Positions 1 through 61,421 of a stretch of 61,421 nt of DNA are shown piece by piece. The stretch spans positions 1 through 61,421 of the forward strand of contig JAEZTF010000002.1 of NCBI GenBank assembly GCA_023443725.1, given 5' to 3'. The notes below the pieces were generated by a model that saw only the letters and a program-made list of their open reading frames with translations, did not search any database and was not told the origin of the DNA. Source of the stretch: Candidatus Parcubacteria bacterium (GTDB lineage: Bacteria; Patescibacteriota; Microgenomatia; UBA12405). Within the stretch, counting starts at the first letter, position 1. The number at the start of each line of letters is the position of its first letter. A program made the translations under genes and the position numbers.

Positions 1-1
1 T

Positions 2-1384
2 TCTAATCTATTTACTCTTATCTTCATCTCTCTTCTGGCCTTGTCTCTTCCTTTAGCCACTAATCTAGTACAAAGGTCTTCAGATGATCGTAGTCGGGCT
101 ACGGAAACTGATCAATCTAAGATTAACTTTAAGATAGCTTTCAAAGGATTAAAACCAGAGTCATCCTGTTCTGCTTCTCTCAAGACTGTTGATCTAGACA
201 TAGTTAATATCACCAAAAAAGTTTACCAACCAGGAATTGGTACTTCTATTACTCCAGTAGTTGGGGAGACTAATTCAGATGGTGATCAAGTCTTTTTAGT
301 CTCTGATTTTGTTTTAGACAATAACTTCAAATCAACTGATTCATTCAATTACATCCAAGTTAAGAATCAAGCTTATCTCTCAGCTCGAATGTGTTTTAAC
401 AATCAATCATCCAAGATGACGACTTCAACTGCTTGTGATCTACCTCTGACTAATGGAGTGACTTATGACTTTACTAAATACTCATTAATCCCAGGTGATC
501 TTAATCAAGATGGGATTGTTAATGCTTCTGATTTCTCTATGGTTAAGTACAATGTTAATCCTTCGGCTGATTCACAATGTGGTCAACAAACAGATCTTAA
601 TTATGATGGCATTACTAATTCCTTTGATCTTACTTATCTAAAGAAATCCTTACTTCAAACTAATGATGAAGTAGTTATTGATCCAACAACTATTACACCG
701 ACACCAACTATGAGTCCACAACCACGAAGTTTAAAAGCTCAACAATTAGGTTCAATGAAATACTGGCTCTATCTTCCAAATGGTTACACTAAAGACAAAA
801 AATGGCCCTTAGTTGTTTGGTTACATGGTCGGGCTGAAACAGGTACTAATATTAATCAACTTTTAGAAAGTGGTTTGCCGGCTGTTCTTAATAAAGGTTA
901 TGATTACGATGCTGTTATTATCTCTCCACAATGGAATGGTGGTTATGGTGGTTATGGTGGAAAAGATTATCATCCTTTTATTAAAGAAAATTTAATTCCT
1001 AATATAGTTGAAAACTATAATATTGATACTAATAAAATATCTCTAGTTGGTCATAGTATGGGAGCTAATGGAACAGTTTCGATGGGTTGTACTTATCCTA
1101 ATTTTTTTTCTTCCCTAGTCACAATAAGTTTATGTGGATATAGTGATGGTTGTATTAAAACACTTTCAAAAACAAATATGAAACTTTTTCATGGTAGTAG
1201 TGATAAAACATGTAGTATTTATGAAAGTAATGGTTTTATCGCTCAAATGAGAGAAATTAAAGGTAAGGCAAGACTTGTTACGTTGAAAGGTGCTGGTCAT
1301 AATATTACAGATCAAGTTTTTAAAAACTATAAAGCCGTTGAATGGATGATTAAGCAAACCCTTGGTCAACCATGGCAAGATTAA
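2..1384 (+). CDS. secreted dockerin-repeat / alpha-beta-hydrolase (esterase) fusion protein; 5' end probably lies outside the window
   Basis: The frame stays open to the window edge; nt 2-40 encode hydrophobic SNLFTLIFISLLA, which looks like a signal peptide. Two dockerin-type Ca-loop repeats, GDLNQDGIVNASDF and TDLNYDGITNSFDL (about nt 494-657). A Pro/Thr linker TPTPTMSPQP follows. Then an esterase fold: PLVVWLHG, nucleophile elbow GHSMG (1049-1063), HGSSD and GAGHN. Confidence 0.7.
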   Translation, partial: SNLFTLIFISLLALSLPLATNLVQRSSDDRSRATETDQSKINFKIAFKGLKPESSCSASLKTVDLDIVNITKKVYQPGIGTSITPVVGETNSDGDQVFLVSDFVLDNNFKSTDSFNYIQVKNQAYLSARMCFNNQSSKMTTSTACDLPLTNGVTYDFTKYSLIPGDLNQDGIVNASDFSMVKYNVNPSADSQCGQQTDLNYDGITNSFDLTYLKKSLLQTNDEVVIDPTTITPTPTMSPQPRSLKAQQLGSMKYWLYLPNGYTKDKKWPLVVWLHGRAETGTNINQLLESGLPAVLNKGYDYDAVIISPQWNGGYGGYGGKDYHPFIKENLIPNIVENYNIDTNKISLVGHSMGANGTVSMGCTYPNFFSSLVTISLCGYSDGCIKTLSKTNMKLFHGSSDKTCSIYESNGFIAQMREIKGKARLVTLKGAGHNITDQVFKNYKAVEWMIKQTLGQPWQD

Positions 1385-1427
1385 TTTAACCCAAACAAAA
1401 CCCAAAGACTTTGGTAAAATATTACCT

Positions 1428-3428
1428 ATGTCATTTAGTCTTCAATCCGAATACAAACCTTCAGGCGATCAACCTCAGGCAATTGCCCAACTTTCGGACA
1501 ATATTATCTCAGGTGTCAAACATCAAACCCTTTTAGGAGTTACTGGTTCTGGCAAAACTTTTACTATCGCCAATGTTATTCAAAATACTCAACTACCAAC
1601 CTTAGTAATTTCTCACAACAAAACTTTAGCTGGTCAACTTTATCAAGAGTTTAAAGAATTATTTCCCAATAATAAAGTTTCATATTTTGTTTCTTATTAC
1701 GATTATTATCAACCTGAAGCATATATTCCTGCATCTGATACTTATATTGCTAAAGAAGTTGATATTAATGATCGCATCGACCAGCTTCGTCTTGAAGCTT
1801 CATCCAATCTTTTATCTGGTAACGATAACATAATTATTGCTTCAGTTAGTTGTATCTATAATATTGGTGACCCAGTTGAATTTGAAAATATGACTTTTTC
1901 TTTAGAAGTTGGTGAACAATATCCTCGTCGTCAACTTTTAGAAAATTTTATTTCTCTTTATTACATTCGTTCAGAATTAGAATTCAAACGTTCAACTTTT
2001 CGTATTCGTGGTGGCAATATTGAACTTTGGCCATCTTATACAGATTCTTATTTAGTTTTGGAATTTCAAAACGATGTTTTAACCAAAATTATTCAACGTC
2101 ACCCAATGACGAGTAAAGAAGTTGTTTTAGAAAAATTTAAACTTTTTCCTGCCAAACAATATGTCAGTGGCAAGAAGGATCTCGCTGAAATCTTTAAACA
2201 AATTCGTTCTGATTGTGATAAACAAGTCCAAATTTTTAAATCGCAAAACAAAATTCTTGAAGCTCATCGCATTCAACAAAGAGTCGAATACGATTTAGAA
2301 ATGCTCCAAGAGACCGGGTATATTAATGGTATTGAAAATTATTCAATTTATTTTGATCGAAATAGAAAACACGGCGATCCACCTTATACTTTAGTTGATT
2401 ATTTTAGACATCTTTGGGGTGATAATTTTTTGACAGTTATAGATGAATCTCATGTAACTGTACCTCAAATTGGTGGTATGTATGCTGGCGATTTTGCTCG
2501 CAAAACAAATTTAATTGATTTTGGTTTTCGTCTTCCTTCAGCTCTCGATAATCGTCCTCTAAAATTTGAAGAATTTGAACAACGTATGGCCAAAGTTGTT
2601 TATGTTTCGGCTACACCATCAAAATATGAACTCGAAAAATCCAAAAATAATATTGCTCAACAAATTATTCGTCCTACTGGCTTAGTTGATCCAGAGATAA
2701 ATATTAGAGCTACAAAAAATCAAATTCCTGACTTAATTAAAGAAATTAAAGCTCGAGTTGATAAAAAAGAACGTACCTTAGTTGTTACTCTTACCAAACG
2801 TATGGCCGAAGACTTGGCTAATTATTTATCTGATCCAGCCAAAACAGAATGTAATTTAAAAGTGGCTTATCTTCATTCAGATATTGATACATTGCAACGT
2901 TCCAAAATTTTAGATGATTTACGTTCTGGTAACTATGATGTTTTAGTTGGTATTAATCTCTTACGAGAAGGTCTTGATTTGCCAGAAGTTAGTTTAGTGG
3001 CTATTCTTGATGCTGATCAACAAGGCTTTTTAAGATCTCAATCTTCACTAATTCAAATTATGGGTCGAGCTTCTCGTCACATTTCTGGACAAGTTATTTT
3101 ATATGCCGATTCAATTTCTGATGCTATGAATGGGGCTATCAAAGAAGTCAATCGTCGACGCAAAATTCAAATTAAATACAATCAAGATCATCATATTACG
3201 CCCAAATCAGTGGTAAAATCTATCCGTCCTCAAATAGTTGATGATATCAAAAAGGAAGTCAAAACTAATTGGTCAAAAATTGATACTTCATCATTAACCC
3301 CATCTCAACGTCAAAAACAAATTAAACAATTAAAAAAACAAATGAGAGAATATGCCTTCAACTTAGATTTTGAGGCCGCTATTCAAATTCGTGATCAAAT
3401 CAAAGAAATAGAAAATTATGATCGATAA
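1428..3428 (+). CDS. uvrB: excinuclease ABC subunit B
   Basis: Walker A GVTGSGKTF, DESH box, helicase C motifs and a C-terminal UVR motif (FEAAIQIRDQIKEIE). The ATG at 1428 (MSFSLQSEYKPSGDQPQAI) is preferred over the track start at 1362, which overlaps the upstream gene. Confidence 0.95.
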   Translation: MSFSLQSEYKPSGDQPQAIAQLSDNIISGVKHQTLLGVTGSGKTFTIANVIQNTQLPTLVISHNKTLAGQLYQEFKELFPNNKVSYFVSYYDYYQPEAYIPASDTYIAKEVDINDRIDQLRLEASSNLLSGNDNIIIASVSCIYNIGDPVEFENMTFSLEVGEQYPRRQLLENFISLYYIRSELEFKRSTFRIRGGNIELWPSYTDSYLVLEFQNDVLTKIIQRHPMTSKEVVLEKFKLFPAKQYVSGKKDLAEIFKQIRSDCDKQVQIFKSQNKILEAHRIQQRVEYDLEMLQETGYINGIENYSIYFDRNRKHGDPPYTLVDYFRHLWGDNFLTVIDESHVTVPQIGGMYAGDFARKTNLIDFGFRLPSALDNRPLKFEEFEQRMAKVVYVSATPSKYELEKSKNNIAQQIIRPTGLVDPEINIRATKNQIPDLIKEIKARVDKKERTLVVTLTKRMAEDLANYLSDPAKTECNLKVAYLHSDIDTLQRSKILDDLRSGNYDVLVGINLLREGLDLPEVSLVAILDADQQGFLRSQSSLIQIMGRASRHISGQVILYADSISDAMNGAIKEVNRRRKIQIKYNQDHHITPKSVVKSIRPQIVDDIKKEVKTNWSKIDTSSLTPSQRQKQIKQLKKQMREYAFNLDFEAAIQIRDQIKEIENYDR

Positions 3429-6087
3429 AATAATCGTTAAAGGTGCTCGAGAAAACAATTTAAAAAATGTTTCCTTTGAGTTTCCTAAAAATAAAATAGT
3501 TGTTTTTACCGGTGTTTCTGGATCCGGTAAATCTTCTATGGCATTTGATACTCTTTTTGCTGAGAGTCAACGTCGCTATGTCGAAAGTCTTTCTTCTTAT
3601 GCTCGTCAATTTTTAGGTAATATGAAACGCCCAGAAGTTGATTTAATTACTGGTCTTTCACCATCAATTGCCATTAATCAAAAAGCCATTTCTCACAATC
3701 CTCGTTCCACAGTTGGTACTGTTACCGAGATTTATGATTATCTTCGTTTACTTTTTGCTCGTATTGGTCACCCTCACTGTCCAGAATGTGGTCGAGAAGT
3801 TTCTCCTCAGACAAGCAAGCAAATTGTTACCCAAATTTTAGATAATGCTGCCTCGCAAATTTCAGGTTTAAATCTTTATCGATTTTTAGTGTTATCTCCC
3901 ATAGTTCGTGATAAAAAAGGTGACTTTAAAGGTTTGACCGAAAATTTAAAAAAACAAGGTTACAAATGGATTCGAGTTGATAATCAAATTGTCGATTTAT
4001 ATTCTGATTTTGGTATTGCCAAGACAAATAAACATAATATTGATGCTGTCATCGATCGGGTTTCTATAAATAAAGATAATTTTAAAGATACTAAACCAAT
4101 TTATGATCGTCTTATTGATGATATTGAACAAGCAATGAAATTAGCCAATGGTTTGGCGATTACGGCCCAAATCAACGACCCAGGATTTGATTTTCCAGCA
4201 AATCCTAAAGATTTTACAGACACTTTATTTTCTGAAAATTTCGCTTGTCCTCATTGCAATATTTCACTTCCAGAAATTGAACCTCGTTTATTTTCTTTCA
4301 ATTCTCCTCAAGGAGCGTGTTCCGAATGTAAAGGTCTCGGTTCAAAATTTCAAGTCGATCGATCAAAATTTCCTGAATGGCGTGCCAAAATGATGGAAAG
4401 TCGTTATGCTTCAGTTGCTTCCGATGCAATTAGAGAAGAATTAGAAAAATTCATGATTAAAAGTGAATGTACCACTTGTCACGGTGCTCGTCTCAATCAA
4501 GATGCTCTTTCTATTCACATTTTAGGTCAAAATATTTTCCAAGTAACTCAATTACCAATCGAAAAACTTGATAAATGGTTAAATGACCTCGATTCTCAAT
4601 TAACCAGTGATAAAGAAAAAGAAATTGTTATTCCAATCAAAAAAGAATTAGCTGCCCGAATCGAATTTTTATTAGCTGTTGGACTTGATTATTTAAGTCT
4701 TGATCGTGAAGCTGGTACTTTATCCAGTGGAGAATCTCAGCGAATTCGTTTAGCCAGTCAAATTGGTACTGGTTTAACTGGTGTTCTTTATGTTTTAGAC
4801 GAACCAACTATTGGTCTTCATTCTCGTGACAATGATCGTTTGATTGGTACTTTACAAAAACTCAAAGATTTAGGTAATTCTCTGGTTATCGTTGAACACG
4901 ATGAAGATGTTATTAAATCTGCCGATTATATCGTTGATTTTGGTTTATATGCTGGTAAACACGGTGGTGAAGTTATTGCCCAAGGAAGTCTTGAAGATAT
5001 TAAAAAAAATAGTAAATCTTTAACCGGTAAATATTTATCTGGTAAATTACAAATTAAAAACAATCTTGATTCAAATATAACCAATCCTGATTATAAAATT
5101 TCTATCAAAGGTGCTAATCAGTGGAATCTAAAACATGTCGATGTTGATTTTCCTCTTAATAAATTAATTTGTGTCACTGGTGTTTCTGGTTCTGGTAAAT
5201 CCACTTTAGTTCATGACACTCTTTATGGTGGTGTCCGTAAGGCTACTCTTGGAAGTTATTATGGATTTATTGGTAAATACGACAAAATTACAGGTGTCGA
5301 AAATGTTACAGATGTATTATTGGTCGATCAATCTCCAATTGGTCGCACTCCTCGTAGTAATCCAGCCACTTATACAAAAATTTTTGATGATATTAGAAAA
5401 CTTATGGCTCAAACCATTGAAGCTCAAATTCGCGGTTTCAATGTTGATCGTTTTTCATTCAATGCCAAACCAGGTCGTTGTCCTGTCTGTGAAGGTCAGG
5501 GACAAATCAAAATCGAAATGCAATTTTTACCCGATATATATGTCACTTGTGATGAATGTCACGGCACTAGATATAAAGAAGAAACATTAGAAGTTGAGTA
5601 TAAAGGTAAAAATATTGCTCAAATTCTCAAAATGACTATTGATGAAGCGGCTGAATTTTTCAAAAATATTCCCAGACTAAAAAGAATGTTAACTACTATT
5701 CAAGATGTTGGCCTAGGTTATCTAGAGTTAGGTCAACCGTCCAACACTTTATCGGGAGGGGAATCACAACGTCTTAAAATTAGTCGTGAATTAGTTAAAT
5801 TAGGTCGTGGCAAAATGCTCTATATTCTTGATGAGCCCACTACTGGTTTACATTTTTATGACGTTGATAAATTAATTACCGTTTTAAGAAAATTAGTTGA
5901 CAAGGGTAATACGGTCGTTGTTATTGAACATAATCTTGATGTTATCAAAAACGCTGATTGGATTATTGATATGGGTCCAGAAGGTGGCCAAAAGGGTGGG
6001 GAATTAGTCGTTGCTGGTACCGTCAAAGATGTTATGAATTGTACTCGTTCTTACACTGGTCAGTATCTTAAAAAAAATATTAGATAA
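3418..6087 (+). CDS. uvrA: excinuclease ABC subunit A (insertion domain apparently missing)
   Basis: Two ABC modules (GVSGSGKSS and GVSGSGKST Walker A; LSGGE signatures) and CxxC zinc modules. It overlaps uvrB by 11 nt. Confidence 0.95.
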   Translation: MIDKIIVKGARENNLKNVSFEFPKNKIVVFTGVSGSGKSSMAFDTLFAESQRRYVESLSSYARQFLGNMKRPEVDLITGLSPSIAINQKAISHNPRSTVGTVTEIYDYLRLLFARIGHPHCPECGREVSPQTSKQIVTQILDNAASQISGLNLYRFLVLSPIVRDKKGDFKGLTENLKKQGYKWIRVDNQIVDLYSDFGIAKTNKHNIDAVIDRVSINKDNFKDTKPIYDRLIDDIEQAMKLANGLAITAQINDPGFDFPANPKDFTDTLFSENFACPHCNISLPEIEPRLFSFNSPQGACSECKGLGSKFQVDRSKFPEWRAKMMESRYASVASDAIREELEKFMIKSECTTCHGARLNQDALSIHILGQNIFQVTQLPIEKLDKWLNDLDSQLTSDKEKEIVIPIKKELAARIEFLLAVGLDYLSLDREAGTLSSGESQRIRLASQIGTGLTGVLYVLDEPTIGLHSRDNDRLIGTLQKLKDLGNSLVIVEHDEDVIKSADYIVDFGLYAGKHGGEVIAQGSLEDIKKNSKSLTGKYLSGKLQIKNNLDSNITNPDYKISIKGANQWNLKHVDVDFPLNKLICVTGVSGSGKSTLVHDTLYGGVRKATLGSYYGFIGKYDKITGVENVTDVLLVDQSPIGRTPRSNPATYTKIFDDIRKLMAQTIEAQIRGFNVDRFSFNAKPGRCPVCEGQGQIKIEMQFLPDIYVTCDECHGTRYKEETLEVEYKGKNIAQILKMTIDEAAEFFKNIPRLKRMLTTIQDVGLGYLELGQPSNTLSGGESQRLKISRELVKLGRGKMLYILDEPTTGLHFYDVDKLITVLRKLVDKGNTVVVIEHNLDVIKNADWIIDMGPEGGQKGGELVVAGTVKDVMNCTRSYTGQYLKKNIR

Positions 6088-6093
6088 AGAAAT

Positions 6094-6136
6094 ACCCGTC
6101 AATGAATTAATGCGTTAAAAACGCTCATCGACGGGT
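6094..6136. terminator. hairpin between convergent uvrA and the small minus-strand gene (candidate bidirectional terminator)
   Basis: ACCCGTC (6094-6100) pairs with GACGGGT (6130-6136). There is further inner pairing (GCGTT/AACGC) and flanking A/T runs. The hairpin is GC-rich relative to its surroundings. Confidence 0.55.
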
Positions 6137-6164
6137 TAAAAATCATTTCTCTTTGTTTGGGTAT

Positions 6165-6467
6165 TTATTCGCCTTCATACAAGTCTTGATGTTCTTTCAA
6201 CACCCAAAATTTTGCAAATTTTCCATGTGGACCTCGGTGTATTTTGTATAGTATTTCTTTACCTGCCAATATGCCTCTAGGATAAGGTTCAGCCGGTTTA
6301 ATCCAGATATACGTTCCGTCAAGAAGATTGGTGGCAGGCATTCTTGCACCTTTAAGGTTAAAAAACAATTCTGTTCCGTCTGATTGAATTAGTCTTCCTT
6401 CTCCTTTCTGCCAGTCAAAATATCTAACTCTACCAATCATAATTTCTTCATTCAAAACACTCACCAC
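6165..6467 (-). CDS. small hypothetical protein with a cold-shock-domain-like N-terminus
   Basis: MIGRVRYFDWQKGEGRLIQSDGTELFF resembles the CspA-type M..G.VKWFN..KGFGFI..DG.D+FVH. The start is uncertain: GTG at 6467 per the track, or in-frame ATG at 6440, which gives the Csp-like N-terminus. The C-terminal half is unrecognised. Confidence 0.5.
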   Translation of the reverse strand: MVSVLNEEIMIGRVRYFDWQKGEGRLIQSDGTELFFNLKGARMPATNLLDGTYIWIKPAEPYPRGILAGKEILYKIHRGPHGKFAKFWVLKEHQDLYEGE

Positions 6468-6519
6468 TTTCTTATTTTTTTGAGTTTAAAGAGAAATAGG
6501 TTTTTTAAGTACAACGAAG

Positions 6520-6528
6520 ATTATATCA
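6520..6528 (-). promoter_or_regulatory. extended -10 element (TGaTATAAT) upstream of the small Csp-like gene
   Basis: The reverse complement of 6520-6528 is TGATATAAT, lying in the 80-nt gap between two minus-strand genes. It implies a 5' UTR of about 45-70 nt. Confidence 0.35.
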
Positions 6529-6547
6529 AAACATATCAAGTATTTTT

Positions 6548-8065
6548 TTATTTACACAACTCTCTAATTTCTACTGTTGTTCTCCATTCAGTTTGCCATT
6601 TATCCACCGTACAATATTTAGCAAATTGTCCCAACCACCCAATAGTACTACCGTTATCTTCGTAAACTAAAGCAATTTTATTATCATTTTCTTTTGTTTT
6701 TCTATAAAATTCTTTCTGAGCTCTAGTGTATTCTGGCACTTCAATTAAACTGTAAGAGACTTTATTCGGCATATAACCATATTTCTTAAATCCATACCAC
6801 CAATATAAATATTGGTTTGAATAATCATAAATTTCTGGCACATAAGTATAAGCTTGAAAACCTATTCCGTTCATTTTTTGATATACCCAATCAACATTTT
6901 TAATTAAATTAGCCATTTTCTTTGGATCATCCTTTCCAAAATTTCCTCCAGTAAATTGCCATTGATCAATTGTGGTTAAATAAATATTTCTAATTAAAAA
7001 TAAACCCACCACTAAAGTTATTAGATTTTTAAATTTATTTATATTTACCAATCCAATTCCCAATACAAAACAATACCAAACTCTCAAACTATCTAGATAC
7101 CAACTCTTTAGTTCGTGATGATAAACCACTGTGTAAAAAATATAAGCAAAGCCTAAAAATGATAAAAAATAAACACCCATTTTTCGGTATTTTTTATTTA
7201 TCAAAATTAATCCTATTATTAAGATTAAAATTCCCAAACCCCAGCCGTAGTTGACAATAAATTGTCCTTCAAAAAAACTAATTATTTTATTAAAATGCGA
7301 AACTACTGTTTCTCCAAAAGTCATCTTGTCACCCAATACTTGATTACTTCCATTAAAAAATCCCAATAACAACTTCGTCATTTGAAATTTATTTTTTATT
7401 TCCAAAGCTATTTGTGGAAGAAACCAGGGGACTACTCCTATCAAGAAAGCTTTCCAATGTTTTATTTTTTTATTTAACAAAATTATTAATCCTGAAAATC
7501 CCAAACAAACTATTCCAAAAGCAGCTTCAAATTGAGTCATTACTGCTGCTGTTAACCCTAAATATAAAATCGATTTATTATCTTTTTTCTCAAAAAAATT
7601 CCATAAAGCTACAAAAAAATAAACACTTAGGTAAGTTGCCATATTGGCATTCCAAAAATATCTAGTTAAATTAAACATTTGTGGTGCCATCAAAAAAATA
7701 CTTCCAATTAGAAAACCTAAAGTTATGTTTCTTTTTCTAAAATACCAAAATATAAAACTTCCCGAGAATAAAAATAATAATATATTCCAACTAACCAAAG
7801 TTTGTGGATTACCTTGACCCCACCAGTAAGCTGGTAAATTTGCGTAATAATAAAAAGGTCCTAATCGGAGTCCATTAATTGATGTTGTTGGACCCAAAAC
7901 TGCCAAGTCTTTAAATTCTCCCAATGCCCTAATATCCAGCATATCTCTGGCTTGGTCATAAGTAAAAGGAAAATTAAAATCTTTTGTTTGACTAAATCTA
8001 ATATATCCCGAAATAAATAAAATTATTCCAAATAAAACAGTTAATATTTTTTCCTTTCCTTTCAT
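6548..8065 (-). CDS. multi-pass GT-C-like membrane glycosyltransferase (subfamily B, paralog of 33082-34560)
   Basis: About 12 hydrophobic segments. The first loop, FTYDQARDMLDIRALGEFKDLAVLGPTTSINGLRLGPFYYY, aligns with FMGDQGRDVIILKDFWQNGNLFFIGPQTSIGNMYLGPWFYY of the 33082 protein. Confidence 0.6.
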   Translation of the reverse strand: MKGKEKILTVLFGIILFISGYIRFSQTKDFNFPFTYDQARDMLDIRALGEFKDLAVLGPTTSINGLRLGPFYYYANLPAYWWGQGNPQTLVSWNILLFLFSGSFIFWYFRKRNITLGFLIGSIFLMAPQMFNLTRYFWNANMATYLSVYFFVALWNFFEKKDNKSILYLGLTAAVMTQFEAAFGIVCLGFSGLIILLNKKIKHWKAFLIGVVPWFLPQIALEIKNKFQMTKLLLGFFNGSNQVLGDKMTFGETVVSHFNKIISFFEGQFIVNYGWGLGILILIIGLILINKKYRKMGVYFLSFLGFAYIFYTVVYHHELKSWYLDSLRVWYCFVLGIGLVNINKFKNLITLVVGLFLIRNIYLTTIDQWQFTGGNFGKDDPKKMANLIKNVDWVYQKMNGIGFQAYTYVPEIYDYSNQYLYWWYGFKKYGYMPNKVSYSLIEVPEYTRAQKEFYRKTKENDNKIALVYEDNGSTIGWLGQFAKYCTVDKWQTEWRTTVEIRELCK

Positions 8066-8071
8066 TATTTC

Positions 8072-8081
8072 ATTATATAAT
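8072..8081. promoter_or_regulatory. overlapping divergent -10 boxes in a 22-bp intergenic region
   Basis: The palindromic ATTATATAAT contains TATAAT on the plus strand (8076-8081), 6 nt before the uvrC GTG at 8088. It also contains TATAAT on the minus strand (8077-8072), 6 nt before the ATG at 8065. Confidence 0.45.
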
Positions 8082-8087
8082 ACCTAT

Positions 8088-9356
8088 GTGATTGATTTAA
8101 GCCATATTCCAAATTCACCCGGTGTTTATATCTACAAAAATACTGTCGGTAAAATTATTTATATTGGCAAAGCCGTAAATCTTAAAAAACGGGTTTCTCA
8201 GTATTTTCAGTCTGATAATGCTTTGGGCTATAAAACCAATCAATTAGTTTCAGAAATTGCTGATATTAGTTTTTATACTGTTAGCTCTGAGATTGAAGCT
8301 TTAGTTTTAGAATCTAGTCTTATTAAACAATATCGTCCCAAATTCAATTCTCAACTTAAAGACGACAAAAGTTATATCTACATTACTATAACTAAAGATA
8401 AGTTTCCTCTCATAAAACCAGCTTTTAAATCTACTTTAAATCAAAACAATATATTTTATGGTCCTTTTCCAGATAGCCGTTCTGTTAAAAGCCTTCTCAA
8501 AACCATTCGTCATATTTTCCCTTATTATTCAAAAAAACATGATTCTAAACCATGCTTATATTGTCATCTTGGTCTTTGTCCAGGCGTTAATCCAGACCAA
8601 AAAGAATATCGAGCTAATATCTCAAAAATTAAAAAAATACTCAACGGCCATTTTCATAAATTAATTTCTCAATTAACCAAGGAAATGAATAATTTTTCCA
8701 AACAACAAAATTATGAATTAGCCGTCCTTCGTCGCGATCAAATTAATTCTTTAAATTATGTTATTTCAGGATGGCAAAGTTTAAGTCATCTTTATCAAGA
8801 AATTGATTTTAAAGAAGATAAATATCAAAAAGCCTGTGATCAATTAGTTTTAACTTTATCGCCATATTTTCCAAAGCTCAAACAAATCAATCGTCTTGAA
8901 GGTTATGATATTTCTAATTTAGGCTCTAAGGTTTTTGTTGGTGCTATGACGGTTTATCAAAATGGCAAAATTGATACTTCTCAATATCGTCAATTCAAAA
9001 TTAACACCAAAATTACTCCTGATGATCAGTTTATGATTAAAGAAATCATTTACCGCCGCCTCAAACATTCTGAATGGTCTTACCCAAACATTCTAATGGT
9101 CGATGGGGGAAAGCCTCAAGTTTCAGCCGCTCATCAAGCTTTAGAACTTTCTACTAATCCTCAAACCAATCAAATATGTATTATTGGACTTGCTAAAAAA
9201 TTTGAAACTATTGTCATAAAAACTGTTGATGATTGGGTGGAAATTAACTTACCAAAAAATTCTCCCGCTCTTCAATTACTTCAACAAATTCGTGACGAAG
9301 CTCATCGTTTTTCCAATCGTTATCGTAAAAAACTTATCAATTTTAAATTATCTTGA
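8088..9356 (+). CDS. uvrC: excinuclease ABC subunit C, short form lacking the C-terminal (HhH)2 domain
   Basis: GIY-YIG domain (PGVYIYKN..IIYIGKAVNLKKRV), a UVR-like helix pair (NYELAVLRRDQI) and an RNase-H-like endonuclease domain (EGYDISN, DDQFMIKE, MVDGGKPQ, IRDEAHRF). The protein stops about 20 aa after RDEAHRF. GTG start. Confidence 0.85.
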   Translation: MIDLSHIPNSPGVYIYKNTVGKIIYIGKAVNLKKRVSQYFQSDNALGYKTNQLVSEIADISFYTVSSEIEALVLESSLIKQYRPKFNSQLKDDKSYIYITITKDKFPLIKPAFKSTLNQNNIFYGPFPDSRSVKSLLKTIRHIFPYYSKKHDSKPCLYCHLGLCPGVNPDQKEYRANISKIKKILNGHFHKLISQLTKEMNNFSKQQNYELAVLRRDQINSLNYVISGWQSLSHLYQEIDFKEDKYQKACDQLVLTLSPYFPKLKQINRLEGYDISNLGSKVFVGAMTVYQNGKIDTSQYRQFKINTKITPDDQFMIKEIIYRRLKHSEWSYPNILMVDGGKPQVSAAHQALELSTNPQTNQICIIGLAKKFETIVIKTVDDWVEINLPKNSPALQLLQQIRDEAHRFSNRYRKKLINFKLS

Positions 9357-10082
9357 TCTTTGTGCTGTACTATCACTTCTTTTTATAAAATCACAAAATT
9401 TATCAAAATCATCCAGTACTCTCGCTTCGGTTAAATTAAAATATCTTTCTCCTTCAAAATATTTTTTTGGAATAAAAAATTTACGGTCTTTTGCTATATT
9501 AACCGGTTGGTCTCTTAGATCAGAAAAATCATCATCTGTTTTTCTAATTGATACTCTTCTACTAAATTTTTCTAAAGGCTCATATGCTATTTTTCTGGAT
9601 TTGACATGGTCTTCAATATCAAACACGACTATGTCATTTCTAACTGCAAATAAACGATCTACTGTATCAGCATTATAAGGTTTTGACTTTAAGCTACGAG
9701 GTTCAACTAATAATCTGGTTTTCTTGGGAATATAAAAAATATCTCTAGTATCTCCCATTGTTTGCATTACTAAAACTTCAGCACACAATTTATAAAATAA
9801 GGGTCTTACTTCCGTTCTAAAATCAATTTCTTTTTTATCAACTGAATACATTAAACTAGGATCATCAGATCCATATAAAGCCAATCCTGTAGAAGTTGTC
9901 CCTATTGGTTTATCATCTTCATCCAATAAACGATCTACTTTTAATGAAGTATCATCGTTCTGTTGTTCAATAATTGTTTCTCTTTGTGTTGGAACGTCGG
10001 CAAGAGTCGGATTAAAATTTTCTAAATCACAATAAATATCAAATATATTAATTTGACCTACAGCTTCCTTTACTCTAGCCAT
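9348..10082 (-). CDS. hypothetical acidic soluble protein
   Basis: 244-aa ORF with coding-like composition and its own promoter. I recognised no motif. The plus-strand ORF 9226-9678 on the opposite strand looks like a shadow frame. Confidence 0.55.
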   Translation of the reverse strand: MARVKEAVGQINIFDIYCDLENFNPTLADVPTQRETIIEQQNDDTSLKVDRLLDEDDKPIGTTSTGLALYGSDDPSLMYSVDKKEIDFRTEVRPLFYKLCAEVLVMQTMGDTRDIFYIPKKTRLLVEPRSLKSKPYNADTVDRLFAVRNDIVVFDIEDHVKSRKIAYEPLEKFSRRVSIRKTDDDFSDLRDQPVNIAKDRKFFIPKKYFEGERYFNLTEARVLDDFDKFCDFIKRSDSTAQRSR

Positions 10083-10091
10083 ATATCCTAT

Positions 10092-10121
10092 ATTATACTA
10101 TATATAGTGTTTATTAGTCAA
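10092..10121 (-). promoter_or_regulatory. sigma70-type promoter for the 9348-10082 gene
   Basis: On the minus strand, TTGACT (10121-10116), an 18-nt spacer, then TATAAT (10097-10092), then 9 nt to the ATG at 10082. Confidence 0.5.
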
Positions 10122-10129
10122 TTCTTCCA

Positions 10130-11581
10130 CTAAAACTTCATCATTTTTCTTATATGTTCTTTAGCAAAAGTAGTTTTTACTGTGTCTAACCAATTTTTGT
10201 TTACGTTGTTTTTTTTACCTAACAACACTTCAATCAAATCTCCAGTCTTTAATTCATCATCTATTTTACCCATTTTTCCATTTATTTTTACGCCCCTACA
10301 TCTATCACCAACACTAGTATGAACTCTATAAGCAAAGTCTAGAGCGGTACTTCCTTTGGGCAACTGTAAAATATCTCCTTTCGGAGTAAATACATATATA
10401 TAATTAGTCAATACTTTCAGTTGATAATTATTAATCTCATTGTCTCCTTTTTGCCACTTAACTAAATCTTTAACCCATTCCATTCCACGACCGTTTTCTA
10501 TTACTCCTTTACCCATTTTATAAGCAATGTGAGATGCTGGTCCAAATTCATTAAATTCATGCATTGCTTTAGTTTTAATTTGAATTTCTACCGTCATTTT
10601 ATCTTTCCAAGCAATAGTTGTTTGAATTGATCGATATCCGTTTGGTTTTGGAGCTGAAATATAATCTTCAAATTCTTCAGGCAAAGTTCTATATTTTGCT
10701 TGTAATAATCCCAAAACAGTATAGCAATCAACTAAATTATCGGTTAATACTCTAATTGCTACTCTGTCTTTAACCTCATAATTTCCACCTTTATTTTTTA
10801 TTTTTGCAAAAGTACTATATAAACTTTTAATTCTTCCTTCCACTACTGCATCATTAATGTTATTAATTTTCAAAATTTGTTCCAACTCATTTTTTACTAG
10901 GTTTAATGCTTTAATTTCGTCTTTTGCTTTTTCCTTAAACATTTTTTTAATTTTTTCTGCCTCTTTTGGATATAGAATTTGAAAAGCAATGTCTTCCAAT
11001 AATTTTTTAAAATAATGCAAACCTACATATTCAGCCAATGGTCCATAAATCTGCATAACATTTTTAGCATAAATTATTTGTCTATCTTTTGGTAAGAACT
11101 CAATAGTTAAGCTATTATGCAACTTATCTACCAATCTAATAATCAACACTCTTACATCGTTTACTGATGAAAAAAAGAATTTTCTAAAAATCTCAATATT
11201 AGTTTTATTAATTTGTAGACCAGCAGTTTTAGTTTTTACTTCAGTTAAACCTGACACCAACAAAGCTACCTCATCTCCAAATTTATTGGCAATTTCTTCA
11301 ATATTAGTTGAAGTATCCTCTATACAATCATGAAGTAAAGCGGCAATCACTGCTTCTTGTCCAATATTAAGTTGAGCAACTACCTTAGCAATCCAAGCTG
11401 GATGAGAAATATATGGTTTGCCTGAATAACGAAACTGGTCTTTATGAGCCTCAACCATAAAATCATAAGCTTCCTTAATTATTTTTTGGTCAAAATTCTT
11501 ATTAACCAGATTATTCTCTAAATCTGACCAATAATTTTCACTAAAAGAAAGATCAAGGCCCATATTAAATCCTTTCCGCAA
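10130..11581 (-). CDS. rel: bifunctional (p)ppGpp synthetase/hydrolase, RelA/SpoT homolog, short form ending after the TGS domain
   Basis: HD hydrolase motif (LLHDCIEDT), a synthetase region (GYRSIQTT) and a TGS domain (VFTPKGDILQLPKGSTALDFAYRVHTSVG). An alternative start at 11563 (MGLDLSF) would remove the overlap with the sortase gene. Confidence 0.9.
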   Translation of the reverse strand: MRKGFNMGLDLSFSENYWSDLENNLVNKNFDQKIIKEAYDFMVEAHKDQFRYSGKPYISHPAWIAKVVAQLNIGQEAVIAALLHDCIEDTSTNIEEIANKFGDEVALLVSGLTEVKTKTAGLQINKTNIEIFRKFFFSSVNDVRVLIIRLVDKLHNSLTIEFLPKDRQIIYAKNVMQIYGPLAEYVGLHYFKKLLEDIAFQILYPKEAEKIKKMFKEKAKDEIKALNLVKNELEQILKINNINDAVVEGRIKSLYSTFAKIKNKGGNYEVKDRVAIRVLTDNLVDCYTVLGLLQAKYRTLPEEFEDYISAPKPNGYRSIQTTIAWKDKMTVEIQIKTKAMHEFNEFGPASHIAYKMGKGVIENGRGMEWVKDLVKWQKGDNEINNYQLKVLTNYIYVFTPKGDILQLPKGSTALDFAYRVHTSVGDRCRGVKINGKMGKIDDELKTGDLIEVLLGKKNNVNKNWLDTVKTTFAKEHIRKMMKF

Positions 11582-12248
11582 ATATCAATAATCTTTTCCA
11601 ATTTGTTCCAATTGGCCAACATGTTTGAAGTATTAATACTTCACGATTTTCATCTTTATAATTCAAATATTCCGCCTCTTTATAACTTATGATTTTTTTA
11701 TCATACACCTTATATTGATATAAATTGCCATTATATTGTAGATAAATAGAATTTCCGTTAACCAATTCTCCCAACAAATAAAAAACTGAATTTTTTCTAA
11801 CCATATTTAAACTTTGTTGAGTTGAATGAGCAAATAAATATGTAGTGTTGTTTTTTCCTTTCCCTGGTAATGATGATGTAGAAGATTGAGCTACTTCATC
11901 ATTAGCCAATATCGCTAAATACTCCTTTTCATTATAAGGTGATACATTAGCTGTAATTTTTGATCTAGCCGCAATTTTTGGAATAGAGATAGAAAAAGTG
12001 CTATCTATTGGTTTTTCTTCTATTTCATTAGTTTTTACTAATGACTTATTAAAAAACTTATATACCACTAGGGATCTAATTAGCGGAGTATATAAATAAC
12101 TTAAATAAATGAACCCAAAAAGGATTATTAAACTTCCCATATAAAAGATTATTTTCTTTTTTGTTGGTGGATTACTATAAAGTATCCCATATTTTTTGCC
12201 GATCTTGACGGTTCTTTTCTTAGGTGTTATTTTAAAAAGATTGAACAT
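11565..12248 (-). CDS. sortase family transpeptidase
   Basis: N-terminal TM anchor, a His in LFAHS, the catalytic Cys in VLILQTCWP, and a downstream Arg (WKRLL). Confidence 0.85.
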   Translation of the reverse strand: MFNLFKITPKKRTVKIGKKYGILYSNPPTKKKIIFYMGSLIILFGFIYLSYLYTPLIRSLVVYKFFNKSLVKTNEIEEKPIDSTFSISIPKIAARSKITANVSPYNEKEYLAILANDEVAQSSTSSLPGKGKNNTTYLFAHSTQQSLNMVRKNSVFYLLGELVNGNSIYLQYNGNLYQYKVYDKKIISYKEAEYLNYKDENREVLILQTCWPIGTNWKRLLIFAERI

Positions 12249-12252
12249 TTTC

Positions 12253-12280
12253 TATTTAGATTTTAAGCTATTAGAGTCAA
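12253..12280 (-). promoter_or_regulatory. candidate promoter of the sortase-rel operon
   Basis: On the minus strand, TTGACT (12280-12275), a 16-nt spacer, then TAAATA (12258-12253), then 4 nt to the ATG at 12248. Confidence 0.4.
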
Positions 12281-12281
12281 T

Positions 12282-12310
12282 TTGACAAAAGCTTATTTTT
12301 AATCTAATAT
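12282..12310 (+). promoter_or_regulatory. near-consensus sigma70 promoter upstream of greA
   Basis: TTGACA (12282-12287), a 17-nt spacer, then TAATAT (12305-12310). The start codon is 66 nt downstream. Confidence 0.55.
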
Positions 12311-12376
12311 ACAGGCTCACTCTGGATTTCCCAACCAGTTTATATCTTGGGATTTTAATCAATTTAGATAAATAAA

Positions 12377-12838
12377 ATGAATCAAAAAATTATTTTGACT
12401 CAGGAAGGTTTTCAGAAGTTAACCTCTCAATTAGAGGATTTAAAACAAAAACAAGCTCGACTTATTGATCAAATTGAAGATGTCGCTCAACCAGATGAAT
12501 CTGGTGAAGATGGTCTTGCTACTCAATTAAAAGAAGAATTAGAAGTCACCAATAATCAAATTGATGAAATCAGTGAAGCTTTGGAAACTAGTGAAGTAAT
12601 CAATACTAAATCAGATAATCACACTGTTCAAGTTGGCTGCAAGGTAAAAGTAAAAATCAATAATAAAGAAACTCGAGAATTTTTTATTGTTAGTCACCTA
12701 GAATCCGATCCAAATGTCAGTAAAATATCAGATCAATCTCCAATCGGTAAATCCTTAATTGGTAAAAAAGTGAACGATCAATTTGATATTGACACTCCGG
12801 CAGGCAAAATGACCTACAAAGTCGTCAATATCGACTAA
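12377..12838 (+). CDS. greA: transcription elongation factor GreA family
   Basis: An N-terminal coiled coil and a C-terminal domain, SPIGKSLIGKKVNDQFDIDTPAGKMTYKVVNI, matching the GreA pattern SPIARGLIGK...V..P.G...+.+..I. Confidence 0.85.
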   Translation: MNQKIILTQEGFQKLTSQLEDLKQKQARLIDQIEDVAQPDESGEDGLATQLKEELEVTNNQIDEISEALETSEVINTKSDNHTVQVGCKVKVKINNKETREFFIVSHLESDPNVSKISDQSPIGKSLIGKKVNDQFDIDTPAGKMTYKVVNID

Positions 12839-12858
12839 ATGTATAGTAAAATACATTC

Positions 12859-14319
12859 ATGTCGGATATAAAACTAAACGAACTCCAAAAACAGAGATTA
12901 GATAAACTGGCCAAAATTAAAGAGTTAAAGTTAAACTCGTATCCACAACCAAATTTAGCTGATAAAAATCCTATTGCTCAAGCTCGGGAATTGCTCGATC
13001 AAAAAGTTTTAGTTGCTGGTCGTTTAATGTCACTTCGTGGTCACGGCAAAATTTTATTTGCCGATTTACAAGATCAAACCGGAAAAATCCAACTTTTCTT
13101 TCAAGAAAAAGTTTTACAAGACAAAATGTCTTTAACTAAGTTATTAGATTTAGGAGATATTGTCTCTATTTCTGGAGAAGTTTTTAAAACTGTTGCTGGA
13201 GAAACAACTATCAATGTTTTTGAATTTGAAATCTTAGCTAAAAATTTACGACCACTTCCAGAAAAATGGCATGGACTTCAAGATATTGAAGAACGCTATC
13301 GTCAACGATATGTCGACTTGATTGTCAATCCCGAAAGTCGAGAAGTTTTTAAAATTCGAACTAAAGTTTTATCTCAAATGCGTCAGTTTTTAGATGATCA
13401 CGGGTTCATGGAAGTTGAAACTCCAATTCTTCAACCAGTTTATGGAGGAGCCTCGGCAAAACCATTTATTACTCATCATAATGTCTTAGATATGGATATG
13501 TATCTTCGTATTTCTGATGAGCTTTATCTCAAAAGATTAATTGTCGGTGGTTTTGAAAAAGTTTACGAAGTTTCTCGTGATTTCAGAAATGAAGGTGTTT
13601 CTCGTTTTCACAATCCCGAGTTTACTCAAATCGAATTTTATTGGGCCTATGTCGATTATGAAGTTTTAATGAACTTTACCCAAGAATTAGTTCGTCATGT
13701 TATTAAATCAGTTAAAGGTGATTTGAAATTAAAATTTCAAGATGTCGATCTTGATTTTTCAAAAGATATTCAACGAGTTACTTTTACCGAAATTATCGAA
13801 AAACATACTGGTATAAATATTGATCAAATTACTACCGAAGAAGATTTTAAAAAAGTCATTAAAGAAAAAAATCTCAAAGTTGATTTATCTGGTGTAGTTG
13901 GCCTTGGTGCTTGTTTTGATGCTTTATACAAAGAACATGTTCGTCCAAAAATTATCGAGCCTACCTTTGTTTGTGATTATCCTTCAGAGATGATTGCTTT
14001 AGCAAAAAGAAAGGCCGACAATCCCAAAAAGATTTCTTCTTTCCAACTTTTAGTTTGCGGTACTGAACTTCTCAAAGCTTACAATGAATTAAATGATCCC
14101 AAAGATCAATCAGATCGCTGGTTAGAAGAAGTTGCTCTTGCCAAAAAAGGTAACGATACTGCTATGCAATTTGATAAAGATTATATTCGGGCTCTTGAAT
14201 ATGGTATGCCACCCACAGCCGGATGGGGTATGGGTATTGATCGATTTGTTCAATTTTTAACCGATTCTCCCACTATTAAAGACGTCATTCTTTTCCCCGC
14301 CATGCGAAAAGAAGACTAA
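12859..14319 (+). CDS. lysS: lysine--tRNA ligase (class II)
   Basis: OB-fold N-terminus and class II motifs (RYRQRYVDL, FMEVETPIL, EFTQIEFY, GWGMGIDR). Confidence 0.95.
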   Translation: MSDIKLNELQKQRLDKLAKIKELKLNSYPQPNLADKNPIAQARELLDQKVLVAGRLMSLRGHGKILFADLQDQTGKIQLFFQEKVLQDKMSLTKLLDLGDIVSISGEVFKTVAGETTINVFEFEILAKNLRPLPEKWHGLQDIEERYRQRYVDLIVNPESREVFKIRTKVLSQMRQFLDDHGFMEVETPILQPVYGGASAKPFITHHNVLDMDMYLRISDELYLKRLIVGGFEKVYEVSRDFRNEGVSRFHNPEFTQIEFYWAYVDYEVLMNFTQELVRHVIKSVKGDLKLKFQDVDLDFSKDIQRVTFTEIIEKHTGINIDQITTEEDFKKVIKEKNLKVDLSGVVGLGACFDALYKEHVRPKIIEPTFVCDYPSEMIALAKRKADNPKKISSFQLLVCGTELLKAYNELNDPKDQSDRWLEEVALAKKGNDTAMQFDKDYIRALEYGMPPTAGWGMGIDRFVQFLTDSPTIKDVILFPAMRKED

Positions 14320-14328
14320 AATTAAAAA

Positions 14329-14988
14329 ATGAAATTGCTTCTTACTTCAGCTGGTCTTACCAATCAAACTATCGTTAAAGCTCTTGATGAATTAGTTGGT
14401 CGTCCTTTAGATCAACTCAAAGTTGCGTTTATTCCTACCGCTTCAAATTTAGAAGAAGGTGACAAAGGTTGGTTAATCGATGATCTTCGTCGTTTAAGTT
14501 TTTTAAAATTTAAAGAAATTGATATTGTCGATGTTTCCGCTTTACCAAAAGAAATTTGGTTAGCTAGATTAAAAAATGCTGATGTCTTTTTTGTTGAAGG
14601 TGGCAATACGTATCATTTGATGCATTGGTTTAATAAATCTGGTCTTTCAAAAGTTTTACCCAATTTATTAAAAACTCGAGTCTATATCGGAGTAAGTGCC
14701 GGATCAATGATCGTAAATCCAACCATCATACATTCTTATAAAGAGAAACAAATTTTTAACAAAATAAATAAAAACAAATCAGACAAAGGTTTATCTTATA
14801 TAGATTTTATGGTTGAACCACATCTAAACAATTCTGGTCTTCCAGAAATAACTATCAATAATCTAGAAAAAAAACTCAAAGATTACCCTTATACGGTATA
14901 TGCCATTGATGACAACACTGCCATAAAAATTGATGGCAACCAATTAGAAGTTGTATCTCAAGGTGTTTGGAAAAAATTTGAAAAATAA
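14329..14988 (+). CDS. peptidase S51 (dipeptidase E-like)
   Basis: Type-1 glutamine-amidotransferase-like fold with FVEGGNTYHL and the nucleophile context IGVSAGSMI. Confidence 0.7.
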   Translation: MKLLLTSAGLTNQTIVKALDELVGRPLDQLKVAFIPTASNLEEGDKGWLIDDLRRLSFLKFKEIDIVDVSALPKEIWLARLKNADVFFVEGGNTYHLMHWFNKSGLSKVLPNLLKTRVYIGVSAGSMIVNPTIIHSYKEKQIFNKINKNKSDKGLSYIDFMVEPHLNNSGLPEITINNLEKKLKDYPYTVYAIDDNTAIKIDGNQLEVVSQGVWKKFEK

Positions 14989-15658
14989 TACCAATCTTTT
15001 TCATTTTCTTGCCGAAAAATATCGTGAACAAGACAAATTAATTTTGGCTAAAATTTTAAATTACTTAGCTATTTTAAATTATCAGGTAAACAAAAATTAT
15101 CTAGGCTTGAGTGATGCTTACCAAAGTTTAGTCTTAATTTATAAACATCAATTTTTATTATCCAAAAATAATAAATTTATAAAACTAGCCCAAAAATATA
15201 CCAAAAAAAGTTTAAATTTAAGTCTGGCAAAAAAACTTACTAATATCCACACTGGTTATTTTCGACTTGGTGAAGTTTTTATGCTTTCAAACAATTTTTC
15301 AAAAGCAATTTTAAATTATCAAAAAGCTTTGGCAACTTATCCCAAAAACGACAGTGAAAAAGGCGATTATCAATATCATCTAGGCGAAGCTCAATACAGA
15401 AATGGGGATAAAAAAGATGGTCTAAAAAATCTTTTAGAAGGGTTAAAAATAATTCAGAAATATAGATCCGTTACAGATTCTTTTTTAATTCATGTTTGGG
15501 AATCAGGCTGTTTAATGCGTCTTGCCGAACTATTAGTTACAGATAATCCAATAAAGGCAAAAGAGTATTTGAAGTTAGCTCAAAAAATTATACAATCAGA
15601 CAATAAATTAATTATTCGTCGTCGTCAATTTGACAAATTGGCACGAAATTTTAAATAA
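14951..15658 (+). CDS. TPR-like repeat protein (hypothetical)
   Basis: Helical repeats of the A..Y..AL.. type (AILNYQKALATYP, GEAQYRNGDKKDG). The start is uncertain; in-frame TTG/GTG candidates lie at 14951, 14963 and 14978. Confidence 0.45.
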   Translation: MYLKVFGKNLKNNTNLFHFLAEKYREQDKLILAKILNYLAILNYQVNKNYLGLSDAYQSLVLIYKHQFLLSKNNKFIKLAQKYTKKSLNLSLAKKLTNIHTGYFRLGEVFMLSNNFSKAILNYQKALATYPKNDSEKGDYQYHLGEAQYRNGDKKDGLKNLLEGLKIIQKYRSVTDSFLIHVWESGCLMRLAELLVTDNPIKAKEYLKLAQKIIQSDNKLIIRRRQFDKLARNFK

Positions 15659-15660
15659 AC

Positions 15661-16251
15661 ATGGATAGAGATAAATACCTAACTGCTGTTAAAAATTCTT
15701 TAGAACAAAATATTTTTTATCATTCTTTGGCTTTAGAAGCTTGTATGGGTGGAATTTATAATTATCTTAAAAGTAATAATTTACTAAAACCAAATGAACT
15801 TCCAAAAGAAGACTGGATGTTGGCAGGTTTAATCCATGATATTGATTATGTTGGCGAGTTTAAGGAATTTCATCCCAACAAAACCAAAGAAGCTCTAGCA
15901 AAATTTGGTTTACAAATTTCTGATGAAGTTGATCAAATCGTCAAAGCTCACGCCCCCTCATTAACTGGAGTTAAAACAGAATCTCAATCTCAATGGTCTA
16001 TTTTTTGTGCGGATAGTTTAACGGGATTAATTGTGGCTGTTGCTTTTGTTTATCCCTCTCGTAAACTTTCCGATGTCAAAACTTCTTCTGTCTTAAAAAG
16101 ATTTCTAAAAGAACCTCGTTTTGCTGCTGGTACTCGCCGTGATGAAGTAAAAATGTGTGAGCTACAAGAAGGCTTAAATATTCCACTCGAAAAATTCATT
16201 GAAATTTGCTTAACTTCTATGCAACAAATTGCCCCAGAAATTGGGTTATAA
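15661..16251 (+). CDS. HD-domain phosphohydrolase
   Basis: H..(n)..HDIDY metal-binding motif (GLIHDIDYVG) and a later KAHAP. Confidence 0.65.
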   Translation: MDRDKYLTAVKNSLEQNIFYHSLALEACMGGIYNYLKSNNLLKPNELPKEDWMLAGLIHDIDYVGEFKEFHPNKTKEALAKFGLQISDEVDQIVKAHAPSLTGVKTESQSQWSIFCADSLTGLIVAVAFVYPSRKLSDVKTSSVLKRFLKEPRFAAGTRRDEVKMCELQEGLNIPLEKFIEICLTSMQQIAPEIGL

Positions 16252-16257
16252 TTAATT

Positions 16258-16608
16258 ATGAGCCAATCATTAGAACTTGCTAGAAAATTATTAAATACTG
16301 AAGTTGACGTTACTGTCGATAGACAGTTAGGTACTTTTCATCCAAAATGGAATTTTAGATACGATGTAAATTATGGATATATTCAAGGAATCATAGCTCC
16401 AGATGGAGAAGAACTTGACGCCTATCTTTTAAAAGTTGATGTTCCTGTTGAAAGATTTTCCGGTCAAGTAGTTGCCATCATCCACAGACTAAAAGATGAT
16501 GATGATAAATTGATTGTTGTTCCAATTAATGAAAGTATTACTGATCATGAAATAGAAGAATCTGTAAAGTTTCAAGAAAAATTTTTCGAACACAAAATAA
16601 TTCGTTGA
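16258..16608 (+). CDS. inorganic-pyrophosphatase-like protein, N-terminally short
   Basis: YDVNYGYIQGIIAPDGEELDAYLL....VVAIIHRLKDDDDKLIVVP aligns with family I PPase YPCNYGYI..TLSLDGDPVDVLV...VGVLKMTDEAGEDAKLVAVP. It is only 116 aa. Confidence 0.6.
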   Translation: MSQSLELARKLLNTEVDVTVDRQLGTFHPKWNFRYDVNYGYIQGIIAPDGEELDAYLLKVDVPVERFSGQVVAIIHRLKDDDDKLIVVPINESITDHEIEESVKFQEKFFEHKIIR

Positions 16609-16718
16609 TCTTACGTTTTTTTATTAAGCGGAGATATCACAAAGTGGTAGAGGGGTTTTCTTTTGCGTTTAATTTGCGTGTAATTTTAGTATTTGTTTTT
16701 GTTAAAATATCATCAACA

Positions 16719-17987
16719 ATGATTGATATTAATTTATTAAGAAACGATCCTAATCTTGTAAAAACTGCGCTTTCAAACCGTCAAAAAGATTCTAGTGTTG
16801 TTGAAAAAATTTTAGATATAGACAAAAATTTTCGTGAAATTTTATCTCAAGTTGAAAAACTTCGAGCTGATCAAAATAGTATTACTCGTCAATTCAAAGG
16901 CAAACCAACAGAAGATCAATTAAAAGAGGCTACAAGTATTAAAGAAAAATTAAAAACTCTAGAGGCCGAATTAAAAGAAACCGAAACGAAACAAAATTTA
17001 TTACTAGAAGAGATTCCTAATATTCCCGCTGCAGATGTTCCAGTTGGTAAGGATGATAGTGAAAATGTTGTTTATAAAACAGTAGGGGAACCCACTAAAT
17101 TTGATTTTAAACCACTAGACCATGCTGATTTGGGTGAAAAACTTGATATTTTAGATATCAAAAAAGCCGCTGAAGTTTCTGGTAGTCGTTTTGGTTATTT
17201 CAAAGGTCAGGGTGCTGTCCTTGAAATGGCGGTTATGTTTTATGCTTTTCAAAAACTAATTAAAAAAGGTTTTATTGGTATGATTCCACCAGCCATGGTT
17301 AAAGCCGAAAGCGAATGGAAATGTGGTTATGCTTCCAACAAAAATTTATTTAATGCTTATTATTCAGCTCCAGAAGATGATTTAATTTTTATTTCTAGTT
17401 CTGAACATGCTGTTGTTCCATATCATATGGACGAAATTCTAGACTCTACAAAATTACCCTTAAAATACATCAATTTTTCTCCTTGTTTTCGTCGAGAAGC
17501 TGGCACATACGGCAAAGACATGAAAGGTATGCTTCGAGTTCACTTTTTCAATAAAGTAGAAATGAATGTTTTCACTCTTCCTGACTACAAAATTTCTGAT
17601 GATATGTGTTTGGAAATGTTAAGTTACGAAGAAGAACTAATGCAAGAACTTGGTATTCCTTATCAAATAGTCAAAAGTTGTACCGGTGATCTTCCTCAAC
17701 CAAATCGTCGTATGTACGACATCAATTCTTGGTTCCCAGGGCAAAACGCCTATCGTGAAACTCAATCGTGTAGTAATTGTGGTGATTATCAAGCGAGAAG
17801 ATTAAATACCAAAGTAAAAATTAATGGTAAAAATGAATTTGTTCATATTCTCAATGCCACATTAACTGCCGATCGTACTGTTTTGGCTATTATCGAAAAT
17901 CATCAACAAGCCGATGGTAGCATTCTTATTCCCAAAGTCCTTCAACCATATACCAATTTTGATATTATCAAACCCAATATAAGCTAG
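16719..17987 (+). CDS. serS: serine--tRNA ligase
   Basis: An MIDINLLRNDP start typical of SerS, a coiled-coil arm and class II motifs (FRREAG, GDLPQPNRRMYDINSWFPG, TLTADRTVLAIIEN). The track start at 16605 is an upstream extension through non-coding-looking sequence. Confidence 0.95.
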   Translation: MIDINLLRNDPNLVKTALSNRQKDSSVVEKILDIDKNFREILSQVEKLRADQNSITRQFKGKPTEDQLKEATSIKEKLKTLEAELKETETKQNLLLEEIPNIPAADVPVGKDDSENVVYKTVGEPTKFDFKPLDHADLGEKLDILDIKKAAEVSGSRFGYFKGQGAVLEMAVMFYAFQKLIKKGFIGMIPPAMVKAESEWKCGYASNKNLFNAYYSAPEDDLIFISSSEHAVVPYHMDEILDSTKLPLKYINFSPCFRREAGTYGKDMKGMLRVHFFNKVEMNVFTLPDYKISDDMCLEMLSYEEELMQELGIPYQIVKSCTGDLPQPNRRMYDINSWFPGQNAYRETQSCSNCGDYQARRLNTKVKINGKNEFVHILNATLTADRTVLAIIENHQQADGSILIPKVLQPYTNFDIIKPNIS

Positions 17988-18001
17988 AGGAGCCACCCTG
18001 T

Positions 18002-18046
18002 CTTCGGTTCCTCTCCCTAAAAGAGGGGAACCGAAGCTCGGTTTTT
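18002..18046 (+). terminator. rho-independent terminator after serS
   Basis: A 14-bp GC-rich stem, CTTCGGTTCCTCTC (18002-18015) with GAGGGGAACCGAAG (18023-18036), followed by CTCGGTTTTT. Confidence 0.7.
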
Positions 18047-18062
18047 ACGATATAATTAACCT

Positions 18063-20732
18063 ATGTTTAATTTCTTAAAAAATTTTTTTGATGAAAACGT
18101 CAAACGAATCAAGTCTTATCAAAAAATTGTCGACCAAATAAATTCTTTGGAAGAAAAAATATCCAAATTAACCGATAAAGAGTTATCTCAAAAAACTGAA
18201 TATTTTAAAGAGCAATTAAGCAAAGGAAAAACTTTAAATGATATTCTTCCAGAAAGTTTTGCTGTAGTTCGAGAAGCTATCAAAAGAACAATTGGCGAAA
18301 GAGCCTATGATGTTCAATTAATGTCAGCTATTACTCTTCATCAAGGAGCTATCGCTGAACAACGAACTGGAGAAGGTAAAACTCATTCTGTTGTTTTTCC
18401 AGCTTATTTAAATGCTCTTACCGGTCGTGGGGTTCACATTGTTACTCCAAATGATTATCTTACTCGTGTTGGTGCTGGTTGGTATCCAAAAGCTTTAAAT
18501 CTTCTTGGTATTTCTACTTCCTGTATTGTTCATGAACAATCATTTATATTAGATCCATCTTTTACTGATGAATCAGAAAAAATTGATGATCGTTTAGCTC
18601 ATCTTCGTCCTGTTTCTCGTCAAGAAGCTTATCAAGCCGATGTTACTTATGGTACCAATAATGAATTTGGTTTCGATTATCTTCGCGATCATATGGCTTC
18701 TAGTCAAGATCAAGTCGTTCAACGACCTCATCATTTTGCTATTGTCGATGAAGTTGATTTTGTTTTAATTGATGAAGCTCGAACTCCTCTTATTATTTCT
18801 TCTCCAAACAATTCTCCTGTCGACAAATATTACAAATTCGCTCAGATTGCTTCTCAACTTCAACCCACTGATTACGTCATCGATGAAAAATCTCGATCAG
18901 CCACATTATCAGAATATGGTATTCGCAAAGTTGAGAGAATTTTAAATGTCAAGAATCTTTACGAGGAATCTTTCGAAACAATTCACTATATCGAAAATGC
19001 TATCAAAGCTCAAGCTTTATTTCATAAAGACAAAGATTATGTTGTCAAAGACAATGAAGTAATTATCGTTGATGAATTTACTGGTCGTATGATGAACGGT
19101 CGTCGTTGGTCAGATGGACTTCATCAAGCCGTTGAAGCAAAAGAAAATGTTCCAGTTCAACGAGAATCTCAAACTTGGGCAACTATCACTTTTCAAAATT
19201 ATTTTAGATTATATGAAAAATTAGCCGGTATGACAGGTACTGCCATCACCGAAGCTGAAGAATTTAAAAAAATCTACGATTTAGATGTGGTTACCATTCC
19301 TACACATAAAACAATTCAAAGAATAGACGAACATGATTTAATTTTCAAAACTCAAAGATCAAAATATGCCGCCATTGCTAATTTAGTTGAAGAAATAAAT
19401 AAAAAAGGTCAACCAATTTTAATTGGCACCACCTCAATCGAAAAAAATGAAATTATTTCTTCATTACTTCGTAAAAAAGGATTACATCATCAAGTTTTAA
19501 ACGCTAAAAATCACCGTTCAGAAGCAGAAATTATTTCTAAAGCTGGTAAAAAAGGTGCTATTACTGTCGCTACTAATATGGCTGGTCGTGGAGTCGATAT
19601 TATTTTAGGTGGTCCTAAAGATGGAGCTGATAAAAAAGTTTGGTCAAAAGAACATCAAGAAGTAATTGATCTTGGAGGTTTATATGTTATTGGTACCGAA
19701 CGTCACGAGTCACGTCGTATTGACAATCAGCTTCGTGGTCGTGCTGGTCGTCAAGGTGATCCAGGTTGTTCTCAATTTTATATTGCTCTGGATGACGATA
19801 TTATGCGTGTTTTTGGTGGTGAAAAAATTAGCTCTCTTATGGAACGTTTCAATATGCCCGAAGATACCCCATTAACTCATCCATTAGTTTCCAAAGTTAT
19901 CGAACAAATTCAGGTTAAAGTTGAAGGTTTTAATTTTGATGCTCGTAAAAATTTGGTCGAATACGATGACGTTATCAATAAACAAAGAAAAATTATTTAT
20001 CAACTTCGAGATCAAACGTTATTAAATCAATCAAAAGATCCTGAAGTTAACAAACAAAATGTTTTTAGCTATATCGAAAAGCAAATTAATTCTATCGTTA
20101 ATATCAATACTAACTATGAAACTGGCAAACCAGATTTTGAAAAAATAACTCTAGAGTTTTCTGAAATTTTACCTATTTCTTCCTCAGATAGACAAAAACT
20201 TAAATCAGATTTAGAAAAATCTGATCAACCACAAAAAGTTTTAATCGATTTATTAGAAAAACAATGGCAAAGTCGTGTTTCTTTTTTTGGTGCTGAAATT
20301 GCCAATGCTATTTTAAGTTTTGCTATTATTTCTACTCTTGATCCTCTTTGGGTAGATCATTTAACCGCTCTTGATGATCTTCGAGATGGGGTCAGACTTC
20401 GTGGTTATGCTCAAAAAGATCCTTTAATTGAATATCGTAAAGAAGGTTATGAAATGTTTCAAAATCTATTAACTCAATTCGAATACAATCTAACTAGAAA
20501 ATTGTTTAGATTAGAACCAGTTGCTCCGACCGAAAGTTCTCCAAAAAATGTTAATGAAGGTAGAGGAGATTCTATGGCTAATTTACCAACGGAAAATAAA
20601 TCAGTTGATGAAGATGTAAAATTACCACCAAAACAAACTACTATTCATAGCCAAAAAGTTGGTCGTAATGATCCTTGCCCTTGTGGTTCTGGTAAAAAAT
20701 ATAAACAATGTTGTTATCCAAAATTCGGTTAA
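18063..20732 (+). CDS. secA: preprotein translocase ATPase SecA
   Basis: DEAD motor motifs (QRTGEGKT, DEVDFVLIDEARTPLIIS, TNMAGRGVDI) and a C-terminal zinc motif CPCGSGKKYKQCC. A TATAAT at 18051-18056 lies 6 nt before the ATG. Confidence 0.97.
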   Translation: MFNFLKNFFDENVKRIKSYQKIVDQINSLEEKISKLTDKELSQKTEYFKEQLSKGKTLNDILPESFAVVREAIKRTIGERAYDVQLMSAITLHQGAIAEQRTGEGKTHSVVFPAYLNALTGRGVHIVTPNDYLTRVGAGWYPKALNLLGISTSCIVHEQSFILDPSFTDESEKIDDRLAHLRPVSRQEAYQADVTYGTNNEFGFDYLRDHMASSQDQVVQRPHHFAIVDEVDFVLIDEARTPLIISSPNNSPVDKYYKFAQIASQLQPTDYVIDEKSRSATLSEYGIRKVERILNVKNLYEESFETIHYIENAIKAQALFHKDKDYVVKDNEVIIVDEFTGRMMNGRRWSDGLHQAVEAKENVPVQRESQTWATITFQNYFRLYEKLAGMTGTAITEAEEFKKIYDLDVVTIPTHKTIQRIDEHDLIFKTQRSKYAAIANLVEEINKKGQPILIGTTSIEKNEIISSLLRKKGLHHQVLNAKNHRSEAEIISKAGKKGAITVATNMAGRGVDIILGGPKDGADKKVWSKEHQEVIDLGGLYVIGTERHESRRIDNQLRGRAGRQGDPGCSQFYIALDDDIMRVFGGEKISSLMERFNMPEDTPLTHPLVSKVIEQIQVKVEGFNFDARKNLVEYDDVINKQRKIIYQLRDQTLLNQSKDPEVNKQNVFSYIEKQINSIVNINTNYETGKPDFEKITLEFSEILPISSSDRQKLKSDLEKSDQPQKVLIDLLEKQWQSRVSFFGAEIANAILSFAIISTLDPLWVDHLTALDDLRDGVRLRGYAQKDPLIEYRKEGYEMFQNLLTQFEYNLTRKLFRLEPVAPTESSPKNVNEGRGDSMANLPTENKSVDEDVKLPPKQTTIHSQKVGRNDPCPCGSGKKYKQCCYPKFG

Positions 20733-20740
20733 AATAAATT

Positions 20741-21760
20741 ATGAATTTAAAAATTGTTGGTAAAAAGATTTGGAAAGAAATTAATCGTGCTAATAATATT
20801 CTTCTAACCATCCATGCTGGTCCAGATGCTGATTCGGTTGGTTCCAATTTAGCTCTTTATTACGTCCTCAAAAAAATGGGTAAAAATGTTTGTCTTATTC
20901 AAGGCGATTCAGAATTACCACCAAATCTAAAAACTATACCTGGGACTGATAAAATTTTCCCAAAAAATATTTTTCAAATTGACTTAAATCAATTTGATCT
21001 TTTTCTAATTCTCGATTCTTCATCTCCTAGTCAAATATCTCGACTCGGTAAAATTACTTTTCCCAAAAAACTAAAGACAATCATTATAGATCATCATCAG
21101 AGTAGTGAAAAATTTGCTCAAATAAATCTTGTCATGCCAAAATATTCTTCAACTTGCCAAGTAATCTATGATCTTCTTCAAAACCAAAAAATAAAAATTG
21201 ACAAGAATATGGCTGCTGGTCTTTTTATTGGTATTTATACCGATACTGGAGCATTCAAATATTTCAATCCAACTTATAAAATATTTGATATTGCTGGTAA
21301 ATTAGGTAAGATTTATCCAAAATTTCCTGAACTTATTTTTGGAATTGAAAATAATGATAGCCCAGATCGTATTAAATTAATTTCTTATCTTCTTTCATCA
21401 GTCAAAAATTATTGTTCAGATCATATTGCCATTGCTTCTATCTCTAGTGAAGAGATTCAAAAAAATCATATTGATATCAACACTCTTAATGGGTATTCCG
21501 ATGTCACTAACATGCTCAAGTCTGTTGTTGGTTGGGATATTGCTATGACTATGATTGAATTTCAACCAGGTACTATTAGAATCAACTTTAGAACTAGAGA
21601 TTCTAATAAATATGATTTATCAAGAATCGCTACCGCTACTGGCAGTGGTGGTGGTCATAAAGCCGCCGCTGGCGCCACTATTAGTAATAAATCTATCTCC
21701 GAGGCTACTGAATTTATATTAAGTATTATCAAAAAACTTTACCCAAAAATAGACAAATAA
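20741..21760 (+). CDS. DHH/DHHA1 phosphoesterase (NrnA-like)
   Basis: DHH motifs HAGPDADSVGS and IIDHHQS, plus the DHHA1 motif GGGHKAAAG. Confidence 0.8.
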   Translation: MNLKIVGKKIWKEINRANNILLTIHAGPDADSVGSNLALYYVLKKMGKNVCLIQGDSELPPNLKTIPGTDKIFPKNIFQIDLNQFDLFLILDSSSPSQISRLGKITFPKKLKTIIIDHHQSSEKFAQINLVMPKYSSTCQVIYDLLQNQKIKIDKNMAAGLFIGIYTDTGAFKYFNPTYKIFDIAGKLGKIYPKFPELIFGIENNDSPDRIKLISYLLSSVKNYCSDHIAIASISSEEIQKNHIDINTLNGYSDVTNMLKSVVGWDIAMTMIEFQPGTIRINFRTRDSNKYDLSRIATATGSGGGHKAAAGATISNKSISEATEFILSIIKKLYPKIDK

Positions 21761-21763
21761 ATT

Positions 21764-22174
21764 ATGGACGATTGTATTTTTTGCAAAATTATAAAAGGGG
21801 AGATTCCTTGTCAAAAAGTATATGAAGATGAAAATTTTTTGGCTTTTTTAGATATCAATCCAATTAATTTAGGTCATACTCTTCTTGTTCCAAAAAAACA
21901 TTATCGTTGGGTTTATGATATCCCAGAGTTTGGTGAGTTTAATCAAGTTGCTCAAAAAATTGCCCTAGCTATTACTAAATCTGACTTAAAACCTAATTTT
22001 GTAACCTTTTTAACTGTTGGAGAAGATGTAGCTCATGCTCATATTCATATTATTCCAAGAAATTACGGTGATTCTTTCAAGCAAGGATTAACCTTAATTT
22101 CTCATTATAAAACTTCAAACGAAGAATTGGAAAAAACAGCCTCTATAATTAGTTCCCAGATCTCTGAGATCTAA
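21764..22174 (+). CDS. HIT family nucleotide hydrolase/transferase
   Basis: CIFCKI zinc-like N-terminus and the histidine triad HAHIHIIPR. Confidence 0.85.
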   Translation: MDDCIFCKIIKGEIPCQKVYEDENFLAFLDINPINLGHTLLVPKKHYRWVYDIPEFGEFNQVAQKIALAITKSDLKPNFVTFLTVGEDVAHAHIHIIPRNYGDSFKQGLTLISHYKTSNEELEKTASIISSQISEI

Positions 22175-23990
22175 CTCGATCTACTTTAGTCAAAAGTTTC
22201 TTTCTTAATCTAATATTTTCTGGAGTTACATCAATAAGTTCATCGCTATTAATAAAGTCCAAACATTCTTCCAAAGAATATTTTACTGCTGGGGCCAAAA
22301 TAATATTGTCATCGTTTCCAGCAGATCGAGTATTAGTTAAATGTTTCCCTTTACAAATATTAATTTCCAAATCATCCACCACTGGTCTAAAACCAACTAT
22401 TTGACCCTCATAAACTTTCTCATTAGGATTTACAAAAGTAATACCTCTTTTTTGAGCTAAGTCTAAGCCATAAGATAATGCTTTGCCCGATTCAAAGGCA
22501 ATCATTACTCCATTTCTTTCTTTTTTATTATCTTCTTGTTTTGGTTCATATCCCAAAAACAAAGTATTTATTGATACCATTCCTTTAGTCTCTGTCATTA
22601 AGGCACTTCGTAAACCTAAACCATTTTTTTCACTGATTTTATAAGTCATTTTAGTACCAACTTTATCATCGGTTTGCATATCCAACATTTCTCCTTTTCT
22701 TTTTCCCATTTCTGAAGTTATTACTCCCACATATTCTTCTGGAGTAATAATAGTTAGTTCATTAATTGGTTCGTGAACTTTTCCATCAATAGTTTTTAAA
22801 ATGACTTCTGGTTTACCTACTTCCATTGCATAGCCTTCTCTTCTTAACTTTTCGATTAAAATAGCTAAATGCATTTCACCTCGGCCAGACACTAAGACTC
22901 TGATACCATCAGTTGGATCATCTTCAATTTTTAAACCCAAATTTGTTTCTACTTCTTGTCTCAATCTTTCTTTAAGTTCACGACTAGTCAAAAATCTAGA
23001 TTCATCTCTAGCAAACATCCCTGTATTAGGGCCAAAGCTTGCTTTAAGAGTTGGTTCAGCCACTTCAATAGTAGGCAAAGCCACTTGATAATTTATCGAA
23101 CTTAAAGTTTGGCCAATTTCAATATCGGGAATTCCTGATAAATAAACTATTTCACCACTAGCAGCTTGGTCTATTTCAACTTTCGTAATTCCTTCATTAA
23201 CATACATTTTTTCTATTCTAAAATTTCCCATTACTTTTTGATCTGGCTTAACCATTGAAACAAAGTCACCTTTTTTAATCAATCCCTGATGAATTCTTCC
23301 CAAAGCTAATCTACCTAAATATTCGTTTTTTTCAAAAGCCGAGACTAATAATTGAAATGGCTTATCGATATCTTTTTGGGCACTAGGAATGTATTTTAAA
23401 ATAGTTTCAAAAAGTGGTTCCATATTACCTGGAGTTTCCATGGAATCAGGCATTTCTAAAAATGTCTTTCCATCTCTACCTACGGCATAAATAATTGGGA
23501 AATCTAGCAAATCTGGATCATCAGCCAGGGATAAAAATAAATTTTCAGTATCTGAAACTACTTCTTTAACTCGCTCGTCTTTTCGATCAATCTTATTAAT
23601 TACCAAAATTACTTTTAATTTATAGTCCAAAGCTCTTTTTAAGACAAACTTGGTTTGAGACAGAGGTCCTTCTGCAGCATCTACAATCAACAATACTCCA
23701 TCAGCCATATTCAAAACTCTTTCTACTTCACCACCAAAATCAGCATGTCCAGGAGTGTCAATGATATTTATTTTTGTATCTTTATAAAAAACTGAAGTAT
23801 TTTTAGACAAAATAGTAATTCCTTTTTCTCTTTCCAAATCATTACTATCCATGATTCGGTCCATTTTCATTTCTTCCTGGTTATCTCTAAAAGTGTTGGT
23901 TTGTTTCAATAAGGCATCCACTAAAGTTGTTTTACCATGGTCTACATGGGCGATTACAGCAACATTTCTTATATCTGTCATTTTGGGCAT
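22149..23990 (-). CDS. typA: translational GTPase TypA/BipA
   Basis: G domain ([22 protein letters not shown]) and EF-G-like domains. Three in-frame ATGs exist (23996, 23990, 23981). I chose 23990 because it sits 6 nt after a minus-strand TAGAAT. Confidence 0.93.
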
Positions 23991-23996
23991 TCGCAT

Positions 23997-24024
23997 ATTC
24001 TACTACAAGATCAAAATTAATCAA
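23997..24024 (-). promoter_or_regulatory. candidate typA promoter
   Basis: On the minus strand, TTGATT (24024-24019), a 16-nt spacer, then TAGAAT (24002-23997). Confidence 0.45.
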
Positions 24025-24062
24025 TCATTAGGCTTTATTTAAAAAACAGCTATAATAAAATT

Positions 24063-24824
24063 ATGTTCAAGAAAATCGGCCTTTTTTTACTTATTATTTT
24101 GATTTTTTTATTTCTTATTTTTAGAAAAAATATATTTATTTCACCCAAAGTTGAAAACAAAATAAACGAAGTAAAAAATACAGTTGAAAATATTCAAGAA
24201 ACTATTGTTCCGAAACCAACCAAGATTCTAGATACAGGTTTACCCAACAAACACTTAATCAAAACCACTTTTATTCCTCAATCACCCGAGCAAAATTGGG
24301 ATCAACCTTGGCAAGATGCTTGTGAAGAAGCTGCCATTCTTACTGTAAATTATTTTTATAAAAATCAAAAACCAGATACTTCTACTATTAGAGATGATAT
24401 CTTAAAAATGATTGAATTTGAAAATAGTCAAAATTTTACTCATGACATGAACATAGACCAGATGGTTTTGGTGGCTCAAGAATATTTAAATTTCAAGACA
24501 AAAATAATTGATAATCCTACGGTTGAAGATATAAAAAAATATATTTCACAAGATATACCAATAATTGTTCCTGCTAATGGAAAAACTTTGTATCAAGAAA
24601 ACAAACATTTTACTCACGGTGGTCCTTATTATCACAATTTGACCATTTTAGGTTACGATGACGACAAAAAGCAATTTACAGTTCACGATGTCGGTACTAA
24701 ATCAGGTGCATATTTTAAATATTCATATCAACTATTAATAGATAGTATCCATGACTTTCCAGAATCAAAAAACAAAGAAGATATTAACACTGGTTCTAAA
24801 AGAGTCCTTATTTTGTTAAAATAA
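24063..24824 (+). CDS. membrane-anchored C39-like (papain-fold) peptidase-domain protein
   Basis: N-terminal TM segment, IPQSPEQNW..QDACEEAAILTV (Cys context) and HNLTILGYDD (His context), as in Peptidase_C39_2-type proteins. A TATAAT at 24051-24056 lies 6 nt before the ATG. Confidence 0.5.
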   Translation: MFKKIGLFLLIILIFLFLIFRKNIFISPKVENKINEVKNTVENIQETIVPKPTKILDTGLPNKHLIKTTFIPQSPEQNWDQPWQDACEEAAILTVNYFYKNQKPDTSTIRDDILKMIEFENSQNFTHDMNIDQMVLVAQEYLNFKTKIIDNPTVEDIKKYISQDIPIIVPANGKTLYQENKHFTHGGPYYHNLTILGYDDDKKQFTVHDVGTKSGAYFKYSYQLLIDSIHDFPESKNKEDINTGSKRVLILLK

Positions 24825-24828
24825 ACTC

Positions 24829-25425
24829 ATGAAAAAGTCAATTAAATTATTTCTAATTATTTTTTCTGTTTTTATTCTCTCTGGATGTGGTGTTAAAAAT
24901 AAACCTAATCCAACCAATATAAATTTAGAGGAAAACACAATTCCTACCAGTAACAATATGAAATCTTCATCAAATTCTTCAACTAAACAAAAAGATAAGT
25001 TTGTTGCCATCAAAACTAAGGATGGTGAAATCGTTTTAAAACTTTATTCTGATGTTGCTCCAAAAACAACTGCAAACTTCATCTCAAAAGCTGAATCAGG
25101 TTTTTATAAAAACTTGACTTTTCATCGAGTTATTCCAGGTTTTATGGCTCAAGGTGGCGACCCTCTTGGTAATGGTACTGGTGGTGGCCAAATTAAATCT
25201 GAAATTAACAATATTCCTTTTGTTCGTGGCACTATCGGTTTAGCTCGTGGAGGCAATATAGAAATTAGTAATGATAGTCAATTTTTTATCTGTTTTACAA
25301 CCGAAGGCTGTCAACATTTAACTGGTGATTACGTAAATTTTGGAGAAGTTGTTTCTGGTCTTGATGTTTTAGATAAAATCAAAATAGGGGATAAAATATT
25401 AGACGTTGTTACTACTACTAAATAA
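24829..25425 (+). CDS. cyclophilin-type peptidyl-prolyl isomerase, lipoprotein
   Basis: Lipobox LSGC, followed by FHRVIPGFMAQGGDP..NGTGG. Confidence 0.9.
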   Translation: MKKSIKLFLIIFSVFILSGCGVKNKPNPTNINLEENTIPTSNNMKSSSNSSTKQKDKFVAIKTKDGEIVLKLYSDVAPKTTANFISKAESGFYKNLTFHRVIPGFMAQGGDPLGNGTGGGQIKSEINNIPFVRGTIGLARGGNIEISNDSQFFICFTTEGCQHLTGDYVNFGEVVSGLDVLDKIKIGDKILDVVTTTK

Positions 25426-25426
25426 A

Positions 25427-25870
25427 ATGATAAAAAAAATAATTAGCTTTTTAGTAATTTTATTAGTCGTTGTTGGTTTATATAAATTTCTTTCTATTCC
25501 ACCAAAAACAGCAACAACTCCCCAAACAGATAATACAGTTAATTCTTCAAATGCAGATATTTACAAAGATAATCCTATTTATGACAATCCAGATTTAGTT
25601 TTTTATTGGGGTAATGGATGCCCTCATTGTAAAAATGTTGAAGATTGGTTAGATAAGAATAATGCAGACAAAAAAATAAAGGTCAATTATAAGGAAATTT
25701 ATTATAATGATCAAAATCGAACTGAATTAATAAATACCGCCAAACAATATTGTTCTGAAATAGTCACTAATGACGGTATTGGAGTTCCTGTTGGATTCGA
25801 TCCTGTAAACAAGAAATGTATTCAAGGAGATACTCCAATTATCGACTTTCTTAAGCTAAAAATTAAATAA
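25427..25870 (+). CDS. membrane-anchored thioredoxin/glutaredoxin-like protein
   Basis: A TM anchor followed by WGNGCPHCKNVEDW (CPHC redox motif). The ATG at 25427 is preferred over the track start at 25406. Confidence 0.7.
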   Translation: MIKKIISFLVILLVVVGLYKFLSIPPKTATTPQTDNTVNSSNADIYKDNPIYDNPDLVFYWGNGCPHCKNVEDWLDKNNADKKIKVNYKEIYYNDQNRTELINTAKQYCSEIVTNDGIGVPVGFDPVNKKCIQGDTPIIDFLKLKIK

Positions 25871-26241
25871 TGACTAAAAAAAAAGAATTTCACTTTACAT
25901 TTGGTGTTTTTCTTCGTTTATTAATTTTCTTTTTAATTATTTATTTTTCTATCAATTATTTTGCTTCTCAAAAAAATAATTTATCTACTCCTATAGTAGA
26001 CAGTACTCTAGCCATAGATGAACAAACAAAAAATAATTTATTACCTACAGTTTGGCAAGATATTTATTCTAAACTACCAGAAAACAGTCGTTATCAAATA
26101 GAGCATATAAAAGAAAATCCCACTGTTGTTTATCTTCAAAATCAATTAAATGGTTTTCCTCAAAAACAAATAAAAGAAATTCAAAAAATGATCGTCAAAA
26201 ATGTTTCAGATAATATTATTAAAAACATTGACCAAAATTGA
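25870..26241 (+). CDS. hypothetical membrane-anchored protein
   Basis: One N-terminal TM segment and no recognisable motif. TAATG junction with the upstream gene. Confidence 0.45.
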
Positions 26242-26242
26242 T

Positions 26243-27316
26243 ATGACCGATATTAGTGATATTAAATCAAATTTTGTAAAACTCAAGGAAAAACTTAATT
26301 TTGATCAAAAACAAATTGATCTAATTGACTTACAAAAGAAAGCCGAAGATCCAAATCTCTGGGATAATCAAACACAAGCTCAAGAAATACTACAGCAAAT
26401 AGCTGAAATTCAAAAGAATATTAATATTGTTAAAGAAATTGATAACGAGATCGCTTCAATAGAAGAATTTCAAAACCTTTTAGAAACAGACTTGGATCCA
26501 TCGTTAGAGATGGAAGTGGAGAAAAATATTTTGCATCTTCAAGAACAAATAAAAGAATTAGAATTAACTACCTATCTTTCAGGAAAATATGATTTTAAAA
26601 ATGCTCTTCTTTCAATTCATTCTGGCCAAGGTGGTACAGAAGCAATGGATTGGGCGGCCATGTTGCAACGAATGTATTTGCGATTTTTTGAAAGAAAAGG
26701 TTGGAAGTATGAAGTTATTGATTTTATTCCCGGCGAAGAAGCTGGTATAAAATCTGTTTCTTTTAGAATCACCCAACCACTTGCCTTTGGTTATTTAAAA
26801 AAAGAAGCTGGAGTTCATCGTTTAGTTCGTCTTTCTCCTTTTAATGCTGATCAATTAAGACAAACTTCTTTTGCCAAAGTTGAAGTTACTCCTATTTTAG
26901 ATTTTTCTTCAGATTTTAAAATTCCAGAATCAGAAATAGAATTTTCTGCTTTTCGTTCTGGCGGTAATGGTGGTCAAAACGTTAATAAAGTTTCTACTGC
27001 TGTCAGATTAGTCCACAAACCCACTGGTATTGCTGTTTCTTGTCAAAGTCAGCGTAGTCAAGATCAAAATCGAGACATTGCTTTACAAATGCTAACTTCT
27101 AAATTGTGGATGATTGAACAAGAAAAACAAAATAAAGAAGAGAAAGCTATCAAGGGTGATAACATTATTGCCGGGTGGGGTCACCAAATTAGATCCTATG
27201 TCCTTCATCCATACAAAATGGTTAAAGATTTAAGAACTAGATATGAAACTTCTGATACTGTTGGTGTTTTAGATGGTGATATTGACCAATTCATCGAAGC
27301 TGAATTAAAATCATAA
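26243..27316 (+). CDS. prfB: peptide chain release factor 2 (single uninterrupted frame)
   Basis: SPF tripeptide (RLSPFNAD) and the GGQ motif ([12 protein letters not shown]). The ATG at 26243 is preferred over the track start. Confidence 0.93.
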
Positions 27317-27321
27317 AATAT

Positions 27322-28350
27322 ATGAAACGTTTATTTAAATTTTTTATTTCTGGTATTTTATTTATTTCACTCATTTTTGTTTTAATTTTTTTAAATGCTT
27401 CTTTTGAATTGTCAAAAAGTATGGGTAAACCAGCCAATTATCTAATAAAAACTATTTATCAAGCATCTTCTCAAAATCCATATTTATCAAAAGATAAAAT
27501 TAATTTTTTGATTTTAGGTTTAGACGAAAGAAACGATTCTCTAGAAGTAACCCAAACCACAGACACTATTATTCTTGTCTCGTTAAACTTAAAAACATTT
27601 AAAATAAATACTATTTCTTTACCACGAGATCTTTGGTCTTATCAATTAAACAACAAAATAAATCAAATTTATCCTTTATCTCTAAACCAAACCGATAAAA
27701 TTGCTTTTATTAAAGAAAATTTTAAATATATAACCGGTCAAGATATTGATCACATTTTAATCATAAAAACTGATAATTTAATCGATTTTGTTAAATTAAT
27801 TGGCGGAGTTGATTTAAATTTAGATATTGGTTTTGTTGATCATCAATATCCAAATCCAGATTATATTGCCAGCCCTTCCGCAAAAATTCCAATTTATAAA
27901 ACAGTTGAATTTAAGTCTGGTCAAATTCATTTAGACGAATCAAATATCACCGAATTTGTTCGGTCTCGTCACGGCGGTGAAACTGCCGCTCAAGGTGGTA
28001 CTGATATTGGTCGAATTCATCGTCAACAACTTTTACTTGAAGCTGTTATATCAAAAGTTAAATCTGATTCTTTCAGTCTTACTTCACAACAATTATCAAG
28101 CCTTTATAAGTTATGGGATCAAAAAATAATCAAAGATGTTTCTGATGTTCAAGCTATTCAAATGTTATCAGTTGTTGGTAGTAATTTTTTAAATTTAAAT
28201 CTAAATAAAATAGATATAAAAATTGGAAACAATCAAAAGGATGGTCTTATTTATCACCCAACTAAGTTCATAAATTCTCAATGGGTATATCTTCCTTCTG
28301 ATGATAAATATCTATTACTCCAAAACTTCATTAAAGAGTCAATAAATTAA
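27322..28350 (+). CDS. LytR-CpsA-Psr (LCP) family glycopolymer ligase
   Basis: A TM anchor followed by FLILGLDERNDS...TDTIILVSL...ISLPRDLW and RSRHG..GTDIGRIHRQQ. Confidence 0.85.
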   Translation: MKRLFKFFISGILFISLIFVLIFLNASFELSKSMGKPANYLIKTIYQASSQNPYLSKDKINFLILGLDERNDSLEVTQTTDTIILVSLNLKTFKINTISLPRDLWSYQLNNKINQIYPLSLNQTDKIAFIKENFKYITGQDIDHILIIKTDNLIDFVKLIGGVDLNLDIGFVDHQYPNPDYIASPSAKIPIYKTVEFKSGQIHLDESNITEFVRSRHGGETAAQGGTDIGRIHRQQLLLEAVISKVKSDSFSLTSQQLSSLYKLWDQKIIKDVSDVQAIQMLSVVGSNFLNLNLNKIDIKIGNNQKDGLIYHPTKFINSQWVYLPSDDKYLLLQNFIKESIN

Positions 28351-28368
28351 TACCCCTCATCTTCTAAT

Positions 28369-28397
28369 TTGTTATACTGAATTATTAGATTTTAAAT
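28369..28397 (+). promoter_or_regulatory. candidate promoter of the 28404-ftsEX-M23 operon
   Basis: TTGTTA (28369-28374), a 17-nt spacer, then TTAAAT (28392-28397), then 6 nt to the ATG at 28404. Confidence 0.45.
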
Positions 28398-28403
28398 TTA
28401 ATA

Positions 28404-28871
28404 ATGGATATACCAAATTTATCTCCTTTAGAGACTTCTACCAATAAACAAACTAACATCAAAAATGGCAAAATTATTATTGCAATTGTCATTATATTTG
28501 GAATTACTGCCGGATTCTGGGTCTCTCGTTTTTGGCCTACTAAAACAGCAGTTTCTTTATCGGATTTAGATACAAACAATCCAACTGCTATCACCGACAC
28601 TACTTCACTAAAAGTTGGCATTCTTTATGGCGACACAGATCAATCTTTCAAAGATTCGGCTACAGGTACAGTTGAGGAAGGGAATGTAAAAGGAGAGGGT
28701 ACACATGTCTTGAAAAGAGATGGTGGTGACTCTCAGACAGTAGCCCTTACTTCGTCAACAGTCGATCTTAGTTTATTTGTTGGTAAAAAAGTTGAAGTTA
28801 CTGGTCAAACAAACAAATCCAATAAAGCTGCTTGGCTTTTGGATGTTGGTAATATAAAAATTATTGAATAA
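28404..28871 (+). CDS. hypothetical membrane-anchored protein upstream of ftsE
   Basis: One TM segment (IIIAIVIIFGITAGFWV) and a beta-rich C-terminal part. No motif recognised. Confidence 0.5.
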   Translation: MDIPNLSPLETSTNKQTNIKNGKIIIAIVIIFGITAGFWVSRFWPTKTAVSLSDLDTNNPTAITDTTSLKVGILYGDTDQSFKDSATGTVEEGNVKGEGTHVLKRDGGDSQTVALTSSTVDLSLFVGKKVEVTGQTNKSNKAAWLLDVGNIKIIE

Positions 28872-28872
28872 A

Positions 28873-29586
28873 ATGAAAATTGTTTTTGACAATGTTGATA
28901 AAAGTTTTGGGCTTATTCATGCTCTTAAAGACATTACTTTTAAAGTAGATCAAGGCGATTTTGTTTTTATCGTTGGTCATTCTGGCGCTGGTAAATCAAC
29001 CATTATAAAATTGATTCTCAATCAATTAAAACCAACCTCAGGAGAAATATTAATCGATGATATTAATATTGCAGTTGGTACTAAAGAGCAAATCAATCAA
29101 ATTAGAAGAAAAATTGGTGTCATTTTTCAAGATTATCAACTTATATTTGATAAATCAGTCGAAGAAAATATTGCTCTTATCTTAGATATAGTTTCCTATC
29201 CAAAAGATAAAATTCAAGAAAAAATCGATGAAGTTATAAGTAAAGTTGGTTTAGAAAATCGTCGTTTTCTTTTTCCATCACAATTATCCGGTGGGGAATT
29301 ACAACGAGCTGCTTTAGCTAGGGCTTTAGCTATAGACCCAGAAGTTATTTTAGCGGACGAACCAACTGGTAACTTAGATCCAGAAAATTCTTGGAATTTA
29401 GTTAAACTTCTAAAAGATATTAATCAAAAAAACAATACCACTATAATTATGACCACTCATAATTACGAAATTGTTGATGCTTTAGGTAAAAGAAAAATAG
29501 AAATAGTTAATGGAGAAATAAAAAAAGATCCTTCAAAAATTATTCATAAAGTTATCCATTCCGCTAAAAAAAATGAGCACAACTAA
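28873..29586 (+). CDS. ftsE: cell division ABC ATPase FtsE
   Basis: Walker [10 protein letters not shown], signature LSGGELQR and Walker [12 protein letters not shown]. The ATG at 28873 is preferred over the TTG at 28864. Confidence 0.9.
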
Positions 29587-30445
29587 AACTACTTGGCACC
29601 ATATTCGTCGATCTCCATTTCAAAGTCTAACTGCTCTTTTAGTTATGATTTTTAGTTTTTTAGTAATTTCTGTTTTCATAGTAGTCAATTTTGGTTTATC
29701 TGGAGTATTGTCATATTTTGAAACCAAACCTGAAATTACTCTATTTGTTAAGGATGGATTAGATAGCCAAGCTATCGACAATATTCAAAAAGATTTAGCC
29801 TCTTACTCAGATATTAAAGAAATTAAATATATATCCAAAGATAAAGCCTTAGAAATATATAAACAAGAAAATAAAGATAATCCTTTATTAACAGAAATGG
29901 TCACTGCTAGTATTTTACCTGCCTCTTTCGAAGTTAGTGTTTCCAATCCAAATACTTTAGAAAAAATTTATCAGAATTACGCTACTAAAAACGATGTTAT
30001 TGATGAAGTCATTTATCAAAAAGATATTATTAGTTCATTATTAGATTGGACCAACATTATTCGCCGTACTGGAGTAGCTATTACTCTTATAATTAGTTTT
30101 ATTTCTTTCTTTACTATTTTTATTATCATTGGTATGAAAATTACCAATCGTAAAGAAGAGATTCGTATTAGTCGTCTTCTCGGTGCCTCACATTTATATG
30201 TCAAAAAACCTTTTTTATTAGAAGGTCTATTTTATGGAGTTGTTGGAAGTTTTATAGGCTCAGTCTTAACTTTTTCCTTTGTTCTTGTTTTTCGTCAATC
30301 AATCAATTCTTTCTTTCAACCTGTAGAGTTTATTAGTTACGATACTGTTTTTTACGCTTTAATTCTTATTTCAGAGGTGTTTTTAGGATCATTTATTGGT
30401 CTTCTAGCAAGTTGGATTGGAGCAAAAAGATATATTAAATTTTAA
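29573..30445 (+). CDS. ftsX: cell division permease-like FtsX
   Basis: TM1, a periplasmic loop domain, then 3 TM segments. Overlaps ftsE by 14 nt. Confidence 0.85.
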   Translation: MSTTKTTWHHIRRSPFQSLTALLVMIFSFLVISVFIVVNFGLSGVLSYFETKPEITLFVKDGLDSQAIDNIQKDLASYSDIKEIKYISKDKALEIYKQENKDNPLLTEMVTASILPASFEVSVSNPNTLEKIYQNYATKNDVIDEVIYQKDIISSLLDWTNIIRRTGVAITLIISFISFFTIFIIIGMKITNRKEEIRISRLLGASHLYVKKPFLLEGLFYGVVGSFIGSVLTFSFVLVFRQSINSFFQPVEFISYDTVFYALILISEVFLGSFIGLLASWIGAKRYIKF

Positions 30446-30448
30446 CCA

Positions 30449-31528
30449 ATGATAAAAAAAATCATTGTTTTATTATTATTTTTTGTGGTTTTATTTAATT
30501 CCCCAGTATTGGCTGACGATACAACTGATTTAAGTAACAAAATCACTGAATACACTCAAAAACTTACTCAATTAGGAACAGCTAAAAATACTTTAGCTAA
30601 CCAAATAAAAATAATTGATTCTCAGGTTCAACTGACTTTGCTCAAAATTACTCAAACAGAAAATTCTATTAAAACTTTAGAGTCAGAAATTAATCAACTT
30701 GGTGTTGAAATTGAAAAACTTGATGGTCAATTAGACACTCTTTCAGTAATTTTTATAAATCAAATTGTTCAAAATTATAAACTTCAAAAACGAGTTCCCG
30801 AATTTGCTTATATATTTTCGTCTAACTTAAATGATTTTTTGGAGCAACATAAATACATTACTATTCTTCAGAAAGATAGCCAAAACAATCTTATCAACAT
30901 GGAAACAGTTAGAACTAATTATGATCTTCAAAAAACCACCAAAGAAAAAAAACAGACTGAATTAGAAGAACTAAAAAAGACTTTAGCCGATCAAAAAATT
31001 AGCTTAAATTCACAAAAAGATTCTAAAAGTAAATTATTAGAAATTACCAAAAATGATGAAAAAAAATATCAGCAATTAAAATCAGAAGCTGAAAAAGAGT
31101 TATCTGCTCTTTTAAGTGCTAAGTTTGTTGAAAAGAAAACAGTTAAAAAAGGAGATGTTTTGGGAATAATGGGGAACACTGGTTATTCTTTTGGTGCTCA
31201 TCTTCATTTCGGTCTTTATTCTCTTAAGGAATCAGAAATATCATCTTGGTCATATACTAATGACATTGATCCAACCGGTTACATAAATGCAAACAGATGG
31301 CCTATGGACGACCCAAGAATAACCCAAGGAAGAGGTGCTACTCAATACGCTTATTTATATTCAGATAGATTTCATCATGGTATAGATATGGTTTCTGATA
31401 ATAAAATAATCAGAGCCGTTAACGACGGAGTTGCTTATTTCTTTAGAAATGCTGGCAGTAGTTTAGGCAACCATGTCAAACTTTTTCATCCTGATGGAAA
31501 GATGACACTTTATCTTCATATGCAATAA
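30449..31528 (+). CDS. secreted coiled-coil / M23 (LytM) metallopeptidase, EnvC-like, with motifs in permuted order
   Basis: Signal peptide, then about 200 aa of heptad-rich sequence. GDVLGIMGNTGYSFGAHLHFGLY (HLH at 31199-31207) comes before FHHGIDM (31373-31387) and GNHVKLFHPDGKMTLYLHMQ-stop. Confidence 0.8.
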   Translation: MIKKIIVLLLFFVVLFNSPVLADDTTDLSNKITEYTQKLTQLGTAKNTLANQIKIIDSQVQLTLLKITQTENSIKTLESEINQLGVEIEKLDGQLDTLSVIFINQIVQNYKLQKRVPEFAYIFSSNLNDFLEQHKYITILQKDSQNNLINMETVRTNYDLQKTTKEKKQTELEELKKTLADQKISLNSQKDSKSKLLEITKNDEKKYQQLKSEAEKELSALLSAKFVEKKTVKKGDVLGIMGNTGYSFGAHLHFGLYSLKESEISSWSYTNDIDPTGYINANRWPMDDPRITQGRGATQYAYLYSDRFHHGIDMVSDNKIIRAVNDGVAYFFRNAGSSLGNHVKLFHPDGKMTLYLHMQ

Positions 31529-31533
31529 AAACC

Positions 31534-31552
31534 CCCCATCTTTCGACAGGGG
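31534..31552. terminator. weak hairpin between convergent genes
   Basis: CCCC(A)TC-TTTC-GA(CA)GGGG followed by a T-rich tract. The stem is imperfect. Confidence 0.3.
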
Positions 31553-31614
31553 ATTTCAAATCTATTTTTTTATTGTTTTGCTTCTAACTACTTACTAATA
31601 GCTAATTAACTAAC

Positions 31615-32250
31615 TTAATATCCTCGAGCGTATTTTCTAAAAGCCATACCGCCACCAATTAATGACAATATTACGATAGTTTTAACGATCAAGTCATTAT
31701 TTCCAGTATTAGGAATAGCTACACCATTACCAATGTAATATATAGCATCATCCTTATCACAAATTTCATCAACACAAACTTGAGCTACATTAGTTTCTTT
31801 AGTCAAAGTTCTGACATTTTTAGAATCATTAATTTTTGCTCTAATCAAAAAATCTTGAGAATGACCAGGATCTAATTGGTCTATAGTCCATTCAACTTTA
31901 TTATTTGTTTGATCAAAAGTTCCTGGATTAAAAACCAATTTTAAAAATGGAGGTAAATAATCAATTACTTTAATATTTTTCAATACTCCGTCTCCTGTGT
32001 TTTCTACAGTGATTTTAAATTCTATTAAATCAGTTTCGTAGAATACTTTCTCAGAAGCTGCAAGATTATCTTTGTACTCTTTATCCTTAACAGCTTTAAC
32101 TTTCTTATCTATAGAAATAGTTTTTTCACTATCACTAGAATAATAAGAAGTAGCTTGTGCCTTTATTGAGAATAAAGACGAAAACAACACTGCCATAGCG
32201 GCTAGTATTAAAAACAACATTATACTTTTATTGTGTTCCACCTGCTTCAT
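31615..32250 (-). CDS. sortase-anchored surface protein with a DUF11-like repeat domain
   Basis: Signal peptide; FKITVENTGDGVLKNIKVIDYLPPFL, typical of DUF11-type repeats. C-terminal sorting signal IPNTG (31702-31716), then a hydrophobic stretch and an RKYARGY tail. Confidence 0.8.
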   Translation of the reverse strand: MKQVEHNKSIMLFLILAAMAVLFSSLFSIKAQATSYYSSDSEKTISIDKKVKAVKDKEYKDNLAASEKVFYETDLIEFKITVENTGDGVLKNIKVIDYLPPFLKLVFNPGTFDQTNNKVEWTIDQLDPGHSQDFLIRAKINDSKNVRTLTKETNVAQVCVDEICDKDDAIYYIGNGVAIPNTGNNDLIVKTIVILSLIGGGMAFRKYARGY

Positions 32251-32325
32251 AATTTATTTTAATAACTTAAATTATAGGTCATTATATCCAATGAATTCCT
32301 ATTTGTCAAGTAAAATTGAATATTG

Positions 32326-32354
32326 TTGTTAAAATGATAAATTTTGCTTATACT
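32326..32354 (+). promoter_or_regulatory. candidate promoter at the left edge of the glycosylation island
   Basis: TTGTTA (32326-32331), a 17-nt spacer, then TATACT (32349-32354), then 6 nt to the ATG at 32361. Confidence 0.5.
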
Positions 32355-32360
32355 CTCTTT

Positions 32361-33089
32361 ATGAGCAAAATTTTAATTCCAGAGCTTTCAGTTTTTTATC
32401 CTTGCTACAATGAAGAGAAAAATATTAAAAAAACAGTCGATAAGACAGTACCTGTATTAAACAAAATTGCCAAAAAATGGGAAATTATTTTAATAAATGA
32501 TGGTTCCAAAGATAACACTGCTTCAGTTTTAGAATCTATTAAAAAAGAGTACTCTCCCAACATAAAAGTCATTACTCACAATCCTAATCGTGGCTATGGA
32601 GCTGCCCTAAAATCAGGTCTCTATAATGCTAAATACCAATGGATTACGTTTACCGACTCTGATGGTCAATTCGATTTTTCTGAAATTGTTAATTTACTTG
32701 ATAAACAACAAAAAACCCAAGCAGATATTGTCATTGGTTATTATCTTTCTCGAAAAGTTTCCAAAGCTACTATCATTACCTCCAAAATATGGGAATTGAT
32801 TGTTTTTATCCTTTTTGGTTTACGAGTTACCGATATTGATTGTGGTTTTAAGTTAATTAATAAAAAAGTTATTAATACTATTCCCAAACTTGAAGCAGAA
32901 AGGGGAGCCTTTATTAGTAGTGAATTTTTAATTAAAGCCAAAAAATCTGGCTTTAAAATAGTTGAAATTGGAGTTCATCATTATCCCCGTGTTGAAGGTC
33001 AAGCTACTGGTCGAAATATTAAAGTAATATTAAAAAGCTTTTCTGATCTCTTCCGTTTGTGGTTTAAAATCAATTTTCATCGTGCTTAA
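32361..33089 (+). CDS. GT2 polyprenyl-phosphate glycosyltransferase (DPM1/GtrB/ArnC-like)
   Basis: VFYPCYNEE, INDGSKDNT, NRGYGAALKSG and TDSDGQ (DxD). The ATG at 32361 is preferred over the track start at 32316. Confidence 0.8.
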   Translation: MSKILIPELSVFYPCYNEEKNIKKTVDKTVPVLNKIAKKWEIILINDGSKDNTASVLESIKKEYSPNIKVITHNPNRGYGAALKSGLYNAKYQWITFTDSDGQFDFSEIVNLLDKQQKTQADIVIGYYLSRKVSKATIITSKIWELIVFILFGLRVTDIDCGFKLINKKVINTIPKLEAERGAFISSEFLIKAKKSGFKIVEIGVHHYPRVEGQATGRNIKVILKSFSDLFRLWFKINFHRA

Positions 33090-34560
33090 AACTATTTTAA
33101 AAAAATATTGGTTATTGGTCTTAATTGTTTTAATCGGGTCTTTTTTACGTCTTTACAGAATCGGAGGTTACATGGAGTTTATGGGTGATCAAGGTCGTGA
33201 TGTCATTATTCTTAAAGATTTTTGGCAAAATGGTAATTTATTTTTTATTGGACCTCAAACCAGTATTGGCAATATGTACTTAGGACCTTGGTTTTACTAT
33301 CTCATCTCACCAGCTCTTTTGATTTCTAATTTTAATCCGGTTGGGCCTGCTGTTTTTATTGCCCTTTTAAATATTTTAACTATATATGTATTGTATTTTG
33401 TTGGTAATAAATGGTTTTCAAAATCAGTTGGTTTAATTTCAGCCCTTCTTTTTGCCATTTCTCCTGTTGTTATTAAATACTCCAATTTCATCTGGAATCC
33501 CAATATTATGCCTCTTTTTAGTCTTTTATTTATTTATTTCTTCTTTGAAGGTTTTAATTCCAAGAAATTTCATTATTTTCTTTATGCTTCGTTATCTTTT
33601 GTTATGGTCATCAATAGTCATTATTTAGGTTTAGCTCTTTTACCCTTAGTTGGCATTTATTGGCTCTATTCATTAATTAATTTTCTTAGAAAAAAATCAA
33701 AATTTCTTAAACCATTTTTATTAAATACTTTTTTTGCCTTTATTATTTTTGGATTATCTTTAACTCCTCAAATACTTTTCGACATCAAACATAATGGTCA
33801 AAATATCAAAGCCTTAACTACTTTCTTTACTCAAAGAGAGACTACTGTTAATCTAAAACCATATAAAGCCATTCCTGTTGTTCCTTTGCTTTTTGATCAA
33901 ATCAACACTCGGCTTTTAGTTGGGAAAAATGAAACAATTGGCATAATTATCACTATTTTATTAGCTTTTGGAATTTTAATTTTATTGGTCAAACCAAAGA
34001 AACAAAAATTTAATTTCTGGGTAGTATTAGGTTGGTATTTATCAGGAATAATCGCTTTAGCTTTATACAAACAACATATTTACGATCATTATTTTGCTTT
34101 TTTATTTCCAGTTGCTTTTCTTTTTATAGCCATTTTAATCAATAAGTTTAAAATTATTGGCATTCCGATTTTAGTTTTATTGGTAGTTTTTTCTTTAATC
34201 GAAAATCCATTGCGCTATTCACCGAACTATCAACTTCAACACAGTCGCAATTTAGCTAATTCAATAAATCAAAACTTATCCCAAGACGACGGTAAATTCA
34301 ATGTTACTATGTTAGCCTCATATAATGATTTTCGAGCTCAAGCTCCACGTTATTTTATAAATTCATCAAATTTACTTTCTCAAGAAGATTATCCTTCAGC
34401 CAAAACCTTATTTGTGATTCTAGACGATCCATCAAAGTGGAAACTAGGTATTGATTCTGATATTTGGGAAATCAATGTTTTTAAACAAAATTCAAAATAT
34501 ACTTCCTCTAGTTTTACCAGTTCAGATGGCACTCAAATTGTAAAATTGACCAAGCAATAA
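33082..34560 (+). CDS. multi-pass GT-C-like membrane glycosyltransferase (subfamily B)
   Basis: Paralog of 6548-8065, sharing DQ.RD...GP.TSI...LGP.+YY. GTG start overlapping the upstream GT2 by 8 nt. Confidence 0.6.
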   Translation: MLKTILKKYWLLVLIVLIGSFLRLYRIGGYMEFMGDQGRDVIILKDFWQNGNLFFIGPQTSIGNMYLGPWFYYLISPALLISNFNPVGPAVFIALLNILTIYVLYFVGNKWFSKSVGLISALLFAISPVVIKYSNFIWNPNIMPLFSLLFIYFFFEGFNSKKFHYFLYASLSFVMVINSHYLGLALLPLVGIYWLYSLINFLRKKSKFLKPFLLNTFFAFIIFGLSLTPQILFDIKHNGQNIKALTTFFTQRETTVNLKPYKAIPVVPLLFDQINTRLLVGKNETIGIIITILLAFGILILLVKPKKQKFNFWVVLGWYLSGIIALALYKQHIYDHYFAFLFPVAFLFIAILINKFKIIGIPILVLLVVFSLIENPLRYSPNYQLQHSRNLANSINQNLSQDDGKFNVTMLASYNDFRAQAPRYFINSSNLLSQEDYPSAKTLFVILDDPSKWKLGIDSDIWEINVFKQNSKYTSSSFTSSDGTQIVKLTKQ

Positions 34561-34587
34561 ATTAACTATTTTGTATAATTAAAACAG

Positions 34588-35352
34588 ATGACCAAAATAT
34601 CTATTATTATTCCTTGCTACAACGAAGAGAATAATTTAAAAAAAGGTGTTCTTCAAGAAGTCTACGATTTCCTTATTACCCAAAAGTTTTCTTGGGAAGT
34701 TATAGTTTGTAATGACGAGTCTACTGACAATAGCCTTAAACTAGTTAAGAATTTTGTTTCCAAACATAAAAACTTTAAAGTTCTCGATTTACCTCATGGC
34801 GGCAAACCATCAGCAGTTTGGGGTGGAATCAAAGAAGCCAAATATCCTTTAATTCTTTTTACTGATATGGATCAATCCACACCTTTAAAAGAATTAAGCA
34901 AACTACTTCCTCATTTTGATCAAGGTTACGATGTTGTTATTGGTTCTAGAGGAGCCAATCGAGAAGGTAATTCGTTTATTAGAAAGCTTATGGCTAGGGG
35001 TTTTCTTTTAGGTAGAAGAATGGTGCTGCTACATAACATTATTGATACTCAGTGTGGTTTTAAAGCCATGAGGACTAATTTAGCCAAAAAAATATTTCCC
35101 GAACTTCAATTTTTTAAAGACAAATCAGAAAAAAAAGGTTGGCGAGTCTCTGCTTTTGATGTCGAACTTCTTTTTATTGCCCAAAAGAAAGGCAGTAAAA
35201 TAAAAGAAGTTGAAGTTGAATGGAAGAATGAAGATATTAGTACTACCAAAGGAGATGATTCTGTCCGTTTCAAACGTGAATCAAAACAAATGCTTCAAGA
35301 GATCATTCGTGTCATAAGCAACAATTTAAAAGGTGTTTATGATCAAAAATAA
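34588..35352 (+). CDS. GT2 polyprenyl-phosphate glycosyltransferase (DPM1/ALG5-like)
   Basis: IIIPCYNEE, CNDESTDNS, HGGKPSAVWGG and TDMDQS. Confidence 0.75.
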   Translation: MTKISIIIPCYNEENNLKKGVLQEVYDFLITQKFSWEVIVCNDESTDNSLKLVKNFVSKHKNFKVLDLPHGGKPSAVWGGIKEAKYPLILFTDMDQSTPLKELSKLLPHFDQGYDVVIGSRGANREGNSFIRKLMARGFLLGRRMVLLHNIIDTQCGFKAMRTNLAKKIFPELQFFKDKSEKKGWRVSAFDVELLFIAQKKGSKIKEVEVEWKNEDISTTKGDDSVRFKRESKQMLQEIIRVISNNLKGVYDQK

Positions 35353-36871
35353 GTTTTTTCGTTTTTTTGTTGTTCTATTAGTAGTTGCACTTTATTTCTT
35401 TAGTCGTCTTCAAAATTTAACTTCCATACCAGTTTTCGGTGATGAAGCTATTTATATTCGTTGGGCTCAAATAATCAAATCAGAAGAAACTCTTCGTTTT
35501 ATTCCTCAGACTGACGGCAAACAGCCACTGTTTATGTGGCTAAATGCAGTTAGTTTGAAATTTATTTCCGATCCATTAGCTTCTGGTAGACTCATTTCTG
35601 TTTTTGCTGGTTTTGGAATTATCTTAATGCTCTTTTTTATTGCTCCTATAATTTTAAATTTTTCATCATCAGAAAAAAATATTTTTAAATTTATTTCAAA
35701 AAGTATTTCAATATATTTTTATCCAGCAATTTTAACTTCATTTATCTATTGTTTATTACCATTTACCTTTTTCTTTGATCGTATGGCTTTAGCCGATACT
35801 TTACTCTCATTTTTTGGGTTAACTTCTTTTTTATTTTCTCTGCTTTTATCTAAATATCCTCGTTTAGATTTATCGCTTATTCTAGGTGTTATTCTTGGTT
35901 TAGCTTGGTTAACCAAGTCGCCAGCTATCTATTTTATTGCCCTTTCTATAGGCACTTTTGTTTTTTTAAATTTAAACAAATTATCTTCAATATTTTTACC
36001 AATAATCTCTTCTTTGATTTCTTTTGTTATTTACAATATTCTTCGACTCGGACCTCAATTTCAAATGATTACACTTCGCAATCGTGATTATATTTGGTCG
36101 TTAAGTGAAGTTATCAAACATCCGCTAGACCCTCTTAAACCTCATTTAAGTGACACTTTGACTCTTTACCAACATTATATTTCTTGGCCTATTTTAATTT
36201 TAACTATTATTGGTGTTATTTTTTATTTTATTTTTAAAAATAAATTTCAAAAAATATTCTTAGTCATAATTTCCTGGTGGATTTTGCCCTTATTAGCCAA
36301 TGCTGCTTTTGCTAAAGTTTTTACTGCTAGATATATTCTTTTTACTTTACCAGCATTAATAATTATTATTTCTTTATCAATTTCCTTTCTAATTTCTAGA
36401 TTTAAATCATCATTACTCAAGTTAGTATTGTTGATTTTGATTTGTATTTTAAATATTAATTTTATTATTAAGTTATCAATTGATCCATTTCATCAAAAAT
36501 TACCCAGTACAGAAACAGGTTATCTTACTGATTGGACTTCAGGCTGGGGAATTAGTCAAGCCGCCGAATATCTAAAAGTCAGATCGCAAAAAGCTAATAT
36601 CATTGTTGGTACAGAAGGTAATTTTGGTACTCTTCCCGATGGTCTTCAAATTTACACTAACAAAGTTCCTCAATTAACCGTTATTGGTCTCGGTCTTGGT
36701 TTTACTAATACTCCATCAAATTTAGTTAATGCCAAAAAATATGGAGATGAAGTATATATTTTGATCAATAAATCTAGATTGAAAATTAATTCATCAGAAG
36801 TAAATCAAATGACTTTAATTAACTCTTTTAAAAAACCTCAAGACGACGAACTACTTTTATATCAGCTATAA
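35339..36871 (+). CDS. ArnT/GT83-like GT-C membrane glycosyltransferase
   Basis: First-loop motif VFGDEAIYIRWAQ and more than 10 TM segments. The ATG at 35339 is preceded by AAGGTG. Overlaps the upstream GT2 by 14 nt. Confidence 0.65.
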   Translation: MIKNKFFRFFVVLLVVALYFFSRLQNLTSIPVFGDEAIYIRWAQIIKSEETLRFIPQTDGKQPLFMWLNAVSLKFISDPLASGRLISVFAGFGIILMLFFIAPIILNFSSSEKNIFKFISKSISIYFYPAILTSFIYCLLPFTFFFDRMALADTLLSFFGLTSFLFSLLLSKYPRLDLSLILGVILGLAWLTKSPAIYFIALSIGTFVFLNLNKLSSIFLPIISSLISFVIYNILRLGPQFQMITLRNRDYIWSLSEVIKHPLDPLKPHLSDTLTLYQHYISWPILILTIIGVIFYFIFKNKFQKIFLVIISWWILPLLANAAFAKVFTARYILFTLPALIIIISLSISFLISRFKSSLLKLVLLILICILNINFIIKLSIDPFHQKLPSTETGYLTDWTSGWGISQAAEYLKVRSQKANIIVGTEGNFGTLPDGLQIYTNKVPQLTVIGLGLGFTNTPSNLVNAKKYGDEVYILINKSRLKINSSEVNQMTLINSFKKPQDDELLLYQL

Positions 36872-36885
36872 TCTATTAATAAACT

Positions 36886-38640
36886 ATGTTTTTTAAAAAA
36901 ATAATCAAATCTAAATTTTTTTGGCCAATAATTACTTTTCTCCTAATAATACCAGCATTTTCATTTCTACTTAAACCTGGATACTACAATATGCATGACG
37001 ATATGCAAATGATTCGTCAACTAGAAATGGAGAAGTGTTTAGCTGATGGTCAAATTCCTTGTCGTTGGACTCCAGATTTAGGCTATGGCTATGGCTATCC
37101 ATTGTTCAATTTTTATCCTCCTATGCCATATATGGTTGGCCAAGTTTATCGTACATTAGGTTTTTCTTTTACTAATTCTGTTAAGGCCACTGCAGTCACT
37201 CAAATTATTCTTTCGGCTGCTTTTATTTATCTTTTATCTACTTCCATTTTTGGATCTATCGGTGGCTTTTTATCAGCTTTATTTTATACTTATGCTCCTT
37301 ATCATGCTCTCAATATTTATGTCCGAGGTGCTATGAACGAAGCATGGGCAGCTGTATTTTTCCCTTTAATATTTTATTTTTCTAGAAAATTAGTCTTAGA
37401 AGGTAAGTTTAAATATGTTTTAGGTTTATCTATCAGTTTTACCGGTCTTTTGTTGTCTCACAATCCTATGGCCTTAACTTTTACTCCCATACTTTTTGTT
37501 TGGGTTATGTTTTGGTTGTTTAGTAAATATAAAAAATCATTCGGTTCATTTTTAGTAAAAAAAATACCCACAATCATTAAGCTAACTTTTTCAGGTATTT
37601 TAGCTGCTGTATTAGCTGCTTTTTACACGCTACCAGTAATTTTTGAAACTAAATATGTCCAAATAAATACCATGTTTGAAGGTTATTATCATTTCTCAGT
37701 TCACTTTGCCACTTTATATGAACTATTTATTAGAAGCTTTTGGGGTGATGGTGCTTCAGTTTGGGGACCAAATGATGACATGTCTTTTGCTGTTGGTTAT
37801 CTTCATTGGATCATTCCGTTATTTATTTTAGGTTTTATTATTTTCCAAATTATTAAACATCGTCGTCATCTCAAAAAAATTGATTCAAAATATTGGTTAT
37901 TGGGTTTATTAATCTTGATGGGCTTGGGTACAGTTTTTATGACTCATAATAAATCTACTTTTATTTGGCTACTATTTCCCACTATTCAAAAAATTCAATT
38001 TCCTTGGAGATTTTTAAATCACTCTGTCTTTTTGTTTTCCTTATCAGCCGGAGGTTTAGTATTAATTTTAAATAAATTCCTTACCGATAAGATTAAATAC
38101 ATAATAATCACCGGTCTATCCATTATATTGATAATTATCAATGTTTCTCATTTTACCCCAATACATTATGGACCAATCACTGATGAACAAAAATTTTCCG
38201 GTAAAGCTTGGATTAATCAAGTTACCTCTGGTATCTACGATTATCTTCCCAAAACAGCTCGAATTGCTGCTCAAAGAGCTGCTAATCCCTTTGTTGATGA
38301 AATAGACGCAAATGTCACTTATCAACTAACTGATCAAAAACAGGGTAGTGATTGGTCATATTTCAAGATTAATCTCAATAAACCAGCCAAAGTTACTCTT
38401 TCACAACTCGCTTTTCCAACTTTTGTAGTTACCGACAACGATAAGCCGATTGATTATCAAATTGAACCTGAAATTGGTAGGATAGTGGTTAATTTATCAG
38501 CCGGTGATCATCAAATTTTTGTCAAATTCACCAATACTCCAATCAGGACAATTTCTAATTATGTTTCACTGGTTGGTTGGATATTTGTTTTATTATTTTT
38601 CTCTAAGCCACTATGGAAACGGTTGATATACAGGAAATAA
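36886..38640 (+). CDS. large multi-pass membrane protein, probable GT-C-type (COG5617-like)
   Basis: N-terminal MHDDMQMIRQLEMEKCLADGQIPCRWTPDLGYGYGYPLFNFYPP, many TM segments and a C-terminal beta-rich extracytoplasmic domain. The family assignment is from memory only. Confidence 0.45.
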   Translation: MFFKKIIKSKFFWPIITFLLIIPAFSFLLKPGYYNMHDDMQMIRQLEMEKCLADGQIPCRWTPDLGYGYGYPLFNFYPPMPYMVGQVYRTLGFSFTNSVKATAVTQIILSAAFIYLLSTSIFGSIGGFLSALFYTYAPYHALNIYVRGAMNEAWAAVFFPLIFYFSRKLVLEGKFKYVLGLSISFTGLLLSHNPMALTFTPILFVWVMFWLFSKYKKSFGSFLVKKIPTIIKLTFSGILAAVLAAFYTLPVIFETKYVQINTMFEGYYHFSVHFATLYELFIRSFWGDGASVWGPNDDMSFAVGYLHWIIPLFILGFIIFQIIKHRRHLKKIDSKYWLLGLLILMGLGTVFMTHNKSTFIWLLFPTIQKIQFPWRFLNHSVFLFSLSAGGLVLILNKFLTDKIKYIIITGLSIILIIINVSHFTPIHYGPITDEQKFSGKAWINQVTSGIYDYLPKTARIAAQRAANPFVDEIDANVTYQLTDQKQGSDWSYFKINLNKPAKVTLSQLAFPTFVVTDNDKPIDYQIEPEIGRIVVNLSAGDHQIFVKFTNTPIRTISNYVSLVGWIFVLLFFSKPLWKRLIYRK

Positions 38641-40055
38641 AACACGTCACCACTAAAAACGTTTTATTTTTATCTCTAAGGAATATTGGTATTCAAGCTA
38701 TTTCTTTCATTGGTTTTTTTCTTTTAAGTGTTTTATTAGGTGCTGGTGATGTTGGTGTTTTTGCTATTGTTTCTGAATCTGTTGGCATTTTAGGTTATTT
38801 TTCAGATATCGGCTTAGCTGCTGCTCTAATTCAACAAAAAACTGAGGTTACAAAAGAAGATCTTCAAACAACTTTTACAATTCAACAAATACTAGTTGGA
38901 ATTGCTCTTATCGTAGCCTTTTTTATTGTTCGTGGTCGAAATCTAGGGTCTAATGAGTTATGGATTGTCGCTGCTCTTTGTTTTTCTTTTGCTGCTGCTT
39001 CTCTAAAAACTATCCCATCTGTTCTTTTAGAACGTCGTTTAAATTTTAAATTAATCTCTACTATTGATATTATCGAAAACGTTACTTTCTATATTTTTGC
39101 CGTTTTGTTCGCTTTTCTAGGATTTGGAACTCTTTCTTATGCTATTGCTACATTTATCAGAAGTGCTCTTGGTCTTATTATAATTTACAGTTTTAGTTCA
39201 TGGCAGATTGGATTTTCTCTTTCAAAAGATGTTGCCAAAAAATTATTTAAATACGGTATTCCTTATCAATTTAATTCATTCATTTCTGTTGCCAAAGATA
39301 AATTATCAAATCTTTTAGTCGCCGGTATAATTGGCACAACTTCATTTGGGCTTTTATCTTGGTCTCAAAAAGGTCCTCGCACACCTCTAAGTTTTATGGA
39401 TGCCATTATGAAAGTTACTTTCCCTACTTTTGCTCGTCTTCAAGATCATAAAGAATTATTAAAGAAATCTTTAGAAAAGAGTTTATATTTTATTGCTTTA
39501 GTTGTTTTTCCAGCCCTAATAGGAATTTCTTTTGTGGCTGTTGATTTTGTTTATATCGTTCCAAAATATACCAAATGGTTACCAGCAATATTTCCAATGT
39601 ACTTATATTCCTTTAACTATGCCATTGCCGCCATCACTACTCCTATAACCAATGCCTTCAATGCTATTGGTAAAATTACTTTGACTACTAAATTTATGAT
39701 TATGTGGACTGTTTTAACTTGGGTATTTTATCCGCTTCTTAGTTGGAAATTTGGTTATATTGGTACCGCTTGGGCAGCTGTTATCGTTAGTCTTAGTTCC
39801 TTTGCAGTTTGGATTGTCGCCAAAAAACATTTTGATCTAAACATATTTTATTCTATTAGAAAACCATTTTTAGGATCACTTTCCATAATTATAGTTTTAA
39901 CAACAATCAATCTTTTTTCTTTAAATCCCTTACTCAATATTGTTATTAAAATTATCTCTGGAGTGGTCACTTATGGTCTATTTTTATTTATTTTTTCTCG
40001 ACAAGAAATTAATTGGTTTATCAAACAACTTCAATGTCTAAAAAACAAAAAATAA
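38613..40055 (+). CDS. Wzx-type (MOP superfamily) oligosaccharide flippase
   Basis: About 12-14 TM segments with an N-terminal region typical of polysaccharide biosynthesis flippases (NIGIQAISFIGFFLLSVLLG..DVGVFAIV...AALIQQK). Confidence 0.7.
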   Translation: METVDIQEIKHVTTKNVLFLSLRNIGIQAISFIGFFLLSVLLGAGDVGVFAIVSESVGILGYFSDIGLAAALIQQKTEVTKEDLQTTFTIQQILVGIALIVAFFIVRGRNLGSNELWIVAALCFSFAAASLKTIPSVLLERRLNFKLISTIDIIENVTFYIFAVLFAFLGFGTLSYAIATFIRSALGLIIIYSFSSWQIGFSLSKDVAKKLFKYGIPYQFNSFISVAKDKLSNLLVAGIIGTTSFGLLSWSQKGPRTPLSFMDAIMKVTFPTFARLQDHKELLKKSLEKSLYFIALVVFPALIGISFVAVDFVYIVPKYTKWLPAIFPMYLYSFNYAIAAITTPITNAFNAIGKITLTTKFMIMWTVLTWVFYPLLSWKFGYIGTAWAAVIVSLSSFAVWIVAKKHFDLNIFYSIRKPFLGSLSIIIVLTTINLFSLNPLLNIVIKIISGVVTYGLFLFIFSRQEINWFIKQLQCLKNKK

Positions 40056-41692
40056 TTTTTATTTTAGTTTTTTTAATTTGTTTTTTTATTCAGATAATTC
40101 CAACAATTCGTAGTGGTCTTAGATATGATTATGGCCTTGGATTTTGGGGGAGTAATGGCCATGATGCTATTTGGCATTTAAGTTTAATTAATCACATAAA
40201 AAATCCACTCAAAATAGAACTTCCCATTTTTTCTGGAACATATCTAAAAAATTATCATCCATTTTTCGATATTTTAGTAGCTTTTTTAAGTAAGATTAGT
40301 CACCTCTCATCAATTAATTGGTATTTTCAAATATTCCCTGTTCTATCAACATTATTACTATTAATTACCTCTTATTTATTAGGTAAAAAGTTGACCAATA
40401 AATTTTATGGTGGTCTTTTGTTGATGTTTTTTAATTCATTTGCTAATTCGTTTGGTTGGATAATTTCTTTAATAAAATCAGGTCAAATAGGTGGAGAATC
40501 GTTCTTTTGGTCAATGCAGTCTGTTTCCAATCAGTTAAATCCACCATTTTTATTATCTTTAGTTTTTATAAATCTTTTATTACTACTTATCCTTAACACC
40601 AAAAACAAATACTTAATTTTGAAATATATTGCCATAATTTTAATCTTAGTCTTAACTCCTATCACTAAAGCTTATGGAGGAGTTGCTGTCTATTTAATTT
40701 TTGGATTTTATTCTTTGTCTTGTATTAAGAAGAACAAAAAACCTTTGATATTATTATTAATTTCACTTCCTTTAGCTTACTTAACTTTTTCTTTATACAA
40801 TCAAACTTCTGGCTCTCTTTTTATTTTTAAACCTTTTTGGTTTACCAATACTTTAATAGAGGCTCCAGATAGATTGTTTATTCCTAAATTAGTTAGTATG
40901 AGATATAGTCTAGAAGCTAGTGGGTTGGTCGGGCCAAGGTTGATTGCAATTTATTGTTTTTCCACTTTTATTTTTTATTTAGGAAATTTTTCATGGCGAT
41001 TATTAGGTATTTTTTCCATTAATAAATTCAAAAACATTGTCAAAACACCTTTATTACTAACCGTGATCATTACCGGACTTATTCCTTTACTTTTTATTCA
41101 AAAAGGAACTAGTTGGAACACAATTCAATTTATTTATTATTCTTTATTTCTTTCCAATATTTTTTTGGTTTTATTTTTAGTTCAAAAATCATCAAAATTA
41201 TTAATTTCATTAATAGTTTTTTTAACTTTAATTCCTTCAATAGAAGTTTTTAATACCTACTTGTCAAATCCAGCCCCAGCAAATTTACCTGTTTATGAAA
41301 TTGATGCTTTAAATCAATTATCAAAAGAACCTAGGGGTATTGTTTTAACTTATCCTTATGATAAATTTAAAAAAGAAAAACTTTCATCACCAATTCCTTT
41401 ATATGCCTATGAAACTACTGCTTATGTATCGGCATTTTCAAATAAAATTGTCTTTTTAGAAGATGAAATGAATTTAGATATTACTGGTTTTGATTGGAAA
41501 AATCGACGACTCGAATCAGAAAAATTCTTCAATACTAATGATGAATTTTTTGCTCGTGGGTTTTTAATAAATAATCAAATTGATTATATTTATTTAGTTA
41601 ACGATCAAAAATTACCGTTAAATGAGTCAAAACTTCAAATTAATCTAATCTTTGATAATGGCCAAGTTCGAATATATCAGGTACAAAGGTGA
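40034..41692 (+). CDS. multi-pass membrane protein (possible glycan polymerase or GT-C)
   Basis: More than 10 TM segments and a C-terminal soluble domain. No diagnostic motif. The ATG at 40034 is preferred over the track start. Confidence 0.4.
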   Translation: MSKKQKIIFILVFLICFFIQIIPTIRSGLRYDYGLGFWGSNGHDAIWHLSLINHIKNPLKIELPIFSGTYLKNYHPFFDILVAFLSKISHLSSINWYFQIFPVLSTLLLLITSYLLGKKLTNKFYGGLLLMFFNSFANSFGWIISLIKSGQIGGESFFWSMQSVSNQLNPPFLLSLVFINLLLLLILNTKNKYLILKYIAIILILVLTPITKAYGGVAVYLIFGFYSLSCIKKNKKPLILLLISLPLAYLTFSLYNQTSGSLFIFKPFWFTNTLIEAPDRLFIPKLVSMRYSLEASGLVGPRLIAIYCFSTFIFYLGNFSWRLLGIFSINKFKNIVKTPLLLTVIITGLIPLLFIQKGTSWNTIQFIYYSLFLSNIFLVLFLVQKSSKLLISLIVFLTLIPSIEVFNTYLSNPAPANLPVYEIDALNQLSKEPRGIVLTYPYDKFKKEKLSSPIPLYAYETTAYVSAFSNKIVFLEDEMNLDITGFDWKNRRLESEKFFNTNDEFFARGFLINNQIDYIYLVNDQKLPLNESKLQINLIFDNGQVRIYQVQR

Positions 41693-41709
41693 TAAACTAA
41701 ACATATCTT

Positions 41710-42645
41710 ATGAAATCTAAACCAACAATTTCAGTTGTCATAAATGTCCGAAATGAAGCTGAAGATTTAAAAAAATGTTTAAAGTCAATCAAAGGTTTTG
41801 CTGATGAAGTTGTTATTGTCGATATGAAATCTAGCGATGGAAGTTTGGAAGTTGCCAAAAGTGCCAATGCTAAGGTTTTTTCGTATAAACCAATGAAATT
41901 TGTCGAACCAGCCAGAAACTTTGCCTTATCAAAAGCCACCGGTAAATGGATACTATTACTTGACCCAGATGAATATGTCAACAAAACTCTAAAAAAAGAG
42001 CTAGTTAATATAACTAAAAGAAGCGATGTTGATTTTGTTAGGATTCCTCGACAAAACATGATTTTTGGTAAATGGATCAAACATTCTAACTGTTGGCCTG
42101 ATTATTTAATTCGATTTTTTAAAAATGGTAGCGTCACTTGGCAAAAAGAAATTCATAGTCAACCAGTTACCAAAGGTAATGGTCTAACTTTATTAGATTC
42201 AGATCAATTAGCCATAAAACACAACAACTATACTAGTATTGTTGATTTTATTAATCGAGCTGTTCGTTATAGTTCTATCCAGGCAGACGAATTAAATGCC
42301 CAAGATTATAAACTAAAAATTAGTGACTTTATTCTTAAACCTATTCAAGAATTTAACAGCCGTTTCTTTTTTGCTGAGGGCTACAAAGATGGTCTTCATG
42401 GATTAATTTTTTGTTTACTTCAAGGTTTTGCTATTGGTCTTATTTATATTCGACTTTGGGAAAAACAAGGATCACTAGACAAACCTATACTAAAAGAATC
42501 CTTCGTCTCTGCTTCTCAAGAAGCTAATTTTGAATATGATCATTGGTTTATAAAATTTTATAAACAAGAATGTTCGTCTAATATCTTCAAAAGATTCTTC
42601 ATTCGTTTACGATATACTCTTAACTATCTAACCAAAAATTTTTAA
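41710..42645 (+). CDS. GT2 glycosyltransferase
   Basis: ISVVINVRNEAEDL..., VIVDMKSSDGS and LLLDPDE (DxD). Confidence 0.75.
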   Translation: MKSKPTISVVINVRNEAEDLKKCLKSIKGFADEVVIVDMKSSDGSLEVAKSANAKVFSYKPMKFVEPARNFALSKATGKWILLLDPDEYVNKTLKKELVNITKRSDVDFVRIPRQNMIFGKWIKHSNCWPDYLIRFFKNGSVTWQKEIHSQPVTKGNGLTLLDSDQLAIKHNNYTSIVDFINRAVRYSSIQADELNAQDYKLKISDFILKPIQEFNSRFFFAEGYKDGLHGLIFCLLQGFAIGLIYIRLWEKQGSLDKPILKESFVSASQEANFEYDHWFIKFYKQECSSNIFKRFFIRLRYTLNYLTKNF

Positions 42646-42650
42646 TATTC

Positions 42651-43559
42651 ATGAAGACGGTTGCCATTATTATTCTTAATTGGAAACAACCTCAACTTAC
42701 AGTTGACACTATTGAATCGGTTTTAAAAATTAAAAATACTAATTTTAAATATCAAATAATTTTAGTTGACAACGGTTCTCCAGATCAATCTTTGGAAATT
42801 TTTAAAGCTAGATATCAAAAAAACAAACTAATTAAAATTCTAGAAACCAAATCAAATTTAGGATACGCTGGTGGAAATAATTTTGGTATTAAATATGCTT
42901 TAAAAAATAAATTTGATTATTTAATGTTATTAAATAATGATGTTTTAGTTGATCCTAATTTTTTACAGAATCTCATAAATCAAACAACTAAATATGATCT
43001 TGTTGGACCAAAGATATATTTTGCTCCAGGATATGAATATCATCACGATCGTTATACCGAAAAAGAACGAGGTAAAGTTATTTGGTCTGTTGGTGGTAAA
43101 GTAGATTGGAATAATATTTACGGTAGTAATCTTGGAATAGATGAAGTTGATCATGGTCAATTTGACCTGAAAAATGAACAAATCGATTTCATTAGTGGCT
43201 GTTGTCTTATGGCCAAAAAAGAAGTTTTTCAAAAATTAAAAGGTTTAGACGATCAATATTTTATGTATTTTGAAGATGTTGATTTTTGTCAAAGAGCTAA
43301 ATTAAACAATTTCAAAATGGCTTATATTCCAGAATCTGTAATTTGGCATATCAATTCTGGGTCAACTAAAGGCCCTGGAGATTTACAAAATTATTTTATT
43401 ACTCGTAATCGTCTTTATTTTACTTTTAAATTTGCCAAATTAAGGACCAAATTTGCTGTCTTTCGAGAATCTATTAAGTTTTTATTTAAAACAAAATGGC
43501 AACGTCGAGCTGTTATTGATTTTTATTTAAAAAAATTAAACAAGGGGAGTTGGAAATGA
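42651..43559 (+). CDS. GT2 glycosyltransferase (WbbL/rhamnosyltransferase-like class)
   Basis: IIILNWKQ, VDNGSPDQS, LGYAGGNN, LNNDVLV and YFEDVDFCQRA. Confidence 0.8.
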   Translation: MKTVAIIILNWKQPQLTVDTIESVLKIKNTNFKYQIILVDNGSPDQSLEIFKARYQKNKLIKILETKSNLGYAGGNNFGIKYALKNKFDYLMLLNNDVLVDPNFLQNLINQTTKYDLVGPKIYFAPGYEYHHDRYTEKERGKVIWSVGGKVDWNNIYGSNLGIDEVDHGQFDLKNEQIDFISGCCLMAKKEVFQKLKGLDDQYFMYFEDVDFCQRAKLNNFKMAYIPESVIWHINSGSTKGPGDLQNYFITRNRLYFTFKFAKLRTKFAVFRESIKFLFKTKWQRRAVIDFYLKKLNKGSWK

Positions 43560-44335
43560 TTTTAAAAAACCTTTCTGTCATTATTTTGGCCGGTAATGAA
43601 GAAAAGATGATTGTCGATTGTCTTAAATCATGTTTATTTGCTCAAGAAATTATTTTAGTTGCTGCCAACTCTACTGACAATACTGTTAATCTAGCCAAAA
43701 AAACTATCCCTTCAATTAAAATAATTAAAGCCCAAGATGGTTATAATCGTAATTTTTCTAAATGGCGTAATTTAGGTTTGAGTAAAGCCACTAAAGAATG
43801 GGTTTTGTATATAGATTCAGATGAAAGAGTTTTACCTTCTCTACAACAAGAAATAGATAAAACTATTTCCATCAAATCAAAGTTTTCTCATTTTGCTATT
43901 CCTAGAGCTAATTTTTATTTAGGAAAAAGAGTAAAACATGGAGGATCATATCCAGACTTTGTTATTAGACTTTTTAAAAAAGAAAATCTTAAGGAATACC
44001 AAGGAATATTGCATGAACAACCAATCGTTACTGGTCAAATCGGTTATTTAAAGTCTAATCTTTCCCATTTTACTCATCGAGATCTTTCTTCTATGTTGCA
44101 AAAAACTTTAGTTTGGACAGACATGGAAGCTCAAGCTTTATACAACAACCAACACCCTCCAGTTGTTTGGTGGCGTTTTATTAGAATGATGTTAACCAAA
44201 ATTTGGGAAAGATTAATCAAACAACAAATGTGGAAAGATGGTACGGTTGGTTGGATCTCAGTTATTTTTGAGACTTTTGATACTTTTCTAATTTACGCCA
44301 GACTTTGGGAGATTCAACAAAAAAACAAAAAATAA
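43556..44335 (+). CDS. GT2 glycosyltransferase
   Basis: VIILAGNEE and YIDSDERV. The ATG at 43556 is preceded by GGGGAG (43544-49) and forms an ATGA junction with the upstream stop. Confidence 0.7.
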   Translation: MILKNLSVIILAGNEEKMIVDCLKSCLFAQEIILVAANSTDNTVNLAKKTIPSIKIIKAQDGYNRNFSKWRNLGLSKATKEWVLYIDSDERVLPSLQQEIDKTISIKSKFSHFAIPRANFYLGKRVKHGGSYPDFVIRLFKKENLKEYQGILHEQPIVTGQIGYLKSNLSHFTHRDLSSMLQKTLVWTDMEAQALYNNQHPPVVWWRFIRMMLTKIWERLIKQQMWKDGTVGWISVIFETFDTFLIYARLWEIQQKNKK

Positions 44336-44350
44336 TGTATTATTAGATTA

Positions 44351-45532
44351 ATGCACAAACGAGTTGCTATATACGATCCTTATTTAGATACTCTTGGAGG
44401 TGGAGAAAGATACTGTCTTACAGTAGCCGAAGTATTACTCAACAAAGGTTATCAAGTCGATTTATTTTGGTCTGGAGACAAAAGTTTAATTGAAAAAGCC
44501 GAAAAAAGATTTTCTTTAAATTTAACTGATTTAAAAATAGTTCCTGATATTTTCCAAATTAAACCTCAAAAATTAGAGTTAATTGAGGAAAGTCGTATTT
44601 TTTCAAAATTTATTACCAAAGTTCTAGACCCTCAAAGAGTCAAACTAAAACTCAAAAAAACTTATCAAAAAATAAAAACTACTAATAAATATGATATTAT
44701 TTTTTACCTAAGTGATGGCAGTATTCCATTTTTATTTGCCAAAAAGAATTTTCTTCACATTCAAGTACCTTTTACAAAAAGTTCAAGTTATTTTAAAAAT
44801 GTTTTAGAAAAACCAAAACTTAAACTTATATCCAATGTCATTTGTAATTCTCAGTTTACTTCTCGTTTCCAAACTGGTGATTTAAAAAGTAAGACTTTAG
44901 TTTTATATCCTCCAGTAGATGTCGATAAGTTTAAAGTATCACCTCGTAAGGAAAATATAATTCTTTCGGTTGGTCGATTTGACAATATTCTCAATGCCAA
45001 AAAACAAGACGTTTTAATAGATGCTTTTGCAAATTTAGTCAAAAATTACAATTTAAGAGATTGGAAATTAGTATTAGCTGGTGGCAGTTTACTTGATCCA
45101 AATAAAAATGTTTATTTAAAATGTCTTTTAGAAAAATCGAAAGATTTACCTGTTAATTTTTTAATTAATCCACCATTTACTGAATTACAAAAGATTTATT
45201 CAGAATCTAAAATATATTGGCATGCTGCTGGGTTTGAAGTTGATGAAAATCAACATCCAGAAAACACCGAACATTTTGGTATAACCATAGTTGAAGCAAT
45301 GGCCTCAGGGTTGGTTCCTGTAGTAGTCGCCAAAGGCGGTATTCCTGAAATAGTTGAGAATGGTGTTAATGGATTCTTATGGAATTCATTAGATGAACTA
45401 GTCAAAAAAACTAAAAAACTTATTGATGATCCAGAAACTTTAAAACTTATGTCTCAACAATCAATTATCAATTGTCGATCTTTTTCAAAAGAAAATTTTG
45501 AAAAACGTCTTTTAGCAATCATCGAAAACTAG
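44351..45532 (+). CDS. GT4 (GT-B fold) glycosyltransferase
   Basis: EX7E region EHFGITIVEAMASGLVPV. Confidence 0.8.
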   Translation: MHKRVAIYDPYLDTLGGGERYCLTVAEVLLNKGYQVDLFWSGDKSLIEKAEKRFSLNLTDLKIVPDIFQIKPQKLELIEESRIFSKFITKVLDPQRVKLKLKKTYQKIKTTNKYDIIFYLSDGSIPFLFAKKNFLHIQVPFTKSSSYFKNVLEKPKLKLISNVICNSQFTSRFQTGDLKSKTLVLYPPVDVDKFKVSPRKENIILSVGRFDNILNAKKQDVLIDAFANLVKNYNLRDWKLVLAGGSLLDPNKNVYLKCLLEKSKDLPVNFLINPPFTELQKIYSESKIYWHAAGFEVDENQHPENTEHFGITIVEAMASGLVPVVVAKGGIPEIVENGVNGFLWNSLDELVKKTKKLIDDPETLKLMSQQSIINCRSFSKENFEKRLLAIIEN

Positions 45533-45533
45533 T

Positions 45534-46406
45534 ATGAAGATTTCTGTTATTGTTACCAATTGGAACGGTAAAAAACTCCTTGAAAAAAACTTAGAAGCTA
45601 TCATTAAGCTAAGTCCAGAAGCAGAAGAAATAATTTTCACTGACGATGCATCCCAAGATGATAGTGTTGAATATGTTAAAAAACTTCAAAAAAAATATAA
45701 AAAATTAAAAATAATTCATCATCAAAAAAACCAAGGGTTTGGAGAAAACTCAAATTATGCCGTCAAACAAGCAAAAGGGGATTTGGTTGTTCTTTTAAAC
45801 AATGATATTTATCCTCACCCAAAATATATCACCAATAGTCTAAAACATTTTGAAGACAGCAATGTTTTTGGTGTTGGTTTTGCCGAACTTGGTCACGAAA
45901 ATTGGGCCCGTATATTTTGGAAAGATGGTTATCTTCAACATGAACCAGGAATTGATAATCAGAAACCTCATATTTCAGGATGGGTTTCAGGAGGTAGTTC
46001 AATCATTCGAAAAAGTTTATTTGAAAAATTAGGTGGTTTTGACGCAGTTTATCAACCATTTTATTCAGAAGACCTCGATCTAGGCTACCGTGCTTGGAAA
46101 TCTGGTTACACTTTATTATGGGAACCAACAAGTGTAGTCGAACACCATCATGAAACTACTATGTCCAAATTTTCAGTAAATTTTCTAAATTATGTTAAGG
46201 AAAGAAATCGTCTTCTTAACACTTGGCGTAATATTACTGATCCTCAATTATTATCTCTAAATAAGATAGCTCTTGTTGGTAGGGTAATGTCTGGACCAAA
46301 TTATATAAAAATAATTCTAGCCGCCAAAAGACAACTTAAAAAATCCTTACCACCTATTGTTTTTCCCAAACTCACCGATCAAGAAATTTTTCAAAAGTTT
46401 CAATGA
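45534..46406 (+). CDS. GT2 glycosyltransferase
   Basis: ISVIVTNWNG, TDDASQDDS, QGFGENSN, LNNDIYP and YSEDLDLGYRA. Confidence 0.8.
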   Translation: MKISVIVTNWNGKKLLEKNLEAIIKLSPEAEEIIFTDDASQDDSVEYVKKLQKKYKKLKIIHHQKNQGFGENSNYAVKQAKGDLVVLLNNDIYPHPKYITNSLKHFEDSNVFGVGFAELGHENWARIFWKDGYLQHEPGIDNQKPHISGWVSGGSSIIRKSLFEKLGGFDAVYQPFYSEDLDLGYRAWKSGYTLLWEPTSVVEHHHETTMSKFSVNFLNYVKERNRLLNTWRNITDPQLLSLNKIALVGRVMSGPNYIKIILAAKRQLKKSLPPIVFPKLTDQEIFQKFQ

Positions 46407-46873
46407 ATAGAAAAAAATTTTTAATTAGGTTTGGGGTAATTTATTTAATTATTTCCGGTACAATTTTTTTTGGTCTAAAATTTTATTCTCATAAAAAATT
46501 TAACGAGCAATCTTTAAATCAATTAATCACTGGTAAATCAAAATATCGAGATATTACTGATAATTTATGTAAATTCCAAATTTTAGGAGAACCAAAAGTT
46601 GGTAAGGATTATATAAAAGTAAATTTTTGGTGTAATGATGCATCAAAAGCCAGAAGTACTTTTTCTCTTGTAGCTTTTAAAAATAAAACCGCCAACGGTA
46701 TTCTTCAAGAATATGCCAGAATTATTGGTTTTGATTACAATATTATTAAAGATAAAAAATGGTTTTGTACTTTAAATGATCAAGAAATTGATTCAAAAGT
46801 AGGAGAAACAATCGTTCCTTTAGCTAGTACTATTGATTGTTTTGAAACTAAAGGATTACCAAAACATGATTAA
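46403..46873 (+). CDS. hypothetical membrane-anchored protein with four Cys
   Basis: One TM anchor and an extracytoplasmic part with 4 Cys. No motif recognised. Confidence 0.45.
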   Translation: MNRKKFLIRFGVIYLIISGTIFFGLKFYSHKKFNEQSLNQLITGKSKYRDITDNLCKFQILGEPKVGKDYIKVNFWCNDASKARSTFSLVAFKNKTANGILQEYARIIGFDYNIIKDKKWFCTLNDQEIDSKVGETIVPLASTIDCFETKGLPKHD

Positions 46874-48266
46874 AAAAATTTTAAAAGTAATAATTATTCT
46901 TGCCATAACTTTTTTAGCCTTAATTTTAAGAAAAAAAAATTACGCAGAAATTCCTATAGCCGGCCAATCAACTGATGAATATAGTTATTCTTGGGTTGGT
47001 TTATCACTATTCAAAACTGGTGTACCAGTTGGTATTTCTGGACTACCTGGATACGAACATCAATCTTATCACTATATTAATATAGATCGTTTCATGCAAT
47101 TTTTACCTAGTGACCCATTGACAATTAATTATCCTTGGATGGATCATCCGCCATTATTAGGATTAATTACAGGTGGTTATGCTTATCTTAAAGGTGCCGA
47201 TGTTTTTGAAGATACCATTACTGTTTTCATTAGAAAACCAATTATTTTAATTAGTACTATTTCAGTTCTATTAGTTATGGTATATTGTTGGCTTAATTTT
47301 AGCTTTTTAACTGCTGTTATCAGTGGTTTAATTTATGGAACTGCTCCTTTAGTTGTTTTAAGTGGTCGTATGATTCAAGCCGAAAACGCCATCATTCCTT
47401 GTTTTCTTTTGGTAATGATCGCCATGAGTTTGTTTATTAAAAAGAAAAAAGATGTTTGGCTTATAATAGCCTCTATCTTTGCTGGAATTGCTACTCTTTT
47501 TAAATTAACCGGAATAGTTTGTTATCTTTTTATCTTTTTTGCTTTATTAAAAAAACATCAGCATTTAAATAAAGCTTTTTTAAATGATTTACTTTTCTTT
47601 TTAGCCATTAGTTTACCAATCAGCTTTCTTTTCGTTATTTATGGATCCGTTTATGGATTAACCAATTTCAAAAACATTTTGTTTTCCAATGCTACTCGTT
47701 TTTATGGTATTGGACCAAATTTAATACTAGAACTAATTAGAAATCAAAGATTAACTCAACATAAATTTTTACCCGAAGTTTGGGTAATTTCTGGTTGGTT
47801 GATTACTTTAGCGTATATTATCAAAAATCCTAAATCAATTATTGATCAAATACCATTAATGGCCATATTTTCTTACCTAATTGTTTACATTTTCTTTGGT
47901 AGTCAACCTTATGGTTGGTATACTTTTATTTTTTGGCCAATATTAATTATTATTTTATCTAGATTTCTTGTTTTAGGATTTGAAAAAAGAGAGAATTTAA
48001 TTTCTGTCTTTTTATTTTCTATTATGATTTTCGGAGCTAACATCGCTAGACTTTTAGGTATTTTTGAGTTTCAACCATATGCTTCTATTTGGCGTTTTGG
48101 AGTGTCGGGAATTTTATTTTTATTAATTTCTTTTTCAATTTTAAAATTGAAATCAAAAGTTTTAATTAAAGTTTTACTATCTGTTTTATGGTTAGCCATG
48201 ATTTATACCAATTTAAAGTATCTAAATATTATCAATATAGATTTCTGGTGGAATAATTTATCTTAA
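46866..48266 (+). CDS. GT-C-like multi-pass membrane glycosyltransferase
   Basis: First-loop motif GQSTDEYSYSWVG and about 11 TM segments. The ATG at 46866 is preferred. Confidence 0.5.
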   Translation: MIKKILKVIIILAITFLALILRKKNYAEIPIAGQSTDEYSYSWVGLSLFKTGVPVGISGLPGYEHQSYHYINIDRFMQFLPSDPLTINYPWMDHPPLLGLITGGYAYLKGADVFEDTITVFIRKPIILISTISVLLVMVYCWLNFSFLTAVISGLIYGTAPLVVLSGRMIQAENAIIPCFLLVMIAMSLFIKKKKDVWLIIASIFAGIATLFKLTGIVCYLFIFFALLKKHQHLNKAFLNDLLFFLAISLPISFLFVIYGSVYGLTNFKNILFSNATRFYGIGPNLILELIRNQRLTQHKFLPEVWVISGWLITLAYIIKNPKSIIDQIPLMAIFSYLIVYIFFGSQPYGWYTFIFWPILIIILSRFLVLGFEKRENLISVFLFSIMIFGANIARLLGIFEFQPYASIWRFGVSGILFLLISFSILKLKSKVLIKVLLSVLWLAMIYTNLKYLNIINIDFWWNNLS

Positions 48267-49855
48267 TTTATTGTTTTGTATATCAAAAATTGAGGTTCAC
48301 CGTCTGGTTTGTAAATTGTCGTTAGCAACTCTAATTTATCAAAATTATCACCAGCCTTAGGATTAGAAATTGAAACTACATATAAACTATTTTTTTCAAC
48401 TAATTCTTTATTCCAGTCAATATCTCGTGTCCAATATTTTTTTATCTTATTAAGATTGTAATCCTTTTCTTGCATATCCTTTGCTTCAAAAGCCCCAAAA
48501 TAACCAAAATATAATTCAGGTAAACCAGAATATTGACCAGTATTGCCAAACCTAGACTCCATAATTATTTTTTCATATTTACTTTCTATTGGTTTGATAT
48601 ATTCCCAAGCTTGTTTATAACCATATTGATAATTATCGCCAGATATTTTTGGAAAATGATTATAATAGGCAATTCCAAAATAACCAAAGTTGATTAATAT
48701 TCCAATAGTTAAAACAGTAAATATCTTTTTATTTTTATCAAAAATCACCAAAAGACCACCAGCCATTATCAATATAGTTGGGATAATAAAAGCCAAATTT
48801 CTAACCGATGCCGGTTCTCCCCAAGTCAAAGAGGGAACTATTGGACATAGCAACCACCAAGTCAAAAACCAATTCAAATATTTTCCAAAAATTAGTCTCA
48901 TATTAAAAAGACCAACAAACAGTAGAGGAGCAGTAAAAACCAAAAACCAGCCAAAGTTAAATGGTTCATTTTTAGGAAATAAATCCATTCCTTTTCCAAA
49001 AGAAAAGTCCAAACTAAGATAATCAAAATATCTATAGACCGGATCGGCTGAAACTTTTACTATTTTTTTAAATAGATTATCATTACTACTTTTTAAATAA
49101 TCCTGGATAGACGCTTGTTGAAACCATATTTGAGAGGAGGCTCTATTAAAAGGATCTTTCCTGGAAACATTTATAAAATCAAGAAAAATTGGCAGGATTA
49201 CCAAACATGTTGTTATCCATAACAAAAACCATTTTCTTAGCTTAATTTCTTTACGTAAAAGCCATGGCATTAATACCAATACTAAAGGCACTAACCCTTT
49301 TTGTGTATGATAAGCCCAAATAGAAAAACCCAAGAACAAACCAGAAATTATTAAATACCACTGTTTTTGATTTTTTCTAAATAAAAATAAAACATAAATT
49401 CCTAAAGATACTAATATCATTGCCAGATTAGCTTCATAAGCCATTCTAGAAGCAAAAACAGCTTTTGGATTTAAAGCCAGTAAAGTTGCCGACATCAATC
49501 CTAGTTTTTCATTTTTAAAAAACTTACCCATCAAACCAATCATTAAAATTCCTAAAGTTCCTACAAAAGCAGACAAGAATCTAACTCCATATTCATTGTT
49601 TCCAAAAATCCAATTGAAAGGCATATTTAAATAGGCATAAAGAGGCGCTTTATAATCACGATGTGATTTAAACGACAAGGGCCATTTAATTCCATAGCCA
49701 TCTTTACCTGTAGTTCTCAAAGAATAACTATCAAAAGCAATTGAAATTTCATCATTTCCAATATGAGGAGGGTTTTTATCGAGTCCTATCATTCTCAATA
49801 ATCCTCCTATCAAAACTATTACCCCCAACCAAATCCAAAAATATTTTTTAATCAT
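48263..49855 (-). CDS. GT39/ArnT-like membrane glycosyltransferase, subfamily A paralog 1
   Basis: IGNDEISIAFDSYSLRTTGKDGYG..PLSFKSHRDYKAPLYAYL, with DE at 49753-49748. C-terminal YGYKQAWEYI domain. Confidence 0.7.
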   Translation of the reverse strand: MIKKYFWIWLGVIVLIGGLLRMIGLDKNPPHIGNDEISIAFDSYSLRTTGKDGYGIKWPLSFKSHRDYKAPLYAYLNMPFNWIFGNNEYGVRFLSAFVGTLGILMIGLMGKFFKNEKLGLMSATLLALNPKAVFASRMAYEANLAMILVSLGIYVLFLFRKNQKQWYLIISGLFLGFSIWAYHTQKGLVPLVLVLMPWLLRKEIKLRKWFLLWITTCLVILPIFLDFINVSRKDPFNRASSQIWFQQASIQDYLKSSNDNLFKKIVKVSADPVYRYFDYLSLDFSFGKGMDLFPKNEPFNFGWFLVFTAPLLFVGLFNMRLIFGKYLNWFLTWWLLCPIVPSLTWGEPASVRNLAFIIPTILIMAGGLLVIFDKNKKIFTVLTIGILINFGYFGIAYYNHFPKISGDNYQYGYKQAWEYIKPIESKYEKIIMESRFGNTGQYSGLPELYFGYFGAFEAKDMQEKDYNLNKIKKYWTRDIDWNKELVEKNSLYVVSISNPKAGDNFDKLELLTTIYKPDGEPQFLIYKTIN

Positions 49856-50541
49856 TTCAAAAAGATATCAATTAATAACAAAACAAACCAAATCCAAGTT
49901 CTACTTTTAAAATACTCACTCTTTATTCCAAACAAAATTAAGTAAATAACCGAAGGAATGGCTATATAAGCAGCCATAGAACTATCCCCAATTACTCTCA
50001 ATGCTGCAGTAAAAATCACCAATAAAAACCAACCTATTACCCAATAGTTTTGTTTTTTCTTAATAGAGTCGATCAATCCCAAAGAAAATAAATAAAAACC
50101 GGAAAATCCTAGCAATCTTATCCAAAAAGACGGCGAAATTTCTTTCAAAAAATTATTAAACCATGGCAGTAATAATAAATATTGGCCATAAAATATTTTT
50201 CTTATCGAATATGGAATAATTAATCCTTCGTTATAGTAACGATTTATAGATGCAGAAATACCAGGATAACCCAAAAAAGATTGTTCCCAATCAAAACTAA
50301 CAAGTGAATTACTGGTTTTAAAAGCCAATAGTCTGTTTAAATATAAAACCAAAATCACCAAAAACGGAAACACTAACCACTTATATTTTTTTAATCTCCA
50401 AAAAACTAACCAAAAAAATAACATCGCCAATGTCACCCAAATAGGAATTTCCACTATCCTACGACATAAAACAGAAAAACACAATGTCGTCAACAAAAAT
50501 ATCAAGTTTTTTACATTAATCATCTTTTTCATTATAATCAA
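49852..50541 (-). CDS. mini membrane protein matching the central TM module of subfamily A
   Basis: IFYGQYLLLLPWFNNFLKEISPSFWI...FYLFSLGLIDSIKKKQNY matches the internal segment of the large paralogs. It has no DE loop and no C-terminal domain. ATGA junction with the downstream paralog. The start is uncertain (TTG 50541, ATG 50532 or 50523). Confidence 0.55.
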   Translation of the reverse strand: MIIMKKMINVKNLIFLLTTLCFSVLCRRIVEIPIWVTLAMLFFWLVFWRLKKYKWLVFPFLVILVLYLNRLLAFKTSNSLVSFDWEQSFLGYPGISASINRYYNEGLIIPYSIRKIFYGQYLLLLPWFNNFLKEISPSFWIRLLGFSGFYLFSLGLIDSIKKKQNYWVIGWFLLVIFTAALRVIGDSSMAAYIAIPSVIYLILFGIKSEYFKSRTWIWFVLLLIDIFLK

Positions 50542-50567
50542 TCTAGTTTAAATCTATCTGATTTTTT

Positions 50568-51371
50568 ATGAAAAACAAGCTTTCGATTATTATAGTTACT
50601 TGGAATACTGCCAGTATTACTTTAAAGTGTGTGGAAACTATTAATCGTTATATTCCCAATCAAGAAATCATTGTCGTCGACAACGGATCTCAAGATAATA
50701 CTGTTGAAATATTAAAAAAAATCAAAAATGTAAAATTGGTTGAAAATGGTGCTAATCTTGGTTTTGCCAAAGCTAATAATATTGGTTTAAAGTCAGCTAC
50801 TTCTGATTATGTTATTTTTATGAATTCCGATATTGAATTACTTGATAATAGTATTTTAAATATGGTTGATTTTTTAAAAAACAATACAAAAATCGGTATT
50901 ATTGGCCCAAAATTTTTGAATCCAGATTTGTCCCCACAAGCTTCTGTTTTTCCTCCACAAACAATTTTAAATGCTTTCAAAGAATTTTGGCTTGGCCAAA
51001 AAGAAGCTTATTCAAAATATATTCCTCAATCAAAGAGTCCTACTGAAGTTTCTTATATTTCCGGTGGTTGTTTAGCTGTTAACAAAAAATATTTTCAAAA
51101 AATTGGCAAATGGAATGAAACTTATTTTTTCTATTTTGAAGATATGGATCTTTGTCGTCATGTTAGAAAATCTGGTCAAAAAATATATTATTATCCAGAG
51201 TGTCAAATAATTCATCGTCATGGAGCTAGTGGTAAAAATATTGCTCCAGCCAAAGATCAATGGAAAAGACTTATTCCTGGCAGTAAAAAATTTCATGGAA
51301 TCTTAAAACATTATTTAATTAACCTTACTATATGGTCTGGTCAAAAATTGCAAAAACTTTTTCAAAAATAA
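50568..51371 (+). CDS. GT2 glycosyltransferase
   Basis: SIIIVTWN, VDNGSQDNT, LGFAKANN, MNSDIEL and YFEDMDLCRH. Confidence 0.8.
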   Translation: MKNKLSIIIVTWNTASITLKCVETINRYIPNQEIIVVDNGSQDNTVEILKKIKNVKLVENGANLGFAKANNIGLKSATSDYVIFMNSDIELLDNSILNMVDFLKNNTKIGIIGPKFLNPDLSPQASVFPPQTILNAFKEFWLGQKEAYSKYIPQSKSPTEVSYISGGCLAVNKKYFQKIGKWNETYFFYFEDMDLCRHVRKSGQKIYYYPECQIIHRHGASGKNIAPAKDQWKRLIPGSKKFHGILKHYLINLTIWSGQKLQKLFQK

Positions 51372-52630
51372 AAACAATTTTATTAATTGCCCTTTTATTA
51401 AGAATCTTTTTAGTTATCGTTTTTTCTTGGCACCCAGATTTACTCAATCACATAGACTGGGGAAATCGATTTTTAAATTTAGGAGCTAGAAAAATTTATG
51501 AAAATATATTTTGGGGAGTATCTTGGTTAAATCAACCGTTAGGTACAGCTTTACTTTTTGCTTCATGTGCTTTTCTCAAAAATATTATTTTTTCTTTTTT
51601 TGAATTTTTAAATCAAAATATAAGTATTTTTCCATCATCAATTATTCCTATCCTTGAAACAAATCTTCATGTTTGGTTAGTTAAACTACCATTTATTTTA
51701 GCCGATATTGGACTAGGTTTTTTAATTTACAAAATAGTTTATAAATTTAAACCTAAATTAGCTACTTTAGCTGCTGCTATTTTTTTATTTAATCCAGTTT
51801 TAATTTACAATTCTGCCATTTGGGGACAAACCGATTCATTAATCAATTTGTTAGCCATTAGTGGATTTTATTTTATTTTTCAAAAAAAATATTTTGCTGG
51901 TATTTGGCTATTTTTATTCGGATTTCTTTTTAAAATGTCTTTAATTATTTATTTACCTATATTTGGGTTACTTCTAATTAAGCAAATCAAAGATTGGAAA
52001 AAAATGATTTTACCAATCTTATTATTCATAGTATTTTTGTTTTTAATTGCTCTACCTTTCAAACTAGATGGTTTTACATCTTTTCGTTGGCTATGGTACA
52101 TGTATACCAATCGGGTTTTAGTTCGACAGGGGAGTATGCTCAACGGTAATGCTTTTAATCTTTGGACACTAATCTTTAGTATCGATTTATCGAAGTCAGA
52201 ATTTACCAAAGTTTTCGGTCTGTCTTATCAATTAATTGGCCGAATTTTGTTTATCTTATCTCTAATTCCTATTTGTTTAAAATTTATTAAAACCAAATTA
52301 ACTATCTCTAGTCTTTTTAGCGCTTTAGTTTTATCCGCCTTTAGTTGCTTTATTTTTATGACTAATATGCATGAAAGATATCTTTATCCTATATTTCCAC
52401 TAATTAGCGTTTTGCTGTTTGTACCAAAAACAAAATTTAATCTAAAAAATCTTATTATTCTCTCTGTTATCCATTTTCTAAATCTCTACAACCTTTGGTT
52501 TTATCCCCAAATTAATCTACTAAAAAACTTTCTTATTTCCAATAACTTCCTCACTTGTCGGGTTTTATCAGCTATACTAATAATTGTTTACATAAAATAC
52601 TTTATTGATTATTTAAGAAGTGAAAATTGA
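51332..52630 (+). CDS. GT-C-like membrane protein (Gpi18/DUF2029-like class)
   Basis: HPDLLNHIDWGNRF and IWGQTDSLINLL, with about 10 TM segments. Overlaps the upstream GT2 by 40 nt. Confidence 0.5.
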   Translation: MVWSKIAKTFSKIKTILLIALLLRIFLVIVFSWHPDLLNHIDWGNRFLNLGARKIYENIFWGVSWLNQPLGTALLFASCAFLKNIIFSFFEFLNQNISIFPSSIIPILETNLHVWLVKLPFILADIGLGFLIYKIVYKFKPKLATLAAAIFLFNPVLIYNSAIWGQTDSLINLLAISGFYFIFQKKYFAGIWLFLFGFLFKMSLIIYLPIFGLLLIKQIKDWKKMILPILLFIVFLFLIALPFKLDGFTSFRWLWYMYTNRVLVRQGSMLNGNAFNLWTLIFSIDLSKSEFTKVFGLSYQLIGRILFILSLIPICLKFIKTKLTISSLFSALVLSAFSCFIFMTNMHERYLYPIFPLISVLLFVPKTKFNLKNLIILSVIHFLNLYNLWFYPQINLLKNFLISNNFLTCRVLSAILIIVYIKYFIDYLRSEN

Positions 52631-54281
52631 TCGTAAATCGATATTACTCATTGGTCTTTTAGTGGTTTCTTTTCTAGTAAGAATTTATCGGATTAATACT
52701 CTCAGTCTTTTTGGTGATGAAATTGATGTTGGATATCAAGCATATTCTCTCTTAAATACCACCAAAGATTACAAAGGTAATTTTCTTCCCACTTATATTC
52801 AATCTCTTTCCGAATCACGAGCTCCTCTTTTAATTTACACCTCTATTCCTGGTATTAAACTATTTGGTTTAACCGAAACAGGTGTTCGCATTACTCCAAT
52901 AATCTTTGGTGTTTTAAGTATTTACCTTCTTTATAAACTAGTATTTTTACTCTCAAATTCATTTTCATTAGCTTTTTTAAGTTCATTAGTTATGTCTTTT
53001 TCTCCGTGGCATTTTCATTACAGTCGAACTTCTTTTGAAGTTACTTTATTACTTTCACTTATTCTTTTGGGTGTTTATTTATTTCAAAAATTCATTCAAC
53101 AAAACAAATCATATTATCTTTATCTATCAATAACCGCTTTTGGTTTAACTTTTTATACCTACAACACTGCCAATATTTTTGTACCTTTATTAGTTGTTGG
53201 TTTAATAATAAGTAATTGGAAAAAGTTTTTTTCAATTCTTAGTTTTAAGAAAATAATCATTAGTCTTGGATTAACTCTTCTTTTTATTATTCCTATTCTA
53301 ACTCAAATTTTTTCCGGTCAAGCAGCTAATAGATTTGGCTTAGTCAATATTTTTAATGACCCAAAAACTATTAATCAAATTATTGATCGTCGAACTTCAT
53401 TTTCAGCTACCAGTCCACAACAAGAAAGATTTTTTTACAATAAGATTACCGGATGGACTACTGCTTTTTTTCAAAATTATTTAGAAGCCATATCGCCATT
53501 AGTTTTATTTAATAAAGGCGATACTATCAATATTCGCCACAATATCCCTCAGTTTGGTTTATTATTTTTATCTTTTGCCCCACTTCTATTTATTGGTTTA
53601 ATTAAATCACCCAAAAACAAACTCCGACAATTAATGTTCTATTGGTTGATAATTTCTCCGATTGCTTCTTCGTTAACTACTCAAGGAGGTCATCATCCAA
53701 CTAGACTTTTTGTTATGCTTCCTCCTTTAGTTTATTTTATCGCTCAGGGAATTTTAGCTTTAGCATCTTCAAAAACATTTTCAAAACTAATTTTAGTAAT
53801 ACTTAGTTTTACTTTTATATTTGAACTTTCTTTTTATTGTCATGAATATTTTTATCGCTATCCAAAAGATTCTTTTGAACATTGGAATTATGGTTATAAA
53901 GAAATTTTAACCAATATTCCAAAACAATATTCTCGTCTTTATATCAGCAACACTAAATATAATTCATTATTACCTTTTGTTTTTTATCAAAAACTTTTAC
54001 AAAATCCTTTGAATGATTCATCCCAAAAAAGTATAGTTTTTAACTATAATGGTTTTTCTTTAAAAGAAAATATTTATTTTATTGATAATTGGGGTGATCG
54101 TGACGTATTAAATCAAGTAAGCAATAATTCACAAACAAGTGACACTTTTATTCTTTTTCAAGGTAAAGATATTCCCGGTGATATGGACTTTTCACAAAAA
54201 CCATTAGAAGGATTTAAAACAATTAAAACAGTATATTATCCCAATAAAACTATATTTGCTCAAATTATCCAAAAAATATGA
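52620..54281 (+). CDS. GT39/ArnT-like membrane glycosyltransferase, subfamily A paralog 2
   Basis: LFGDEIDVGYQAYSLLNTTKDYKG, with DE at 52716-52721. C-terminal WNYGYKEIL domain. GTG start overlapping the upstream gene. Confidence 0.7.
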   Translation: MKIDRKSILLIGLLVVSFLVRIYRINTLSLFGDEIDVGYQAYSLLNTTKDYKGNFLPTYIQSLSESRAPLLIYTSIPGIKLFGLTETGVRITPIIFGVLSIYLLYKLVFLLSNSFSLAFLSSLVMSFSPWHFHYSRTSFEVTLLLSLILLGVYLFQKFIQQNKSYYLYLSITAFGLTFYTYNTANIFVPLLVVGLIISNWKKFFSILSFKKIIISLGLTLLFIIPILTQIFSGQAANRFGLVNIFNDPKTINQIIDRRTSFSATSPQQERFFYNKITGWTTAFFQNYLEAISPLVLFNKGDTINIRHNIPQFGLLFLSFAPLLFIGLIKSPKNKLRQLMFYWLIISPIASSLTTQGGHHPTRLFVMLPPLVYFIAQGILALASSKTFSKLILVILSFTFIFELSFYCHEYFYRYPKDSFEHWNYGYKEILTNIPKQYSRLYISNTKYNSLLPFVFYQKLLQNPLNDSSQKSIVFNYNGFSLKENIYFIDNWGDRDVLNQVSNNSQTSDTFILFQGKDIPGDMDFSQKPLEGFKTIKTVYYPNKTIFAQIIQKI

Positions 54282-55930
54282 AAAATAAAATAATTCTGGT
54301 CTCCATATTAGTAGTTGGTGCTTTTTTAAGACTATTTCATCTTTCAAATTTACCCAATTCTTATACTCCAGACGAATTGGCTCAAGGTTATACCGCTTAT
54401 TCCATTATTCAAACTGGTAAAGATGAGTGGGGCAACTCTAATTGGCTAAATCTTCGTTCTTTTGGAGACTATAAACCACCAATACAAACTCTTCTTATGA
54501 TTCCTAGTGTAAAATTATTTGGTTTAAATACTTTTGCTGTTCGTTTTCCCAATGCCTTTTTATCTATTTTTACTATCTTACTAACATATTTAATTGCTTC
54601 TAGCTTATTCAAAAATTCAACTATAAGTATTTTATCGGCCTTATTTGTGGCCATTTCCCCATGGAGTTTACCTATGTCTCGAATTGCTTTAGAAGCCAAT
54701 TTAGTAGTTTTTATAATTTCTTTAGGCACATACCTTCTACTGTTGGCCCAAAAGAAAAATAATCTATATTTAACTATTCTTTCTGGAATGCTTTTTGGTC
54801 TTAGCTTATTTACCTATCATTCAGCCAAAATTTTTACTCCATTATTTTTAATTTTCTTTATTTTTTATCAAAAAATTTATCAACAAAAAAAAGTTTTAAT
54901 AACTGTTTTGATTTCCTTTTTATTTTTTCTGTTTTTTAATTTTTATAACAACCAACTAGTTGAAACTAGTCGTACTGGAGATATTGCTATTTTTAATCCT
55001 ACTGATAAATGGTCTTATGTATCTGACAGTCAATTTGAAATGACTCAATCAGGTCTACCATATCTTGTTGTTAAAATGTTTTATAACAAAATTATTTACC
55101 TTTACGAAACATTTGCTCACAACTATTTTTCTTATCTTTCACCCCAATTTTTAATTACTCAAGGAGCCGGTGAGACCACTTATGGCATGCTTCCTGGTTA
55201 TGGAGTTTTAGGTTTAATTCCTGGCATTGGTTTTTTCTTATCTCTAATATTTTTAATTCAATCAAAAGGGGATAAGAGTAAAAGAAATATATATTTCCTC
55301 TTAACTACCATTTTGATACCACCATTAATTGCCGCTATTGCCAAAGGGCAATATTCTGCCAACCGAGTTTCGTTAATGATGCCCTTTATTCAAATTTTTT
55401 CTGCATTTGGGTTAGTTAGTTTTATTTCAAAAATAAATTCTAAATTTCAATTTATTAGCAAATTGGCGATAACTTCAGTTTATATCTTTACTAGTTTGAT
55501 TTTTTTACAAAGATATTATTTTCAAGGAAATCAAATATTAGCTCCAGGTATGCTTTTTGGTCATCAACAAGCCAATGAATTTATAAAAAATCAACAAGTC
55601 GATCAAATTATTTATTCTCGTAAATTATCGGAACCCCAAGCATATGTAAACTTTTTTAACCAAGTTAATCCCTTAGTAGTTCAGTCAGAATCTGTTAATT
55701 GGTTAAAATATCAAAAAGACGGTCTGTCATTCTTAGATCAATTAGGCGAATATAATTTAAATAAATTTATTTTTCGAGAGATTAATATAGTTTCCGATTC
55801 TCAACTACCAAATGCTTTAATAATTGGTCGACCAGAAGAATTTAGAGATACCAAACCAGATTTTATTATCTACTATCCATCCAAATCAAAAGTAGAAGCT
55901 TCTATTTATATCTATAAAACTAAAAAATGA
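54278..55930 (+). CDS. GT39/ArnT-like membrane glycosyltransferase, subfamily A paralog 3
   Basis: TPDELAQGYTAYSIIQTGKDEWG..SFGDYKPP, with DE at 54371-54376. ATGA junction. Confidence 0.7.
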   Translation: MKNKIILVSILVVGAFLRLFHLSNLPNSYTPDELAQGYTAYSIIQTGKDEWGNSNWLNLRSFGDYKPPIQTLLMIPSVKLFGLNTFAVRFPNAFLSIFTILLTYLIASSLFKNSTISILSALFVAISPWSLPMSRIALEANLVVFIISLGTYLLLLAQKKNNLYLTILSGMLFGLSLFTYHSAKIFTPLFLIFFIFYQKIYQQKKVLITVLISFLFFLFFNFYNNQLVETSRTGDIAIFNPTDKWSYVSDSQFEMTQSGLPYLVVKMFYNKIIYLYETFAHNYFSYLSPQFLITQGAGETTYGMLPGYGVLGLIPGIGFFLSLIFLIQSKGDKSKRNIYFLLTTILIPPLIAAIAKGQYSANRVSLMMPFIQIFSAFGLVSFISKINSKFQFISKLAITSVYIFTSLIFLQRYYFQGNQILAPGMLFGHQQANEFIKNQQVDQIIYSRKLSEPQAYVNFFNQVNPLVVQSESVNWLKYQKDGLSFLDQLGEYNLNKFIFREINIVSDSQLPNALIIGRPEEFRDTKPDFIIYYPSKSKVEASIYIYKTKK

Positions 55931-57504
55931 AATCAAAATTATTAATTGTTTTAGTTTTATTACTTGGTCTTTTTATTCGTTTCTATCAGATCAATCAACT
56001 TCCACCAAGTTTAAATTGGGATGAAATTTCTCATGGCTACAACGCTTATTCAATTCTTAAGACCGGTAAGGACGAATGGGGGATAAGTTTTCCTACAATT
56101 TTCCGCTGTTTTGGTGATTTTAAATTACCTTTATATATCTATCTCACAGTTCCTTCAGTTTTATTTTTTGGTCTCAATCAATTTTCAATTAGATTGGTTT
56201 CTATTTTGGCAGGATCCATTGTTCCGTTAATTATCTATTTAATTCTTAAAAAAATAATTAATAAGAAAAGTATTATTCCATATTTTGGTTTAATTATTAC
56301 TGCTTTTTCTTCAACAACTATTTTTCTTTCGCGAATTGCCTTAGAAGCTAATCTTTTTATGCTTTTGTTTTGTTTAAGTTTATATTTTTTAATTAATCAT
56401 AAATTTGGTTGGAGTAGCTTTATATTTGGTTTAAGTCTTTTTACTTACAATAGTAGTCGAGTTCTATTACCTTTTTATTTTATTTCATTGATTTACTTAT
56501 TAATTACAACTAAGTTTAATTTCAAAAAAAACTTTTATAAATTCTTACCTTTTATTTTTTTAGTTGGGTTAGCTTCATTCCAAATATTAAATCAGTCAGG
56601 ACAAGCTCGTTATCAATGGGTTTCATTGTTAGATTCAGGCTCTATTAATCATATCAACGAACTTCGACAAATTTATCCCCGATTTTTAGTCAATAAAGTT
56701 ACTTATTTTACTTTGGCAGCTACCAAAAATTATCTAAGTCATTTCAATCCTCAATTTTTATTTTTTAACGGTGGTAATCATTATCAATTCAGTTTGCCAG
56801 GATTCTATCTTATTTCTCCATTATTTATTCCTTTTTTATTATTAGGATTAATTTATATTTTTAAAAATTTTAAACAATCAAATCTTCAATTAATTCTTTT
56901 TTATTGGCTAATTTCTCCTCTTCCATCAAGTATTACTAGAGATGCTCCACACATTCTCAGAAGTATAATCTTTATTCCTACTACAATAATTATCATCAGT
57001 CTTGGTTTTATTTATCTACAAAAAAAACATTCAAAAATATCTGTTTTTTATTTAATAGCCACTATTCTAATTGGACTAGCAACTTTTTGGCCTAAATATA
57101 TTGATTACTCAAAAAACTATTCATCTTCCTGGCAATATGGCTACCAGCAAACGGTTAATTTTATTAAAGATAATTATCACGATTATGATCAAATAATTTT
57201 TACCAAAAAGTATGGAGAAGCTCATGAGTTTATTCTTTTTTATTGGCCTTGGAACCCATCATCGTATCAAAAAGATCCCAAGTTAAATTGGGATTATCAC
57301 GCCACTTGGTATTGGGTCAATGCTTTTGATAAATTCAAGTTTATCAATGATTGGGAGATTCAAGAGAAAACTAAATCGGTAAATTCAAAAACACTTCTAA
57401 TCACTTCACCAAACAATTACAATAAAGACAATAGTCGGCTAATTAAAACTATTAATTTTTTAAATGGTCAAGTTGCTTTTGAAATATTAGAAATAAATCC
57501 ATGA
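55927..57504 (+). CDS. GT39/ArnT-like membrane glycosyltransferase, subfamily A paralog 4
   Basis: NWDEISHGYNAYSILKTGKDEWG..CFGDFKLP, with DE at 56020-56025. WQYGYQQTVNFI. ATGA junction. Confidence 0.7.
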   Translation: MKSKLLIVLVLLLGLFIRFYQINQLPPSLNWDEISHGYNAYSILKTGKDEWGISFPTIFRCFGDFKLPLYIYLTVPSVLFFGLNQFSIRLVSILAGSIVPLIIYLILKKIINKKSIIPYFGLIITAFSSTTIFLSRIALEANLFMLLFCLSLYFLINHKFGWSSFIFGLSLFTYNSSRVLLPFYFISLIYLLITTKFNFKKNFYKFLPFIFLVGLASFQILNQSGQARYQWVSLLDSGSINHINELRQIYPRFLVNKVTYFTLAATKNYLSHFNPQFLFFNGGNHYQFSLPGFYLISPLFIPFLLLGLIYIFKNFKQSNLQLILFYWLISPLPSSITRDAPHILRSIIFIPTTIIIISLGFIYLQKKHSKISVFYLIATILIGLATFWPKYIDYSKNYSSSWQYGYQQTVNFIKDNYHDYDQIIFTKKYGEAHEFILFYWPWNPSSYQKDPKLNWDYHATWYWVNAFDKFKFINDWEIQEKTKSVNSKTLLITSPNNYNKDNSRLIKTINFLNGQVAFEILEINP

Positions 57505-58115
57505 ATACTAAACTTAAAATATTTATGTTTCTTTTGATTATTTCACCATTATTTTGGTGGCAATTCGTAAATCACAACAATCCCTTTATTGAATATTCCA
57601 AAACCAGTTTTTATATCAAAAACAAAACTACTTCTATTTTAAGAAATACTAAATATATCGACGAATCTAGATGGAATGATATAACTCAAGGCAGAAAATT
57701 AGTTGGTCTCTTTTTCTACAACAAAAGTCGTTTTGTGTTTGATGAAGCTTTTTATTTTCTCAATATTCTAAATCCTAGATTTTATTTTCAATCTGGATCT
57801 GGTCAAACAGATTCTCCTCCTCAAACAGAACCAATACCTTTTTTACTTCTTCCGATTTCATTTTTTGGTATTTTCAGACTAATCAAAAACAAAAAACATA
57901 AAATATTACTTTTATTTCCAATTTCTTGTTTCTTAAGTTATATAACAGGTCAATCAAGTCTTTATTTTTCTTTTCCAGTGGCATCTTTATATATATATTC
58001 CAGTTCATATGAACTTTCCTATTGGAAGAAAAAACCATTATTATGGTTTTTAATCACTCTTGTAGTATATAGTTTATTTTTGTTTTTCAAAGTTATTTAC
58101 ATTTCAAATTTATGA
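57501..58115 (+). CDS. mini membrane protein matching the central TM module of subfamily A
   Basis: LFFYNKSRFVFDEAFYFLNILNPRFYFQSG...PFLLLPISFFGIFRLIKNKKHK aligns with FYSQPIFFIRNFLSRYFNHFSPRFLAFEG...ILYPSLIFLVIGLFFGLSRKK of paralog 6. ATGA junctions on both sides. Confidence 0.55.
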   Translation: MNTKLKIFMFLLIISPLFWWQFVNHNNPFIEYSKTSFYIKNKTTSILRNTKYIDESRWNDITQGRKLVGLFFYNKSRFVFDEAFYFLNILNPRFYFQSGSGQTDSPPQTEPIPFLLLPISFFGIFRLIKNKKHKILLLFPISCFLSYITGQSSLYFSFPVASLYIYSSSYELSYWKKKPLLWFLITLVVYSLFLFFKVIYISNL

Positions 58116-59728
58116 AAAAGAATATTATATTAATAATAATCTTTTCAGTTAGTGTCTTGTTTAGATTTTGGAATCTAATCAAATATCCAGTCAGCCTTTC
58201 AATGGATGAAACTGCTATTGCCTACAATGCCTATTCAATTCTTAAAACTAGTACCGATGAATATGGTGAATTTCTTCCCTTAGCCTTTAAATCAACAGGG
58301 GATTACAAACCTCCAGTAAATGTTTACCTTACTGTTCCATCGATATACTTATTTGGGTTAAATGAATTTGCTACCAGATTTCCATCAGCTTTACTCGGAT
58401 CATTAACACCAATTATATTAGTGCTTTTATTAATAAAATTAAAAATAAAGCCTACCGCTGCTTATCTAACTGGTATTTGGTTAGCTATTTTACCTTGGCA
58501 TATCCATTTTTCCCGCGCTAGTTTTGAAGCAATTACTGCCTTATTTTTTTTAGTTTTTGGTACATACATGTTTATCAATTGGATTGAAAATCAAAAAACT
58601 TGGAAAATAATCATTTGGATAATATCTTTTAGTTTGTCAGTTTGGGCTTATCACGCCGAAAGACTTTTTGTTCCTTTATTTGTATTAGGATTAATAGTTT
58701 TCTATCGTCGTCAAATAAATATTCTAAAAAATAAAAAACAATTAATTATTGGATTAATTACTTTGTCTATTTTTGCCATTCCTTTTATAAAACTTACGTT
58801 TTTAACTCCAGCCATAAAAACACGAGCTGTATCCACCTCAATCATTAGAGAAACAACTCTTAGTAATTCTTTACACAATGGAATTTACAAAAACAATTTA
58901 GACTTTATTTTTAATAACGATTATTACTTAATTTTCAGACATTGGTTAGGAAAATATCTTAATTATTTTAATTTTGAATTTTTATTTTGGAATGGGCTAG
59001 AGTTAACAAAGATAGGCTATCCAAACTCAGGATTACTTTATTTAATTGATTTACCTCTTTTCTTTTTTGGTGTTTTTTCTTTAGTAAAATCTAAAGATAA
59101 ACTTATAAAAAAAATGGTTTTATTGTGGTTTTTATTGGGTCCGTTACCTGCATCTTTGACCATGAATGAGCATCATCCTCTTCGAGCTTTAGTCTGGATA
59201 CCAGCATTTGCAATAATTATTGCCAAAGGATATGAAACACTTATAGAATTAAAATCTAAATTAATTTTAATTTTTTATTTTATTATTTTATCCATTAACG
59301 TTTTTTATTTTACTGATATTTACTTTTACCAATTTCCAAAACATTTTTCTGAATATTGGCAATATGGTTTTAAAGAGATAGGTAATTATGTTTGTCAAAA
59401 TAAAGACAAATATCAAGAAATTATAATTTCTGATACTTTTGGTAGTGACGGTCCACTTAACACTGGATTACCTTATCTTTATGTTTTATTCTATTGTCAG
59501 ATGGATCCCCAAAAATTTATAAATGCTCGATCAACTAGTGATAGATTATATGTAGAAAATATATCATTTCACCGAATTACTTGGAGAGTAGACTCAACCA
59601 AACCAAATACTCTTTTAATTGCTTCTCCATGGGATTTTTTGGATGCCAAAATACCAGAGGATCAAATTATTAAAAAAATAAATTTTTTAAACAATAAACC
59701 AGCTTTTTGGTTTGTAAAGACTAATTAA
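58112..59728 (+). CDS. GT39/ArnT-like membrane glycosyltransferase, subfamily A paralog 5
   Basis: SMDETAIAYNAYSILKTSTDEYG..STGDYKPP, with DE at 58205-58210. WQYGFKEIGNYV. Confidence 0.7.
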   Translation: MKKNIILIIIFSVSVLFRFWNLIKYPVSLSMDETAIAYNAYSILKTSTDEYGEFLPLAFKSTGDYKPPVNVYLTVPSIYLFGLNEFATRFPSALLGSLTPIILVLLLIKLKIKPTAAYLTGIWLAILPWHIHFSRASFEAITALFFLVFGTYMFINWIENQKTWKIIIWIISFSLSVWAYHAERLFVPLFVLGLIVFYRRQINILKNKKQLIIGLITLSIFAIPFIKLTFLTPAIKTRAVSTSIIRETTLSNSLHNGIYKNNLDFIFNNDYYLIFRHWLGKYLNYFNFEFLFWNGLELTKIGYPNSGLLYLIDLPLFFFGVFSLVKSKDKLIKKMVLLWFLLGPLPASLTMNEHHPLRALVWIPAFAIIIAKGYETLIELKSKLILIFYFIILSINVFYFTDIYFYQFPKHFSEYWQYGFKEIGNYVCQNKDKYQEIIISDTFGSDGPLNTGLPYLYVLFYCQMDPQKFINARSTSDRLYVENISFHRITWRVDSTKPNTLLIASPWDFLDAKIPEDQIIKKINFLNNKPAFWFVKTN

Positions 59729-61360
59729 ATGAAAATAAAAAATAAAATATTATTAGCTTTAATAGTTGTAATTGCATTTTTAATCAGAATTTATCAGGTT
59801 AATAATTACCCTTCATTGCTTTGGGATGAGGCAGCCTTAGGTTACAATGCTTATTCAATTTTAGAAACTGGTAAAGATGAATATGGTCAAATATTACCAA
59901 TTATTTTTAAATCTTTTGGTGACTATAAACCAGGATTTTATGTCTATCTTTGTCTCCCTTTTATAAAACTTTTTGGCTTAAATCAATTAACTACTAGATT
60001 ACCTTCCGTTATATTAGGTGCCTTACTACCTCTTCTAATATATTTATTAATTAAAGAAATTAGTCCAAAATCACACAAAGTTGCTCTAATAGCTGCCCTA
60101 ATAACTGCTTTTAATCCATACAATATTCACTTTAGTCGAGGTGCTTGGGAAACCAACATTCTTACTTTTGAACTTGTTTTAGCTTGTTTTTATTTTTATC
60201 GTTATCTGAATCGTCAAAAATCAAAATATTTATTACTTTCTGCCATTATTTTCGGACTTACTCTTTTCACCTATCAAGCCGGTAAAATGATTAGTTTATT
60301 TCTTATACTTATTCTTTTCATTTTAAATCTTAAATCATTAAATATAAAAAAGACTATTGTAAATTTCATCATTCCTTTAGGTATTTTTGCTTTACCCATA
60401 GCTTACGGCTTACTTTTTGGCAACAATTCTAATCGTTTAAAAGTAGTTAGTCTCTTTTCTTATCCTAGATCAGAAATCGAAACCCAAACTATCATCAATG
60501 AAACCAACAAACTAGACTATACTGTTTTTTACAGCCAACCAATATTTTTTATTAGAAATTTTCTTTCTCGTTACTTTAATCATTTTTCTCCTAGATTCCT
60601 TGCTTTTGAAGGTGACTGGCAAAATCCTCGACATTCAGCTCCATACATTGGTGTCATTCTTTATCCAAGTTTAATATTTCTAGTTATTGGGTTATTTTTT
60701 GGTTTAAGTCGAAAAAAAATAGATAATTTAAATTTATTCTTTTTTCTTTGGTTAATCGTGGCCCCTATTCCAGCTGCACTAACCAGAGATTCTATTCAGG
60801 CAGTTCGTTCTATGTCGTTATCTATTCCGCTAATATATTTTATTTCACTAGGATTATTTGCATTTTTTGAAAAATTTAAGTCTAAGTTTATTATTTTAAT
60901 AATAATTTTAGTCTATCTTTTATCTTTCAAATATTATTTTGATTTATATCTCAATCATATGGTTCAAAAGAGTCCAATTGATTATCTTTATGGATATAAG
61001 CAAGCTGTTAATTATGTTATTAAAAATCAAAATCGTTTTAATCGTATTTATATAACTGATTACTATCATCAGCCATATATTTATTATTTGTTTTATTCCC
61101 AATATCCACCTCAAAAATATCAACAACAAGCAAAATTAGAAGACGCTTCGCTTGATACTGGTAAGGTTAAAATAATCGATAATATTCAATTTGAAACCGC
61201 TCAATTCAATTTTATTAAAGATCACCCTGGAACTTTAGGAATTTTTTCTCAAGAAGAAATATATCGTCAGGGGATAGATAAAAAACCAGAATTTAATCAA
61301 TTTATTCCACTTAGTAATGTTAGTGGTATTTCCACTTTTTATGCATATGAAAATCCATAA
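59729..61360 (+). CDS. GT39/ArnT-like membrane glycosyltransferase, subfamily A paralog 6
   Basis: LWDEAALGYNAYSILETGKDEYG..SFGDYKPG, with DE at 59825-59830. YLYGYKQAVNYV. TAAATG junction. Confidence 0.7.
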   Translation: MKIKNKILLALIVVIAFLIRIYQVNNYPSLLWDEAALGYNAYSILETGKDEYGQILPIIFKSFGDYKPGFYVYLCLPFIKLFGLNQLTTRLPSVILGALLPLLIYLLIKEISPKSHKVALIAALITAFNPYNIHFSRGAWETNILTFELVLACFYFYRYLNRQKSKYLLLSAIIFGLTLFTYQAGKMISLFLILILFILNLKSLNIKKTIVNFIIPLGIFALPIAYGLLFGNNSNRLKVVSLFSYPRSEIETQTIINETNKLDYTVFYSQPIFFIRNFLSRYFNHFSPRFLAFEGDWQNPRHSAPYIGVILYPSLIFLVIGLFFGLSRKKIDNLNLFFFLWLIVAPIPAALTRDSIQAVRSMSLSIPLIYFISLGLFAFFEKFKSKFIILIIILVYLLSFKYYFDLYLNHMVQKSPIDYLYGYKQAVNYVIKNQNRFNRIYITDYYHQPYIYYLFYSQYPPQKYQQQAKLEDASLDTGKVKIIDNIQFETAQFNFIKDHPGTLGIFSQEEIYRQGIDKKPEFNQFIPLSNVSGISTFYAYENP

Positions 61361-61421
61361 AATAATTTTGCCATTAATAATTGTTATTGCTTTTTTAATT
61401 CGTTTTATTGATATTAGTAAT
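61347..61421 (+). CDS. start of a further subfamily A paralog (3' truncated by the window edge)
   Basis: The ATG at 61347 opens MKIHKIILPLIIVIAFLIRFIDISN. This has the same N-terminal pattern as the paralogs (for example MKIKNKILLALIVVIAFLIRIYQVNN) and overlaps the upstream gene by 14 nt. This ORF is not in the supplied track. Confidence 0.55.
   Translation, partial: MKIHKIILPLIIVIAFLIRFIDISN

Follow-up and report, generated by a model that had tools for sequence, protein, structure and literature searches.

An ordered array of diverged GT-C paralogues in a Microgenomates glycan locus and its probable role in a surface-glycan pathway

Why would a bacterium with a tiny genome keep a row of paralogous membrane glycosyltransferases? 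The question is raised by the window analyzed here, a stretch of 61,421 nucleotides from a member of the Shapirobacteria (candidate phyla radiation, CPR), for which an earlier note had described a seven-copy array. Six complete open reading frames (ORFs) of one family were confirmed, with coordinates, lengths (525-553 aa) and an Asp-Glu (DE) pair at codons 32-36 as that note had given them; each has 11 membrane helices. The copies are designated A to G:

48263..49855, minus strand: paralogue A, 530 aa, full-length GT-C; DE at 49748-49753; PMT_2 43 bits
52620..54281, plus strand: paralogue B, 553 aa; DE at 52716-52721
54278..55930, plus strand: paralogue C, 550 aa; DE at 54371-54376
55927..57504, plus strand: paralogue D, 525 aa; DE at 56020-56025
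58112..59728, plus strand: paralogue E, 538 aa; DE at 58205-58210
59729..61360, plus strand: paralogue F, 543 aa; DE at 59825-59830; PMT 55 bits, PMT_2 52 bits; the copy modelled
61347..61421, plus strand: start of paralogue G, 25 codons up to the window end; family HMM 17.9 bits

The seventh copy was accepted on the strength of synteny: in the relative L003, a complete gene of 541 aa occupies the same place (L003:11607-13232), and the N-terminus of G in the window matches it. The count of seven, six full genes and the start of G, stood, but the array is bigger and also includes up to six distant GT-C-like genes (listed below) and two half-size paralogues:

57501..58115, plus strand: h1, 204 aa; family profile positions 212-405 (TM7, long loop, TM8-11); hmmsearch 22.9 bits, E = 2.6e-8
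49852..50541, minus strand: h2, 229 aa from a TTG start (223 aa as called elsewhere)

Both half-size proteins resemble the C-terminal membrane half of the family, and each is constantly found beside one particular full copy. h1, which has neither the catalytic N-terminal module nor the C-terminal domain, occurs with E in five relatives (L003, L007, L015, L016 and L025) and precedes every in-array E. h2 is a membrane protein similar to the long loop and TM8-10, without DE or C-terminal domain, and occurs with A in L003 and L048; its alignment to the family (hhalign probability 67%, E = 5e-5, columns 242-383) lends moderate support to homology.

The junctions of the plus-strand copies were verified as ATGA stop/start overlaps (54278, 55927, 57501 and 58112), TAAATG (59729) and a 14-nt overlap (61347); on the minus strand, ATGA joins h2 to A. 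The proposal of one operon starting at or before 50568 was upheld as an operon-like chain: no internal terminator was found within the plus-strand gene chain, and the best promoter-like site of the region lies just upstream of the gene at 50568:

50510..50538, plus strand: promoter-like site, TTTACA-17-TATAAT, 11/12 against the sigma-70 consensus

This site is a consensus match only, and the regional total of such sites was not above chance.

Tandem copies may arise from misassembly or from the concatenation of strain variants, and at least three assemblies stop at nearly one point within the seventh gene, one source contig having low coverage (4.8x). Such an origin is extremely improbable here. 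The copies are merely 25-34% identical in protein sequence (A, 25-30% to the others) and 51-71% in nucleotides over their best-conserved segment, and at least 80 genomes show the array in independent assemblies, every position with its own orthologues. Low identity and independent assembly refute the artefact; the synteny comparison identified the copies as old paralogues, among which A forms its own orthogroup with an orthologue in L048.

Mean pairwise identity was 47% in loop 1 and 21-29% in other regions. The identity of more than 50% claimed for loop 1 of the 55927 and 59729 copies (D and F) was reproduced at 57-58%. The C-terminal domains had been called much more diverged, which did not hold, as their identity (23%) was close to that of the membrane core (26-29%). 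Loop 1 is thus the outstandingly conserved region, and the C-terminus is not outstandingly diverged.

All six full copies passed the Pfam PMT_2 gathering score, D by a narrow margin (26.9 bits; cut-off 26.1), and four (B, C, E and F) passed PMT, so that the suggested HMM check returned matches. The predicted structure of F (AlphaFold AF2; pLDDT 82.9, pTM 0.84) likewise bore out the expected GT-C fold, and its Foldseek matches were exclusively GT-C enzymes (STT3/AglB/PglB, ArnT, ALG9/12, DPY19, Pmt4 and Emb). The earlier designation as a GT39/ArnT-like subfamily was too specific: PMT_4TMC and MIR domains were absent from the array copies in the Pfam search, a sequence search of the PDB returned no solved ArnT or PMT at a significant E-value, and the model is about equidistant (TM about 0.5) from STT3, ArnT, ALG9/12, DPY19 and Pmt4. 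A weak PDB profile match to Pmt4 (E = 0.13) aligned the family DE on the Pmt4 DE, and no STT3 Pfam match was obtained for the array copies. The family is not a true member of GT39, ArnT or STT3, and it is probably one previously uncharacterised PMT_2-type GT-C subfamily; a literature search found no paper describing it.

All 340 family ORFs, drawn from 82 loci, have the DE pair (261 of them picked without a search pattern containing DE), and about 35 further residues on the extracytoplasmic side were near-invariant. The predicted topology comprises 11 TM helices, with a cytoplasmic N-terminus and an extracytoplasmic C-terminus. By the positive-inside rule, the alternation of short K/R-rich loops places loop 1, the long loop and the C-terminal domain on the outer side, in agreement with the extracytoplasmic DE loop proposed before. 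Orthogroup-specific conservation is concentrated in these extracytoplasmic regions, the ratio of within- to between-group conservation being 1.90 in the long loop, 1.87 in the C-terminal domain and 1.38 in loop 1. The idea of a conserved catalytic loop with a diversified C-terminal specificity domain therefore fits in its pattern, but the long loop (profile positions 233-312) carries an equal signal. The C-terminal domains are at present under purifying selection (dN/dS 0.08-0.15) rather than the diversifying selection that had been suggested. For every copy, both half-ORFs included (h1, 0.114; h2, 0.125), dN/dS was 0.07-0.125, which indicates purifying selection; these values are rough because dS is close to 1, near saturation.

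The orthogroups comprised 79 (F), 77 (G), 72 (D), 38 (C), 31 (B), 6 (E) and 2 (A) members, and the order B-C-D-(E)-F-G was never permuted in about 80 Microgenomates genomes. D-F-G is nearly universal among the arrays and A and E are lineage-specific, the content of the array being DFG, CDFG, BCDFG or BCDEFG by lineage. The same copies in the same order across Microgenomates point to one conserved, uncharacterised pathway for a cell-surface glycan, and a D-F-G core, extended by B, C, E or A in some lineages only, fits modular pathway steps.

The array is embedded in a glycan locus of approximately 29 kb, comprising the following further genes:

32316..33089, plus strand: GT2 similar to ArnC/PpgS/Dol-P-hexose synthase (NCBIfam ArnC 4e-21, PpgS and DPhHxTase, below equivalog cut-offs), a candidate polyprenyl-phosphate-sugar (donor) synthase
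33082..34560, plus strand: distant GT-C of another PMT_2 subfamily, 492 aa; PMT_2 37.8 bits, PMT 28.3 bits
34588..35352, plus strand: PgfS/ArnC-like GT2 (NCBIfam PgfS 1e-17, ArnC 1e-14, both sub-threshold), a candidate second donor synthase
35333..36871, plus strand: distant GT-C relative, membrane protein of 512 aa with GDE in loop 1; family HMM 25 bits, columns 310-437
36886..38640, plus strand: putative distant PMT_2-type GT-C, membrane protein of 584 aa
38613..40055, plus strand: Wzx-type (MOP) polysaccharide flippase; Polysacc_synt_3 2e-42
40013..41692, plus strand: polytopic membrane protein of unknown family, 559 aa; faint archaeal STT3 match only (E = 0.002)
41710..46406, plus strand: five cytoplasmic glycosyltransferases, namely
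41710-42645, plus strand: GT2
42651-43559, plus strand: GT2
43550-44335, plus strand: GT2
44351-45532, plus strand: GT4
45534-46406, plus strand: GT2
46833..48266, plus strand: distant PMT_2-type GT-C, 477 aa, convergent with A; PMT_2 44.2 bits
50568..51371, plus strand: GT2, 267 aa, first gene of the plus-strand chain; Pfam Glycos_transf_2 1.8e-29
51332..52630, plus strand: polytopic membrane protein, 432 aa, probably a distant GT-C relative; hhalign to the family, probability 76%, E = 2e-5, TM2-6

Direct hhalign of the 584-aa protein to the array family was not significant; several orthologues (approximately 60% identical) bear PF13231, and a homologue sits between C and D in many relatives, so it is probably another distant PMT_2-type GT-C. 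For the 559-aa protein, hhalign did not support a relation to the array family. The 432-aa protein had no Pfam match, and the position of its gene next to B or C is conserved. The GT2 gene at 50568 (gt2g) is syntenic in many Microgenomates loci, and the block D-F-G-GT2-GT4-...-ArnC-like GT2-GT2-B12 rSAM-GT2 recurs across Microgenomates. Two ArnC/PpgS-like GT2s lie in the window and a third just downstream in relatives; an LCP ligase gene and many GT2/GT4 genes are also within the window. A DUF11 surface protein with a sortase signal adjoins the locus.

On the basis of homology and context, the seven paralogues are rather likely to be distinct, catalytically competent extracytoplasmic GT-C enzymes, specialised for one surface-glycan pathway. 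The fold, family, topology, DE invariance, antiquity of the copies, purifying selection, strict order and surrounding glycan genes are directly supported; from these we infer the donor type, the sequential action and the acceptor. The ArnC/DPM1-like GT2s of the locus would make a polyprenyl-phosphate-linked sugar donor on the cytoplasmic face, and this donor would then be flipped to the outer side. A lipid-linked acceptor would come from the cytoplasmic GT2 and GT4 enzymes with the Wzx flippase. At the outer face, each paralogue would move the donor sugar onto one specific site of the growing surface glycoconjugate, so that each would be a specialised, non-redundant step of one conserved Microgenomates pathway. 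Of the possible acceptors, a lipid- or wall-linked glycan is preferred to a protein. Several observations count against this explanation: none of the candidate donor synthases reached its NCBIfam equivalog cut-off, the scanned ORFs yielded no flippase of the GtrA, SMR or MATE type that could carry a polyprenyl-phosphate sugar, and a priming phosphoglycosyltransferase was not found in the window.

A protein acceptor is nevertheless compatible with the significant Pfam matches, as the sole families matched, PMT and PMT_2, are protein O-mannosyltransferase models. The copies could be protein O-glycosyltransferases (PMT, streptococcal PgfM1 or PgtC2 type) that target different surface proteins (pilins, S-layer or sortase-anchored) or add successive sugars. 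The streptococcal GtrB/PgtC2 and PgfS/PgfM1 pairs carry out extracellular glycosylation of Ser/Thr-rich regions (PMC12041528); PgfS is the best match of one nearby GT2, the DE alignment with Pmt4 agrees, and the DUF11 protein is close by. This is unlikely, since PMT_4TMC and MIR are missing, the cytoplasmic GT2/GT4, Wzx and B12-rSAM genes are typical of polysaccharide loci, no Ser/Thr-rich acceptor candidate was identified at the locus, and Pmt4 is structurally no closer than ArnT, STT3 or ALG. About equally unlikely, and compatible with the specialised-enzyme explanation, is an obligate hetero-oligomeric membrane complex of the paralogues, or at least of D-F-G and the pairs h1-E and h2-A. Fixed gene order despite deep divergence and tight translational coupling are equally compatible with a physical complex; D, F and G nearly always occur together, the conserved half-size paralogues evolve under purifying selection and each adjoins one given full copy, and the structural matches included the GT-C heterodimers Pmt1-Pmt2 (6p25) and EmbA-EmbB (7bvc). 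However, array content differs between lineages, so a fixed seven-subunit complex is unlikely, and the catalytic DE is kept in all copies, so none resembles a pure scaffold.

Two other functions are clearly less probable. Some members or the half-size ORFs might be flippases or scramblases of lipid-linked sugars, like the archaeal PMT_2-like Agl23, which when purified translocated lipid-linked oligosaccharides in liposomes (PMC11182771). TIGR03663 ("flippase activity-associated protein Agl23") was the top NCBIfam match of A, B and F, and the window had no recognised dedicated polyprenyl-phosphate-sugar flippase; yet the scores (40-63 bits) were far under the cut-off of 126, and the DE and the other near-invariant extracytoplasmic-side residues are conserved as in a catalytic site. 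It is just as doubtful that the copies act like oligosaccharyltransferases, ligases or polymerases on pre-assembled oligosaccharides from undecaprenyl-pyrophosphate carriers. The lowest Foldseek E-values of the F model were those of STT3, AglB and PglB (about 1e-6), structurally compatible with en-bloc transfer, a W-x-Y-G motif opens the small alpha/beta C-terminal domain at the position of the WWDYG motif of oligosaccharyltransferases, and Wzx is present with no Wzy or ligase for its pathway recognised among the Pfam-scanned locus genes. The motif, however, has no Asp and is moderately conserved (W 65%, Y 77%, G 94%), the isolated C-terminal domain matched no oligosaccharyltransferase domain (best E = 0.1), STT3 was not matched in Pfam, and TM-scores of about 0.5 were no different from those of other GT-C families.

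Among known systems, the PMTs (CAZy GT39; Pmt1-Pmt2 and Pmt4) share with the array an N-terminal module matching PMT/PMT_2, the DE in the first extracytoplasmic loop and 11 TM helices of the same orientation, and form paralogue families and heterodimers; the array differs in having no MIR/PMT_4TMC and in its polysaccharide-locus context. ArnT (GT83), the undecaprenyl-phosphate-L-Ara4N lipid A transferase, likewise falls into Pfam PMT_2 and was the best symmetric structural match (5ezm, TM 0.54/0.54), and an ArnC-like GT2 is present in the array locus. ArnT has 13 TM helices, against 11 in the array, and the other arn genes are absent. Lipid A synthesis is not expected of CPR bacteria, so lipid A is an unlikely acceptor. 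In three-component extracytoplasmic glycosylation systems, a GT2 makes a polyprenyl-phosphate sugar, which is flipped and then attached by a GT-C to a glycan or protein on the outside (PMC11127046, PMC12041528). The GtrA/GtrB/Gtr*, CsbB/GtcA/YfhO, PgfS/PgfM and GT136 systems thus resemble the locus in combining GT2 candidates and GT-Cs, but normally have one, occasionally two, GT-Cs per locus, whereas five to seven family members and several other GT-Cs are chained here and no GtrA, SMR or MATE flippase was recognised in the array locus. In the ER lumen, ALG3/ALG9/ALG12 (ALG6/8/10) are related GT-C enzymes that each transfer one defined sugar from a Dol-P-sugar donor onto a lipid-linked glycan, following a set order. 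The fold matches included structures of ALG9 and ALG12; the series is eukaryotic, with dispersed genes and other GT families (GT22, GT58), and the analogy is functional only. Mycobacterial embC-embA-embB and Aft/Mpt (GT53 and others) are tandem paralogous GT-C enzymes of one operon that build a wall glycan stepwise outside the membrane from a polyprenyl-phosphate sugar donor, as proposed for the array, and EmbA-EmbB is a heterodimer. The three Emb paralogues (about 1,050-1,100 aa) carry carbohydrate-binding modules at the C-terminus and showed no significant sequence similarity in the PDB search; the array numbers five to seven paralogues, each near 540 aa, with a C-terminal domain without structural match, and two half-size partners. 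The nearest analogues of the proposed role are these Emb/Aft/Mpt enzymes of mycobacteria and the ALG3/9/12 series of the ER lumen.

The right-hand part of the window holds an array of seven paralogues (A–G) of one membrane GT-C glycosyltransferase family and two half-size ORFs (h1 and h2). Six full ORFs of 525–553 aa were found where the earlier note had placed them, and the array was laid out as follows.

48263–49855, minus strand: full-length copy A
49852–50541, minus strand: half-size ORF h2 (229 aa), upstream of A
52620–54281, plus strand: full-length copy B
54278–55930, plus strand: full-length copy C
55927–57504, plus strand: full-length copy D
57501–58115, plus strand: half-size ORF h1 (204 aa), between D and E
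58112–59728, plus strand: full-length copy E
59729–61360, plus strand: full-length copy F
61347 to window end, plus strand: copy G, cut by the window end

An Asp-Glu pair (DE) was located at codons 32–36 in every copy, and its nucleotide coordinates were verified. The reported ATGA junctions were present at B/C, C/D, D/h1, and h1/E, as were TAAATG at E/F and the 14-nt overlap at F/G; an extra minus-strand ATGA joined h2 to A. Only 25 codons of the seventh copy, G, lie in the window, and its N-terminus matched a full 541-aa gene at the same place in L003, a syntenic relative whose orthologues were 78–88% identical. The best promoter-like site of the region (11/12 matches) was at 50510–50538, just before the GT2 gene at 50568, and no plus-strand terminators were found within the chain. 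The seven paralogues take up about 11 kb.

Protein identity between copies was 25–34%, and their most conserved segment had 51–71% nucleotide identity, without identical stretches of more than 18 nt. An assembly artefact or a concatenation of strain variants was rejected, since the sequences are this divergent and the same array was found in independent assemblies, with independent synteny in at least 80 genomes. In at least three assemblies (the window, ERZ24910825 NODE_163, and ERZ27268862 k141_146191), contigs end within ~17 nt of one another. The shared break falls 75–92 nt into G, immediately ahead of the codons that encode the conserved segment DEAALGYNAYS; an intragenomic repeat was rejected as its cause, as the window showed no repeat of more than 15 nt.

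Relatives were sought by scanning one genome per GTDB species, and the best 80 loci of more than 566 relatives were used. All 80 were of Microgenomates type (Shapiro-, Woese-, Collier-, Ames-, and Blackburnbacteria); close homologues of the window proteins were named Candidatus Shapirobacteria (Microgenomates group, Patescibacteria). Of the loci of sufficient length for a judgement, nearly all had 3–7 family members within ±10 kb. Average-linkage clustering of 340 ORFs gave orthogroups F (79 members), G (77), D (72), C (38), B (31), E (6), and A (2); the design of the search guarantees the presence of F, but not that of D or G. The named orthogroups were always ordered B-C-D-(E)-F-G without any permutation, the commonest patterns being DFG, BCDFG, and CDFG. 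A wider block was also conserved: (GT2), (432-aa protein), B, C, (584-aa protein), D, F, G, GT2, GT4 and, further along, an ArnC/PpgS-like GT2, a GT2, a B12-radical SAM gene, and a GT2. Because both the order and the wider block are conserved, the array was concluded to predate the split of the five lineages. Its core is D-F-G, and the remaining members are modular additions. Many GTDB species-representative MAGs with a Microgenomates-type locus (L008–L016, L019, L030, L047, and others) are evidently mislabelled in their records as ‘uncultured Gammaproteobacteria bacterium’ or ‘Clostridia bacterium’.

The half-size ORF h1 matched family profile positions 212–405 (22.9 bits), a region covering TM7, the long loop between TM7 and TM8, and TM8–11, without DE and without the C-terminal domain. 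The other, h2, aligned to family columns 242–383 (hhalign probability 67%, E = 5e-5), and the two matched each other only marginally by BLAST (E = 8e-4 in a two-sequence search). In 5/5 genomes where E lies in the array it is adjoined by h1, and in 2/2 genomes with A it is adjoined by h2; an ATGA overlap joins each half-size ORF to the start of its full copy. Selection on both was purifying (dN/dS 0.114 for h1 and 0.125 for h2). The half-size ORFs are maintained partners, not decaying remnants.

The AlphaFold2 model of F, based on an alignment of 13 sequences, had a pLDDT of 82.9 and a pTM of 0.84, and showed 11 long membrane helices, a helical first loop (loop 1), the long TM7–TM8 loop, and an alpha/beta C-terminal domain. 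The GT-C fold anticipated earlier was recovered: the best 38 Foldseek matches in the PDB were all GT-C enzymes (probability 1.00, TM 0.30–0.54), and those preceding the noise were STT3/AglB/PglB (E ~1e-6), ArnT (TM 0.54/0.54), ALG9/ALG12, DPY19, Pmt4, Emb, and AftB. As only GT-C enzymes matched, at TM ~0.5 or below and 10–16% identity, the fold was assigned to GT-C_A with no solved family close to it. The C-terminal domain modelled alone gave a confident fold (pLDDT 86) and no significant match in the PDB (best E = 0.1, TM ≤ 0.39), nor any to an oligosaccharyltransferase. Per ~12 residues, 2–5 Lys/Arg were counted in short cytoplasmic loops and 0–2 in short external loops. By the positive-inside rule, this bias gives a cytoplasmic N-terminus and puts loop 1, the long loop, and the C-terminal domain on the outer side, so the DE loop is predicted to be extracytoplasmic and not cytoplasmic, in agreement with the first reading. 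The DE pair, presumed catalytic, was invariant in 340/340 family ORFs from 82 loci, and ~35 further positions were near-universal among them. The acidic motif of the predicted catalytic loop 1 thus appears to be of the kind that characterises the GT-C superfamily.

Mean identity among the seven paralogues was 47% in loop 1, 26–29% in the membrane core, 21% in the long loop, and 23% in the C-terminal domain. The loop-1 identity of the copies at 55927 (D) and 59729 (F), previously put at more than 50%, was measured as 57–58%. The ratio of within- to between-orthogroup conservation was 1.38 for loop 1, 1.34 for TM2–7, 1.90 for the long loop, and 1.87 for the C-terminal domain; by these highest ratios, the last two are where each orthogroup fixed its own sequence. 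Such a pattern in the two large extracytoplasmic regions would be expected for specificity determinants. Relative to L003, dN/dS was 0.07–0.12 for every copy and 0.08–0.15 for the C-terminal domains, which indicates purifying and not diversifying selection at present, the values being rough because dS is ~1.

The label GT39/ArnT-like proved too specific. PMT_2 (PF13231) gave whole-protein scores of 43.0 (A), 46.3 (B), 46.4 (C), 26.9 (D), 33.0 (E), and 51.9 bits (F) at a gathering cut-off of 26.1 bits, which D passes only marginally. PMT (PF02366, cut-off 22.7) scored 30.4 (B), 35.7 (C), 43.4 (E), and 55.2 bits (F), A and D being without a listed match, and no copy matched PMT_4TMC or MIR domains at E ≤ 0.01. 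These HMM matches stood, and membership of GT39 and of ArnT did not. A profile search of all PDB sequences returned only Pmt4 (E = 0.13), in whose weak alignment the family DE lines up with the Pmt4 DE; it gave no ArnT (GT83), and the TM of 0.54 to ArnT reflects a shared fold only. Unlike STT3/PglB/AglB (GT66), the family copies have no STT3 Pfam match. An oligosaccharyltransferase reading of the W-x-Y-G at the start of the C-terminal domain was rejected, as this motif is loosely conserved (W in 65%) and lacks the Asp of the oligosaccharyltransferase WWDYG. At E ≤ 1e-30 the family extends to 6,283 clusters at 50% identity, and existing database labels of these proteins are ‘glycosyltransferase family 39’ or ‘phospholipid carrier-dependent glycosyltransferase’.

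The window has ~30% G+C, and a single glycan locus runs from 32316 to its end (~29 kb), continues downstream, and contains up to 13 GT-C-like genes. The rest of the window carries housekeeping genes (UvrABC, RelA/SpoT, SecA, RF2, tRNA synthetases) and Gram-positive-type envelope genes (LCP ligase, FtsX, M23 peptidase, and a sortase-signal DUF11 protein). The relevant features are these.

6548–8065, minus strand: extra polytopic GT-C-like protein (505 aa), no Pfam match, 27% identical to the GT-C at 33082–34560
27322–28350, plus strand: LytR-CpsA-Psr (LCP) family protein, adjoining FtsE/FtsX and the M23 peptidase
31615–32250, minus strand: DUF11-repeat protein ending in IPNTG, a hydrophobic stretch, and the basic tail RKYARGY
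32316–33089 and 34588–35352: two ArnC/PpgS/PgfS-like GT2s, best NCBIfam matches including Dol-P-hexose synthases, far below equivalog cut-offs
Starts at 33082, 35333, 36886, 46833, and 51332: five distant or probable GT-Cs
40013–41692, plus strand: polytopic membrane protein (559 aa) of unknown family, after Wzx, with a faint archaeal STT3 match (E = 0.002)
Also in the glycan locus: a Wzx-type Polysacc_synt_3 flippase, four further GT2s, and one GT4

A third candidate polyprenyl-phosphate-sugar synthase was found at L003:15116–15922. The protein at 40013–41692 may represent a polymerase, ligase, or oligosaccharyltransferase that the locus otherwise lacks; its hhalign comparison with the family was not significant. 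Neither was that of 36886–38640, which is linked to PMT_2 only through its orthologues. No dedicated small flippase (GtrA, SMR, MATE) was found in a scan that covered every ORF of 120 aa or longer apart from a few that were nested or overlapping; the Wzx-type protein was the only flippase there. The 432-aa ORF, counted from its first ATG, overlaps the preceding GT2 by 40 nt (51332–51371), and its true start is uncertain because gene callers in L003 start 15 nt further in. The GT-C-like gene at 6548–8065 adjoins uvrC, 25 kb from the cluster. With the LCP protein encoded a few kb upstream of the locus, a wall-linked product is plausible, since in Gram-positive bacteria this enzyme family joins undecaprenyl-linked glycopolymers to peptidoglycan. 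The end of the DUF11 protein forms a cell-wall sorting signal of the sortase type; encoded on the opposite strand immediately upstream of the locus, the protein may be a surface glycoprotein. A few genes downstream of the array, a B12-binding radical SAM gene (HpnJ/BchE-like, sub-threshold) was observed at L003:16838–18927, with equivalents in most loci and sometimes a methyltransferase after it; the enzyme may modify the sugar or the lipid carrier. At the other end of the window (41–1384, plus strand), dockerin type I and esterase domains occur in one protein, an uncommon combination in a reduced CPR genome that suggests attachment to a cohesin-bearing partner.

The array consists of ancient, non-redundant GT-C-fold paralogues with an invariant outer-face acidic pair, under purifying selection and in fixed order, and lies within a locus of polysaccharide type in which candidate polyprenyl-phosphate-sugar synthases also occur. 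Each paralogue would take a monosaccharide from a polyprenyl-phosphate donor and transfer it to a specific position of one surface glycoconjugate. The Wzx flippase, the LCP ligase, the radical-SAM gene, and the large number of cytoplasmic glycosyltransferases favour a lipid- or wall-linked glycan as the acceptor; protein as the acceptor is a serious rival to it. A flippase role such as that reported for Agl23 (PMC11182771) is less likely; the matches to TIGR03663 (Agl23, flippase activity-associated) were sub-threshold (F 63.0, B 41.4, and A 40.5 bits; cut-off 126.25). En-bloc transfer by the paralogues is likewise less likely.

A physical complex, formed by D-F-G or by each half-ORF with its full copy, would fit the data. 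It is improbable, in our estimate, that D-F-G and the lineage-specific B/C/E/A form a hetero-oligomeric extracytoplasmic GT-C ‘assembly line’, with h1 and h2 as non-catalytic adaptors for partner enzymes, gene order reflecting ordered co-translational assembly, and a Microgenomates-specific envelope polymer as the product. Were it so, the polymer would be central to Microgenomates surface biology or host attachment.

CPR bacteria have ~1 Mb genomes and very few biosynthetic pathways, and to our knowledge their envelopes are almost uncharacterised. Here, a reduced CPR genome devotes ~11 kb to one GT-C family and ~29 kb and more to one glycan locus. The order of five named core paralogues, kept across Shapiro-, Woese-, Collier-, Ames-, and Blackburnbacteria, points to a complex, conserved, strongly selected, and undescribed surface glycoconjugate. 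The ancient paralogue set offers a natural test of how GT-C enzymes evolve acceptor specificity, and also suits asking whether truncated paralogues act as partner subunits. The family is without a characterised member and without a solved structure. No paper on the array was returned by a literature search that paired the lineage (CPR, Patescibacteria, Microgenomates, Shapirobacteria) with the enzyme (GT39, GT-C, ArnT, PMT, mannosyltransferase), and a recent Patescibacteria perspective nowhere mentions glycans.

The enzyme class is already known; the subfamily itself appears to be undescribed, falling outside GT39, ArnT, STT3, and Agl23. Apparently new as well are its C-terminal domain, which has no significant PDB match, the array of five to seven colinear genes conserved across Microgenomates, and the half-size partners, likewise conserved. 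In contrast to the arn operon of ArnT, the array locus has only an ArnC-like GT2, below its cut-off. Known parallels are three-component extracytoplasmic glycosylation systems (PMC11127046), of which the locus has the GT-C, sub-threshold GT2 synthase candidates, and no small dedicated flippase, and the streptococcal GtrB/PgtC2 and PgfS/PgfM1 (PMC12041528). The Emb/Aft enzymes and the ALG3/9/12 series are further parallels to the proposed transfer.
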